This document shows positions 1-32,000 of a stretch of 32,000 bases of DNA, piece by piece. The position numbers and the translations under genes are program-made. The notes below the pieces were generated by a model that searched no databases, was not told where the DNA came from, and saw only the letters and a list, made by a program, of their open reading frames with translations. This stretch comes from Candidatus Saccharimonadota bacterium (GTDB lineage: Bacteria; Patescibacteriota; Gracilibacteria; UBA4473): positions 480,001-512,000 of the forward strand of contig JACKFV010000001.1 of assembly GCA_020632335.1 (NCBI GenBank). Reading direction: 5' to 3'. How positions within the stretch are numbered: position 1 is the stretch's first letter; every line of letters begins with the position of its first letter.

Positions 1-1
1 T

Positions 2-433
2 CTCCGGAGTACAGATGAGCTCTGGCTGGAGCACATCAACAGCATGGCGGGCCTGCGAGACCGGGTGGCGCTGAGCGGCTATGCGCAGAAGGACCCCGTG
101 ATGGAGTACAAGCGCGAGGCCTATGAGACCTTTGTGCAGCTGCTGCAGAATGTCCGCGCGACGAGTGTGCGTAATCTCCTGCGGGTGCAGTTCCAGCAGG
201 TGACCCCTGCGCCGATGGCCCCTGCGCAGCCCCTGGAGACGAATGAGGCGGCTATAGAGCACGCGCTGGAGGACACCGCTGAGTACAGCCTCGGGGAGGA
301 GACGCTGGCACCGCAGCCGGTAGTACGGGAGGTGCCCGCGGGCATGCTAGCCCTCTGGAAGAAAACTATCAGCCGTAATGACCCCTGCCCCTGTGGCAGT
401 GGCCTGAAGTTTAAGAAGTGCCACGGAGCCTAG
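2..433 (+). CDS. secA: Preprotein translocase ATPase SecA, C-terminal fragment (5' end upstream of window)
   Basis: Frame is open from the window edge. Translation ...[40 protein letters not shown]... matches the conserved SecA C-terminal region. It ends in the SecA zinc-finger tail [14 protein letters not shown]. Stop TAG 431-433. Confidence 0.93.
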
Positions 434-439
434 TGCTGG

Positions 440-817
440 CTAGTCAGTGAACCAGTGCACCACCATATTCACCAGCGCCAGTAGCACCCCCACCACCAGG
501 TAGAGCCACCAGGCCTGTACCTCCAGTGCAGCCCCGAGTGAGAAGTAGCTCATGCCCACCGCCTGCACCCATAGCATCACCCCATGCACCAGGAAGGATG
601 TGAGCCCCAGGAGGAAGAGACTGAGCGCGCCAAAGACCACCCGCAGCAGCGGATAGAGGGTGTAGTGCAGGATGATGAAGATCCCTGCGGTGATGAGATA
701 GCCCTGCAGTGTGGCCGGCACCACAGCGAAGAGCTCGGGGAAGAGTACTGTACTGCAGGCCCACAGCACGCCCGCGTTGGCCACTAGCAGGAGTAGGATG
801 CTCCAGAGAAAGCGCAT
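440..817 (-). CDS. Small 4-TM membrane protein, YvlD/DUF360 (phage-holin-family-4-like)
   Basis: 125 aa and almost entirely hydrophobic. The segment [29 protein letters not shown] resembles the YvlD-type P(I/L)L...LTLGLF core as I recall it. ATG at 817, TAG stop 440-442. Convergent with secA across a 6-nt gap. Confidence 0.5.
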
Positions 818-868
818 GAATCTACTCTAGGGTTCGGCCACGGCGAGGCAAGGAAAGCAGGGCAAAAC

Positions 869-897
869 TTTACACCAGCCGCTCCTCTGCGTATAGT
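869..897 (+). promoter_or_regulatory. Sigma70-type promoter of rpoD (TTTACA-N17-TATAGT)
   Basis: TTTACA at 869-874, 17-nt spacer, TATAGT at 892-897, 25 nt upstream of the rpoD ATG. No Shine-Dalgarno sequence in the short leader. Confidence 0.5.
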
Positions 898-922
898 AGG
901 CCTGTTTTTACCACCACTCCGC

Positions 923-2131
923 ATGGCTGATATCCGCCAGAAGTCCCTCACGCTCCAGCGCCGCATAGAGGAATTCCCGGCAGAGGTGCAGGAACTCATC
1001 GCTAAGGGACGGGGCCAAAAGTTCATCACCGAGCAAGAACTCATGGAGGTGATCCCCAATACGGAGGACAATGTGGATATGATCGACATGCTCTACGAGC
1101 TGCTGTTTGACCTCAGCGTGGAGGTGATAGACGTGCGGGAGGAGAAGATCTGGAAGGAGAAACTCCAGCCTAAAGAAGCGGCTCCGGCCGAGAAAGCGGA
1201 TAAATTTGCGGCTATAGACGAGCCCAGTGAGGAGGACCTGGCCGCTGAGGAAGAGGAGGAAGAACGCCACCAGGGCAAGCACCAGCAGCGCGCGTTTGTG
1301 GACCTCTCTGACATCTCCAACGACTCCATCCGCATGTACCTGAATGAGATCGGGCGGATACCACTACTGACGGCCGAGCAAGAGGTAGAGCTGGCCCAGC
1401 GGATAGAAATGGGCGACCTGAGCGCTAAGCAGGCGCTGACGGAGGCGAATCTGCGGCTGGTGGTGAGTCTGGCCAAGCGCTATATCAACCGCGGGCTGCC
1501 CTTTCTTGATCTCATGCAGGAGGGGAACTTTGGCCTGCTGCGCGCGGTGGAGAAGTTTGATTTTCGCCGCGGATTCAAATTCTCTACCTACGCCACATGG
1601 TGGATCCGCCAGGCTATCACGCGGGCGATAGCCGACCAGTCCCGCACCATACGCATTCCTGTGCATATGGTGGAGACCATCAATAAGCTGCGCTACATCC
1701 AGCGGCGGCTACAGCAGGAGCTGGGGCGCAATGCCACCCCGGCTGAGATAGCCGCTGAGATGAAACTGGACGTGAAAAAGGTGCAGTATATCCTCAAGAT
1801 CAGCCAGGACATCCAGAGCCTCGACGCGCCACTGGGCAGCGAGGAGGACAGCAAAATGTCAGATTTTATCGAGGATGAGGGTACGGTGAGCCCCTTTGAG
1901 AGTGCGCACCGGAATATGATCAAGACCAATATAGACGAGCTGCTGCAGTACCTCAGCGCTCGTGAGCAGAAGATCATCAAGATGCGCTTTGGCCTGGAGG
2001 ACGGTATTCCTCATACGCTGGAGGAGGTGGGCCGGGAGTTTAACGTGACCCGCGAGCGCATCCGGCAGATAGAGAGCAAAGTGCTGGAGAAACTGCGAGA
2101 GCATCCTCTGGCGGCTAAAATCATGATCTAA
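923..2131 (+). CDS. rpoD: RNA polymerase primary sigma factor (sigma-70 family)
   Basis: 402 aa. Region 2 signature [39 protein letters not shown], region 4 [27 protein letters not shown], and an acidic N-terminal linker. Confidence 0.96.
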
Positions 2132-2224
2132 GTGGGTAGGGGGCGTGCAGAACACTATCTAAAGCCACGTGGTGTACTCCCTGGTGTGGCTCTTGTCTCG
2201 TGCAGTTTTTCTCACGAGTAACCC

Positions 2225-2255
2225 GAAACACCCCATACGGGGCACTGGGGGTTTC
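2225..2255. terminator. GC hairpin between convergent rpoD and tRNA-Asp (possible bidirectional terminator)
   Basis: GAAAC(A)CCCC...GGGG(G)TTTC imperfect inverted repeat with an inner CCCC-ATAC-GGGG hairpin (2231-2242). Followed by a T-containing tract on either strand. Weak and not canonical. Confidence 0.3.
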
Positions 2256-2266
2256 TCTGTGTATGC

Positions 2267-2343
2267 TGGCGGGACCGACGAGACTCGAACTCGCGACCTC
2301 TGCCGTGACAGGGCAGCGCTCTAACCAACTGAGCTACGATCCC
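2267..2343 (-). tRNA. tRNA-Asp (anticodon GTC), CCA encoded
   Basis: Reverse complement folds by hand into a cloverleaf. Acceptor GGGATCG/CGGTCCC, D arm GCTC-AGTTGGTTA-GAGC, anticodon stem CTGCC/GGCAG with loop CTGTCAC, T arm GCGAG-TTCGAGT-CTCGT. Discriminator G plus CCA. Confidence 0.93.
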
Positions 2344-2367
2344 ACAGAAGAACACGAAACCTCCACG

Positions 2368-2395
2368 TTTATAGGCCGATGACCCCGGGTGTCAA
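2368..2395 (-). promoter_or_regulatory. Sigma70-type promoter of tRNA-Asp (TTGACA-N16-TATAAA)
   Basis: On the minus strand TTGACA = 2390-2395, 16-nt spacer, TATAAA = 2368-2373, about 25 nt upstream of the tRNA 5' end. Confidence 0.5.
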
Positions 2396-2404
2396 CCAAA
2401 TGGT

Positions 2405-2417
2405 AATGGTGGGCATG
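2405..2417. repeat. 13-bp direct repeat AATGGTGGGCATG, distal copy of the tRNA-Ile 3' end (att-like)
   Basis: Identical to 3136-3148, which is the last 11 nt of tRNA-Ile plus 2 downstream nt. The two copies bracket the AT-rich segment. Confidence 0.8.
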
Positions 2418-2514
2418 GGGAAGACAGCAATTGAACGGTTAACTAAACGGTGTGATGTCGTTTTTTGTCAGGTTATAAAAGAGTTGAAAGAATACTTGTC
2501 TTCAAATTCAGAAA

Positions 2515-3129
2515 TTATGATGAATAATTTTTTAACGGTTTTAAAATAAGAGTTTCAAATATCAAATTAAAATTCTTTTTTAATTGTGAATCATTTTCTA
2601 CTTTTTCAATATAATTTTTAGCATAATCCCAAATTGCATCTTTAAATGAGTCAACATTAATAAGAAATCCTCCATGGATTGGATTTTTTGAAATAGGTAA
2701 TTCTGAAAAATTAATACAATCAATCAAAAAATGATTACTCATTGAGGTTGAATGGAACAATCCACAACGTGCAAATTTATAAAAATTATCAAAAAATACA
2801 TCTTCAATTTCTTCTTCAAAAAGTTTATTTCCTCTTAAAAATTCAATAAATTCCCTAAGGCTTTTGATAAAAAAATCTTTAGATTTGCCCTGAGAAGTTT
2901 TTCCCTCTAAATACTGACCATGAGTTTCAAAATACATGAGTAATATTGAAAAAACTGACATTCGATAATCAGTATCTTGCTTACTTAAAAGTCTTTCACA
3001 AGGTTTAATCAGCCATTTTTCAACTTGTGACAAAAAAGCTTTTTCATAAGAAACTTGTTTATTCTCTAAATCAGCAAGAGTGATTTCCGATGTCAATCGA
3101 ACCATTCTATTCATTGAGTTGCTTGTCAT
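2515..3129 (-). CDS. Hypothetical protein, islet cargo, AT-rich codon usage (possible HEPN-like Rx4H motif)
   Basis: The ORF-track start at 3147 lies inside tRNA-Ile. The first ATG outside the tRNA is 3129 (MTSNSMNRM...), giving 204 aa. I recognise no family. FARCGLFHS fits R-x4-H. Stop TAA 2515-2517. Confidence 0.6.
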   Translation of the reverse strand: MTSNSMNRMVRLTSEITLADLENKQVSYEKAFLSQVEKWLIKPCERLLSKQDTDYRMSVFSILLMYFETHGQYLEGKTSQGKSKDFFIKSLREFIEFLRGNKLFEEEIEDVFFDNFYKFARCGLFHSTSMSNHFLIDCINFSELPISKNPIHGGFLINVDSFKDAIWDYAKNYIEKVENDSQLKKNFNLIFETLILKPLKNYSS

Positions 3130-3135
3130 GACATA

Positions 3136-3148
3136 AATGGTGGGCATG
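3136..3148. repeat. 13-bp direct repeat AATGGTGGGCATG, proximal copy within the tRNA-Ile 3' end
   Basis: Exact match to 2405-2417. Confidence 0.8.
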
Positions 3149-3214
3149 CGAGGACTTGAACCTCGGACCTCGTCCTTATCAGAGACGCGCTCTAACCAGC
3201 TGAGCTACACGCCC
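3138..3214 (-). tRNA. tRNA-Ile (anticodon GAT), CCA encoded
   Basis: Reverse complement GGGCGTGTAGCTCAGCTGGTTAGAGCGCGTCTCTGATAAGGACGAGGTCCGAGGTTCAAGTCCTCGCATGCCCACCA. Anticodon stem CGTCT/GGACG with loop CTGATAA, T arm CGAGG-TTCAAGT-CCTCG. Confidence 0.93.
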
Positions 3215-3237
3215 GGGAGTATGAAAGAAGCCCGCTC

Positions 3238-3265
3238 ATAGTAGAAGGCCGCAGCAACCTGTCAA
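3238..3265 (-). promoter_or_regulatory. Sigma70-type promoter of tRNA-Ile (TTGACA-N16-TACTAT)
   Basis: Minus strand TTGACA = 3260-3265, 16-nt spacer, TACTAT = 3238-3243, about 24 nt upstream of the tRNA 5' end. Confidence 0.55.
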
Positions 3266-3267
3266 CG

Positions 3268-3292
3268 AAAAACACCCCGGGGTCCCGAGGTG
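3268..3292 (-). terminator. Rho-independent terminator of the dsbA-like operon
   Basis: Minus strand CACCTCGG-GACC-CCGGGGTG: 8-bp GC-rich stem with one G-U pair and a 4-nt loop. Immediately followed by TTTTT (3268-3272), 28 nt after the stop codon. Confidence 0.7.
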
Positions 3293-3319
3293 CTTTCTAT
3301 TATAACGATTATTACTCCC

Positions 3320-4108
3320 CTAGAGGTCCCCCAGCATGGCTTCTATCTGCGCCTGTACATTGGCATACGGCTGCGCCCCACGGATGGACACAAAGTCCCC
3401 CGTCTTGGGGTTAAAGAGGAAAGACCCTGGTGTCCCCTGCACGCCTATCTGGCTGGCCTCAGCGATGCTGGTTTTGATCAGCTCTCGCGTAGCCGCTCCG
3501 TCTGCTGTACAGGCCTCAAAGGCCGCACGGTCCAGCCCCACTTCCTCGGCCAGGTCTGCGACCGTCTTACCATCTGGCAGGCCAATTTTATTCATGCCCG
3601 CCTGGGTGTAGTACTCGTCTGCTAGAGCGTAGAAGCCCTCGCTACCCTTCTGGTCCCCCGCGCACTCCACGGCTATGGCCATTTCCGTCGCGTTGGGCTC
3701 GTGGAAGCTCAGCGGGAAGTGCCGGAAGATAAAGTTCACCTTCCCGTCATAGGCCGCCATTACCTGCCCTACGGTCTCGTGGAAGCGTTTGCAGAAGGGA
3801 CACTCAAAGTCTGAGTATTCTATCAGCGTCAGTGGCGCATCCGCAGCGCCCTGTATATAGTCGGTGTCCTTCAGCGCGAGGATCTCTTTCGCCTTCTCAG
3901 CGTCGATGGTGGGGGCAACAGGTGCCGTTGGTTCGGCAGGTTTAGCCTTCTCCAGCTCGGCGATTTTATCATTCATAGCCTCCAGCTGCGCCATGATTTT
4001 TTCGAGGGCGGCGTCATTACTGGTGCTGGGTGTTGTGTCTGTAGGGCCCACTACCTGGCAACCGGTGAGCGCCAGCATAGCCAGTGCGGGGAGAAGAAAG
4101 TATTTCAT
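3320..4108 (-). CDS. DsbA-family thiol:disulfide oxidoreductase lipoprotein
   Basis: Thioredoxin-fold active site FECPFCKRFH. Start chosen at ATG 4108 (MKYFLLPALAMLALTGC), which gives a lipobox LTGC. The longer ORF-track start (4207) would overlap the upstream gene by 77 nt. Confidence 0.85.
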   Translation of the reverse strand: MKYFLLPALAMLALTGCQVVGPTDTTPSTSNDAALEKIMAQLEAMNDKIAELEKAKPAEPTAPVAPTIDAEKAKEILALKDTDYIQGAADAPLTLIEYSDFECPFCKRFHETVGQVMAAYDGKVNFIFRHFPLSFHEPNATEMAIAVECAGDQKGSEGFYALADEYYTQAGMNKIGLPDGKTVADLAEEVGLDRAAFEACTADGAATRELIKTSIAEASQIGVQGTPGSFLFNPKTGDFVSIRGAQPYANVQAQIEAMLGDL

Positions 4109-4130
4109 GAGAGCGAGATAAAGAAGCAAA

Positions 4131-5237
4131 TTACGAACGCCGCTGCAGCGTAAGCATATAGCCGCACAGCGCAAGGAAAAAGAAAAAGATGAGCCACTGG
4201 CCGCCACTTCCCGCTACTGGTAGTGCTGGGGGGAGTTCGGCTGTTTCGGCATCGTCTGGGGTCTCCGTCGGCGTACTGGCACTGCCCCCCAGCACGGTGG
4301 TGATCTCATCAGGGTGGGTGCGGTCTAGCCACTGGGCCAGCTTAAACCGGCCATCTGAGGGGGCTGTACTCGGTGTCAGCAGCGCCTGCTTTTTCTTATA
4401 GAAGCTCTCTGCAAAGCTCACCGTGGGGTCTTTGGCCCCTCGTCCCACGCTGGTGGTGCCTGTCGGTACAGCGGTTTCTTTGGCCTGGAAGAGCGGCAGC
4501 GCCTCATACACTACCCCCGTCTGTGAGGTTTTCTCACAGGTCTGCGTATCTTCACGGTACTCATAGCGGTACTTGCAGGTGACCCGACACTGCACATTAT
4601 CCACCATCCCATTGGCCACACGGCTGGGGAGAGAGCAGATATTCGGGTAGGCCTTCACCAGCGCCACGGCAGAGAAGGTCGACGGCAGCGTCGCCGTACA
4701 GAGCCCCTCGCTCACCGTGCAGCGCATGCCCTCGCCCAGGTACCACTGCCCCTGGTGCTGTACGGCTATATAGAGCGGCTGGCCGTCCGCCACGGTGGTA
4801 GCAAAGGCGACTTGCGGCGCGGGGGTGATCTCCCAGTTCTGGGCAGTCGCGCCTATGCTATAGCTCTGCAGTACCTCTGTATACTGGAATCCTCCGGTAG
4901 TCTGCTCCAGCGCGGTAGAGAGCTGCAGCGCGTCTGCCTTCGGTTTGGCTGCGGGGAGGAAGCCTCGGAAGACCCCATCCCAGGGAGTGCTAGTGGTTAT
5001 TTGGCTCCCCGGCTGCAGGGCGATTTTGGGGTAGTTTTCGGCACTCTGGGAGTAGCCCAGCACCAGTGATCCAGGCCCCTCCAGCACCGCCACCGTACCC
5101 GCATCACGAGCCTCTCGGGAGGGAAAGGACACCTCATGCGCATAGTAATCATCATAGAGCGGCGCGTCGATGACCTGCGCGGCCACTAAGAGCGGGAACC
5201 CCATCATCGCCGACGCCAGTACAAAAAATGCACGCAT
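4131..5237 (-). CDS. Secreted Cys-rich surface protein with C-terminal sorting signal LPVAG + TM + QRRS
   Basis: N-terminal signal peptide MRAFFVLASAMMGFPLLVAAQV. Eight Cys in the mature central part. C-terminus LPVAGSGG-QWLIFFFFLALCGYMLTL-QRRS (LPVAG = 4209-4223). No family recognised. Confidence 0.8.
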   Translation of the reverse strand: MRAFFVLASAMMGFPLLVAAQVIDAPLYDDYYAHEVSFPSREARDAGTVAVLEGPGSLVLGYSQSAENYPKIALQPGSQITTSTPWDGVFRGFLPAAKPKADALQLSTALEQTTGGFQYTEVLQSYSIGATAQNWEITPAPQVAFATTVADGQPLYIAVQHQGQWYLGEGMRCTVSEGLCTATLPSTFSAVALVKAYPNICSLPSRVANGMVDNVQCRVTCKYRYEYREDTQTCEKTSQTGVVYEALPLFQAKETAVPTGTTSVGRGAKDPTVSFAESFYKKKQALLTPSTAPSDGRFKLAQWLDRTHPDEITTVLGGSASTPTETPDDAETAELPPALPVAGSGGQWLIFFFFLALCGYMLTLQRRS

Positions 5238-5412
5238 GCTAGCATTGTCAGCCAGATCTGTGAAAAAGCAACTATCGCCCCTTGTGCGGAGAGGAATATA
5301 TTGTGAAGAGACATTATAGGTGTGTCACCAGAAGACAGGTATAAAACCACAACAGAGTATTTTGCATAGAGAAATTAGAGACACAAATATTGAACAACCA
5401 GCCAGAAATCAT

Positions 5413-8400
5413 ATGGTGAGAACCGTTATTCATATATTTTTCATGAGAGGAGTATCTCGATTCGGGTTGTGCGTTGTTAGCATTATGGGGGTCAGCATGC
5501 TCACCGGGGCGAGCTTTGCGGCGCCGGTGCCTGATTGTAGTACCACAGAGAGCAGCATTACTGCTAGTGCTGCGGGGGCCTTCACGGCAACGGTCACCCT
5601 GGAGAACACGGGGGACAGCACCGGCTACGCGCCCACAGTGTCTCTGATGCTCCCTCAGGAGCTCACTCTGCTGGGAACTCAGTACCGAGGAGAGACGCTG
5701 CCGGTCTTTCAGCAGGAGGTCTCTAGCACCGGGACGGTTATAGACGCGCTCACCGGGCAAGCTGTGGCGGTCCCCATTGGGCAGACGTACGCCGCGGTAC
5801 TCCTGCCGGAGGGGTCGCTGCCCACGGCGCACCTGGCTCTCTCGCTCGACCTCACTCTGGCCTTTGCTCCAGGAGTCCCCTTAGACACCCCTCTCTCTTC
5901 TTCTCTACAGGTGACGTGCGGTTTTGCTCGTGGAGCCACTGCCGCTGATGACCCTATTGCAGACCCAGCGCTCAGCAGTGGCCCCCTGCTCCTGAGCCTC
6001 ACCCCGAGTAGCGAGCCCCCCGTACCCCCTACCAGTACCGTGAATGCTCTTAGCCTGCAGCAGACCGTGCGAGCCGTGCAGCGTGGGGGCGTCTTCACCC
6101 AGAACCCCAGCCCTACAGACCCGCTGCGTGCGGGAGACATGGTGACCTATAGCCTCACCCTACAGCAGTCCTTGCCCATAGCCGCTACCGAGATAACCCT
6201 GAGCTTCCCTACACTCTTTATAGAGGCTGCGTCTCTCACGAGCGCCGGGACCAGTGTGCTGACGGCTGAGAGCGCCTCTAGCGTCCCCGCGGTGGGGGAG
6301 CTGAGCTATGGGCCGGCAACGCTGCACACGGGTGAGCCGCTCCCGCTGCCACTCCTAATGCCAGACGCCGTGGCGAATACGGCCCTGGTTTCTCTGCCGG
6401 ATACTACGAGCCTTGGGAATACTCTAGAGCTCCTCTATACCGTGCAGATTGCTGATATGCCTGCTATAGATCGGGCTCCGCTGCTGGTCAGCGCTGCGGC
6501 TACCAACGCCGTAGGAGCGGACACCACCGGTATCCTCCAGACCCTCAGCATGCCATCGCTACGGCTGCAGCAGGGCATCATCGCCACTACAGACACTGGG
6601 GCGGTTTTCCTCCCGGTGAATCGCGGCCCGGTGCCCTTCAACCCCATGAGCAACCCGCTGGCCTTCTCTGACGGCTTTGTGTCGGAAGACCTCACCATCG
6701 TACCCATAGACAGTAACGTCGCCGGTGCCAGTGGTGGGGCGCGCATGCGCTACGCGGTGCTGGTGGAGAATCAGGGCTCGGCGCCGGCCTATAACATCAC
6801 GCTGAGCGACAGTCTCTCCGCGATGCAAGAGATCCCACTCGACGAGACAGATGTCAATATCCGTGTGCTGAGCGGTGCAGCGGTAGACCGTACGGCAGCC
6901 TTCACTGGGGGGCTCTTTGGCTACACGGCCATGGGGGCCACAGCAGACGCGTCTAATGCCTCGATACAGCTGACCGAGGGGCGGCTGGAGGGCCTGAGTG
7001 AGCAGACCGACCGTGGGGGGAGCGCTGCGGGGGAGAATATCCTCCTCCTGAGCTATGACCTGCAGCTCAAGACCACTACCCAGCCCCTCATGGTGGTGAG
7101 TAACGCTGCGTCGCTGGTGCGCTACACGGCGGTGGAGAACAGCCCGCAGAACTACATCACCAGCGCTAGCGAGCACACTGACTTTGCTACCGTCTCTCTG
7201 GGAGGGGTAACGATGGAGAAGCGTCTGCTGCCCTCCACCGTGCAAGACCTCGCCCATACAGACAGCACCCTGGGCGACGCCACCATAGGCGAGATGATAC
7301 GCTACCAGCTGCGCTTTACGGCGCCAGAGGGGGACATCCTCACCCCGCGCATCGTGGACTACATCCCTGACGGTATGGCGTACTACAAGCCTACGGGAGT
7401 TCTCTTTAATACCACCTGTGGTGCCAAGCCCTTTGTGGGGAGTATTCCACCACTGAAGGTCCCCGGGACGCCCCCCTTCCCCATTGTGCCCTCGCACCAG
7501 GTGACCTCCCCACTGGGGACTACCGGCATTGCTGGGTCTGGCGAGCCGCTGCGAGTGGAGTTTAATAGTAATATCTCTGTGACGCCTGATGGCGACCCCG
7601 ACACCAATACCTTCTGTATGGAGTATGAGGTTGTAGTGCTGGATATGCCCAGCAATAACGGTCTGCCCAACTACTCCACCCTGCGGACCAACGAGGCTAC
7701 GCTTGAGTATGGGTCACTGGGGCAGAGCATCGGCCCCGTAAGCACCACCGTGAATATTGTGGAGCCCGAGCTGGCCATCACCCAGACGATCACGCCAGCT
7801 ATGGGAGAGGGAGGGGACACCGTCACCATCACCAGCACGGTGCAGCACACCAGCCGCAGCTCTGCTGATGCCTTTGACGTCCGCATCACCAATGGGATCG
7901 TTGACCCCAGTACCGGCATACCTATGGTGCCGGAGCGCTTTATTATCGACGCTGATTTTGCAAATGACGGGATAGATAACGACGGTGATGGACTGCTGGA
8001 TGCCGCCGACCCAGACGAAGTAGCCGGGAGCTTCTATGATGCCACGACTCGTGCGTTCCGTTGGGACCAGACCACCGTGAGCGATGCGCTCTTCCAGCAC
8101 TGGCCCATGGGGAGTACCCGCCGCCTGGCCTACCGGGCCGTGATAGACCAGAGCGTGGTGCCTAATGAGATCATAGATAATAACGCTACGGTAGTGTGGG
8201 ATACCGTCCCTGGGGAGTCTGTCAGCCCCCTGCCAGAACGCCAGAGTGCCGCTGGGGCTGGGGCAAGCTTCCGCGTGCGTAACCTGGAGATAGAGAAAAC
8301 CGCGCCCTTTACCTCCGCGGCGCATACCGGTCAGTCCACTTACTTGGTAGACACGCCCTTCTTGGCCATCGGAGAGCAGGTGACCTTCCGCGTGCGAGTG

Positions 8401-11400
8401 GCCGTGCCCGCTGCCACCATGTATGCCCTCACCATTGCAGACATCATGCCGCGGCCCGTCAGCTCTCCGGCCAGCGCGCCAGACTTCTTCCGCGTAGAGA
8501 GCGTGACCCAGACCCCTACGGATATCTTCACCGAGGAGCCCACCATCACCCTCTCAGATACCAACGCTGATGGGAATAATGACCGCTTTGACATCGTCTA
8601 TCCCCTAGCGATTAAAGACCCCAGCGCGACCGACACGCACCTGGAGTTCCTCGTGGTGGCCACCGTGCTCAATACCCCCGCGACGCGCAACCTCATGACA
8701 CTGCGCAATACCGCGTATGTTTACTTCCAGAACGATAAAGGTGTGTGGTCCAGCCCCGAGCAAGACTCGCAAGACGTGCAGTTTGTGGTGCCGCGGCTGA
8801 CGCTGGAGAAAAGCGCGGATACCACCGAGGTAGAGGCCGGAGACGTCACCCTCATCACCCTCACCTATGACCACCACAATGCCAGCTCTGCGGCAGATGC
8901 CTTCCATCTGCAGCTGGTAGATGCCCTCCCACCAGAGATGCGTGCGGTGGGAGACTTTGGCACCGATGGGGTGGATAACGATGGCGATGGCGCTATAGAC
9001 GAAGCCGATGAGGCTGCAGCGGCTTTCTTTGATCCGGGGACGCAAACGCTCACCTTTAATGACTCCACCACCGACAATCCCGCCTTCACGCAGTATAAGA
9101 AGAGCGATGCTCCTATTACCATTGCTTTCTATGCGCAGTTCACGGCGGAGGTGCGGCCCGCTACGCAGGTGACGAATACCGCGACGCTGACGGCCACCAC
9201 GCTGCCAGAAGACAGCCCCGACGCCCGTACCATCAGCGTGAGTGACCACCATAACTTTACGATAGAGCCGATCACCATCGAGAAGTACGTTGCCAATACC
9301 AGTAATGGTGACACCGGCACCAGTGCCTATACCCCCACACTCACAGACCTCGCTCTGGGGGAGGAGGTGACGTATCATATTCCTATTACGGTGCCAGAGA
9401 GCACCATGACGGCCTTCACGGTGGTGGATACCCTGCCCCCCTTCTTAGAGGCGCTGGGCGGAGAAATCGTCTCTACTGATGGCATCACCCACACCATGAC
9501 TGCCCCCACGCTGGAGGACAGCAATGGCGATGGCACGCTTGACCGAGTGATCTTTGCGCTGGGGACTGTGCGTAATGACGTAGCTGATGACGACACCGAG
9601 ACGCTCCTGCTTAGCGTTACCGCGCGGCTCTTGCCCGTGGAGGGCGTGCCAGCTGGGCGAGCGCTCACCAACACCGTCACCGCCACGTATAGCGAGAACC
9701 CTCACCCTCCCTATACCGCTAGCGCTGTGGTGGAGCCTCTTATCCCCACCCTCCGGCTGGAGAAGACCGCCAGCCCCCTCCTTGCCCTGCCAGGGGAGGA
9801 CGTCACCTATACCCTCACGGTGACGAATATCGGCAATGCCCCTGCCTATGATCTCACCCTTACCGACCCCCTCACACCGGTACTCCATGCAGTAGAGAGC
9901 TTTGCCAGTGATGGGCGAGACGAGACCGGTAATGGCGTTGCTGATGACGCCCCTGAGGACACCGCGCCCTTCTATGACCGTGCGGAGCAGCGCTTCCTCT
10001 GGGACGTCAGCACCACGAACAATGATGCCTTTGCGCGGCTCTTACCGGGGGAGCAGATCACCCTGCAGTTCTTGGCCGAGCTGGACACCAGCGTCACCCC
10101 CGCCAGCAACCAGCAGAATACCGCCACGCTACAGTACCAGGCGCTCCCCGGTCCTCTTGACGCTGCAGCACGCCCCGCACCGGGGATGACCTTCACCACC
10201 AGTGATGATGCGGTGATCACCGTTCCCTTTGACAGTAGCGTGACCAAGGACCTGCGCGACGACGACACCGAGAAACGCATTGGCGATACCATCCCCTACA
10301 CCATACGCCTGCAGGTGCAGGAGGGAGTGCTCGACCCCGTGAGCCTGACCGATACGCTCCCGGCAGGGCTGGCATACCTCCCCGGTACGCTGCGCATTGG
10401 CACCAGCCCCAGCGTGCAATACAGCGCCAGCGTGACCGACTGGGACGCCATTACCCCGGCGTCTGAGGGCATCACTACCGGCGAGAGCCAGACGCTCGAG
10501 CTGCTCCTGGGGCGGATAGAAAACACTGACACCGACCCCAGTAGTGAGGAGTACCTGTGGGTGGATTTTGACGCGCTGGTGATGAACACCGCCGACAACG
10601 CCGAAGGCACCACGCACCAGAATGCCGCCACGGTGAACTTTGCCGGTACGGTGGTGGGGCCCGTACTTGCCCCGGTGGTGACCGTACACGAGCCGCAGCT
10701 CAGCATTCACATCACCCCCAGCTATACCGGGGGGTCTACGGTGCTCTATACCGTGACTATAGCCAGTACGGGCACCCATAGCGCTGACGAGGCCTTTGAC
10801 CTCGACCTCTGGACGCTCTTCCCTCCCGAGCTTACCTATAATGGTGATCTCACACTCGTGAATGGCCACCGCCCCCCTACCGAGATCACCACGGGCCTCC
10901 CACACGTGCAGTGGCAGCTGGAGGACTTCCCGCCTCTCTACACCACTGCTAACCCCTATACCTTCACCTTTACCGCTACGGTAGGGGCAACCGTCACCGC
11001 TGGCCAGAGTATTACCGTGCCAGTAGACCTGCCATATACGTCTCAGCCAGGGGCGCCCGGAGAGCGTATCCCTGGGAATCCCCTCTCTACCGAGCGTACG
11101 GGGGATACCGCGCTTGGTGGTGGGGCCGAGAACGACTACCGCACGCAAGACAGCGCCACCATCACGCTTACTCGGGCAGACCTACGGACGTCGCTCAAGA
11201 CCGTTATAGACGTCAACGGTGGCCTGGTGCAGCCCGGTGACACTCTGCGCTACCGCCTGGAGGTGGTCAATACCGGGAATGTCCCCGCGCGTGACGTGCT
11301 GGTGAGCGACTCCATCCCCGCACAGACCGAGCACTTCACCTGGGTTATTGGCCCAGACGCCACGGTGGTAGACGAGAGTAATACCTCCACCGGTGGAGAG

Positions 11401-13248
11401 TATGACAACGGCCTGGTGCAACTGCGGGGCTTTACGCTGGCGCCTCTGGCAGAAGCACCCGAGAACACGCGTATCTTCGAGTACACCGTGACTGTCGTAG
11501 AGAATGCTCTCCCGCATCAGCCCATTACGAATGCCTTCACCGCGACCACGCCTGATGGCCCTGGAGGGGAAGACAGCACCACCACTACTGTCGAGCAGCC
11601 AGAGCTCAGCATTGTGAAGAGTGCCTTCCCCAGCGGCCCTGTGCACCCCGGTGATCTGGTCACCTATACCGTCACGGTGCAGAATACCGGGAATGCCCCT
11701 GCCAGCAATGTCCTGCTCACTGACCCCCTGCCCGATACCATGCGCTACGTACCCGGGACGCTCTTGCTAGACGATCACCCGCTTACCGATGCCGCAGATG
11801 CCGATGCGGCTGACTATAACCACACCAGCAGTACCGCCGTTACGCTTGCCTGGCCCAGCCTGGCGGTGGAGGAGCAGCTGACGCTGCGCTTCACGGTGCA
11901 GATGGCCGCGCTGAGTGGCCTGGTGACGAATACCGCCACCGTACGGGACGACACCGGCAGAGAGACACAGGGCAGCGCCAGCGTGCTCGTCGTCCCCGAG
12001 GAAGGCACTCTGCCCCCCACCACCCCGGGGACCGTGCCGTCTACGCCGTATGTGATCCGCTACAGTACCCCGCCAGCAGCCGTGCCCACGACTCCCACAG
12101 TAGTGGTAGAGCAAGAGGACCCGAAGGAACCAGACCTCTTCCTCTACCCCAAGCCTACTACGCGGCAGGTGCTCATCACGCATGCCCCGGTCACTAATGA
12201 CCTGGAGCGGGTGGAGATGATCCCCCAGACCGGAGGGATCCTCCAAGAAGCCCTGGCAGCCTCTCGCTTCACCGACGCTCTCCCCACAGACGCCGCCTAC
12301 CTCCCGGCTATAGAACTCACTAACCAGGGCTACATCCAGCCGAATGCAGACCGCGCCATACGCCTGAGCGATGCTATCACTCGTGCGGAGGCCGTGAAGC
12401 TCATAGCGCTAGGGTTTAAGCAGGCCGATGAGTCTATACCGCTGTCTCTCTCCAGCTCCTATACTGATGTGCCCGACGGCCACTGGGCGTTGCCCTATAT
12501 GCACTACGCCGCTGAGCATGGCCTTATGCAGGGTTATGGGAATGGGAGCTTTGGGCCAGAGGATTCCCTTACGCTCTCTCAGGCGGCGGTAGTGCTCAGT
12601 CGTGTCTTTGGCATCACCCCACAGCAGACGGCCACCGGGAGCCACTGGGCGGAGGGAGCACTCCAGTCTCTCCGTGCGCGGGGAGTCCTCACCGACGAGC
12701 TCCTCCCTGAGGCCACGTATGAGTCAGTGCTCAGTCGTGGGCAGTTCTTCACGCTCTTCTACCGGCTGCTAGAGCTGCGCAATGCTGGCCTGCAGACTTA
12801 CTTTGACGCGCTCACGCTGACTATCCCTTCTCTGGAGATAGAGGCTCTTCCGGTGCGCCGCGGGCTTATCAGTGAGCCGAGCATCTGGAAGAAGGCGCTG
12901 GATGAGGGCGCGGTATTCTACCAGTATAAGCAGCCCGGTAACCGCGGGAAGATCGTGCTCTTTGGCCACTCCTTCAGCAACCCGGCCTATGCTCCTGCGC
13001 GCTATGCCTTCACCAGGCTCATCAAGGGCCTCCACCCCGACGATACCTTTGAGATCACCATTGATGGCATTACCCACCTGTATCAGGTCACCCAGCATGA
13101 GGTCATCAGCGCTGAGGAGGTGCGCGTGCTGGAGAGCTTTGACAGTGGGCGGGCTGACATGGTGCTCTTTACTTGTGATACCACAGATCTCTCGCTCCGG
13201 CATGTCTTTGAGGCTGTGCGGCTGGATAGTTACCCGGCACACCGCTAA
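5413..13248 (+). CDS. Giant (~2,610 aa) secreted repeat protein: DUF11/Cna-B-like repeats, Pro/Thr linker, IPQTGG, 3x SLH, C-terminal sortase domain
   Basis: Uninterrupted 7.9-kb frame. ATG 5413 (alternative ATG 5443) precedes the signal peptide ...MRGVSRFGLCVVSIMGVSMLTGASFA/AP. The track start 5320 is a GTG right after a stop. Repeats of the type PGDLVTYTVTVQNTGNAPASNVLLTDPLP. C-terminal modules are listed separately below. Confidence 0.9.
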   Translation: MVRTVIHIFFMRGVSRFGLCVVSIMGVSMLTGASFAAPVPDCSTTESSITASAAGAFTATVTLENTGDSTGYAPTVSLMLPQELTLLGTQYRGETLPVFQQEVSSTGTVIDALTGQAVAVPIGQTYAAVLLPEGSLPTAHLALSLDLTLAFAPGVPLDTPLSSSLQVTCGFARGATAADDPIADPALSSGPLLLSLTPSSEPPVPPTSTVNALSLQQTVRAVQRGGVFTQNPSPTDPLRAGDMVTYSLTLQQSLPIAATEITLSFPTLFIEAASLTSAGTSVLTAESASSVPAVGELSYGPATLHTGEPLPLPLLMPDAVANTALVSLPDTTSLGNTLELLYTVQIADMPAIDRAPLLVSAAATNAVGADTTGILQTLSMPSLRLQQGIIATTDTGAVFLPVNRGPVPFNPMSNPLAFSDGFVSEDLTIVPIDSNVAGASGGARMRYAVLVENQGSAPAYNITLSDSLSAMQEIPLDETDVNIRVLSGAAVDRTAAFTGGLFGYTAMGATADASNASIQLTEGRLEGLSEQTDRGGSAAGENILLLSYDLQLKTTTQPLMVVSNAASLVRYTAVENSPQNYITSASEHTDFATVSLGGVTMEKRLLPSTVQDLAHTDSTLGDATIGEMIRYQLRFTAPEGDILTPRIVDYIPDGMAYYKPTGVLFNTTCGAKPFVGSIPPLKVPGTPPFPIVPSHQVTSPLGTTGIAGSGEPLRVEFNSNISVTPDGDPDTNTFCMEYEVVVLDMPSNNGLPNYSTLRTNEATLEYGSLGQSIGPVSTTVNIVEPELAITQTITPAMGEGGDTVTITSTVQHTSRSSADAFDVRITNGIVDPSTGIPMVPERFIIDADFANDGIDNDGDGLLDAADPDEVAGSFYDATTRAFRWDQTTVSDALFQHWPMGSTRRLAYRAVIDQSVVPNEIIDNNATVVWDTVPGESVSPLPERQSAAGAGASFRVRNLEIEKTAPFTSAAHTGQSTYLVDTPFLAIGEQVTFRVRVAVPAATMYALTIADIMPRPVSSPASAPDFFRVESVTQTPTDIFTEEPTITLSDTNADGNNDRFDIVYPLAIKDPSATDTHLEFLVVATVLNTPATRNLMTLRNTAYVYFQNDKGVWSSPEQDSQDVQFVVPRLTLEKSADTTEVEAGDVTLITLTYDHHNASSAADAFHLQLVDALPPEMRAVGDFGTDGVDNDGDGAIDEADEAAAAFFDPGTQTLTFNDSTTDNPAFTQYKKSDAPITIAFYAQFTAEVRPATQVTNTATLTATTLPEDSPDARTISVSDHHNFTIEPITIEKYVANTSNGDTGTSAYTPTLTDLALGEEVTYHIPITVPESTMTAFTVVDTLPPFLEALGGEIVSTDGITHTMTAPTLEDSNGDGTLDRVIFALGTVRNDVADDDTETLLLSVTARLLPVEGVPAGRALTNTVTATYSENPHPPYTASAVVEPLIPTLRLEKTASPLLALPGEDVTYTLTVTNIGNAPAYDLTLTDPLTPVLHAVESFASDGRDETGNGVADDAPEDTAPFYDRAEQRFLWDVSTTNNDAFARLLPGEQITLQFLAELDTSVTPASNQQNTATLQYQALPGPLDAAARPAPGMTFTTSDDAVITVPFDSSVTKDLRDDDTEKRIGDTIPYTIRLQVQEGVLDPVSLTDTLPAGLAYLPGTLRIGTSPSVQYSASVTDWDAITPASEGITTGESQTLELLLGRIENTDTDPSSEEYLWVDFDALVMNTADNAEGTTHQNAATVNFAGTVVGPVLAPVVTVHEPQLSIHITPSYTGGSTVLYTVTIASTGTHSADEAFDLDLWTLFPPELTYNGDLTLVNGHRPPTEITTGLPHVQWQLEDFPPLYTTANPYTFTFTATVGATVTAGQSITVPVDLPYTSQPGAPGERIPGNPLSTERTGDTALGGGAENDYRTQDSATITLTRADLRTSLKTVIDVNGGLVQPGDTLRYRLEVVNTGNVPARDVLVSDSIPAQTEHFTWVIGPDATVVDESNTSTGGEYDNGLVQLRGFTLAPLAEAPENTRIFEYTVTVVENALPHQPITNAFTATTPDGPGGEDSTTTTVEQPELSIVKSAFPSGPVHPGDLVTYTVTVQNTGNAPASNVLLTDPLPDTMRYVPGTLLLDDHPLTDAADADAADYNHTSSTAVTLAWPSLAVEEQLTLRFTVQMAALSGLVTNTATVRDDTGRETQGSASVLVVPEEGTLPPTTPGTVPSTPYVIRYSTPPAAVPTTPTVVVEQEDPKEPDLFLYPKPTTRQVLITHAPVTNDLERVEMIPQTGGILQEALAASRFTDALPTDAAYLPAIELTNQGYIQPNADRAIRLSDAITRAEAVKLIALGFKQADESIPLSLSSSYTDVPDGHWALPYMHYAAEHGLMQGYGNGSFGPEDSLTLSQAAVVLSRVFGITPQQTATGSHWAEGALQSLRARGVLTDELLPEATYESVLSRGQFFTLFYRLLELRNAGLQTYFDALTLTIPSLEIEALPVRRGLISEPSIWKKALDEGAVFYQYKQPGNRGKIVLFGHSFSNPAYAPARYAFTRLIKGLHPDDTFEITIDGITHLYQVTQHEVISAEEVRVLESFDSGRADMVLFTCDTTDLSLRHVFEAVRLDSYPAHR
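7963..9960 (+). repeat. Three diverged ~315-333-aa protein modules, each with an Asp-rich DG(I/V)DNDGDG-type loop
   Basis: NDGIDNDGDGLLDAADPDE (7963-8019), TDGVDNDGDGAIDEADE (8962-9012) and SDGRDETGNGVADDAPED (9907-9960). Each is followed by F(Y/F)D....(F/L)xW(D)/FND. Confidence 0.7.
12220..12237 (+). other. Internal sortase-recognition-like motif IPQTGG inside the giant protein
   Basis: Codons atc ccc cag acc gga ggg. This is the only [LI]PxTG match I found scanning the whole ORF by eye. Not followed by a hydrophobic segment or basic tail. YPK at 12145-12153. Confidence 0.6.
12268..12780 (+). other. Three tandem SLH (S-layer homology)-like modules of the giant protein
   Basis: FTDALPTDAAYLPAIELTNQGYIQ...ITRAEAVKLIA; YTDVPDGHWALPYMHYAAEHGLMQGYGNGSFGPEDSLTLSQAAVVLSRVFG; HWAEGALQSLRARGVLTDE...LSRGQFFTLFYRLLE. 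Confidence 0.75.
12808..13245 (+). other. Sortase (transpeptidase) catalytic domain at the C-terminus of the giant protein
   Basis: LTIPSLEIEALPV...LDEGAVFY..QPGNRGKIVLFGHS (His codon 12967-12969) ...DDTFEITIDGITHLYQVTQHEV... ADMVLFTCD (Cys 13174-13176) ...LSLRHVFEAVRL (Arg 13198-13200). Order and spacing match the sortase H-C-R pattern. Confidence 0.8.
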
Positions 13249-14099
13249 GAGATTTGGCTTTCCTCGGCCGCGTGTATGACGTTCTGCAGGAGGGATGCGA
13301 TGGTCATGGGCCCCACGCCACCGGGTACCGGGGTGTAGGTGCTGCAGGTAGCGAGGAAGGCCTCGTCTTGCACACTGTCTCCCACTACAGTACCGGCTGC
13401 AGTGGGGCTGATGCCGATATCGACCACCACGGCACCCGGGCGGAGCATAGCAGCCGTGAGCAGCCCTGGCTTGCCCACCGCGGTGCAGACAATATCTGCC
13501 ATGCGAGTGTGTGAGGAGAGCGCCACTGTGGCTGCATGGCAGATGGTGATGGTGGCTCCGGCATTGAGCAGGGCGAGCGAGAGGGGCCGCCCGATGAGCC
13601 GGCTGTCTGAGATAATGCAGACGTGCTGCCCCTGGAGAGGGATCTCGTAGTGCTGGAGGAGCTGGAGGACTCCTGCGGGGGTGGCGCTGAGCATGGCCCG
13701 GGGGTCCCTGGTAGAGAGCCAGCCGAGTTGCTGGCTGGTACAACCGTCGATATCCTTCTCTGGGGCGATGCGCTCCAGTACTGTATGCGTGGGGAGCGAA
13801 GAGGGGAGCGGGAGCTGCACCATGATGCCGTGGAGGAGCGGATCGCTATTCCACTGCTGTAGCTGGGCGAGTATGCGGGGGAGGTCGGTGTGATGGTGCT
13901 GGTAGTCTACCTGTATGCCGAGCCGCGCTGCCGCCTCTCGCTTCAGCCGGGTGTAGAGCGTGGAGGCGGGGTCGTCACCCACCTGGAGCAGCCCAAAGGC
14001 TGGGGTAATGCTCTGAGACTGGAGAGCAGCTACCCGGGATTGCAGCTGGGCGAGGCACTGCTGCTGGAGGGACTTGCCGTTGAGACATATGGCGGTCAT
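13245..14099 (-). CDS. folD: Bifunctional methylenetetrahydrofolate dehydrogenase/cyclohydrolase
   Basis: 284 aa. LLQVGDDPASTLYTRLKREAAARLGI, TPAGVLQLLQHY, IGRPLSLALLNAGATITICH, PVPGGVGPMTIASLLQN. Its TAG stop overlaps the TAA stop of the giant gene. Confidence 0.93.
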   Translation of the reverse strand: MTAICLNGKSLQQQCLAQLQSRVAALQSQSITPAFGLLQVGDDPASTLYTRLKREAAARLGIQVDYQHHHTDLPRILAQLQQWNSDPLLHGIMVQLPLPSSLPTHTVLERIAPEKDIDGCTSQQLGWLSTRDPRAMLSATPAGVLQLLQHYEIPLQGQHVCIISDSRLIGRPLSLALLNAGATITICHAATVALSSHTRMADIVCTAVGKPGLLTAAMLRPGAVVVDIGISPTAAGTVVGDSVQDEAFLATCSTYTPVPGGVGPMTIASLLQNVIHAAEESQIS

Positions 14100-14157
14100 G
14101 GGGTGAGGATACGGCGTATTGGCTGGTCGTCACGTTTTTTCTGTGGTGATGTACTTA

Positions 14158-14187
14158 AGAGCCTTATTCCGAGGGAAATAAGGCTCT
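14158..14187 (-). terminator. Perfect 11-bp inverted repeat hairpin downstream of the beta-barrel-like gene
   Basis: AGAGCCTTATT (14158-14168), 8-nt loop, AATAAGGCTCT (14177-14187), 16 nt after the stop at 14203. No clean U-tract on the minus strand, so terminator function is uncertain. Confidence 0.4.
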
Positions 14188-14202
14188 GTGTCTTCTGTAG
14201 CG

Positions 14203-14964
14203 CTACATTTTGTAGGGGGTGAAGTGTACCCCTATGAGAGTGTTGGTGGTTGCTTTACTCCCCCCACTTATGGGGAAGGAGCGTGTCCATTCTATAAAGA
14301 AGGGGAGCTTGCCGGTGGTACATCGTAGGCGCAGCTCGCCCCAGGTTTTTGCCGGGGATTTTCCATCAGCCCATAGACGGTAGTATCCATTATTGAGGGA
14401 GAGTTGCAGAGGCCCCATGACTCTGGTGGCTACCCAGCTGAGCATGAGGCGTTTCTGGTGCGGGTACCTTATCTGATGACTGTAGTAAACGCCACTTCCT
14501 AGGAATTTCACGTTGTACAAGAGGGGAAATCCTCCCAGGGATAGGGTGTCTTTTAGTGTCCTGGTGAGTGTAATCATGAAAGAGAGAAAGTCATAGTCTC
14601 CTCCCACATTACCGGTCACCCATTGGATACCTGCTGATACTCCTACATTTCTTAGATGGGTATTGTATTGGCTCCCTATGCTGTAGTCACTCTCAGCTGG
14701 TTTCCCGAGTACTTGGGCTCTGGTGCCCAAGAGGGTGAAACTCCCGTGAGGGGTCTTCCATCTTGTTTTGAGGTTTACAAGCAGGGTGGGGTTATGAGTG
14801 AGCATCACATTATTAGAGATGCGATACCCGTCGATCCCCATGGCCTCCTGGAGTTGTACCTGTTGGAGATGCCAGTTGAGGCTGTCTGTTTGAGAAATTT
14901 GTGCGCTAGCTTGGCTGATACTCAGCACTAGCATTGCAAAAATAATTACTAGTTTCATTTTCAT
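14203..14964 (-). CDS. Secreted protein with beta-barrel (outer-membrane-protein-like) sequence pattern
   Basis: Signal peptide MKMKLVIIFAMLVLSISQASA/Q. Repeated alternating hydrophobic/polar strands (LQLSLNNGYYRLWA, GELRLRCTTG, FFIEWTRSF, TLIGVHFTPY) with an aromatic residue near the C-terminus. GC about 47%, atypical for this window. Confidence 0.55.
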   Translation of the reverse strand: MKMKLVIIFAMLVLSISQASAQISQTDSLNWHLQQVQLQEAMGIDGYRISNNVMLTHNPTLLVNLKTRWKTPHGSFTLLGTRAQVLGKPAESDYSIGSQYNTHLRNVGVSAGIQWVTGNVGGDYDFLSFMITLTRTLKDTLSLGGFPLLYNVKFLGSGVYYSHQIRYPHQKRLMLSWVATRVMGPLQLSLNNGYYRLWADGKSPAKTWGELRLRCTTGKLPFFIEWTRSFPISGGSKATTNTLIGVHFTPYKM

Positions 14965-15215
14965 TTTGACATAGGAATTGATGGTTCACAAGTATTAAAA
15001 GGCACTAAAATTGGGAAATCTCGTAACGTATCAGAAAATGGCAAGATAAAACACTCTACTTTTTTTGATAGAAAAAACCATATTCACTATTCACTTTGAA
15101 GTCAAAGGTGATGTAAATAGTGACTTAAATCTTGAGAGTTTTACACTTGAAGAGGTTAAATACTACAATGGCTTGTACTTAGCAAAATTAGGAATTATTA
15201 ATCTACCAATTTGAA

Positions 15216-15692
15216 ATGAAGGCAATAATCAAAAAACTACTTAAACCAATAATGTTTATTCGGAGACTATATTGGAGATTACTAAGACCAACTACAATTG
15301 GTGTGCGTGCGCTATTACTTACAAAAGACAAAAAAATTTATCTAATTCTACATAATTACTCAAATAAATTTTATTTACCTGGGGGTAAAGTAAAAAAAGG
15401 TGAGTCATTAGAAAAAGCAGTTAAAAGAGAGATAAAAGAAGAAATTGGCGATGTAGAATATCAGAGTCTTGAAGTATTTAGCACTTACTTTAATAACTTC
15501 GAATTTAAGTGCGATTACATAACGGTCTTTGTGGCATTTATTTCTAACGAGATAAAAACGAAATCAGATTTCATTGAGGTTGACGAAGCAAGAATCTTTA
15601 ATTTGAATAAGTTGCCAGATAATATTTCACCTGGAACTAAAAGAAGAATTTTGGAATACCTTGGTAATAAAGAAAAATCTTTCTCGTGGTAG
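15216..15692 (+). CDS. Nudix hydrolase
   Basis: Complete Nudix box GGKVKKGESLEKAVKREIKEEIG (G-x5-E-x7-REUxEExGU). 158 aa, about 30% GC. Confidence 0.88.
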   Translation: MKAIIKKLLKPIMFIRRLYWRLLRPTTIGVRALLLTKDKKIYLILHNYSNKFYLPGGKVKKGESLEKAVKREIKEEIGDVEYQSLEVFSTYFNNFEFKCDYITVFVAFISNEIKTKSDFIEVDEARIFNLNKLPDNISPGTKRRILEYLGNKEKSFSW

Positions 15693-16492
15693 TATCTTAC
15701 ATCAACAATGAAAAATATATCGGCACGTCTGTCGAGATAGAGCTTATTAAAAAATTTCTAAAAAGCAAGAGAAAATGTGAAATTAATAATTCACTTCTAA
15801 ACTATTTGGAAACATTAGAGTATTCGGTAAAAAATGATTTTACAAATTTGGTTTTATCATTTACAGACTATTTTTTTCAAGAATGGAATTTAAAATTTAC
15901 TCCAATACCATTTGAAAGATATATGGTAAACACCCCAATAAATATAGGAGGTTTTTATGGGAGTCCTGTTGGAGGATATAAGTCTTTTGAGCAATATGGT
16001 TTTTCAACAGTATTAGATGTGAATAAAATACCAAATAGGAAATTGATTATATATGAACTATGTAGAAATTATCTCCACGATTGTATTCATTTCAATACAT
16101 TCAAAAGCTACAAAATCAACAAGTCACAAAAAACTGTCTATAGGTATCAATATGGGATAAACTTTAGAAACCAAAATGGAATTTCTTACTCATCTGTCGC
16201 ATGTACGAAGAAATCACCGTATTCAATTAATTTAAATGTACTTATGGATGGAGTGACTCATATTATCGTAAATGAATTTGTATCTAAGACTTTAATAAAT
16301 GAATTAAAGCATTCGCCCCTGAATGAATTAGAGAGGTCGGTGAAGGACGAAATTATGGGGTTAAGCCTTTATGTTGATTTTCATATTTTTCTATTTTTAA
16401 AATTTTATACAATACAATATTATTTGGAATTGCGCTATAAAAGAACATCATATATATATATATATCATATTTTCTTTATCGTCAAGCATTGA
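15686..16492 (+). CDS. Hypothetical protein overlapping the Nudix gene by 7 nt; C-terminal ~45 aa look like read-through into AT-rich non-coding DNA
   Basis: GTG start at 15686 overlaps the Nudix stop. No family recognised; contains YLHDCIHF. The tail ...FHIFLFLKFYTIQYYLELRYKRTSYIYIYHIFFIVKH spans an (AT)8 tract and ends exactly at the GC jump. Confidence 0.45.
   Translation: MVVSYINNEKYIGTSVEIELIKKFLKSKRKCEINNSLLNYLETLEYSVKNDFTNLVLSFTDYFFQEWNLKFTPIPFERYMVNTPINIGGFYGSPVGGYKSFEQYGFSTVLDVNKIPNRKLIIYELCRNYLHDCIHFNTFKSYKINKSQKTVYRYQYGINFRNQNGISYSSVACTKKSPYSINLNVLMDGVTHIIVNEFVSKTLINELKHSPLNELERSVKDEIMGLSLYVDFHIFLFLKFYTIQYYLELRYKRTSYIYIYHIFFIVKH
16450..16465. repeat. (AT)8 dinucleotide microsatellite at the right edge of the low-GC island
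   Basis: atatatatatatatat read directly from the sequence. Confidence 0.9.
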
Positions 16493-16546
16493 CCAACTCG
16501 GTCTGGCCCCTAGGCTGGGGGTGTCGGTTTTCTTCTGTTTTTTTCG

Positions 16547-17431
16547 ATGATACGGACAGCAATAGTACCGGTGGCGGGGATGGGAACGCGGCTCTTGCCG
16601 GCCACGAAAGCGGTACCGAAGGAGCTGCTGCATGTCTTTGATATGCCGGTGCTGGAGCGGATAGTGGAGGAGCTGGTGACCGCGGGGATAGAAAAAATCA
16701 TCTTTGTCACGCACCCGGGGCGTAAGGGGGCCATTGAGGCGCACTTCACCCCCGATCCCTTCCTCGAGCAGCAGCTGGCGGCAAAGGGAAAGCAGCAGCT
16801 GCTGGAGAAAGTACAGCGGACGCATACTATGGCGGAGTATCACTTTGCGGTGCAGGAGGAACCGCTGGGGAGTGGGCATGCGGTGCTACAGGCGCTGCCA
16901 TTCCTCGACAACAATGATGAAGCGGTGGTGGTGTGCTTTGGGGATGATCTGGTAGATACCGGCAGCGCGCCCAATGCGGTGGAGCAGCTATTACGCATCT
17001 ATGAGGACTATGGCTGCCCATCCTACTATGTGATGTCGGTGCCGAGGGAAGACGTGAGCGCCTATGGGGTTATTGACCCCGGGCCAGGCTATACGGAGGG
17101 CGACGCGGTAGTGCCTGTGTGCGGATTCAGCGAGAAGCCCACCCCTGCCGCGGCGCCGTCGAATCTCATTAGCATTGGCAAGTACGTGGTGACGCGCCCG
17201 GTGCTGGACTTACTAGAGAGTCAAGAGCAGGGTGCCGGCAATGAGATTAACTTCCCCGAGGCTATAGAGCGTCACCGTCAGGCTGGTAACCCGGTGATGG
17301 CCGCCGTGATGGACGGTCAGCGGTTTGACACCGGTACGCACCTGGGGCTGCTGCACGCGGTAGTGCACTATGCGCATCAGCAGCACCCCGATGCGGTGGC
17401 GGCGATAGTCCGGCCCTACGGAGAGGCCTAG
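16547..17431 (+). CDS. galU: UTP--glucose-1-phosphate uridylyltransferase
   Basis: N-terminal AIVPVAGMGTRLLPATKAVPKELLHV signature, 294 aa. Its stop overlaps the RNase J stop by 4 nt (convergent). Confidence 0.9.
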   Translation: MIRTAIVPVAGMGTRLLPATKAVPKELLHVFDMPVLERIVEELVTAGIEKIIFVTHPGRKGAIEAHFTPDPFLEQQLAAKGKQQLLEKVQRTHTMAEYHFAVQEEPLGSGHAVLQALPFLDNNDEAVVVCFGDDLVDTGSAPNAVEQLLRIYEDYGCPSYYVMSVPREDVSAYGVIDPGPGYTEGDAVVPVCGFSEKPTPAAAPSNLISIGKYVVTRPVLDLLESQEQGAGNEINFPEAIERHRQAGNPVMAAVMDGQRFDTGTHLGLLHAVVHYAHQQHPDAVAAIVRPYGEA

Positions 17432-19299
17432 CCCACCACCATTACCTCGATGACGGGCTCTTTATCGCGCCGGTCTATGTGCTCAGCGATGACCTGCTCT
17501 ACCCGTTTGGCGATGATATGCTCCAGTGTAGTGTGGCTGCGCTTCGTGTCATAGTTCCGTTCAAAGGCCTGCTGCGCCGCCTCGTGGATCTTTTTAAAGA
17601 CCTCGTGCTGTGGGTCACCGGGGAGGAACCCCACCGACCGGTGTGAGACTCGACTGACCTTCTCGCCCTTATGCTGTAACGTGAGGATAAGCAGCCCTTC
17701 GCTGGCGACCTTCACACGCTTTTGCAGTTCTGGCACGGGTACCGGGCGGCCAAACTCGTAGTGGACGCGCTCGGTTTTTATCTCCTCTTTAGGGGTCATG
17801 AGCCGGCACCCGGTATGGTTGAGGATGAGCCCGCGGCCGTTATCCATCACAAAGGTTTGCTCCTCGGGGTAGTTGAGGTCACTGATGACGAGGTCGCGGT
17901 GGTACATGCGGTGGTGGAGGTCCCCATGCACGGGCGCAAAGTAATAGGGGTTCAGCAGGTTGGTCATGAGCTTGAGGTCCTCCTGATACCCATGCCCTGT
18001 GGCGTGCGTGTGGCCGTTATTCGTGTTGATGATGCGGCACTCATGGCGCGCTAGGTTGTTCTTCAGCGTGCTGATCTGATTCTCATTCCCGGGTATCTCC
18101 GAGGCTGAGAAGATGACGGTATCGCCCTTTTGCAGGTGCAGGCTATTGTGCTCGCCACGCGCCGCACGAGTGAGCGCCGCGTAGTACTCGCCCTGGCCAC
18201 CGGTACAGAGGATGAGAGTCTTCTTCGCGGGGCCGAATTTCACCTTGCCCCGCAGCTGCCGCAGCGTGTTATCCTTACACTTGAAGTAGTTGAGCCGACG
18301 CGCTATCTGTGTGTTTTTGATGAGGGATCTGCCCGTGACCCACACCGTGCGCCCCAGGTCTTCTGCCATTTCTATTATCCGGCTGACTCGCCCTACTGAG
18401 CTCCCGAAGATGGTGAGGATCACCCGGCCGTCGGCTTCTTCCATTATCTCGCGTAGTTCGTCCAGCACCTTATACTCACTGGGGGCAAAGCCAGGCACCA
18501 GCACGTTGGTGCTCTCTACCATAGCTACGGCTACTCCCGCAGCGCCAATGCCGGCTATGCGGCCCATGTTGGCGGGGTTACCGTCAGCGGGGTGGTAGTC
18601 GAACTTGAAGTCCCCACTGTACACAATGGCGCCGTAAGGGGTGTGGATGACTATCCCCATGGCGTCTGGTATGGTGTGGTTGACGTGAAAAAACTCCACC
18701 GTGAACTTGCCCAGCGTGAGCTTGGTCATGGGGTTACAGTCGGTGAATTTGGGCTTGAGCGCGTCTACCAGCCCCGGGACTTCATCACAGGTGGAGAGCA
18801 AAATCTCCTTAGTCAGTGGGCTAGCGAAGCAGCGCGGGTACCCCAGCTGGGGCAAGATGTACTTGGCCCCGGCTACGTGGTCATAGTGGCCATGGGTGTA
18901 CAGCACCCCCCGGATGTTCTTCTGGCGCTCTACGAGGTAGCTCACATCGGGCACAATGCCGTCGATGCCCGGGGCGTCATCCCCCGCAAAGAGCACCCCG
19001 GTGTCGATGAGGAGGATATCAGACCCCCACTCCACCATGGTCATGTTCTGGCCTATCTCCCCCACGCCCCCCAGCGGCACAATACGGATGTCGCCGTGCT
19101 TGCCTCCGGGGAGTTTCTTAATGGGGTGGGCCGCAAATTTCTTCTCATGCGTGATGCGCCCGCGGTTGGGGTCGTGCTTAAATGAAGGGCCGGTATGACG
19201 TTTAGAGCTGCTTTTCGAGCTCTCAGAGCGGCGTTTTCGTTCGCCACGTTTTTGTTCGGTGCGCAGTTGTTCCCGCGCGGATTGGTTCTCAGATTCCAT
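17428..19299 (-). CDS. rnj: Ribonuclease J (metallo-beta-lactamase / beta-CASP) with a ~65-aa basic N-terminal extension
   Basis: IRIVPLGGVGEIGQNMTMVEW...LLIDTG...YTHGHYDHVAG motif and beta-CASP region, 623 aa. The N-terminus MESENQSAREQLRTEQKRGERKRRSESSKSSSKRH... is K/R-rich and precedes the conserved start. Confidence 0.9.
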   Translation of the reverse strand: MESENQSAREQLRTEQKRGERKRRSESSKSSSKRHTGPSFKHDPNRGRITHEKKFAAHPIKKLPGGKHGDIRIVPLGGVGEIGQNMTMVEWGSDILLIDTGVLFAGDDAPGIDGIVPDVSYLVERQKNIRGVLYTHGHYDHVAGAKYILPQLGYPRCFASPLTKEILLSTCDEVPGLVDALKPKFTDCNPMTKLTLGKFTVEFFHVNHTIPDAMGIVIHTPYGAIVYSGDFKFDYHPADGNPANMGRIAGIGAAGVAVAMVESTNVLVPGFAPSEYKVLDELREIMEEADGRVILTIFGSSVGRVSRIIEMAEDLGRTVWVTGRSLIKNTQIARRLNYFKCKDNTLRQLRGKVKFGPAKKTLILCTGGQGEYYAALTRAARGEHNSLHLQKGDTVIFSASEIPGNENQISTLKNNLARHECRIINTNNGHTHATGHGYQEDLKLMTNLLNPYYFAPVHGDLHHRMYHRDLVISDLNYPEEQTFVMDNGRGLILNHTGCRLMTPKEEIKTERVHYEFGRPVPVPELQKRVKVASEGLLILTLQHKGEKVSRVSHRSVGFLPGDPQHEVFKKIHEAAQQAFERNYDTKRSHTTLEHIIAKRVEQVIAEHIDRRDKEPVIEVMVVG

Positions 19300-19534
19300 C
19301 TGATGACACTAAATATATAAAGGAACTACTCTCTCGCCCTCCGCTGGAGGACGTTACTCTACCCGAGAAAGATCACGTGGGGGGCAGCAGAGCGGTGCTC
19401 TTGCCCGGGAGTCCCTCAGTGGCGTACAGCGCCTATGGCGGCTGTCTCACCTACAGGGTTGAGGGAGAATACTTCTCGGTCACTCTATACGAGAATGGAC
19501 GAGTCGTCAACTTTTTGTGAAAGTTACGAAAGTA

Positions 19535-19564
19535 TTGACACCAGCAGGAGAGTGATGGTACGCT
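19535..19564 (+). promoter_or_regulatory. Sigma70-type promoter (TTGACA-N18-TACGCT) placing the TSS at or near the ATG of the FN3 gene (leaderless candidate)
   Basis: TTGACA 19535-19540 and TACGCT 19559-19564. The ATG at 19571 lies 7 nt after the -10 element. Confidence 0.4.
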
Positions 19565-19570
19565 ATAGCG

Positions 19571-20866
19571 ATGAATAGATTTTTCATGCAATACTCCGCT
19601 TTCGCTTCTCGGTTTTTCTTCCTCCTGGTGCTGGGGCTAGCGACGCTTGGGTTCTGGCAGTTTGCCCACGGGCAGGCGCTCAGTACTCCTCCTAGCGTCA
19701 TAGACGACGTTACCATCAGCGCTGAGAATGGTGCGGTGACGCTCCAGTGGCAAGAAGCCACTGACCCTGACGGCATCGTCATTGGGTATATGATCTACTA
19801 CGGGCCCGAGAGCGTGACCGCCGAGAACGGCAATACATATGAGAATGAGGTGCTTATACCCGCGCAGAGCAGCTATACCATAGAGGGACTGACCAACGGC
19901 ATGCCCTATTACTTTGCCATTACCCCGGTAGACGACGAGGGCAACGAGGCCGAGACCTACTCGCCGGAGGTGAGCGCTGTGCCGGGCAAGATAAACCCGC
20001 TCGAGCTCCAGACGGCCGAGCAGCAAGACGCCATGACGGTAGTGCTGGCCTTCAGCACCCCTCTGGCGGAGACGACTGACCTCAGCGCCGTCACCATTAC
20101 CGATGAAAGCACCGGCGAGGCCATCACCCTGGAGAGCGTGATGAGTGAGGGCAGCACCCTCACCGTGACCGTGAGCGAGGGCTCATTGGAGCCTAACCGC
20201 CGCTACCGCGTGACGGTACAGGGGCTCAGTGGCGCAGCCGGCCAGCAGATAGTCCAGGGAGTGAAGGACAGCCTGCAATTCCGTGGGAAGAGCTTTTCCC
20301 CTACTACACCTGCGGACACGAGTACTCCCACCACTCCCACCCCAGAGGACACCGCCCCCACCATAGAAGACGCTGTGGGTACGGGCTCCACCATGCTGCC
20401 AGACGACCGCGACTACACCGTGCCAGAGCCAGTGACTCCGGAAGAAACGCCTGCCACTACTCCTGTAGCGCCACTCCCACTGCAGGATGTCCAGAACCTC
20501 AGCGCTGACACCACCAGTTACAGCACCACCGGGGAGGTAACCCTCCATTGGAGCCCCGCGCTGGACGCTAGCGGTGCGGTAACGGGCTATAGTGTGAGCT
20601 GGCAAGCTGAGGGGCAGGGCTACAACGCCCCCACCATGCTGGAGGCTGACGTGAATTCTCTCGTGCTGAAGGGCCTGAAGAATGGAACCTTCTACGATGT
20701 GAAGATCGTGACGCTGGGCAGTAACGGGCAGCAGTCCTCGGGAGCGTACGGCTCCTTCACTACCCACGCTCCGCTGAGCAACACCGGTGGCAGCCTGGTG
20801 GCCGCCTATGCACTGGCGCTCAGTACCCTGGGGGCGGCATACTGGTACCGCCGTCGGCAGTACTAG
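19571..20866 (+). CDS. Surface protein with two fibronectin type III domains, an Ig-like middle domain and the sorting signal LSNTG + TM + RRRQY
   Basis: Signal/TM segment FFFLLVLGLATLGFWQFAHGQA. FN3 patterns (VTLQWQEATDPDGIVIGYMIYYG...YYFAITPVDDEGNE; VTLHWSPALDASGAVTGYSVSW...FYDVKIVTLGSNG). C-terminus PLSNTGG-SLVAAYALALSTLGAAYWY-RRRQY (LSNTG = 20774-20788). Confidence 0.85.
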   Translation: MNRFFMQYSAFASRFFFLLVLGLATLGFWQFAHGQALSTPPSVIDDVTISAENGAVTLQWQEATDPDGIVIGYMIYYGPESVTAENGNTYENEVLIPAQSSYTIEGLTNGMPYYFAITPVDDEGNEAETYSPEVSAVPGKINPLELQTAEQQDAMTVVLAFSTPLAETTDLSAVTITDESTGEAITLESVMSEGSTLTVTVSEGSLEPNRRYRVTVQGLSGAAGQQIVQGVKDSLQFRGKSFSPTTPADTSTPTTPTPEDTAPTIEDAVGTGSTMLPDDRDYTVPEPVTPEETPATTPVAPLPLQDVQNLSADTTSYSTTGEVTLHWSPALDASGAVTGYSVSWQAEGQGYNAPTMLEADVNSLVLKGLKNGTFYDVKIVTLGSNGQQSSGAYGSFTTHAPLSNTGGSLVAAYALALSTLGAAYWYRRRQY

Positions 20867-21161
20867 CCGGCACGGGAGTAGGCATCGGACGCGGTAGGAG
20901 TTCCTCCAGCAGGGGGAGTTCTGCACGTCGCATGATGAGCCCGGTGTCGTCATAGAGGTAGACGTGGTGCTCGGTGATCCGCTCAATGGCCGACGCCGCG
21001 ATGATCCTCCGCCAGAGGGGGAAAACCCACAGCCAATACCGCCGCACATGCAGCCGCGTGACCGTACCGTCGGGGGTGGTATCCACCTGCTGCACTTGCC
21101 CGAGGGGCCTCTGGCGAAGGAGTACGGTCTTATGGAGGACGGCGGCAGCGTTACAGAGCAT
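20820..21161 (-). CDS. Hypothetical protein downstream of pth
   Basis: 113-aa ORF. Its ATG is 7 nt after the pth stop. About 80% G/C at third codon positions, like host genes. The 3' end overlaps the FN3 gene by 47 nt. No family recognised. Confidence 0.45.
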   Translation of the reverse strand: MLCNAAAVLHKTVLLRQRPLGQVQQVDTTPDGTVTRLHVRRYWLWVFPLWRRIIAASAIERITEHHVYLYDDTGLIMRRAELPLLEELLPRPMPTPVPASTADGGTSMPPPGY

Positions 21162-21167
21162 GAGAGA

Positions 21168-21713
21168 CTAGTAGGGAGCAGCACTACACACCCACTGCTC
21201 CAGGCGCGCTGTGGCCTGCTGGAGGAGCGCCGGGAGCGCCGTTTCTTCTGCGGGGCTGAAGCGCTGGAGCACAAAATCGGCCCCCGTCATCTCCGCTGGC
21301 CGTTCCGCCCCGATGCCGATCTTCAGCCGCGCAAAGTCCTCCCCCAGGTGCTGGTGGAGTGACCGCATCCCATTATGGCTCCCCGGGCCGCCTTTCTGTC
21401 GGAACTTCAGCTGCCCAAAGGGGAGATCCAGGTCATCATACACCGCGATGATATCGCGCTCTGAGAGCTTATAGAAGTGCCGCAGCAGCGCTGCCGTCTG
21501 CCCGCTGGCGTTCATATAGGTGGTGGGCTCTGCCAGGAGGCACTTCTCCCCCGCTATGGTGATGGCCGTCAGCCGCGCACGCCACTGCTTTTCCTCCCGC
21601 CAGGGGGGGGCGTCATGCGCCTGGGCTAGCGCCTCTAGCACCCGGAACCCTACATTATGCCGGGTATACGCGTACTGCGGTGGGTGATTCCCCAGGCCAA
21701 GGAGCAGCTTCAT
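21168..21713 (-). CDS. pth: Peptidyl-tRNA hydrolase
   Basis: MKLLLGLGNHPPQYAYTRHNVGFRVLEALA... and GPGSHNGMRS motifs, 181 aa. Confidence 0.92.
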   Translation of the reverse strand: MKLLLGLGNHPPQYAYTRHNVGFRVLEALAQAHDAPPWREEKQWRARLTAITIAGEKCLLAEPTTYMNASGQTAALLRHFYKLSERDIIAVYDDLDLPFGQLKFRQKGGPGSHNGMRSLHQHLGEDFARLKIGIGAERPAEMTGADFVLQRFSPAEETALPALLQQATARLEQWVCSAAPY

Positions 21714-21722
21714 ACCCGCAGT

Positions 21723-22334
21723 CTAGCGCTTCTCAGGCCACTGTAAATGCTTTTGCCCGGGGTGGAGCCGCAACTCCGCCGTGCCGAGGAAGATCCCCGC
21801 CGGCAGAGGGCGAGTCCCCAAGCGGGTTATCTTGGCATGTGTGAGGAGTCTACTGAGCGGCTCCAGAGCGCGCCACCACCATGCTGCTGGGCGAGTCGGT
21901 GGCCGCTTACCCCCCACTGGCGCGGGGTAGCCATACTGCCGGAGTAGCCCCCGGTGGTGGTACTGCACATACTGTAGCAGGCTCTCTGGCCCCGTCAGTA
22001 CCTGCATGTGGTGCAGCAGCATGGCCATATACGCGCTCTCCTCCCCCAGGGTATAGGGAGAGGCGAGGAAGTGGTTGGGGCAGAGCCTCCCCGCGTGGTC
22101 CGCCGTGGTGGCCAGCGCGCCCGCCATGCGCAGCCACAGCACCACCCCCAGCCGCACGGTGTAGAGGCTCCCCGGCTGGCAGAGGATAAAGAGGTCTGCG
22201 TCTGCTGCCTGCGTCGCCTCCCCGCGCGCGAGTGACCCGCTCAGCCACACCCCCTCTATGGGCAGGTAGCGGCTGAGTTTCTCGGCCCAGTGCTGCGCGC
22301 TATGCCACAGTGTGGGGTGCTCCATAGGCTCCAT
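21723..22334 (-). CDS. Nucleotidyltransferase-domain protein (pol-beta superfamily)
   Basis: GVWLSGSLARGEATQAADADLFIL matches the GS-x9-13-DxD minimal nucleotidyltransferase signature. The ~130-aa helical C-terminal part is unassigned. Confidence 0.7.
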   Translation of the reverse strand: MEPMEHPTLWHSAQHWAEKLSRYLPIEGVWLSGSLARGEATQAADADLFILCQPGSLYTVRLGVVLWLRMAGALATTADHAGRLCPNHFLASPYTLGEESAYMAMLLHHMQVLTGPESLLQYVQYHHRGLLRQYGYPAPVGGKRPPTRPAAWWWRALEPLSRLLTHAKITRLGTRPLPAGIFLGTAELRLHPGQKHLQWPEKR

Positions 22335-22398
22335 GGAGGTACTCTACTGCTTTACAGCCGCTCGGCAATGCCTACCCTGGGGGTATATCCCCCCTCCT

Positions 22399-23151
22399 AT
22401 GCCCAGCGTATTCCTTAGCTATCCACTGCTCTTCCTTATCGTGCTGGTGCTGCTGGCGTCTATTAAGGTGATCAACGAGTACGAGCGCGGGATTCTCTTT
22501 ACCCTCGGGCGGTTCAGCCGGGTGATGACCCCGGGGTGGCGGCTGGTGGTGCCGGTGTTCCAGAGTTACCAGAAGGTGGACATCCGCACCAAGGCCGTGG
22601 ACGTCCCGCATCAGGAGGCCATCACGAAGGATAACATCCCCGTGAGCATCAACGCGGTGATCTACTATAACATCCAAGACGCGGAGAAAGCGGTGCTCGC
22701 GGTGGAGGATTTCTTCTGGGCCATGAGCCAAATGGCGCAGACCACCATGCGGAACGCCGTGGGCGCCACCACGCTGGATGAGCTCCTGCAGAACCGGGAT
22801 AAAGTCAGCCAGGGCATCCGAGAAATCATCGACGCTGAGAGCGACAGCTGGGGGATAAAGGTCAGCAGTGTGGAGCTGAAAGACGTGATCCTCCCCCAGG
22901 AGCTCAAGCGCACCATCAGTAAAGAAGCCGAAGCCGAACGCGAGAAACGCGCGGTCATCATCAAGGCCGAGGGAGACCGCATCGCGGCGGATAACCTGGC
23001 AGAAGCGGCCCGCGTACTGGGGTCTTCTCCCGGAGCGATGCACCTGCGCACGCTACAGACAGTCAATGACCTGAGCTCTGACCAGTCCAATACCACCATC
23101 TGGCTGCTGCCCATAGAGGTGCTGGAGGCGCTGAAGGGACTACAGAAGTAG
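22399..23151 (+). CDS. SPFH/band-7 (stomatin/prohibitin-like) membrane protein
   Basis: ATG 22399 gives an N-terminal TM (LSYPLLFLIVLVLLASI), then VINEYERGILFTLGRF...ITKDNIPVSINAVIYY...EAEAEREKRAVIIKAEGD. The longer track start would overlap the divergent gene. Confidence 0.88.
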   Translation: MPSVFLSYPLLFLIVLVLLASIKVINEYERGILFTLGRFSRVMTPGWRLVVPVFQSYQKVDIRTKAVDVPHQEAITKDNIPVSINAVIYYNIQDAEKAVLAVEDFFWAMSQMAQTTMRNAVGATTLDELLQNRDKVSQGIREIIDAESDSWGIKVSSVELKDVILPQELKRTISKEAEAEREKRAVIIKAEGDRIAADNLAEAARVLGSSPGAMHLRTLQTVNDLSSDQSNTTIWLLPIEVLEALKGLQK

Positions 23152-23156
23152 GAGGG

Positions 23157-24038
23157 TTATCGCTGGTACCCTTCCAGCGCGGCGATGCGGTCAGCGATGT
23201 CAGGATGGGTGCTGAAGAGCCGGCTGAACATGTTGGGGCGGTCGCTGATCTTCAGCGTAGCAAAGCTGGGCTGCCGGGTGTCTACCATGCGCTGGAGGTC
23301 TTTCAGGCGTTTGAGCGCAGACAGCATCTTGTCTCGGCCGAGGAACAGCGCGCTCCCGGCGTCAGCGGCGTATTCTCGGCGTCGGCTATACCACCGCACG
23401 ATGAGACTGGCGATGAGCCCCAGGCAGAGCTCGGCCACCATGCTGATGCCGTAGAAGGCTCCGCTATTGGCGTTTTCCCTCCCGGCGGTGAGGAGGTAGG
23501 CTATCACTCGCGCGATGAAGATTACGAAGGTATTGACCACCCCTTGCAGCAGGGTCATGGTGACCATATCACCGTTGAGGATGTGCGCCATTTCGTGCCC
23601 CAGTACGCCCTCTATTTCGTCGGGAGACATGGTATCCAGCAGCCCCTGGCTGACTGCTACCAGCGCTTTATTCCGGTTGTACCCGGTGGCAAAAGCGTTC
23701 ACCTCGGCACTGGGGTAGATGCCCACCTCGGGCATGGTGATGCCTTCCTTCCGCGCGATGTGCTGTACGGTGGAGTACACCAGCAGCTCGGCGGAGGACT
23801 GTGGCTGGCTGATGAGCTGGATCTTAAACGTGCGCTTGGCCATGGTTTTGCTCAGCAGCAGCGAGATAATACTGCCGGCAAAGCCCATGACCGCGGCGTA
23901 GAGCAGCAGTGACCCCAGGCTCAGTCCGGAGCTTTGCAGGTAGGGCGTGATGCCGAAGAGGCTCGCCAGGAGGCTCAGCAGTGCGAGCACGCCCAAGTTC
24001 ACCATGAGGAAGAGAGTAATGCGTTTGATGTAGGTCAT
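23157..24038 (-). CDS. htpX: Zinc metalloprotease HtpX (M48 family)
   Basis: HEMAHILNGD active-site motif, four hydrophobic segments, C-terminal HPDIADRIAAL. 293 aa. Confidence 0.92.
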   Translation of the reverse strand: MTYIKRITLFLMVNLGVLALLSLLASLFGITPYLQSSGLSLGSLLLYAAVMGFAGSIISLLLSKTMAKRTFKIQLISQPQSSAELLVYSTVQHIARKEGITMPEVGIYPSAEVNAFATGYNRNKALVAVSQGLLDTMSPDEIEGVLGHEMAHILNGDMVTMTLLQGVVNTFVIFIARVIAYLLTAGRENANSGAFYGISMVAELCLGLIASLIVRWYSRRREYAADAGSALFLGRDKMLSALKRLKDLQRMVDTRQPSFATLKISDRPNMFSRLFSTHPDIADRIAALEGYQR

Positions 24039-24058
24039 GTACCGGGTAAGTGACGGCC

Positions 24059-25024
24059 ATGAGTATGCCAGATATTAGCAGTCTCGTCAACTCTCTGCTG
24101 ACTTGCCAAGACAGAAAAACGGGGCATACTGCCCTGGTGAAGCGTAGTTTTACCCGGTTACTGGTGTGTCAGTGTGTGGCCATGGCGATGGTGCTGAGCC
24201 TACCGTTGATGGCGCTGGCGGCGCGGGCTTTCTCTCGGGGGGGTATGGGGCGGGTACAACCGCTGGAGGCCAGCGTGCTGCCCCTTACAGCGCGCGCGCA
24301 TGTCCCTCCGGTGATAGTCCCCGTGCGGCCCACCGTGCCCCAGCATGCGGACGTGCTGGTGGTGGCTCCGCACCCCGATGACGAGATACTGGGGGTGGCC
24401 GAGCGCATGCAGACGCGCCTGCGGGAGGGCAAGCGAGTGGTGGTACTGTTGCTGACCAACGGTGAGGCCAAGGACATAGGCGAGTATGAGTACTCGCATA
24501 TCTACAGTACGCAGCGCAAGGCCGAGAGCCGGCGGGCAGCGCAGATGCTGGGGATACCCGGGGCGGATGTACTCTTTCTCAACTTCCCAGACCGATCACT
24601 AAGTGCGCTGCAGGACGATAGCGCGACCATCTCCCCCTATACCTACCAGACCCGTACGGACATCGACAGCTATGCGCCGAATACGCTCTATACCCATGGG
24701 GCGCTGGTCTCTACCCTGGCGGAGGTGCTGCAGGCGCTGCAACCGGAGGAGGTCTACATCACGAGTGCAGAGGACGAGCACCCGGATCATGCTATGGCGC
24801 CTGAGTACCTGCGGGAGGCGCTATCTCGTTTGCCAGACTACCACCCGGCGGTGTATGCCTACCAGATCCACGGGCGGGTCTTTACGGGGGAGCCAGCGGT
24901 GCGAGAGCCGAAGGCCAGCCTGATAGACGTCTTCATCACGCAGCACCACACGCCAGAGAACGAGCGCTTCCTCGAGCAATACGGGCTCTATGAGGAGCTA
25001 TTTACTCCGCTGGCGTTACCGTAA
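24059..25024 (+). CDS. PIG-L/LmbE-family N-acetylglucosaminyl deacetylase with N-terminal membrane anchor
   Basis: VVAPHPDDEILG signature and a later HPDH motif. Start is uncertain: GTG 24050, ATG 24059 or 24065, or ATG 24182 (MAMVLSLPLMALAARA). Confidence 0.8.
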   Translation: MSMPDISSLVNSLLTCQDRKTGHTALVKRSFTRLLVCQCVAMAMVLSLPLMALAARAFSRGGMGRVQPLEASVLPLTARAHVPPVIVPVRPTVPQHADVLVVAPHPDDEILGVAERMQTRLREGKRVVVLLLTNGEAKDIGEYEYSHIYSTQRKAESRRAAQMLGIPGADVLFLNFPDRSLSALQDDSATISPYTYQTRTDIDSYAPNTLYTHGALVSTLAEVLQALQPEEVYITSAEDEHPDHAMAPEYLREALSRLPDYHPAVYAYQIHGRVFTGEPAVREPKASLIDVFITQHHTPENERFLEQYGLYEELFTPLALP

Positions 25025-25499
25025 ACTCTCCGTCGGTGGAGTCTAGCGTGGCACCCTGCACTTGCGGGAGTGACTCGGTAGTGGTGGCGATGGTGAGGAG
25101 CTGCTGGCGTGTGTGGGGGTAGCGGTGTGCGTCGGTGATGAAGTCCAGTGCGTAGCTGCCAGCGTTGGTGCCGTCGGGGATGTACTCGATGAGGAGCGCT
25201 GCGCCTGGCAGGTCTTGTTCGGTCTGGAGGGCAGAGAGGGCTGTGAGTGCCGCGGGCGTAACGGTGAGGCAGAGCGGCTGGGGCACGTGCAGCTCATCAG
25301 CGTAGTCCTCCAGGTCTGCGAGCAGCAGTTCGAGGGTTTCCTCACTATAGCGGTGGAGGGTCATGGCCTCCTGCAGTGTCTCTGTGCCGCCTACCGCGCA
25401 GTTGCTGCAGCTCAGGCCATAGTCAGTAAGCAGCTCTTCGGCCTCGGGCATGAGGAGCAAAATCTCTTGGATAGTGTGGCTGGGGGCGAATCGTGGCAT
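25002..25499 (-). CDS. DUF1858 (hybrid-cluster-protein-associated redox disulfide domain) protein with C-terminal HesB/IscA-like region
   Basis: Start at ATG 25499 (MPRFAPSHTIQEILLLMPEAEELLTDYGLSCSNCAVGGTETLQEAMTLH), a typical DUF1858 CxxC segment. The longer track start would be antisense to the neighbouring gene. Confidence 0.7.
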   Translation of the reverse strand: MPRFAPSHTIQEILLLMPEAEELLTDYGLSCSNCAVGGTETLQEAMTLHRYSEETLELLLADLEDYADELHVPQPLCLTVTPAALTALSALQTEQDLPGAALLIEYIPDGTNAGSYALDFITDAHRYPHTRQQLLTIATTTESLPQVQGATLDSTDGEFTVTPAE

Positions 25500-25537
25500 G
25501 GGGTCGACAGTGCCACTATAGCCGCTATAGTGAGGCT

Positions 25538-26182
25538 GTGAAGACTTCTCTACGTCGGTTCGCGCGGGGGGTGCTCTGGGCAGGGGCTTGCCTGGGGGCA
25601 CTCGTGCTGCTGAGCTGGCTGTGGGTATATGGGAATGAGCACGCTGCCGCTACGGAGGACGCTGACTGCGCGGTGGTGTATGGTGCGGCAGTATGGCGAG
25701 ACGACACCCCTAGTGACGCACTCTATGACCGGGTGATGGCTGCGGTGGAGCTCTATGATGCGGGACGGGTACACTGTCTCATCATGAGTGGGGGGCCTAG
25801 TACCTATGGCGCGCATGAAGTAGCGGTGATGACGGCCATAGCGGTGGAGGAGGGCGTGCCGCTGGGCGCCATAGAGCCGGACGACCACGGGGTGAATACT
25901 CGGGCCACGGTGCGGAATATTACTGATGCCTCACGGCGCTACATCATGGTGAGTAACGGGTTTCACCTCGGGCGTATACGGCTTTTGAGCGTGCTTTCGG
26001 GGCTGGACTCCCTGGGAGATCCCCTCGACGTGCAGTACCACGCGGCGGCCTACTTGCACGGGCGCTACCCGAGGGACGACTACTACCACCGGCGAGAAAT
26101 GGTAGCCAACTTCAGCGCGTTGCTGGGCGACTGGGGAGAGGAGATAGCCGACTCTGTGCGTGGTTGGCTTGCCGGGTTATGA
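25538..26182 (+). CDS. DUF218 (ElyC/SanA/YdcF-like) envelope protein
   Basis: N-terminal TM GVLWAGACLGALVLLSWLWVY, then CAVVYGAAVWRDDTPSDALYDRV...CLIMSGG. Start uncertain (GTG 25538 or GTG 25493). The TGA stop overlaps the next ATG (ATGA at 26179-26182). Confidence 0.75.
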   Translation: MKTSLRRFARGVLWAGACLGALVLLSWLWVYGNEHAAATEDADCAVVYGAAVWRDDTPSDALYDRVMAAVELYDAGRVHCLIMSGGPSTYGAHEVAVMTAIAVEEGVPLGAIEPDDHGVNTRATVRNITDASRRYIMVSNGFHLGRIRLLSVLSGLDSLGDPLDVQYHAAAYLHGRYPRDDYYHRREMVANFSALLGDWGEEIADSVRGWLAGL

Positions 26183-27498
26183 GGAGCGGCTACACTGGGG
26201 GCATGCGACGACACTGGTGGTTACTCTTGGCGCTACTCCCGGGGGCTGCTCTGGCGGCGGAGGGAGTGCTGGACTCCTCAGGTCTGGAGATACAGTATGA
26301 GGGCATGGGTATAGATGGCACCAGCTGGCCAGCGGATATTTCCTTCTGGGAGGTGCCCGCGGAGGAGCTGGAGAAGGCCGACAGCCTGCTGCGTACGCAG
26401 CCCAATGTGATCGTGCAGGGGGGCGAGATTGCCGAGAATGCGGTGATCAGTGATGCGCGGGGCATTGTCTACATCGAGCTACCAGAGGGTCTGCGTGTGC
26501 GGGAGCTCACCACGGGGCGCAGTCTGGAGGGGCGGATCCTCGCGCCGGAGGCGGTAGACCGGCCGAGTAGGTCGCCTGAGGGGGGGGTGCTGCACCTCTA
26601 TAGCTTCATGCTCGAGACCAGTACGGGGCGGGACGTTCGCTTCCTCGACGCCTTCACGGCCATTCACCCGAGGATCCTCCTGCGGCGGCAGTACCTCTAC
26701 CCCGAGGAGGCACTGGTGCATACGCCGGGGGTGCGGGTGTTGATGCTAATGAACACCGACGTGACCACCCCCAAGCTCTACCGCTGGGACGAGACCGAGA
26801 AGCTCTGGCAGAAGGTAGGGGGGGCCACCAAGGGCATAGGGGATAACCAGCAGGTGTTTGCGGCTTACCTGGACCGCACGGGGACGTATAGCGTCTTTGA
26901 TATGAACCCTCTGCCCGGGCTGGGCGGCATACAGTACCACGAGAGCGGGGTGATAGAGCTGGTGGAGCAGCCAGGCGGCCCGAGTAGCGAGATACCCGAC
27001 TGGTACAAATATGCCAAGGAGGTGGAGGCGCATATAGAGGATCACACCGAGATAGTAGACGTGCCGAGCTATGAGGAGGTCTTTCCGCTAGAGCATTTCG
27101 TCGATGCCGAGGAGAGTACCACTGGAGGGACGACAGACGAGGAAGAGATGGCCACCATACAGCCGGTGGAGGATACGCGGGTGATACCGGGCATACCGCT
27201 CAGCGGGAGCAGCGCAGCGCCGGCACCGTCTGAGGCTACAGGAGAGACTACAACAGAGGACACGGAGCGGGTGATCCCCGGGCTGGCTGCGGGTACTGCT
27301 GGCAGTGTGACGGCTCCCACCAGCATGCCAGTGAGTGCTGCTAGCACTACTAGTACCACGGCTACAACGTCCTTCCCAGAGACACTGCCCAGCACCGGGG
27401 CGCCTCAGGAACCTCCTGCAAGGAGCGCCTGGGGGACGGTACTGCTGCTGCTCCTCAGCATGGGGGCTGGTGCGGGGGTGTACCTGTGGAGGGTGTAA
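26179..27498 (+). CDS. Secreted surface protein with sorting signal LPSTG + TM + basic end
   Basis: Signal peptide MRRHWWLLLALLPGAALAAEG (alternative ATG 26203). Acidic and Thr/Ser-rich stalk. C-terminus LPSTGAPQEPPARSAWGTVLLLLLSMGAGAGVYLWRV (LPSTG = 27385-27399). No family recognised. Confidence 0.8.
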   Translation: MRSGYTGGMRRHWWLLLALLPGAALAAEGVLDSSGLEIQYEGMGIDGTSWPADISFWEVPAEELEKADSLLRTQPNVIVQGGEIAENAVISDARGIVYIELPEGLRVRELTTGRSLEGRILAPEAVDRPSRSPEGGVLHLYSFMLETSTGRDVRFLDAFTAIHPRILLRRQYLYPEEALVHTPGVRVLMLMNTDVTTPKLYRWDETEKLWQKVGGATKGIGDNQQVFAAYLDRTGTYSVFDMNPLPGLGGIQYHESGVIELVEQPGGPSSEIPDWYKYAKEVEAHIEDHTEIVDVPSYEEVFPLEHFVDAEESTTGGTTDEEEMATIQPVEDTRVIPGIPLSGSSAAPAPSEATGETTTEDTERVIPGLAAGTAGSVTAPTSMPVSAASTTSTTATTSFPETLPSTGAPQEPPARSAWGTVLLLLLSMGAGAGVYLWRV

Positions 27499-27537
27499 GA
27501 CTTGTGCTTTTGGCTCTACTGGGTTAGAGTGGTAGGG

Positions 27538-28578
27538 ATGCTTGTTGCTACTGCTCCTCGGCTGCGTGATGTGGTGTGTACTCTTGGTCCGGCCTGCGAG
27601 TCGCCCGAGGTGCTAGCGGCTATGGCGGCCGCGGGTATGACGGTAGCGCGGCTGAATGTGAGCCACCGCGACCACGCCTCCCACCGAGGGATGCACGCGC
27701 GGATACAGCAGCTGAATGCCACGCGGGAGCTCCCCGTGCGGTGTATGCTGGATACCAAGGGGGCGGATATCCGCTGTGGGGAGGTATCGGCTCCGGTGGT
27801 GGTGCAGGTGGGGGATAGCCTCATACTGGACTGCCAGACGCCGCAGGACTACAGCCAGACGGGCCTGCTGTATGTGGATTACCAGGGTCTGGTATACGAT
27901 GTAGCGCTGGGCACGGAGATCCTCCTGGATGAGGGAAAAATAGCGCTACGGGTAGAGGCCATTAACGGTGCGCGGCTGCAGACGGTGGTGGTGCGCGGAG
28001 GGAGGCTCAGCACCAAGCGGCATGTGCATGTGCCGGGGGTGCTGCTCAGCCTGCCGAGCGTGACCGAACAAGACTGGGACGATATTGCCTTTGGGGTGGA
28101 GCTGGGGTGCGAGCTCTACGCGCTGTCCTTTGTGCAGTCGGCGGAGGACATTATTGCGGTGCGGGAGTTCTTAGCCGGGCAGGGGTCAGACGCGCAGATC
28201 ATTGCCAAGATAGAGACCAGCAGCGCTGTGGAGGGCATCGAGGATATCCTGCGGGTGGCGGATGGGATCATGGTTGCGCGGGGGGACCTCCGTATAGCTG
28301 TGGGTATGGCAGCGCTGCCGCGGGTGCAGTGGCAGCTGGTGGCGGCGGCCAGGGCAGCGGGGAAGTACTGCATCGTGGCCACCGAGATGCTCCAGAGCAT
28401 GGTGACCGAAGCCGTACCCACACGCGCTGAAGCCACAGATGTGGCGCTGGCGGTGTGGCAGGGGGCTGATGCGGTGATGCTGAGTGCGGAGTCAGCCGTG
28501 GGGCAGCACCCGGTGCTGGCGGTGGAGGCGCTCTCGGCGCTGGTGGAGGAGAATGCTGGCTGGTCGCTTAGCCTCTAG
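27538..28578 (+). CDS. pyk: Pyruvate kinase, A+B domains only (no C-terminal regulatory domain)
   Basis: VCTLGPA, ARLNVSH, LDTKGADIR, AKIETSSAVEGIEDIL, DGIMVARGDL, ATEMLQSM, PTRAEATDVA, MLSAESA. About 346 aa versus about 470 typical. ATG 27538 preferred over the TTG track start. Confidence 0.88.
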   Translation: MLVATAPRLRDVVCTLGPACESPEVLAAMAAAGMTVARLNVSHRDHASHRGMHARIQQLNATRELPVRCMLDTKGADIRCGEVSAPVVVQVGDSLILDCQTPQDYSQTGLLYVDYQGLVYDVALGTEILLDEGKIALRVEAINGARLQTVVVRGGRLSTKRHVHVPGVLLSLPSVTEQDWDDIAFGVELGCELYALSFVQSAEDIIAVREFLAGQGSDAQIIAKIETSSAVEGIEDILRVADGIMVARGDLRIAVGMAALPRVQWQLVAAARAAGKYCIVATEMLQSMVTEAVPTRAEATDVALAVWQGADAVMLSAESAVGQHPVLAVEALSALVEENAGWSLSL

Positions 28579-28611
28579 TGGTGGCTTCTTTGGGGCTAGA
28601 TTTGCGCCGAA

Positions 28612-29505
28612 TTACGAGCTCCATGACGGGAGGTGGTAGTGCTCTTGCAGCGCCTGGACTTTGCTACTATAGGGCTTCCTCAGCACAGTGGTGGTACCAG
28701 GGCACCACTTGACCCCGCAGTGCAGCGCGTGCAGCCGCTCGGCATAGACGGCCACAGCACCAGAGTAGAGCGCTTGCAGCTCGCTCCTGGTACGGGGGGT
28801 GATGGTGGAGATGCCTGGGGGGCGCGTGTCTCGTGGGTCCATGAGGATGCCCAGCAGTGTGGCGGTGGGGCGCGTAGCCTGCACGGCAGCGATGGTAGGC
28901 TGGCTGACGGGAGAAAGGGCGTTGATGAGGACGACGGCTGTAGTGGTGCTGGGGGGCGCTACCGGAGGGAAGGGAGTGGCCTCTAGGCGGTCGCCAGCCA
29001 GGCGTGCCTGCGGGAAGAAGGGCGCTATGGCGGCCAGGCTATGGGGGTCGCGCACGGTCAGCGTGCTTACTGAGGAGCAGACATAGGTGAGCATTTGCCG
29101 CTGAAGATGCGTAACGGGAGGGTCAAAGCCCATGTGCGTGAGCCGCACCGTAGCGGTGGGGAAGAGTCTTCTCAGCCACCACAGCACGGCCGTCCACACG
29201 CGGTAGGCGCTGGTCATGCTGCCGGTGCTCCCGGCCCAGAGCCCCCCACCAGCAAACACCACCTCCGTGATGGGGTAACGGGTGAGGGCGGCTCTATACT
29301 CCGAGGAGAGCGCGTAGTGTAGCAGACTCCGCAGGCCCGCTGGTGGCCAGGGGATGGTACGAAAGGACTGCTCGCAGAACTGCTGGGAGAACTCAGGGTC
29401 ACGGGTCATCACTACGGCGGTGGGGTACTCACGCAGCGCTGCGGCGAGGATGAGCTCATCGCCCAGGTTGCCACTGCCATAGTTCCCGACGAGGAGCGTA
29501 CTCAT
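28612..29505 (-). CDS. csaB: Polysaccharide pyruvyl transferase, CsaB-like
   Basis: N-terminus LLVGNYGSGNLGDELILAAAL and the FAGGGLW...MGFDP pattern resemble the PS_pyruv_trans/CsaB family. Its ATG overlaps the dnaN stop by 1 nt (TAATG). Confidence 0.62.
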   Translation of the reverse strand: MSTLLVGNYGSGNLGDELILAAALREYPTAVVMTRDPEFSQQFCEQSFRTIPWPPAGLRSLLHYALSSEYRAALTRYPITEVVFAGGGLWAGSTGSMTSAYRVWTAVLWWLRRLFPTATVRLTHMGFDPPVTHLQRQMLTYVCSSVSTLTVRDPHSLAAIAPFFPQARLAGDRLEATPFPPVAPPSTTTAVVLINALSPVSQPTIAAVQATRPTATLLGILMDPRDTRPPGISTITPRTRSELQALYSGAVAVYAERLHALHCGVKWCPGTTTVLRKPYSSKVQALQEHYHLPSWSS

Positions 29506-30614
29506 TAGGCCTTCAGCGGCATGATGAGCTGCAGCAGGCTGTCATCGCCCTTGGGGGTGATGGTGATGGCCTTCATCTCGCTGCTGTCGCCCAGGTGCAA
29601 CACCAGGGTGTCTAGCCCCGTGAGGGAGTTCAGGCTGTCGGTCAGGTAGCCCTTATTCACGCTCACGCGCGTGCCGGGGCCTTGCAGGGTGCCCTGGCAG
29701 GTGGCCTCGCTCTGGCCGCTCTCGGTGCTGTCGGTAGCGATGGTGGTCTTGCCGCTGGAGTCTATATCAATGAAGAGCTGCTGGTTTACCACTCCGGCAA
29801 AGAGCCCCCCCTGCCGCACGGCGTGGTCTATCTCCTCGCGGCTGATGGTGAGGGCGTTGCTGTGGTCATGGGGGATGATGCGCTGGTAGTCGGGGAATTG
29901 TCCGTTGATCAGCCGAGACACCAGCGTGGTGTCCCCCAGTTGCAGGCTGAGCTGGTTCTCGCTGATGGTGAGGGTGATGGTGCTGGCGCCGCTGAGGCTC
30001 TTGACGGCCTCATAGAGTGTGCGTACGGGCACAATGCAGCTGGCCTCTGCGGAGGACTGCTCCAGGGGGAGGCGCTTCTCGGCCAAGCGGTAGCTGTCGG
30101 TCGCGGCCCAGGTCATTTGTTCGGTTGTGGCGCGCATATAGACCCCGCTCAGCAGAGGGCGGGCGCTACGCTCATTGGCACAGAAGGCCACCTGCTGCAC
30201 CGCCTGCTGGAAGGCACTCGCGCTGCACTGGTGCGTACTGCCCTCCACGGTGGTGTCTACGCGGGGGTATTCGTCGGCGGCGATGCCCTTGATATCTATC
30301 TTGGAGCCCTTGGTTTTCATCTGCAGACTGGTGCCCTTCTTCACCTCCAGCTGGATTTCTTCCTTGTCGGTGGTGAGGCTGACGTAGCTGCTGATGGTCT
30401 TGGCCGGCACGGTGATGGCCCCGGGGGTGTCTATGTGCGCGGGGCACTGGGTGATGATGCTGAGGTCGAGGTTAGTGGCGATGCACTGTAGCGTGCCATT
30501 CTCGGCCTTCAGTAGGACATTCCCGAGGACGGGCAGCGTGGGGGTAGCGGGTACCACGCGCGCGGCAGCCCGCAGGCACTGGGAGAGGAGCACGGCGTCG
30601 ACAGAGAGTTTCAT
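29505..30614 (-). CDS. dnaN: DNA polymerase III beta sliding clamp
   Basis: Start at ATG 30614 (MKLSVDAVLLSQCLRAAARVVPATPTLPVLGNVLLKAENGTLQCIATNLDLSI), the typical DnaN N-terminus. About 369 aa, ending ...LLQLIMPLKA. Confidence 0.9.
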   Translation of the reverse strand: MKLSVDAVLLSQCLRAAARVVPATPTLPVLGNVLLKAENGTLQCIATNLDLSIITQCPAHIDTPGAITVPAKTISSYVSLTTDKEEIQLEVKKGTSLQMKTKGSKIDIKGIAADEYPRVDTTVEGSTHQCSASAFQQAVQQVAFCANERSARPLLSGVYMRATTEQMTWAATDSYRLAEKRLPLEQSSAEASCIVPVRTLYEAVKSLSGASTITLTISENQLSLQLGDTTLVSRLINGQFPDYQRIIPHDHSNALTISREEIDHAVRQGGLFAGVVNQQLFIDIDSSGKTTIATDSTESGQSEATCQGTLQGPGTRVSVNKGYLTDSLNSLTGLDTLVLHLGDSSEMKAITITPKGDDSLLQLIMPLKA

Positions 30615-30672
30615 GAGCGGGAAGCTAGCATACAGCCTGAGCGTAGTGATATAGTGGGTACTTACAAGCGAA

Positions 30673-31383
30673 TTATGCTGAAGCACTGTGGGAGATGAGG
30701 GTACCTACGTCCTCCCCTGCGGCGGCTCTGAGGCTCAGCCCCGGGACGCCAAAGCGCAGTACACGAATGGGGAGACTATTGGCTCTGCATAGCGCGAAGG
30801 CCTGCATATCCATTACCTGGAGGTGCTGCTGGAGTACCTCATCATAGGTGCGGTGGGCATAGCGCACGGCGTGGGGGTATTTATTCGGGTCTTGGTCATA
30901 TACTCCGTCAGCGCTGGTGAGCTTGATCAGCAGGTCGCACTCTAGCTCCAGGGCGCGTAGGGCGGCGGCGGTGTCAGTGCTGCAGTAGGGGTTGCCGGTG
31001 CCTCCGGCCAGTAGGGCGAGCTCCCCCATAGCGAGGGAGCTGCGCACCCGGAGGGCCTGGTAGGGCTCAGCGAGGGACGGGAGCGCGTGCACCCCCCATA
31101 CGCGGCTGCCCGGCAGGTGGGGCTGCAGCAGGCAGGCGTTGTAGTAGGTGGCCAGCATCCCCAGGCCGTCAGACACCGTGCGGTCGAGGGGCTGCTTGGC
31201 GTGGTCACGGGCGCGCCAGAGGTTGCCTCCGCCACACACCACGGCCACTGTATGTCCCGCGGCGCGGAGGCTCTGTATCTCGCTCGCTAGCCAGTGGAGA
31301 GGCTCTGGGGAGAAGAGGCTTTCTCTGCTGCGGAAGACCTCACCAGAGACCTTGAGCAGCAGGCGCAGAGGGGTAGTGGTCAT
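30673..31383 (-). CDS. pyrH: UMP kinase
   Basis: Start at ATG 31383 (MTTTPLRLLLKVSGEVF...VVCGGGNLWRA...LAGGTGNPYCSTDTAAALRALE), 236 aa. The 91-codon upstream extension in the ORF track is antisense to secY. Confidence 0.9.
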   Translation of the reverse strand: MTTTPLRLLLKVSGEVFRSRESLFSPEPLHWLASEIQSLRAAGHTVAVVCGGGNLWRARDHAKQPLDRTVSDGLGMLATYYNACLLQPHLPGSRVWGVHALPSLAEPYQALRVRSSLAMGELALLAGGTGNPYCSTDTAAALRALELECDLLIKLTSADGVYDQDPNKYPHAVRYAHRTYDEVLQQHLQVMDMQAFALCRANSLPIRVLRFGVPGLSLRAAAGEDVGTLISHSASA

Positions 31384-31548
31384 GGGTGGGGGGCTATCTG
31401 CTACAGGGTAGTGCGGTGGCAGGGGCTCGTCAATGCGCTTTCTCCTGCTGGGGTGGTAGATGAAGAAGCGAGTTTTTTTGACACTGGAGCGAATTATGAT
31501 ACGCTCCCACACGATAGGCGGTATAGTCCCTCTCTTTAGTCCCCTTGC

Positions 31549-32000
31549 ATGGATCATCTCCTCACGTCCCTCCACCAGATCTGGGTTACCAAATCCCTCC
31601 GGGATAAGCTCCTGTTTACCATCTTTGCGCTGATTGTCTTCCGGATTGCGGCGCATATTTCCATCCCTGGGGCGGACGTGGAGCGTATTCGCTTCCTTAT
31701 GGAGAATGCGGAGCAGGGCGGTGCGCTGGGGGTGTTTAGCCTGCTGACGGGTGGCGCGATGGAGCGATTCTCGCTAGTGCTGATGGGCCTGACGCCCTAC
31801 ATCAACGCCAGCATCATTATGCAGCTGCTGGGGGTGCTGGTGCCCAGCATCGAGAACCTAAAGAAAGAAGGCGAGCAGGGGCAGAAGAAGATCAACCAGT
31901 GGACGCGCCTGCTGACGGTACCGCTGGCCTTTGTGCAGAGCTACGGCATGATGGTGCTGCTGAATAACCTGGCGGGCCAGCAGATAGTGGATACCAGCAA
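31549..32000 (+). CDS. secY: Preprotein translocase subunit SecY, 5' fragment (continues past window end)
   Basis: Not in the supplied ORF track. Hand translation from ATG 31549: MDHLLTSLHQIWVTKSLRDKLLFTIFALIVFRIAAHISIPGADV...GGAMERFSLVLMGLTPYINASIIMQLL...LKKEGEQGQKKINQWTRLLTV. It aligns with the SecY N-terminus (LLFxIxALIVFRIGxxIPIPG, GIxPYIxASIIxQLL, KKEGExGRxKIxQYTR). An in-frame TAG lies at 31537-31539. Confidence 0.9.
   Translation, partial: MDHLLTSLHQIWVTKSLRDKLLFTIFALIVFRIAAHISIPGADVERIRFLMENAEQGGALGVFSLLTGGAMERFSLVLMGLTPYINASIIMQLLGVLVPSIENLKKEGEQGQKKINQWTRLLTVPLAFVQSYGMMVLLNNLAGQQIVDTS

Follow-up and report, generated by a model that had tools for sequence, protein, structure and literature searches.

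How does a segment of DNA that holds a single gene and no recombinase come to lie directly behind a tRNA gene, bounded by a repeat of that tRNA's own 3′ end? The question is raised by a locus in the 32-kb stretch of DNA analysed here (hereafter the window), where an initial annotation had described a miniature islet at tRNA-Ile delimited by a 13-bp duplication. The exact 13-mer AATGGTGGGCATG does occur twice and only twice in the window, both times on the plus strand, at 2405-2417 and 3136-3148. The presumed integration target, tRNA-Ile(GAT), was placed at 3138-3214 on the minus strand by ARAGORN and by the Rfam tRNA model (69.3 bits), and this position agrees with the proposed make-up of the proximal repeat (minus-strand CATGCCCACCATT): 3138-3148 are the last 11 nt of tRNA-Ile with its encoded CCA, and 2 further nt follow at 3136-3137. 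The tRNA is intact, with the 3′ end ...GCATGCCCACCA. On the minus strand, the core GCCCACCA occupies 3138-3145 in the proximal copy (attL side) and 2407-2414 in the distal copy (attR side), and the host flank restarts at or near 2406. The downstream host neighbour is tRNA-Asp(GTC) at 2267-2343 (minus strand; ARAGORN, Rfam), whose 3′ end, ...CCCGCCA, lacks the core and is unoccupied by a cassette. These two tRNAs are the only known RNA families that Rfam recognised in the window. Reading the minus strand also confirmed that the distal repeat sits just upstream of the tRNA-Asp promoter (2368-2395, with TTGACA at 2395-2390, 16 nt, and TATAAA at 2373-2368).

The 718 nt between the repeat copies (2418-3135) have a GC content of 27.6%, against 59.1% in the remaining window, with minima of 21-31% in 200-nt windows, and there is one long ORF (2515-3147, minus strand). 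On both points the initial annotation held up, as it did in judging a chance repeat very unlikely: by arithmetic (2 x 1000 / 4^13), some 3e-5 exact recurrences of a 13-mer are expected no more than 1 kb from a given site. A shuffle test for the repeat allowed 2 mismatches and is uninformative on exact matches. The strongest evidence against a chance repeat is comparative, in that the distal copy ends a module of about 100 nt that is kept in about 15 other loci.

The whole unit recurs in another genome. In OY760177.1, a Candidatus Gracilibacteria MAG of 28% GC (loci L001/L012), a counterpart with 84% nucleotide identity to the window unit over 800 nt was found. The L012 copy of the 0.73-kb unit directly follows a tRNA-Met gene and has both boundaries as in the window, the homology beginning at the tRNA CCA and running up to ...CTGTCTT and the core. 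In that genome the unit heads a tandem series of five cassettes, set by four consensus modules and one variant. About 15 further loci carry the family ends, and CBFIAK010000001.1 is another genome sequence with the module. Pattern matches without an upstream module were discarded as chance (6/14 in genome_contigs, 5/14 in metagenome_contigs). The same ends enclose differing cargo in L018, L019, L021, L027, L049 and others, with at least five unrelated cargos; the types found across loci are restriction-modification, AAA_15+RloB, AAA_21, PhnB-like and RibD_C-like genes. A second cassette type, carrying RloB and AAA_15, shares 78.5% identity over 2374/2414 nt between position 5 of the L012 array, at tRNA-Met, and L020, where it sits directly after tRNA-Leu(CAG). 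Units measure 0.4-2.8 kb (0.73 kb in the window), and some cassettes are reversed. The target is tRNA-Met for most copies and tRNA-Leu or tRNA-Ile for the others, and all target tRNAs end in GCC(C)ACCA. The recurrence of the same boundaries elsewhere, and of the same ends around unrelated cargos, supports the site-specific integration into the tRNA-Ile 3′ end that had been proposed for this locus.

By its anatomy, family membership and foreign origin, the stretch 2407-3137 is a full copy, gained by horizontal transfer, of a family of small integrative cassettes without a recombinase of their own; we think it probable that these are moved by a site-specific recombinase that a helper supplies. 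Two other accounts fare poorly beside these comparisons. A metagenome-type contig in which GC falls from 59% to 28% may raise the suspicion that assembly placed, within a high-GC contig, a low-GC fragment from a Gracilibacteria genome occurring alongside. We regard such an artefact as extremely improbable, for assemblers work with k-mers far longer than a 13-bp overlap, the host sequence continues on either side in the order expected, and the junctions are exact biological cassette ends seen in independent assemblies. The initial annotation had left the choice between a decayed island and a minimal cargo cassette moved in trans. At tRNA hotspots, degenerate islands with partial tRNAs are indeed common (10.1101/2020.12.28.424599) and the element has no recombinase, as would befit an in-situ remnant of a larger integrase-bearing tRNA-Ile island with one gene left. 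Against this, a different genome has the 0.73-kb unit with the very same boundaries behind a different tRNA, both conserved ends are intact, and the ORF is unameliorated and under purifying selection; independent decay to one identical unit is implausible. The remnant is accordingly very unlikely in our judgement, and the comparative evidence favours the cassette.

Judging by the loci compared, the family is at home in low-GC Gracilibacteria and Patescibacteria, with cassettes single or stacked (up to five) after tRNA genes. Only the window (59% GC) and L049 (46% GC) represent hosts outside the low-GC range; transfer across composition classes is therefore rare, which we count against the cassette explanation. 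With best named RpoD matches that are 72-75% identical, the host is a Gracilibacteria-class relative, and donor and recipient are therefore related. Genetic code 25 was considered for the donor and dropped from our claims, as ORF ends barely differ between codes 11 and 25 in L012.

Both ends of the cassette are conserved. On the left, the family boundary reads tRNA...GCC(C)ACCA followed by TTTATGTCATGACAA; in the window this conserved left end occurs once, at 3123-3137 (minus strand), starts directly after the CCA and contains the perfect 10-bp palindrome TGTCATGACA (3124-3133). The motif also follows a tRNA or core in L012 (twice), L018, L019, L021, L027 and L049. On the right, the boundary is the module of about 100 nt, a fossil tRNA-Met 3′ half that ends in CCCACCA. 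The class A module of the window lies at 2407-2514 (minus strand; nhmmer E 5.8e-17): 2407-2457 correspond to a degenerate tRNA-Met 3′ half (variable loop, T arm and acceptor end) ending in the core, and 2458-2514 are further conserved module sequence. The score of the resemblance to tRNA-Met was reached by 0-4 of 2000 shuffles for low-GC copies and by 12 of 2000 for the window copy, while 233 of 2000 reached that of the window module against the host tRNA-Ile, which makes the module closer to tRNA-Met. The window and L012 modules are roughly 85% identical by eye over about 97 nt. With a difference of about 15% by eye against a dS of 0.54 in the adjacent ORF, the module seems to change at a slower rate than synonymous sites. 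A signature for finding such cassettes is ATGTCATGAC ... GGTTCAATATCTGTCTTG-N5-7-CCACCA.

These comparisons change how the repeat is to be read. The 13-bp duplication is exact in the window and particular to this copy, the core common to the family being just the 7-8 bp GCC(C)ACCA, as seen from the comparison of tRNA ends. Likewise, the distal repeat had been taken for a piece of tRNA-Ile, and most of that region is borne by the element itself, as the fossil 3′ half of a Gracilibacteria tRNA-Met. Just left of the core, the attR of the window departs from the family consensus (CCCCATG instead of GGAAGC, the last 4 nt matching the host tRNA). This is not what one would predict from a simple crossover within the 7 bp of the core, and we count the deviation against the cassette explanation; an exchange starting 5′ of CATG would explain the 13-bp repeat. 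An IS- or MITE-type transposon was rejected, as no inverted repeat joins the two ends and the shared flank (13 nt here, 7-8 nt elsewhere) is always a tRNA end. An attC-like hairpin was rejected as well: single-stranded DNA folding of the module on both strands, in the window and in L012, was no better than in shuffles (z -0.5 to +0.5).

A reading frame also runs across the core. It lies on the opposite strand to the module, at 2379-2549 (plus strand), reads from the core into the module (MVGMGKTAIERLTKRCDVVFCQVIKELKEYLSS...) and is conserved across the family. Its pN/pS is 0.35-0.46, compared with 0.75-1.2 in the other two frames, and its differences are distributed 314/225/494 over the three codon positions, a substitution pattern that looks coding-like. 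The frame is part either of a protein of about 80 aa or of a stub of 35-50 codons that lacks a start, and when a full-length protein behind it was sought with a profile, all proteins recovered measured 57-123 aa. For the class B protein, AF2 predicts a helical hairpin, which offers too little structure for a meaningful fold search, and a disordered N-terminus for which the att region codes. This conserved frame spanning the core was also counted against the cassette explanation.

The cargo gene is read from 2515-3114 on the minus strand (199 aa); the longest reading of the ORF, 2515-3147, would give 210 aa, and homologues place the real start at 3114. As had been stated, the element is without a recombinase, its sole ORF having no recombinase domain. 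The protein had no Pfam or PADLOC match and only sub-threshold matches in NCBIfam and PHROGs, and a comparison of its AF2 model (mean pLDDT 90) with PDB and BFVD gave nothing at E<=0.001. Its family is large and uncharacterised, occurs beside type I restriction genes and has the invariant motifs QGKSK and ARCGLFH; the relatives are all called 'hypothetical protein' in their sources. Homologues have HsdR (L008-L011) or ResIII and AAA_21 (L002) as neighbours, one is fused to a separate HEPN_AbiU2 domain, and fusion to HsdS also occurs. The invariant RCGLFH (R-x4-H) resembles the HEPN motif R-x4-6-H, with no Pfam HEPN match and no PDB fold match. From these associations we infer a defence-island-associated protein with a putative role in defence, and we flag the family (1282 clusters) as a candidate defence component. 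Compared with the L012 copy, the cargo has a dN/dS of 0.16 at a dS of 0.54, and by this measure it is functional and under purifying selection. Its GC3 is 15.5%, against 67-77% in host genes; this unameliorated composition marks the gene as foreign and recent.

Expression of the cargo may depend on the tRNA. A promoter-like site upstream of tRNA-Ile (3238-3265, minus strand; TTGACA, 16 nt, TACTAT; 10/12 matches) is the sole minus-strand one able to drive both tRNA-Ile and the cargo ORF, and no minus-strand promoter-like or terminator-like sites were called within the cassette. Because the cargo ORF is on the same strand, 23 nt past the CCA, with no promoter or terminator between, it is probably co-transcribed with tRNA-Ile from the tRNA promoter.

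Each unit consists of the left end TTTATGTCATGACAA, one or a few cargo genes and the module of about 100 nt ending in CCCACCA. If the cassette explanation is correct, a circular form would bear module, core and left end as its attachment site, with the predicted junction ...CTGTCTTCCCCATGCCCACCATTTATGTCATGACAAGC..., and the tRNA 3′ end sequence GGTTCAAGTCCTCGCATGCCCACCA is its predicted partner. Exchange between the circle and the tRNA 3′ end would take place in or beside the 7-8-bp core and leave the tRNA intact, and the predicted empty site is ...GCATGCCCACCATTACCATTTGGTTGACA.... This step would fall to a site-specific recombinase, with a tyrosine recombinase the most plausible kind. The cassette does not encode it, and it would come from a helper element, acting in trans or through tandem accretion and co-excision. 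In this manner one copy would have entered a 59%-GC relative at tRNA-Ile.

No integrase was detected near any copy. The screen reached at most 10 kb on each side, so that a distant, unusual or unannotated recombinase would be missed. Queries with XerD, lambda Int and gamma-delta resolvase (three sequences) gave nothing below E 0.1 in phmmer searches of six-frame translations, with genetic codes 11 and 25, of the window and L001-L040. The precomputed Pfam columns of all neighbourhoods contained no recombinase families. Nor does the sequence around the core show evident inverted core-type sites, spaced 6-8 bp apart, of the sort that a tyrosine recombinase would be expected to bind, which we count against the cassette explanation. 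Looking for the cargo and repeat elsewhere, as the initial annotation had advised, yielded the relatives in other contigs described above and no phage matches: phage and plasmid collections held no DNA or protein match to cassette or cargo, and module and left-end patterns found nothing real in viral contigs, where three matches were judged chance. Genome, metagenome and viral scans gave no integrase-bearing relative with family ends; they used exact patterns only, which makes this absence weak evidence. One exact-pattern scan of genome_contigs for an empty site (tRNA-Ile end, 45-75 nt, tRNA-Asp start) had no match, and around the three closest RpoD homologues examined, with identities of about 75% or more, no tRNAs followed rpoD and the synteny was not shared. 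Since neither a recombinase nor a circular junction nor an empty site was observed, the mechanism is drawn from the anatomy of the cassettes alone.

That no integrase lies near any copy would also suit a model with no dedicated recombinase, in which natural transformation and homologous exchange move cassettes between tRNA-Met loci and the rare jumps to tRNA-Leu and tRNA-Ile are microhomology-mediated, illegitimate insertions of a looped-out circle at CCCACCA. The homology for exchange would be the tRNA together with the tRNA-like module or the downstream flank. Most copies being at tRNA-Met fits this model, as does the unusually long 13-bp identity of the window copy. Moreover, at the start of the module 20 of 22 nt agree by eye with the resident tRNA-Met and the whole-module resemblance is significant, which would offer RecA a substrate for looping out. 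However, cassettes of two types are found behind non-Met tRNAs with the core as their exact boundary, repeated choice of the same 7-8 bp is not to be expected of illegitimate events, and the left end ATGTCATGAC and the module are kept better than neutral sites, which suggests recognition by a protein. We therefore hold this model to be unlikely.

A host housekeeping recombinase of the Xer type could likewise move the cassettes, as IMEX elements and pdif modules exploit XerC/D, and would explain why cassettes never carry a recombinase and yet occur in many genomes. The left end TTATGTCATGA agrees by eye at 7/9 specified positions with TTATGTNAANT, which we take to be the XerD-arm consensus, and we treat this as a lead only. 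Neither an XerC-arm-like sequence nor an 11-6-11 dif architecture is visible around the core, and the targets are tRNA ends and not the chromosome dimer-resolution site. To us this makes movement by Xer distinctly unlikely.

A broader form of the cassette explanation can be put forward only tentatively, and we hold it to be possible though doubtful: Gracilibacteria and related Patescibacteria may possess an integron-like gene-capture platform on their tRNA genes. Units with tRNA-Met-derived modules would insert successively at any tRNA ending in GCC(C)ACCA through a dedicated recombinase encoded elsewhere, forward cassettes would be expressed from the tRNA promoter, and the arrays would serve as exchangeable stores of defence and accessory genes that cross hosts of 28%-59% GC.

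How candidate-phylum bacteria, with their tiny genomes and few recognised mobile elements, exchange genes is poorly known. The cassettes reveal one compact and repeatable way for single accessory genes, many of them defence-related, to be installed behind tRNA genes, without need of a resident integrase and in hosts that differ widely in base composition. Should the T-loop and acceptor end shared by many tRNAs prove to be what a dedicated recombinase recognises, integron-like capture would have been invented independently a second time, and the system might also be a small tool for targeting tRNA loci. The locus also carries a warning that an 'integrase-less islet' is not necessarily a product of decay.

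Known systems share parts of this anatomy. Genomic islands placed in tRNA genes by tyrosine integrases are covered by the Islander definition (PMC4383910). The cassettes resemble them in insertion at the tRNA 3′ end with an intact tRNA, a distal tRNA-derived direct repeat, foreign composition and tandem stacking; in the window the intact tRNA and the distal direct repeat are present and an internal integrase is absent. Unlike such islands, the cassettes have no integrase, measure 0.4-2.8 kb, have 7-8 bp in common with the target and use several tRNA species, and their tRNA-like arm is a degenerate tRNA-Met fossil carried to other tRNAs. In Prochlorococcus, tycheposons bring cargo to tRNA genes with partial tRNAs between elements, newer elements push older ones into the island, and remnants occur (10.1101/2020.12.28.424599). 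Cargo elements at tRNA genes and partial tRNAs between them are found here too, whereas the deep-branching tyrosine recombinase and the replication and packaging hallmarks of tycheposons are absent from every cassette, and the cassettes keep family-wide conserved termini even as single genes.

Integron cassettes hold one or a few genes and a recombination site of about 100 nt, lack a recombinase of their own, and form arrays at a fixed platform that provides a promoter. Ours are similarly small, recombinase-less and stacked units with a module of about 100 nt, the first ones probably expressed from the platform promoter. They differ in that the module has no attC-like hairpin, the platform is a tRNA gene and some cassettes are reversed; the arrays abut tRNA genes with no integrase within 10 kb, and not an adjacent intI, attI and Pc. 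In archaeal integration of the SSV type, attP lies inside an ORF and the tRNA-like attachment sequence is also protein-coding. The cassettes too have a reading frame that spans the recombination core in tRNA-like sequence, but this frame is not an integrase. Finally, CIMEs have lost their integration and transfer genes, keep attL and attR, and are moved by a helper after tandem accretion (PMC6323972). They derive from known Firmicutes ICEs with an identified helper, whereas the cassettes are much smaller, form arrays of up to five and inhabit candidate-phylum bacteria. The window copy has both conserved ends, both core copies and no recombinase, and CIMEs are the best functional analogue of the cassettes.

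The AT-rich insert behind tRNA-Ile belongs to a family of cassettes, not named before, that lack a recombinase and occupy the 3' ends of tRNAs in Gracilibacteria and further Patescibacteria; this copy was caught after its transfer into a high-GC relative. It is real and more structured than was visible in the initial annotation, whose factual claims are all correct. The 13-mer AATGGTGGGCATG has two exact occurrences in the whole window (2405-2417 and 3136-3148), and sequence search, ARAGORN and Rfam agree that the proximal copy is the final 11 nt of tRNA-Ile(GAT) (3138-3214, minus strand), encoded CCA included, plus 2 nt. The 718 nt separating the copies have a GC content of 27.6%, against 59.1% for the remainder of the window, and hold the single ORF that had been noticed there (2515-3147, minus strand), whose true start, judged from homologues, is 3114, for a product of 199 aa. 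The distal copy does lie just upstream of the promoter of tRNA-Asp(GTC) (2267-2343, minus strand; ARAGORN and Rfam), which reads TTGACA, 16 nt, TATAAA at 2395-2368 (minus strand), just inside the repeat.

The best relative of the cargo protein (P0002, 84% identity) is encoded immediately behind tRNA-Met(CAT) in OY760177.1, a 1.93-Mb chromosome of 28% GC labelled Candidatus Gracilibacteria. In the alignment, DNA homology runs from the tRNA CCA via a short leader, the ORF and ~100 nt of non-coding sequence (the module) to ...CTGTCTT, after which both genomes carry a short copy of a tRNA 3' end; identity is 84% across 800 nt. These shared boundaries therefore delimit one unit that two strongly dissimilar genomes carry behind different tRNAs. 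In-situ decay of a larger island, one of the two options that the initial annotation had offered, is contradicted by the identical unit at another tRNA elsewhere; that unit and its conserved ends favour the other option, site-specific integration of a minimal cassette at a tRNA 3' end, with an enzyme that would act in trans. An assembly chimera is unlikely too, as the junctions are the biological cassette ends of independent assemblies.

The right-end sequence occurs five times downstream of tRNA-Met in OY760177.1, as four consensus modules and one variant, marking off five tandem units of 0.4-2.8 kb each. This array behind a single tRNA (positions 9902-17935 of the fetched locus L012; about 1619633-1627666 of the chromosome) carries AAA_21, AAA_15 + RloB and several unknown genes, and looks like a defence island assembled one cassette at a time. 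Its AAA_15 + RloB cassette, at position 5, shares 78.5% identity over 2374/2414 nt with a copy directly behind tRNA-Leu(CAG) in another locus (L020), a second, independent case of a whole unit at a different tRNA. Genuine extra copies turned up in scans with the pattern GTTCAAT-NN-CTGTCTT-N4-9-CCACCA; all are low in GC (29-44%) and come from unlabelled metagenome contigs or from MAGs that bear the labels Gracilibacteria, Patescibacteria and Peribacteria. Small proteins called over the module led to a marine genome of 46% GC (L049-L058) and a further set (L059-L064). None of the phage, plasmid or viral contigs searched contained cassette, module or left end.

Family members share an anatomy: a target tRNA with 3' end GCC(C)ACCA; a left end TTTATGTCATGACAA, with variants TTGAATGTCATGACAAA and TTCAATGTCATGACCAA; cargo of one or a few genes; and the ~100-nt module, terminating GGTTCAATATCTGTCTTG-N5-7-CCCACCA. 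Within the conserved left end lies a perfect 10-bp palindrome, TGTCATGACA (window 3124-3133, minus strand), which on the cargo strand reads ATG TCA TGA, a two-codon mini-ORF directly behind the tRNA CCA; it may bind a protein or have a role in translation. Modules of the window's type (class A) are joined to at least five unrelated cargos, and other cassettes carry PhnB-like, RibD_C-like, AAA_21 or AAA_15 + RloB genes, or a restriction-modification pair together with a LexA-like S24 peptidase. The RibD_C-like (dihydrofolate-reductase-like) gene forms a single-gene cassette at tRNA-Met of the marine genome (L049 10024-10748, a TARA metagenome scaffold) and recurs in 37 collection blocks, this genome having been recovered from many samples. 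The restriction-modification cargo (type II-like, a 622-aa methylase-like ORF and a 268-aa ORF, with the LexA-like S24 repressor) lies in a 5.8-kb unit that has tRNA-Met on one side and a class B module on the other and contains no integrase (L017 633-5936 / L030). The cargo gene of the window also occurs free of cassettes (L002/L003 and L007), where homology covers roughly the ORF alone and at most ~40 nt past the stop; it was therefore captured.

The module itself reads as the fossil of a tRNA-Met 3' half. By eye, it agrees with the resident tRNA-Met of Gracilibacteria at 20 of the 22 leading positions, and the resemblance takes in the 3' strand of the anticodon stem, the variable loop, the T stem and the T loop. 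Among 2000 shuffles of the module with the core held fixed, the observed score against tRNA-Met was reached 0-4 times for the low-GC copies and 12 times for the window module, which scored against the host tRNA-Ile no better than 233 shuffles did. Since the module is closer to tRNA-Met than to the host tRNA-Ile, most of the distal tRNA-like stretch is element-borne and arrived with the cassette. Family-wide, target tRNA and module have only 7-8 bp in common (GCCCACCA or CCACCA). Between CTGTCTT and this core the window module has CCCCATG where the family consensus is GGAAGC, and its final 4 nt equal tRNA-Ile, so that the repeat reaches 13 nt here. This match could stem from strand exchange starting 5' of CATG, from later gene conversion or from an earlier stay at a similar tRNA-Ile.

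Such an anatomy fits site-specific recombination at the tRNA 3' end. A circular cassette, its attachment site ordered module, core, left end, would recombine with the tRNA by crossover in or beside the 7-8-bp core, a length typical of tyrosine-recombinase overlap regions. All targets have a T-loop box at constant distance from GCC(C)ACCA, which could explain the use of several tRNA species and the non-use of tRNA-Asp (CCCGCCA). A crude screen of six-frame translations (genetic codes 11 and 25) of the window and L001-L040 with XerD, lambda Int and gamma-delta resolvase as queries gave no match below E 0.1. Recombinase families were likewise absent from precomputed Pfam columns within at most 10 kb per side of several loci, including L049-L064, and no integrase lay within 10 kb of the L049 cassette; no recombinase, empty site or circular junction was found for the family in the sequences examined. 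With no enzyme encoded in the cassettes, a helper has to provide it; this helper could act in trans, or else by the route described for CIMEs (PMC6323972), tandem accretion followed by co-excision; in tycheposons, newer elements stack next to the tRNA (10.1101/2020.12.28.424599). A host Xer-type enzyme might possibly move the cassettes, with no dif-like architecture evident. Spread by homology or microhomology with no recombinase at all would account for the missing integrases, yet we consider it improbable, as it explains neither the conserved ends nor why tRNAs other than tRNA-Met are used repeatedly and precisely at the same core. Two other element types were rejected: the module does not fold into an attC-like hairpin, and the cassette ends are not inverted repeats.

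The cassette in the window is foreign, recent and functional. The genes around it are housekeeping (SecA, RpoD, a DsbA-like protein, FolD), and the host RpoD matches sigma factors named Candidatus Gracilibacteria at up to 75% identity, thus making the recipient a high-GC relative of the donors. Cargo GC3 is 15.5%, against 67-77% for host genes, and comparison with the L012 copy gives dS 0.54, dN 0.088 and dN/dS 0.16; the cargo is therefore under purifying selection, without drift to host composition. Far less divergence than dS would predict, ~15% by eye, separates these two copies in the non-coding module, which is therefore constrained. tRNA-Ile and tRNA-Asp have separate near-consensus promoters, TTGACA-16-TACTAT (3238-3265, minus strand) and TTGACA-16-TATAAA (2368-2395, minus strand); the cassette therefore splits two independent transcription units, not one operon. 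The cargo ORF starts 23 nt behind the CCA on the tRNA strand, and a scan found the TACTAT promoter upstream of tRNA-Ile and, within the cassette, nothing on that strand that resembles a promoter or a terminator, so that read-through from the tRNA-Ile promoter is the simplest reading of how the cargo would be transcribed.

Neither Pfam nor PADLOC matches the cargo protein, and its NCBIfam and PHROG hits all stay below threshold. A word-indexed search returned just five relatives; a profile run against 1.84 billion representative proteins found 1282 clusters (E <= 0.001), a large family without a name. Clues to its function are indirect. Neighbours of family members include HsdR (L008-L011) and ResIII + AAA_21 (L002), and single fusions to HsdS and to a HEPN_AbiU2 domain occur. 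AF2 models the protein with confidence (pLDDT 90), but neither the PDB nor viral structures gave a match at E <= 0.001. The invariant motifs QGKSK and RCGLFH (R-x4-H) would suit a nuclease or nucleotide-binding role, proving nothing; we would guess, with little confidence, at a defence-linked accessory role.

On the strand opposite the tRNA, a frame runs from the core into the module (GGxxKTDIEPxTKRxDxILxxVLxxLKxYLSS), and core-spanning versions are seen in the window, L012, L017, L026, L037 and others. Its substitutions have a period of three (314/225/494 differences per codon position) and a pN/pS of 0.35-0.46, against 0.75-1.2 in the other two frames, a coding-like pattern. In class B cassettes it extends into a conserved ~80-aa protein whose C-terminal half is modelled as a helical hairpin; in classes A and C it is reduced to 35-50 codons, usually without a start codon inside the element. 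In the window (2379-2549, plus strand) the extra base of CCCCATG brings two ATGs into frame. SSV-type archaeal elements likewise have an attachment site within an ORF, whereas the protein here is tiny and not an integrase.

Elsewhere in the window, a second low-GC islet (14930-16490; 24-33% GC in 200-nt windows) is flanked by an ORF at 14203-14964 (minus strand) and a nucleotidyl-transferase gene at 16547-17431 (plus strand). It holds a Nudix-box ORF (15216-15692, plus strand; readable GGKVKKGESLEKAVKREIKEEIG) and a 268-aa ORF without Pfam match (15686-16492, plus strand), stops near an (AT)n run (about 16452-16466), and has no tRNA, cassette end motif or convincing flanking repeat. A giant ORF (5320-13248, plus strand; 2642 aa) encodes repeat domains (DUF11 and related ones), an SLH domain and, at the C-terminus, a sortase domain, and the intergenic region ahead of it (5200-5500) has 40% GC.

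We found no description of the cassette family in the searchable literature. By type it groups with integrative elements that target tRNAs and with their hitchhikers that lack an integrase; what sets it apart is its minimal form, its family-wide termini, its arrays and its use of several tRNAs.

Follow-up and report, generated by a model that had tools for sequence, protein, structure and literature searches.

The window, by which we mean the whole 32-kb stretch of DNA that was analysed, comes from an uncultivated Peribacteria (CPR) bacterium and contains one open reading frame that encodes, in order, a signal peptide, an adhesin stalk of ~2,150 residues, a Pro/Thr linker, an IPQTG motif, three SLH domains and a sortase domain. 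The features of this frame, together with the other genes of the window referred to below, are as follows.

5320..13248, + strand: whole open reading frame, 2,642 codons counted from the first GTG, uninterrupted
5443..5520, + strand: Sec-type signal peptide, MRGVSRFGLCVVSIMGVSMLTGASFA with the putative cleavage site before AP, aa 42-67, read from the translation by eye
5521..11988, + strand: passenger, a fibrillar-adhesin-like stalk, aa 68-2223
9271..9693, + strand: TIGR04226 (isopeptide-forming fimbrial D2 domain), best of four stretches, aa 1318-1458
9751..10134, + strand: DUF11/CLIPPER domain, aa ~1478-1605
11197..11562, + strand: DUF7927/CLIPPER-like domain, aa 1960-2081, from Pfam
11605..11964, + strand: DUF11/CLIPPER domain, best stretch, aa 2096-2215, from Pfam
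11989..12159, + strand: Pro/Thr-rich linker, aa 2224-2280, from the translation
12160..12219, + strand: pre-motif, ...THAPVTNDLERVEM, aa 2281-2300
12220..12234, + strand: IPQTG, an LPXTG-type sortase recognition motif, aa 2301-2305
12238..12795, + strand: three SLH domains, one pseudo-trimer, aa 2307-2492
12796..13245, + strand: sortase catalytic domain, an eight-stranded beta-barrel, aa 2493-2642
12967..12969, + strand: catalytic His, aa 2550 (LFGHSF), 29/29 family members, aligns with SrtA H120
13174..13176, + strand: catalytic Cys, aa 2619 (LFTCD), 28/29 members, aligns with SrtA C184
13198..13200, + strand: catalytic Arg, aa 2627 (SLRHVF), 29/29 members, aligns with SrtA R197
4131..5237, - strand: secreted protein, possible trans substrate; its sorting signal is classical, with LPVAGSG, a hydrophobic segment and QRRS
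19571..20866, + strand: surface protein of fn3/Big_5 type, possible trans substrate; its sorting signal is classical, with LSNTGG, a hydrophobic segment and RRRQY
26164..27498, + strand: secreted protein, possible trans substrate; its sorting signal is classical, with LPSTG, a spacer, a hydrophobic segment and WRV
28612..29505, - strand: weak match to a polysaccharide pyruvyl transferase (CsaB-type), PS_pyruv_trans 18.2 bits, below the 25.3 cut-off

The same protein is present at NCBI as MCB9809775.1 (100% identity; P0001 in our homologue set), where it is titled 'DUF11 domain-containing protein [Candidatus Peribacteria bacterium]'. Its start codon is likely ATG 5443 rather than ATG 5413 or the 5485 chosen by NCBI. 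ATG 5443 was preferred over 5413 because it yields the signal peptide, in which an n-region with basic residues, a hydrophobic core and a site resembling A-x-A were recognized in the translation without a predictor. A first-pass annotation, made from sequence alone, had placed the start at 5413 and had described a single unbroken frame containing the motifs IPQTGG, LTIPSLEI, PGNRGKIVLFGHS, MVLFTCD and LSLRHVF. The start was amended, the frame proved to be unbroken and every one of these motifs was found in its translation. The domain calls of that annotation and their order likewise held under HMM, profile and fold tests.

Isopeptide-type beta-sandwich domains were confined to the C-terminal part of the passenger, and its first ~1,200 residues gave no Pfam match at all. 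The description of the passenger as ~2,200 residues of DUF11/Cna-B-like repeats held only in part, as recognisable domains span only ~aa 1318-2215. TIGR04226 scored 137.9 bits against a cut-off of 30; for the whole protein, DUF11 reached 124.8 bits across three stretches and TIGR01451 reached 173.8 bits. CLIPPER is DUF11, an isopeptide stalk domain (PMC12617251), and the passenger meets the criteria for a CLIPPER/DUF11 fibrillar-adhesin stalk, namely tandem domains in a long secreted protein; the isopeptide bonds themselves are inferred. A YPK triplet in the linker (FLYPKP) was considered as a pilin motif and dropped, since relatives do not conserve it, and is treated as chance.

The C-terminal domain was identified as a sortase by both sequence and fold. 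PF04203 matched aa 2500-2633, scoring 45.8 bits when the whole protein was searched and 51.6 bits when the tail was searched alone; its gathering score is 26.6. An AlphaFold model of the SLH and sortase domains, built with a family alignment, showed a rigid and confident two-domain arrangement (pLDDT 91.3, pTM 0.91) with eight strands over aa 2497-2639; a single-sequence run of the tail reached a pLDDT of only 33.8. Foldseek matched the sortase structures 7f87, 2kw8, 2xwg and 5cuw with E values from 7e-9 to 6e-8, 7f87 being the best (7e-9, target TM up to 0.77). The register of His, Cys and Arg was taken from a family HMM alignment against S. aureus SrtA. The triad is intact, conserved and in canonical order and register; transpeptidase activity is inferred from it. 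HMM and fold matches had been set beforehand as the test of the claim that this region is a sortase with these three residues, and the claim held in Pfam, Foldseek and the SrtA alignment.

Membership of sortase classes A-F was rejected, as the scores fell far under the cut-offs. The class A-F and GN models (NF033745-NF033748, NF058671, TIGR03784) gave 17-22 bits against cut-offs of 140-166, with class C the best at 21.6 bits, and the general TIGR01076 model gave 28.6 bits, below its 39.35. Four other family members were likewise below the class and TIGR01076 cut-offs.

The three SLH modules proposed earlier were confirmed by Pfam (PF00395, 49.6-58.2 bits against a threshold of 20.8), by profile (family profile against the B. 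anthracis Sap SLH domains, E 3e-26) and by fold (SLH part of the model against the SpaA SLH trimer 6cwc/7sv5, Foldseek TM 0.79-0.84). Sap, SpaA of P. alvei and the present protein all carry three SLH domains that form one pseudo-trimer. The TRAE-type positions read TRAE in SLH1, TLSQ in SLH2 and SRGQ in SLH3, and SLH2 contains GLMQG. Across the family, Arg occurs at these positions in 22/29 members for SLH1, at most 1/29 for SLH2 and 26/29 for SLH3. SpaA, which binds pyruvylated SCWP, has Arg at the TRAE-type motifs of SLH1 and SLH3 and not of SLH2, and it shares the GLMQG loop of SLH2 (PMC6081394). The Arg pattern of the family is that of SpaA; binding to a pyruvylated polymer is inferred. 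If the sub-threshold CsaB-type match in the window is true, its product would make the SLH ligand. In Sap and SpaA the triad is N-terminal and is a permanent anchor of its own protein, whereas here it lies between the cleavage motif and the enzyme and would anchor the enzyme, holding the cargo only transiently. Six family members have a degenerate SLH region, and three of these six carry a C-terminal TM or amphipathic extension instead.

Ahead of the SLH triad, IPQTGG occupies aa 2301-2306 (nt 12220-12237). The scissile bond is predicted to be T2304/G2305, with ...VEMIPQT before it and GGILQEALAASR after it; cleavage itself is inferred. All 25 aligned members that bear a passenger have a Φ-P-x-T-G motif (P in 25/25, T in 23/25, G in 25/25, any residue at x). 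It keeps a fixed place relative to the C-terminus, at a distance of 277-347 aa, except in P0010, a member with a C-terminal extension, where the distance is 416 aa. Directly before it, the pre-motif follows the family pattern R-x2-[DN][DN]-Φ-x5. The AlphaFold model placed the pre-motif on the module at pLDDT 87-90, and its confidence falls at the motif itself (block mean pLDDT 66). Access of the motif to the active site is conjectural. IPQTG meets the pentapeptide criterion of a classical sorting signal but not that of a hydrophobic segment and charged tail. From IPQTG through to the C-terminus there is no hydrophobic segment and no basic tail; instead, 336 aa of folded SLH and sortase follow. 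No membrane anchor therefore lies next to the catalytic domain, and the first-pass statement that the enzyme lacks an anchor of its own held in both the translation and the model. P0020, the sole member with Cys replaced by Ser, also has Leu in place of Thr in its motif. The P and G of the motif could be conserved for structural reasons as well.

One window alone cannot exclude that an assembly artefact or frameshift joined two genes, a concern raised in the first-pass annotation. We found no evidence in support of it. An exhaustive HMMER search recovered ~36 cluster representatives that carry the same module of ~340 aa and that, where named, belong to Peribacteria, Peregrinibacteria or Gracilibacteria. 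Word-index homologue searches gave no matches for the 182-aa tail or the sortase-only profile, and the full-module profile returned SLH proteins only. The 29 aligned modules are just 22-49% identical to that of the window. The passengers ahead of them are unrelated, range from 70 to 4,480 aa and include CLIPPER stalks, SdrD-B repeats, beta-helix repeats and Cys-rich repeats; the largest adhesins with the module reach 4,811 aa. The fused architecture recurs in ~20 long proteins, which were sampled independently and come from different sources (NCBI, JGI, ENA, Logan); one of them lies on a 1.34-Mb contig. In the closest relative, P0002, a single frame likewise runs from the passenger through linker, motif and SLH to the sortase, all of them shared with the window's protein. 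An artefact is thus all but excluded. The fusion is a conserved architecture, and its module is portable between unrelated passengers. A 1.34-Mb Peregrinibacteria genome carries the module protein QQR83574.1.

The module also occurs in natural split forms. Stand-alone members consist of a signal peptide followed by sequence that starts exactly at the would-be end of the motif. At one of two independent split loci (L081/L082), the upstream gene encodes a 127-aa protein that ends ...NNLELLSVLPLTGVLR (LPLTGVLR and then the stop codon) and is followed by an SLH-sortase gene with its own signal peptide (P0023). At the other (L091/L092), the upstream protein ends ...IDELPTTGK before the stop codon, again ahead of an SLH-sortase gene with its own signal peptide (P0033). 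Read-through of the in-frame TAG in L081 was considered and rejected, because a well-formed signal peptide begins at the downstream ATG; the 72-nt out-of-context spacer at the second locus also argues against it. Another stand-alone member directly follows a classical LPTTG+TM protein. The neighbours of P0019 and P0134 offered no clue to a substrate.

These forms bear on the possibility that a separate, conventional membrane sortase cuts the motif. In that case the SLH-sortase-like module would be no more than a retention signal, standing in for the membrane segment, and its enzymatic activity would not matter to the protein that carries it. In favour of this, sortase A, a conventional sortase, has been reported in Peribacteria genomes (PMC4736985), and the motif is similar to an ordinary LPXTG. 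However, the invariance of His and Arg and the retention of Cys in 28/29 members show selection on catalysis. None of the classical substrates of the window has the family pre-motif, and the split substrates have no retention element of any kind, yet adjoin an SLH-sortase. We consider this explanation very unlikely.

It is also possible that the protein is an SLH-tethered housekeeping sortase that acts only in trans. It would then remain intact, held non-covalently, and process other LPXTG+TM proteins, while its internal Φ-P-x-T-G would regulate the active site, either as a lid or as a pseudo-substrate held on a tether. Class C sortases have such a lid motif, which the acidic-hydrophobic [DN][DN]Φ of the pre-motif loosely recalls by analogy. 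A six-frame translation of the 32 kb revealed no second sortase-like ORF; the earlier statements that the window holds no stand-alone sortase and three classical sorting-signal proteins were both correct, and this combination favours trans action. So do the stand-alone member adjoining a classical LPTTG+TM protein and a looser second group of proteins made up of a signal peptide, three SLH domains and a sortase without passengers. On the other hand, a trans enzyme would not require each giant adhesin to have its own copy, yet one genome contains three copies of the module, two fused to different passengers and one stand-alone. The split forms stop exactly past the motif, which is substrate-like rather than lid-like, and the supposed lid is missing from the stand-alone enzymes. 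We regard trans-only action as unlikely.

We propose instead, with a probability of roughly 0.6, that the last ~360 aa of the protein make up a sorting module that is portable and complete in itself and that takes the place of the classical sorting signal (LPXTG, membrane segment and basic tail). Two functional options had been put forward in the first-pass annotation, a self-processing or self-anchoring system and an SLH-tethered housekeeping sortase. Neither is excluded, and we favour the first because Φ-P-x-T-G is present in 25/25 members and two split forms end right after it. In the proposed mechanism, Sec would export the protein and the signal peptide would be removed, after which the SLH triad would dock it non-covalently to wall polysaccharide. 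The sortase domain would attack T2304-G2305 of IPQTG, about 200 residues upstream, on its own polypeptide or on a neighbouring copy. A thioester would form between Cys2619 and the new C-terminal Thr of the adhesin, and the adhesin would be handed on to an amine of the envelope, with peptidoglycan the likeliest acceptor. The G-SLH-sortase fragment would remain wall-bound and may process others, for example the three nearby classical sorting-signal proteins. Cleavage is inferred, without experimental or proteomic data behind it, and so are its occurrence in cis or in trans, the identity of the acceptor and the affinity of the SLH triad for a pyruvylated polymer.

Several observations count against a self-contained module. 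Lipid II is the canonical acceptor of sortases and cannot easily be reached by a wall-bound, membrane-free enzyme; the acceptor of the adhesin is therefore not identified. The conventional sortase reported in Peribacteria genomes (PMC4736985) could cut the motif instead. The in-family protein P0037 has an N-terminal extension of ~100 aa without the motif, and the csaB-like gene is sub-threshold.

The position of the enzyme away from the membrane, where lipid II is, is also compatible with autoproteolytic release. Sortases hydrolyse their substrates if no nucleophile is available. The motif would be cut and the thioester resolved by water. The adhesin would then be shed or would pass to partners that bind it non-covalently, with the SLH-sortase left behind on the wall, functionally much like passenger cleavage in autotransporters. 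The evidence for cleavage is the same under this explanation as under ours. Nevertheless, the passengers are long stalks stabilised by isopeptide bonds, as is typical of adhesins that are anchored and bear load (PMC12617251), shedding would defeat the purpose of an adhesin, and the sortase family consists of transpeptidases. Release seems improbable to us in comparison with the self-contained sorting module.

A bolder version of the module hypothesis, which we offer only tentatively and with more doubt than conviction, is an intramolecular sortase with one turnover per molecule, as in Hedgehog autoprocessing, that would join the adhesin from its wall-bound position to the mature wall or another non-lipid-II acceptor. 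If true, covalent surface display independent of both lipid II and the membrane would have evolved in ultra-small CPR bacteria.

Sortases are stand-alone membrane enzymes, and their substrates are known by a tripartite C-terminal signal. The present system resembles classical LPXTG sorting (S. aureus SrtA, classes A-F) in superfamily, fold, in-register triad and Φ-P-x-T-G-type motif, as well as in its cargo of Ig-like, isopeptide-stabilised stalks with an N-terminal signal peptide. It differs in that the enzyme forms the C-terminal end of the protein on which it presumably acts, rather than a separate membrane-anchored protein, that the SLH triad and enzyme take the place of the hydrophobic segment and basic tail, and that a family-specific pre-motif precedes the cleavage motif. 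By analogy, a variable N-terminal passenger ahead of a conserved C-terminal domain that would cleave at the junction is also the arrangement of Hedgehog/Hint proteins and of type V autotransporters. Hedgehog cleavage goes via a thioester, with the passenger transferred to a nucleophile. Portability between unrelated passengers is a further shared trait. There is no kinship in fold or sequence with either system, and the likeness is one of analogy, not membership.

Engineered self-cleaving sortase tags of the BISOP type likewise place a sortase and an LPXTG site on one polypeptide, and there the enzyme cuts its own fusion, so the reaction is chemically feasible (PMC2901362). Those tags are artificial, and in them the sortase precedes the motif, whereas the present family is natural, has the reverse order and includes a wall-binding domain. 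No description of the adhesin-SLH-sortase architecture was found in the open-access literature searched, and within that scope the earlier statement that no such sortase had been described held. Databases name the family as DUF11 or SLH proteins and ignore the sortase.

If the proposed module is real, it would allow covalent surface display without membrane retention and perhaps without lipid II. It points to a way in which CPR bacteria, with their reduced genomes and dependence on hosts, may mount giant adhesins, which are likely central to host-cell attachment. It would also be a compact, natural self-processing sortase with an extended recognition element, useful for protein-ligation technology, for which the natural split variants are ready-made enzyme/substrate pairs.

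The second group noted above (P0028, P0050, P0057 and others) shares with the family a secreted, SLH-tethered sortase without a membrane anchor. Its members differ in that they lack both a passenger and an upstream motif, have SLH and sortase set apart by a long linker of low complexity, and carry the active-site signature YTCWP. They score 65-85 bits against the family sortase model, as compared with more than 120 for family members.

The open reading frame at 5320-13248 on the plus strand is uninterrupted over 2,642 codons (window translation). We regard ATG 5443 as the likely start, read by eye, giving a typical signal peptide (MRGVSRFGLCVVSIMGVSMLTGASFA, then AP). The protein is identical to NCBI MCB9809775.1, a record on a 630,865-bp contig. 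Its source belongs to the Candidate Phyla Radiation (Patescibacteria); the closest relatives of the window's DnaN are in MAGs of Gracilibacteria, Peribacteria and Peregrinibacteria at only 37-38% identity. The first-pass annotation had described this adhesin as a repeat stalk, SLH modules and a sortase on one polypeptide. Every motif string it quoted was found in the frame, namely LTIPSLEI, PGNRGKIVLFGHS, MVLFTCD, LSLRHVF and the following.

12220-12237, plus strand: IPQTGG, aa 2301-2306 in the translation of the frame

Its claim of 2,200 aa of DUF11/Cna-B repeats held only in part, because stalk domains are recognisable only over about aa 1318-2215 and a Pfam search gave no match in the first ~1,200 aa. 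Pfam scored DUF11 at 124.8 bits and SLH at 49.6 bits on the whole protein. In NCBIfam, the DUF11-type repeat TIGR01451 and the isopeptide-forming fimbrial D2 domain TIGR04226 each matched four stretches.

The checks proposed with that annotation, by Pfam Sortase/SLH/DUF11 and by structure prediction with Foldseek, were run and confirmed both the sortase and the SLH triad. Sortase PF04203 matched aa 2500-2633 with 45.8 bits in the whole protein and 51.6 bits on the isolated tail (gathering score 26.6). Structure prediction of the tail rose from a pLDDT of 33.8 with a single sequence to 91.3, with a pTM of 0.91, when a family alignment of 29 modules was supplied. As this pTM applies to a two-domain chain, the SLH and sortase domains are predicted to hold a fixed mutual arrangement. 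Against the PDB, the C-terminal half of the model retrieved sortases of classes A, C and E (7f87, E 7e-9, target TM 0.77; also 2kw8, 2xwg and 5cuw), and the N-terminal half retrieved the SpaA three-SLH trimer from Paenibacillus alvei (6cwc and 7sv5, TM 0.79-0.84). The family profile found the SLH of B. anthracis Sap (E 3e-26) together with several sortases (~1e-9 to 1e-8). In the family HMM alignment, S. aureus SrtA H120, C184 and R197 fell on LFGHSF, LFTCD and SLRHVF of the adhesin.

The SLH part is a regular SLH trimer. Ligand binding by SpaA is determined by an Arg in SLH1 (within TRAE) and another in SLH3, with none in SLH2, and by a GLMQG loop (PMC6081394). The same positions in the window read TRAE, TLSQ and SRGQ, with GLMQG in SLH2. 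Across the family, Arg occupies the TRAE-type position in 22/29 SLH1, at most 1/29 SLH2 and 26/29 SLH3 modules, so that the SpaA Arg pattern is reproduced by both. The enzyme fits none of the curated sortase classes. No NCBIfam class model was reached by the adhesin (17-22 bits against cut-offs of 140-166), the general sortase model TIGR01076 was also missed (28.6 against 39.35), and four further family members likewise failed to reach the NCBIfam sortase cut-offs. It represents a deep, unclassified branch of the sortase superfamily.

An exhaustive HMMER search with the 182-aa tail against 1.84 billion cluster representatives returned 301 matches at E ≤ 1e-3. When the top 150 were scored with module HMMs they split cleanly: the sortase part of about 36 exceeded 120 bits, and almost all of these had the SLH part as well; no other sequence got beyond 85 bits. 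In about 20 members the module forms the very C-terminal end of a long protein (761-4,811 aa), behind mutually unrelated passengers: CLIPPER stalks, SdrD-B repeats, right-handed beta-helix repeats or cysteine-rich repeats. Where sources name the members, the names are "DUF11", "DUF2341", "S-layer homology domain-containing" or "cysteine-rich repeat protein", and none carries a sortase label. The organisms named are Candidatus Peribacteria, Peregrinibacteria and Gracilibacteria, and the fusion of adhesin, SLH and sortase is a conserved family in these groups. One genome, GCA_020631075.1, holds three copies: fused members of 1,698 aa and 4,811 aa about 10 kb apart on contig JAHDHX010000003.1 (L089/L090), and a stand-alone copy of 358 aa on another contig (L084). 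Between the two fused members lie genes for glycosyltransferases and for a MotA/ExbB-like protein, and several for large proteins that Pfam does not match. An assembly or frameshift artefact, which would have joined separate genes, is all but ruled out because the module recurs across the family, with unrelated passengers and with three copies in this genome.

Within the alignment of 29 sequences, modules are 22-49% identical to that of the window. Three residues never vary (W243, H270 and R347 in module numbering), and C339 is kept in 28/29. Among the 25 aligned passenger-bearing members, the recognition motif takes the form Φ-P-x-T-G, with Φ being I (15), L (4), F (3), V, W or Y (1 each), Pro and Gly present in 25/25, Thr in 23/25 and x variable. 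Its distance to the C-terminus is 277-347 aa, except in P0010, where there is a C-terminal extension and the distance is 416 aa. A family-specific pre-motif lies ahead of it, with Arg at -11 (18/25), [DN] at -8 (21/25) and -7 (22/25) and a hydrophobic residue at -6 (25/25). The model sets this pre-motif on the module body with pLDDT 87-90, and the pentapeptide is less certain (block mean 66). The only member with the catalytic Cys replaced by Ser, P0020 (514 aa), has Leu for Thr in its motif (FPQLG). This pairing may fit a joint decay of enzyme and substrate site, although a single case is no more than suggestive.

The SLH region is degenerate in six members (50-82 bits), three of which have a C-terminal hydrophobic or amphipathic extension; no member with a full SLH triad has one. 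That extensions occur only where the SLH region is degenerate is consistent with the triad being the enzyme's anchor. P0010 (2,194 aa), one of these three, has a shortened SLH region and, after the sortase, a linker of ~120 aa, a membrane segment and a KKHKE tail. Judged from sequence alone, it appears to have exchanged its SLH anchor for a membrane anchor.

In the stand-alone members P0019, P0023, P0024, P0033 and P0134, a signal peptide or anchor runs straight into the post-motif sequence of the fused forms. At L081/L082, recovered in two sequencing runs, the upstream protein (127 aa, with a hydrophobic segment at its N-terminus) ends in ...TREANNLELLSVLPLTGVLR at its stop, and the SLH-sortase gene P0023, with a well-formed signal peptide, begins after the in-frame TAG and nine bases. 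At L091/L092, from two other samples, the upstream gene ends in ...TLTRSEIMIDELPTTGK at its stop, followed by a 72-nt spacer and P0033 with its own signal peptide. By inference from their sequences, these upstream proteins are likely sortase substrates, since they end 1-3 residues past an LPXTG-type motif, lack a membrane segment and adjoin a sortase gene. At L085/L086 the gene immediately before the stand-alone P0024 encodes a 649-aa protein whose sorting signal is classical (LPTTG and membrane segment). The family enzyme is therefore associated with Φ-P-x-T-G substrates in each of three arrangements: as a fusion, as a split pair and as a neighbour. At L081 9630-9645, the substrate and SLH-sortase genes share one frame with only TAG and nine bases between them, which suggests either that a fused gene split recently or that a fusion is seen here in reverse.

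We propose, with a probability of about 0.6, that the adhesin's final ~360 aa act as a portable sorting module and anchor it covalently; cleavage, acceptor and SLH ligand are inferred. Sec would export the adhesin and the SLH triad would hold it on a wall polymer. The sortase domain would then cut between T2304 and G2305, either within the same chain or in neighbouring copies, leaving the adhesin as a thioester on Cys2619, which an envelope amine, most likely on peptidoglycan, would resolve to fix the adhesin covalently. The G-SLH-sortase fragment would stay wall-bound. The evidence shows what the domains are, that the triad is conserved, that the motif is conserved and keeps its position, that the module is portable and that split forms exist; cleavage, SLH ligand, amine acceptor and the choice of cis or trans belong to the proposal only and none is demonstrated.

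Alternatively, the protein could be an SLH-tethered housekeeping sortase acting purely in trans, with the internal motif a pseudo-substrate or lid. This is unlikely, being weakened by the split forms and by the occurrence of more than one fused copy in a genome. That the sortase domain releases the passenger by hydrolysis is also improbable, as this is hard to square with load-bearing isopeptide stalks (PMC12617251). A separate conventional sortase might cut the motif, and one has been reported for Peribacteria (PMC4736985), but this would leave both the selection on the triad and the family-specific pre-motif unexplained and we consider it very unlikely.

The proposed covalent sorting module works like sortase-mediated sorting, and sequence, fold and triad all place its enzyme in the sortase superfamily. 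However, canonical systems have an enzyme with its own membrane anchor and a sorting signal with a hydrophobic segment and basic tail, all of which the module lacks. In logic it resembles engineered self-cleaving sortase fusions (PMC2901362) and, by analogy only, Hedgehog-type C-terminal autoprocessing domains and autotransporters. In addition, a looser second set of proteins, 380-540 aa long (P0028, P0050, P0054, P0056, P0057, P0063, P0069, P0112, P0132, P0138, P0149), combines a signal peptide, three SLH modules and a low-complexity linker with a sortase whose active-site signature is YTCWP; they have no passenger. We infer that these are stand-alone SLH-tethered sortases without membrane anchor, and the membrane-free SLH-tethered sortase is thus a wider theme. 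No description of the fused or stand-alone architecture was found in the open-access literature searched, although a prior one is not excluded; "SLH", "S-layer" and "fused" are all absent from the text of a 2021 sortase review. What is new here is a sortase system with substrate, wall anchor and enzyme on one polypeptide, conserved in Peribacteria/Peregrinibacteria/Gracilibacteria. The architecture observed in the first-pass annotation is confirmed, and its interpretation, which offered a self-anchoring or self-processing surface system or an SLH-tethered housekeeping sortase as possible functions, is supported.

The adhesin's neighbours are housekeeping genes (SecA C-terminus, RpoD, DsbA-like, FolD, nucleotidyl transferase, RNase J, Pth, Band 7, HtpX, pyruvate kinase, DnaN and amino-acid kinase). 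No conventional sortase occurs in the 32-kb window, despite three secreted proteins with classical sorting signals, each with a hydrophobic segment and basic residues.

4131-5237, minus strand: secreted protein, LPVAGSG
19571-20866, plus strand: secreted protein, LSNTGG
26164-27498, plus strand: secreted protein, LPSTG

The family pre-motif is absent from all three, which the wall-bound fragment might also process. Possible envelope-polymer genes cluster nearby.

28612-29505, minus strand: CsaB-like gene, polysaccharide pyruvyl transferase 18.2 bits, below the 25.3 cut-off
24050-25024, plus strand: PIG-L family de-N-acetylase, 92.5 bits
25493-26182, plus strand: DUF218 protein

The SLH ligand would come from a pyruvyl transferase, and free sugar amines from a deacetylase.

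Two stretches of the window have low GC. The first, 2267-3214 (GC 0.39 against ~0.6 around it), could be a small insertion at a tRNA site.

2267-2343, minus strand: tRNA-Asp
2515-3147, minus strand: 210-aa ORF between the two tRNAs, no Pfam match
3138-3214, minus strand: tRNA-Ile

The second, 14200-16500 (GC 0.30-0.43), lies directly downstream of the adhesin/FolD pair, carries three ORFs and was likely acquired horizontally.

14203-14964, minus strand: 253-aa secreted protein, no Pfam match
15216-15692, plus strand: NUDIX hydrolase, 54 bits
15686-16492, plus strand: 268-aa ORF, no match

Follow-up and report, generated by a model that had tools for sequence, protein, structure and literature searches.

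The DNA analyzed here is a stretch of 32,000 nucleotides (the window) that includes a giant open reading frame (ORF) on its forward strand. Its counterpart in GenBank, MCB9809775.1, is a 2,587-amino acid "DUF11 domain-containing protein" from Candidatus Peribacteria bacterium, called from the ATG at position 5485. Reading of the sequence showed a plausible signal peptide only when translation starts at the ATG at 5413 or 5443, and not at the annotated codon. One of these two codons is probably the true start because the signal peptide is thereby restored. An N-terminal hydrophobic signal segment was detected by Kyte-Doolittle scan in 13 of the 19 members of the family described below. The features of the ORF are the following:

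5320 to 13248, + strand: giant ORF, 2,642 codons counted from the GTG at 5320
5443 to 5520, + strand: probable Sec signal peptide, MRGVSRFGLCVVSIMGVSMLTGASFA followed by AP, read by eye from the sequence
5521 to 11994, + strand: passenger of about 2,150 amino acids with DUF11 and CnaB-like repeats, from domain profile matches
11995 to 12165, + strand: Pro/Thr-rich linker, unalignable across homologues, containing a non-conserved YPK
12166 to 12219, + strand: conserved pre-motif segment QVLITHAPVTNDLERVEM, family consensus R-x-x-D-D-[LF]-x5-6 and then the motif
12220 to 12234, + strand: putative sorting motif IPQTG, from a regex scan and conservation in homologues
12262 to 12789, + strand: three tandem SLH domains, from PF00395 and the AF2 fold
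12808 to 13236, + strand: sortase beta-barrel domain, from PF04203, the AF2 fold and the catalytic residues

The passenger includes four isopeptide-forming TIGR04226 (RrgB_K2N_iso_D2) domains as well as DUF11, DUF7507 and DUF7927 matches, and is a predicted stalk of the fibrillar-adhesin type.

The SLH and sortase domains

The sortase domain matched PF04203 with 48.7 bits (cutoff 26.6, E 8e-13), and the SLH region matched PF00395 with an E value of 1.5e-15. The catalytic residues are His2550 (12967-12969, in VLFGHS), Cys2619 (13174-13176, in LFTCD, a TLxTC-like context) and Arg2627 (13198-13200, in LRH), all three invariant across the 19 homologues. A match above the curated profile threshold, a predicted eight-stranded beta-barrel and the His/Cys/Arg residues place the domain in the sortase superfamily. 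None of the NCBIfam models for sortase classes A to F passed its threshold, the best being class C, class F and class D (21.1, 20.2 and 19.5 bits, respectively, against cutoffs of 160-166). At about 16-21 bits against the class models, this is an unclassified, very divergent sortase domain. No hydrophobic segment that could anchor the enzyme in the membrane was found past the signal peptide, and SLH domains are present instead. One homologue, P0041, adds a C-terminal transmembrane segment and KKHKE.

The AF2 model of the cassette (pLDDT 87.3, pTM 0.88) consists of a triple SLH with three helix pairs and a sortase barrel. In Foldseek searches, the sortase part matched solved class A, C and E sortases with a probability of 1.0 (target TM of about 0.6-0.77) and the SLH part matched the SpaA-SLH trimer (6cwc/7sv5, TM 0.77-0.83). 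Three tandem repeats with the spindle fold are thus predicted, and SLH1 carries TRAE (ITRAEAV), the type of motif with the pyruvate-binding Arg. SLH3 carries SRGQ (LSRGQ) and SLH2 is degenerate (TLSQ), as is SLH2 of SpaA, where the motif is TVEE (PMC6081394). No gene for CsaB, which pyruvylates the secondary cell-wall polymer, was found within the 32-kb window.

A putative sorting motif far from the C-terminus

IPQTGG corresponds to residues 2301-2306 of the ORF (12220-12237). An earlier reading of the sequence alone (the sequence-only reading) had described it as the sole [LI]PxTG of the protein, located at the junction of the stalk with the SLH-sortase module and devoid of the usual hydrophobic helix and basic tail. 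The regex scan and the domain matches agree with this description: IPQTG is the only match in the 2,642 codons and lies between the Pro/Thr linker and the triple-SLH and sortase module. The pentapeptide of a classical LPXTG signal is therefore present, whereas the hydrophobic helix and basic tail at the extreme C-terminus are not. The Kyte-Doolittle scan showed no hydrophobic segment after the motif, which is separated from the C-terminus by 337 residues that include the soluble SLH and sortase domains, and the Gram_pos_anchor profile had no match in the ORF at E <= 0.01. The predicted scissile bond, Thr2304-Gly2305, is located between nucleotides 12231 and 12232.

Given the composition of the protein, 0.24 [LI]PxTG matches are expected by chance, with a probability of 0.22 of at least one, in line with the 0.2-0.3 that had been guessed before. 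A lone occurrence in one protein is weak evidence, within chance; what lifts the motif above chance is that all homologues have it at one column, and not its single occurrence. In the AF2 model the motif lies in a coil outside the folded core and is not buried; its modest pLDDT (about 63) gives it no confident placement, in the active site or elsewhere. Residues 21-30 of the modeled cassette, which precede the motif, have a mean pLDDT of 84 and include a short helix at 24-27.

Fused homologues

Searched exhaustively with HMMER, the sortase domain retrieved 19 large proteins that share the C-terminal cassette, with 24-48% identity to that of the window protein. The family is small: about 20 of 1.84 billion cluster representatives belong to it. 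All 19 passenger-SLH-sortase proteins have [IVFW]P.[TS]G at one alignment column: the first position is I in 15, F in two, V in one and W in one, Pro and Gly are present in all, and Thr is found in 18 and Ser in one. Only seven of the 426 alignment columns are invariant, namely the motif Pro and Gly, the sortase His, Cys and Arg, one Trp and one Phe; the motif Thr is conserved at 90% or above. The linkers that flank the motif cannot be aligned between homologues. The passengers are mutually unrelated and include DUF11, CnaB/GramPos_pilinBB, eight SdrD_B repeats, Laminin_G_3, DUF2341, GEVED, DUF4114, Big_9 and Cys-rich repeats. These are domain types known from classical LPXTG proteins, whose LPXTG would stand at the place that the motif occupies here. 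The fact that the passengers differ between members suggests that the cassette is a portable replacement for the sorting signal composed of LPXTG and a membrane tail.

A broken motif, FPQLG (Thr to Leu), was seen in a single fused member, P0090, whose catalytic Cys is also replaced, by Ser (LFTSAED); this argument from joint loss consists of one protein that is truncated at a contig end.

The sequence-only reading had also noted the tripeptide YPK (residues 2276-2278, 12145-12153, within FLYPKP at 12139-12156), with 22 residues between Lys2278 and Ile2301, as reminiscent of the Lys-donor motif of pilins. The alignment of orthologues, which it had proposed as a check, favors the motif and not YPK. 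Lack of conservation among homologues and burial in a folded domain, which it had named as grounds against the motif, were not observed. The tripeptide was found in none of the other 18 cassette-bearing homologues, including the closest one, whose cassette is 48% identical. It is part of the Pro/Thr linker, which cannot be aligned, and FLYPKP has neither the Asn nor the V-x-V of the WxxxVxVYPK(N)-like pilin context. Its identification as a pilin-motif lysine is not supported.

Stand-alone SLH-sortases and split gene pairs

Stand-alone SLH-sortases of the same clade lack the sorting motif. Their mature N-terminus corresponds to the sequence that follows the TG in the fusions; for example, AEA is followed by SVPDWLRAKYNAYSIF in P0078 and IPSTG by ATPDWLRERYQAFSIF in P0169. 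Three stand-alone SLH-sortase genes are located directly downstream of genes with LPxTG-type ends:

Split pair L014/L015: the upstream gene ends in IDELPTTGK-TAG; 72 nt from the stop codon to the called sortase start
Split pair L016/L017: the upstream gene ends in LLSVLPLTGVLR-TAG (LPLTGVLR-stop); 9 nt to the sortase gene, which encodes MCB9809708.1
Split pair L018/L019: the upstream gene ends in LPTTG and a hydrophobic tail; 107 nt to the SLH-sortase gene

MCB9809708.1 seems to come from the genome of the window, as both share taxon and accession series. It is a paralogue with only about 30% identity, and a small LPLTG substrate of its own is encoded next to it. The pairs in which a substrate ending in LPxTG and a stop codon precedes an SLH-sortase gene would document the origin of the fusion.

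Motif and sortase are thus genetically coupled, by fusion in 19 of 19 proteins, by the split pairs and by the joint loss with the Cys in P0090. Together with the absence of the motif from the stand-alone enzymes, these comparisons support, at the level of sequence and not of biochemistry, that IPQTG is a real sortase signal with a functional link to the SLH-sortase in the same chain.

Discussion

The giant secreted adhesin of this uncultivated CPR bacterium terminates in a conserved cassette (IPQTG, the SLH triplet and the sortase), which suggests that the protein most likely cuts and anchors itself. We hypothesized that the C-terminal 340 residues are a portable "self-sorting" cassette that takes the place of the classical sorting signal and mediates self-cleavage and linkage to the wall, a proposal we consider probable. 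The whole protein would be exported by Sec and its signal peptide removed. The SLH trimer, judging from its fold and TRAE motif, would then park the C-terminal end on the pyruvylated secondary cell-wall polymer. Cys2619 of the same copy or of a neighboring molecule would attack the Thr2304-Gly2305 bond to form a passenger-thioacyl enzyme, and this intermediate would be resolved by an envelope amine, most likely one of the peptidoglycan stem peptide or cross-bridge. The passenger of about 2,240 amino acids would become covalently linked to the wall, and the G-SLH-sortase fragment would stay wall-bound. The covalent tie to the enzyme would substitute for the membrane-retaining tail of canonical substrates. 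Engineered SrtA-LPETG-target fusions do cleave themselves (PMC2901362), so that a sortase is able to act on a recognition motif within its own chain. Generalized to a natural single-polypeptide system of Peregrinibacteria/Gracilibacteria, in which DD[LF]x5-6-IPxTG, three SLH domains and a sortase let any secreted passenger be cut at Thr-Gly and attached covalently to the envelope without a membrane anchor, the sortase acting essentially once on its own chain, the proposal has about an even chance of being correct.

Other explanations were considered. Chance, which at this size and composition would yield a fraction of a match, was refuted by the alignment: a pentapeptide that recurs at one column in 19 of 19 homologues between unalignable linkers, with invariant Pro and Gly, has a negligible probability of being accidental. 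A real signal might be cut only in trans, by the stand-alone MCB9809708.1 or by a membrane-bound housekeeping sortase, with the fused domain serving other substrates. The apparent presence of MCB9809708.1 in the same genome and the report that Peribacteria genomes encode a sortase A (PMC4736985) speak in favor of this. However, motif and fused sortase stay together in all 19 members despite the swapping of passengers, motif Thr and catalytic Cys are lost jointly in P0090, the triad is invariant in the fused domains, and the stand-alone paralogue is distant and has its own adjacent substrate, all of which render cleavage in trans unlikely. A related idea is that the cut occurs at Thr-Gly and water resolves the acyl-enzyme, so that the passenger is shed or held only non-covalently, in a manner resembling self-cleaving autotransporter passengers or GAIN/MAIN autoproteolysis. 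Sortases such as SrtA hydrolyze their substrate when no nucleophile is present, which is the basis of engineered self-cleaving tags, and lipid II may be out of reach when SLH domains hold the enzyme in the wall. Nevertheless, stalk or adhesin passengers are useful only if attached to the cell, the residues of the transpeptidase triad, Arg among them, do not vary, and one split-pair substrate (L018/L019) keeps a canonical anchoring signal; release is likewise unlikely.

It is quite improbable that the DDL...IPxTG segment is an uncleaved pseudo-substrate or structural element, for instance an autoinhibitory plug docked on the SLH-sortase of an intact protein anchored only non-covalently. The conservation of the pre-motif segment and its pLDDT of 84, which suggests packing against the folded module, are compatible with this idea, and the lid segments that occupy the active site of class C sortases are a precedent. 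On the other hand, stand-alone SLH-sortases need no such segment to fold and persist, conservation falls on just the P, T and G of sortase recognition, and in the split pairs a like motif stands at the extreme end of a separate protein, where it is meaningful only as a substrate. The sequence-only reading had considered pilus-like, head-to-tail joining of Thr2304 to the YPK Lys of another copy by the fused sortase, and had correctly named IPQTG as the sorting signal of RrgB (PMC5640630); the pilins on which class C sortases act typically carry variants such as IPxTG, FPKTG or VPxTG. RrgB-type isopeptide domains are found in the passenger, and class C is the best class match, albeit a very weak one. 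Polymerization through YPK is nonetheless unsupported because the tripeptide is not conserved and the passengers differ completely between members, leaving no common acceptor domain. An informal reading of the alignment by eye showed no DP[WFY]-type lid motif either, and we regard this joining as very improbable.

Sortase biology is built on two partners that are separately anchored in the membrane. A natural SLH-localized fusion of substrate and enzyme, if confirmed, would show that membrane retention is dispensable and would represent a new way to display giant adhesins in CPR bacteria, a group for which little is known about surface biology and attachment to hosts. The self-sorting proposal predicts Cys2619-dependent cleavage after Thr2304. 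As a natural, evolution-tuned sortase module that cleaves or ligates itself and recognizes an extended element, DD[LF]...IPxTG, the cassette might also be useful to protein engineers. Annotation has a blind spot here: LPXTG detectors that need a C-terminal hydrophobic tail or scan only the last 50 residues miss the fused proteins, and the same tools miss split substrates that end in LPxTG plus one to three residues.

Canonical sortase sorting (SrtA, or class C with the IPQTG of RrgB) shares with the window protein the beta-barrel with a His-Cys-Arg triad, a pentapeptide of the [LI]PxTG type where the adhesin or stalk passenger ends, an N-terminal signal peptide (probable in the window protein), and the CnaB, SdrD-B and DUF11 domains typical of LPXTG proteins. 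In contrast, the window protein has enzyme and substrate in one polypeptide, the substrate has neither hydrophobic helix nor basic tail, the enzyme lacks an N-terminal transmembrane segment and would be localized by three SLH domains, the sortase domain fits no class A-F model, and the motif comes after an additional conserved DD[LF] segment. No natural sortase-substrate fusion was found described in the available literature, only engineered ones. In these (Mao's SrtA-LPETG-target and BISOP), sortase and recognition motif also share one chain, which is cut at Thr-Gly (PMC2901362), but they are artificial, have the enzyme N-terminal and the cargo C-terminal, and serve hydrolytic or Gly-driven release instead of anchoring. 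In the natural cassette, motif and enzyme are separated by an SLH module. SLH surface proteins such as SpaA of Paenibacillus alvei and Sap of Bacillus anthracis (PMC6081394) share the three SLH domains, the three-pronged spindle, TRAE and the presumed binding to pyruvylated secondary cell-wall polymer. Unlike theirs, the SLH trimer of the window protein carries a sortase, sits C-terminal to the predicted cleavage site and would stay behind after the transfer. Finally, the same logic, a C-terminal catalytic module that cuts a defined junction near the anchor and sets the fate of the large N-terminal passenger, is found in single-turnover autoprocessing domains, namely those of Hedgehog/Hint cholesterol transfer, self-cleaving autotransporters and GAIN/MAIN proteins (bioRxiv 10.64898/2026.05.12.724683), with unrelated fold and chemistry, so that the likeness is one of analogy only.

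Results

The very long ORF at 5320-13248 (+), of 2,642 codons, was scanned in full with regular expressions. Its translation contains ...FLYPKPTTRQVLITHAPVTNDLERVEMIPQTGGILQEALAASRFTD... around the motif, and the scan placed two short elements as follows.

12220-12234, + strand: IPQTG, ORF residues 2301-2305 (IPQTGG extends to 12237)
12145-12153, + strand: YPK, ORF residues 2276-2278

IPQTG was the only match to [LI]PxTG in the window protein, as the sequence-only reading had stated for IPQTGG (residues 2301-2306). Its estimate of chance occurrence also held: with the composition of the window protein itself, 0.24 matches are expected and the probability of at least one is 0.22. One lone occurrence of [LI]PxTG is by itself no proof. 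The order of the domains is passenger, Pro/Thr linker, motif, SLH and sortase, and the passenger consists of DUF11/CnaB-type repeats, including four copies of TIGR04226 (RrgB-type isopeptide-forming domain), as found with Pfam and NCBIfam. The SLH region matched PF00395 (E 1.5e-15) and the sortase PF04203 (48.7 bits, cutoff 26.6), and the latter matched no defined class (class C, F and D models: 16-21 bits, cutoffs of at least 160). The hydropathy scan detected no hydrophobic segment downstream of the motif in the window protein, and it agreed with Pfam that, as had been read from the sequence, SLH domains and a sortase stand where a transmembrane segment and tail would be.

In GenBank the protein (MCB9809775.1, Candidatus Peribacteria bacterium, CPR) is named merely "DUF11 domain-containing protein". 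With the annotated start, ATG 5485, a plausible signal peptide (MRGVSRFGLCVVSIMGVSMLTGASFA/AP) is largely lost; it is recovered with ATG 5443 or 5413 as the start. Three similar acidic inserts were observed in the passenger (window ~7900-8000, ~9000-9100 and ~9950-10050; ORF residues ~870-900, ~1235-1265 and ~1550-1580), for example DFANDGIDNDGDGLLDAADPDE, FGTDGVDNDGDGAIDEADE and FASDGRDETGNGVADDAPED. They resemble Ca-binding D-x-D-G-D-G loops and gave a weak NCBIfam match to "acidic double-disulfide repeat". An ORF on the opposite strand that overlaps the motif site, 11767-12246 (-), was taken as a shadow ORF of the 58% GC coding region.

The neighbors of the giant ORF are housekeeping genes (the end of secA, rpoD, folD, NUDIX, RNase J, pth, dnaN, pyruvate kinase and others), and no dedicated partner gene was found among them within the 32-kb window. 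Directly upstream, in divergent orientation, are a DsbA/thioredoxin-like gene (PF13462, PF01323; 3320-4207, -) and an unannotated 368-aa ORF (4131-5237, -). In Actinobacteria, DsbA-like oxidoreductases of the MdbA type are tied to surface assembly that depends on sortases; their enrichment in CPR has also been noted (PMC6744442).

Homologs were recovered only by exhaustive HMMER search, which was carried out with the sortase domain alone against 1.84 billion representatives and produced 293 matches. Word-indexed searches returned SLH proteins only when the 415-aa C-terminus was the query, no match with the sortase domain alone, and one stand-alone SLH-sortase plus SLH noise with the family profile. 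The 19-sequence alignment has no conserved stretch of 7-10 columns. A locus search with a 5-sequence subset identified three true loci in GTDB genomes, and metagenomes contributed essentially one further full member. The family is rare, and its named members belong to Peregrinibacteria and Gracilibacteria.

Among the matches listed, the same C-terminal SLH-sortase module was present in 19 proteins, including the window's own entry (P0034); most of these are long proteins (up to 2,969 aa), with a few short entries that are incomplete at the N-terminus. An N-terminal signal segment was found in 13 of the 19, and the remaining members look truncated. The motif, as [IVFW]P.[TS]G, occurred in all 19 of these listed proteins in one shared alignment column, 277-345 residues from the C-terminus (counted from where the sortase domain ends in the two members with C-terminal extensions). 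Its first position is I in 15, F in two, V in one and W in one; Pro and Gly are found in 19/19, and Thr in 18/19 with Ser in the other. The cassette alignment has 426 columns, with identities to the window protein of 23-48%. Just seven columns are invariant: Pro and Gly of the motif, a Trp, a Phe, and His, Cys and Arg of the sortase. Conservation of the motif Thr reaches 90% or more. A second conserved element, 6-9 residues upstream of the motif, reads R-x-x-D-D-[LF], and the linkers beyond it cannot be aligned. This pre-motif segment (window 12166-12219 and the equivalent site in all homologs; consensus R-x-x-D-D-[LF]-x5-6, pLDDT ~84) could extend recognition or docking past the pentapeptide. 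The sequence-only reading had paired the motif with YPK at the junction; the motif is conserved there, and YPK is found in the window protein only among the 19 cassette-bearing members.

The passengers differ wholly from member to member. They include DUF11, GramPos_pilinBB, GEVED, DUF4114, Big_9 and cysteine-rich repeats, and another type consists of eight SdrD_B with Laminin_G_3 and DUF2341. Domains of these types build the stalks and adhesins of classical LPXTG-anchored proteins, and the cassette motif occupies the site where the LPXTG of such proteins would be. Therefore, the cassette replaces "LPXTG + hydrophobic helix + basic tail". Among the 19 members, a hydrophobic segment downstream of the motif was found only in P0041 (2,194 aa, ENA metagenome), which has an extension of ~120 aa after the sortase (residues ~2075-2194) with a hydrophobic helix and KKHKE at the end. 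This cassette is therefore membrane-anchored at the C-terminus, besides its (reduced) SLH.

Four stand-alone SLH-sortases from the same clade as the fusions (P0066, P0078, P0124 and P0122) were picked out by local profile searches and inspection, and none of them has the sorting motif. Past the signal peptide they start with the sequence found after ...TG in the fusions: AEA/SVPDWLRAKYNAYSIFSD in P0078 compares with IPSTG/ATPDWLRERYQAFSIFPD in the fused P0169, and VLA/EGGYVSPQLARAY in P0066 with IPFTG/YVSPELRAKY in the fused P0045. Thus, the predicted C-terminal product of the fusion is the counterpart of the mature stand-alone enzyme. The gene upstream of P0066 (L013:2-1606) encodes three SLH domains preceded by thrombospondin-type-3-like acidic Cys repeats, with no sorting motif, and is a further SLH-anchored surface protein clustered with this sortase. 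Three of the stand-alone genes lie directly downstream of a gene that ends in LPxTG or shortly after it.

Split gene pairs, with gaps measured from the stop codon to the called start
L014:1-264 / L015:3-212: upstream gene end ...TRSEIMIDELPTTGK-TAG; SLH-sortase P0124; gap 72 nt
L016:7608-9056 and L017:4262-5710: upstream gene end ...REANNLELLSVLPLTGVLR-TAG; SLH-sortase P0078; gap 9 nt
L018:3152-5032 / L019:613-2562: upstream gene end ...DVDLPGALPTTGAAQTRTLATLLIALFAMFSTALFAIKQ-stop, a canonical sorting signal; SLH-sortase P0122; gap 107 nt

The upstream gene of L018/L019 ends with LPTTG, a hydrophobic tail and KQ, and that of L014/L015 with LPTTGK-TAG and no tail. The upstream gene of L016/L017 codes for 127 aa, with a TM at the N-terminus, a Pro/Ala-rich body and LPLTGVLR-stop; if processed, its product would be a membrane-to-wall tether. 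Substrates that stop 1-3 residues past LPxTG would escape standard LPXTG-anchor detectors. These genes form a series with the fusions: a full-tail substrate with an SLH-sortase, a substrate ending just past LPxTG with an SLH-sortase, and one chain of substrate, IPxTG and SLH-sortase. The series links the motif genetically to the SLH-sortase clade and indicates that the membrane tail is dispensable for the substrates of this clade.

P0078 is MCB9809708.1, which shares taxon and accession series with the proteins of the window; therefore, the organism appears to own both a split pair and a fusion, with this protein as a second, unfused SLH-sortase. Its gene adjoins dnaA (L016:9128-10591). The dnaN gene is at 29505-30686 (-) of the window, and the two, roughly 80 genes apart judging from protein accession numbers, appear non-adjacent in the window genome.

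The only fused member with a broken motif is P0090 (MBI5414252.1; L020:35-1579), which has FPQLG (Thr to Leu). Its catalytic Cys is replaced by Ser (LFTSAED), and His and Arg are kept. Motif Thr and catalytic Cys are both lost here, in a single case (n = 1) and in a protein at a contig end.

Residues 2271-2642 were modeled with AlphaFold2 using the 19-sequence family alignment (mean pLDDT 87.3, pTM 0.88). In the model, a beta-barrel comes after three SLH units, each a helix pair. A Foldseek search of the PDB matched the model to solved class A, C and E sortases (probability 1.0, target TM as high as 0.77) and its SLH part to the SpaA-SLH trimer (6cwc/7sv5, TM about 0.8). SLH1 contains TRAE; in SpaA and Sap, pyruvylated wall polymer is bound by the Arg of this motif (PMC6081394). 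Burial of the motif in a folded domain had been raised as a possibility; it is in coil (mean pLDDT 63, model residues 31-40) and thus outside any folded core. The ten residues that precede it form a short helix (pLDDT 84). By analogy with the three-fold arrangement reported in PMC6081394, SLH1 should begin close to where SLH3 ends in the pseudo-trimer; if so, reach to the motif in cis is geometrically plausible.

Discussion

The motif is probably a functional signal of the fused or a sister SLH-sortase. The window protein would be exported by Sec and its SLH trimer would bind the wall polymer. Cys2619 of the tethered sortase would then attack Thr2304-Gly2305, in cis or from a neighboring copy. 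The predicted products are a passenger ending in ...VEMIPQT and a C-terminal fragment starting with GGILQEALAASR. Resolution of the thioacyl intermediate by an envelope amine would leave the ~2,240-aa passenger covalently attached and the G-SLH-sortase fragment in the wall. The fusion would hold the substrate in place, a role of the membrane tail in canonical systems.

A chance origin of the motif is effectively excluded by its conservation. An assembly or frameshift artefact was rejected as well; the fusion is common to 19 independent assemblies, and the TAG of the split-pair substrates is a stop under code 11 and code 25 alike. Self-sorting, as proposed from the sequence, was the part of the original interpretation that gained support, and the YPK acceptor was the part that did not: polymerization with YPK as the pilin lysine is effectively excluded because YPK is not conserved among the 19 members. 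Engineered SrtA-LPETG-cargo fusions cleave themselves (PMC2901362), so a sortase is able to process a motif within its own chain. Cis action and a peptidoglycan acceptor, both putative, are plausible. An alternative to the former is processing in trans only, by a stand-alone paralog or a housekeeping sortase. Hydrolytic release of the passenger is an alternative to its attachment, and the motif could alternatively be an uncleaved pseudo-substrate.

No description of a natural sortase-substrate fusion or of an SLH-sortase cassette was found in the full-text literature outside subscription-only papers, and the fusions found there were engineered. The cassette is like sortase/LPXTG systems in its chemistry and parts, and its motif is the same as IPQTG, which was confirmed, as the sequence-only reading had stated, to be the sorting signal of the RrgB pilin (PMC5640630). 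However, a classical sorting signal has a tail and a C-terminal position, and the cassette motif has neither; a classical sortase has a membrane anchor and matches a class model, and the cassette sortase lacks both. The cassette is therefore classed as a variant of the sortase/LPXTG systems.
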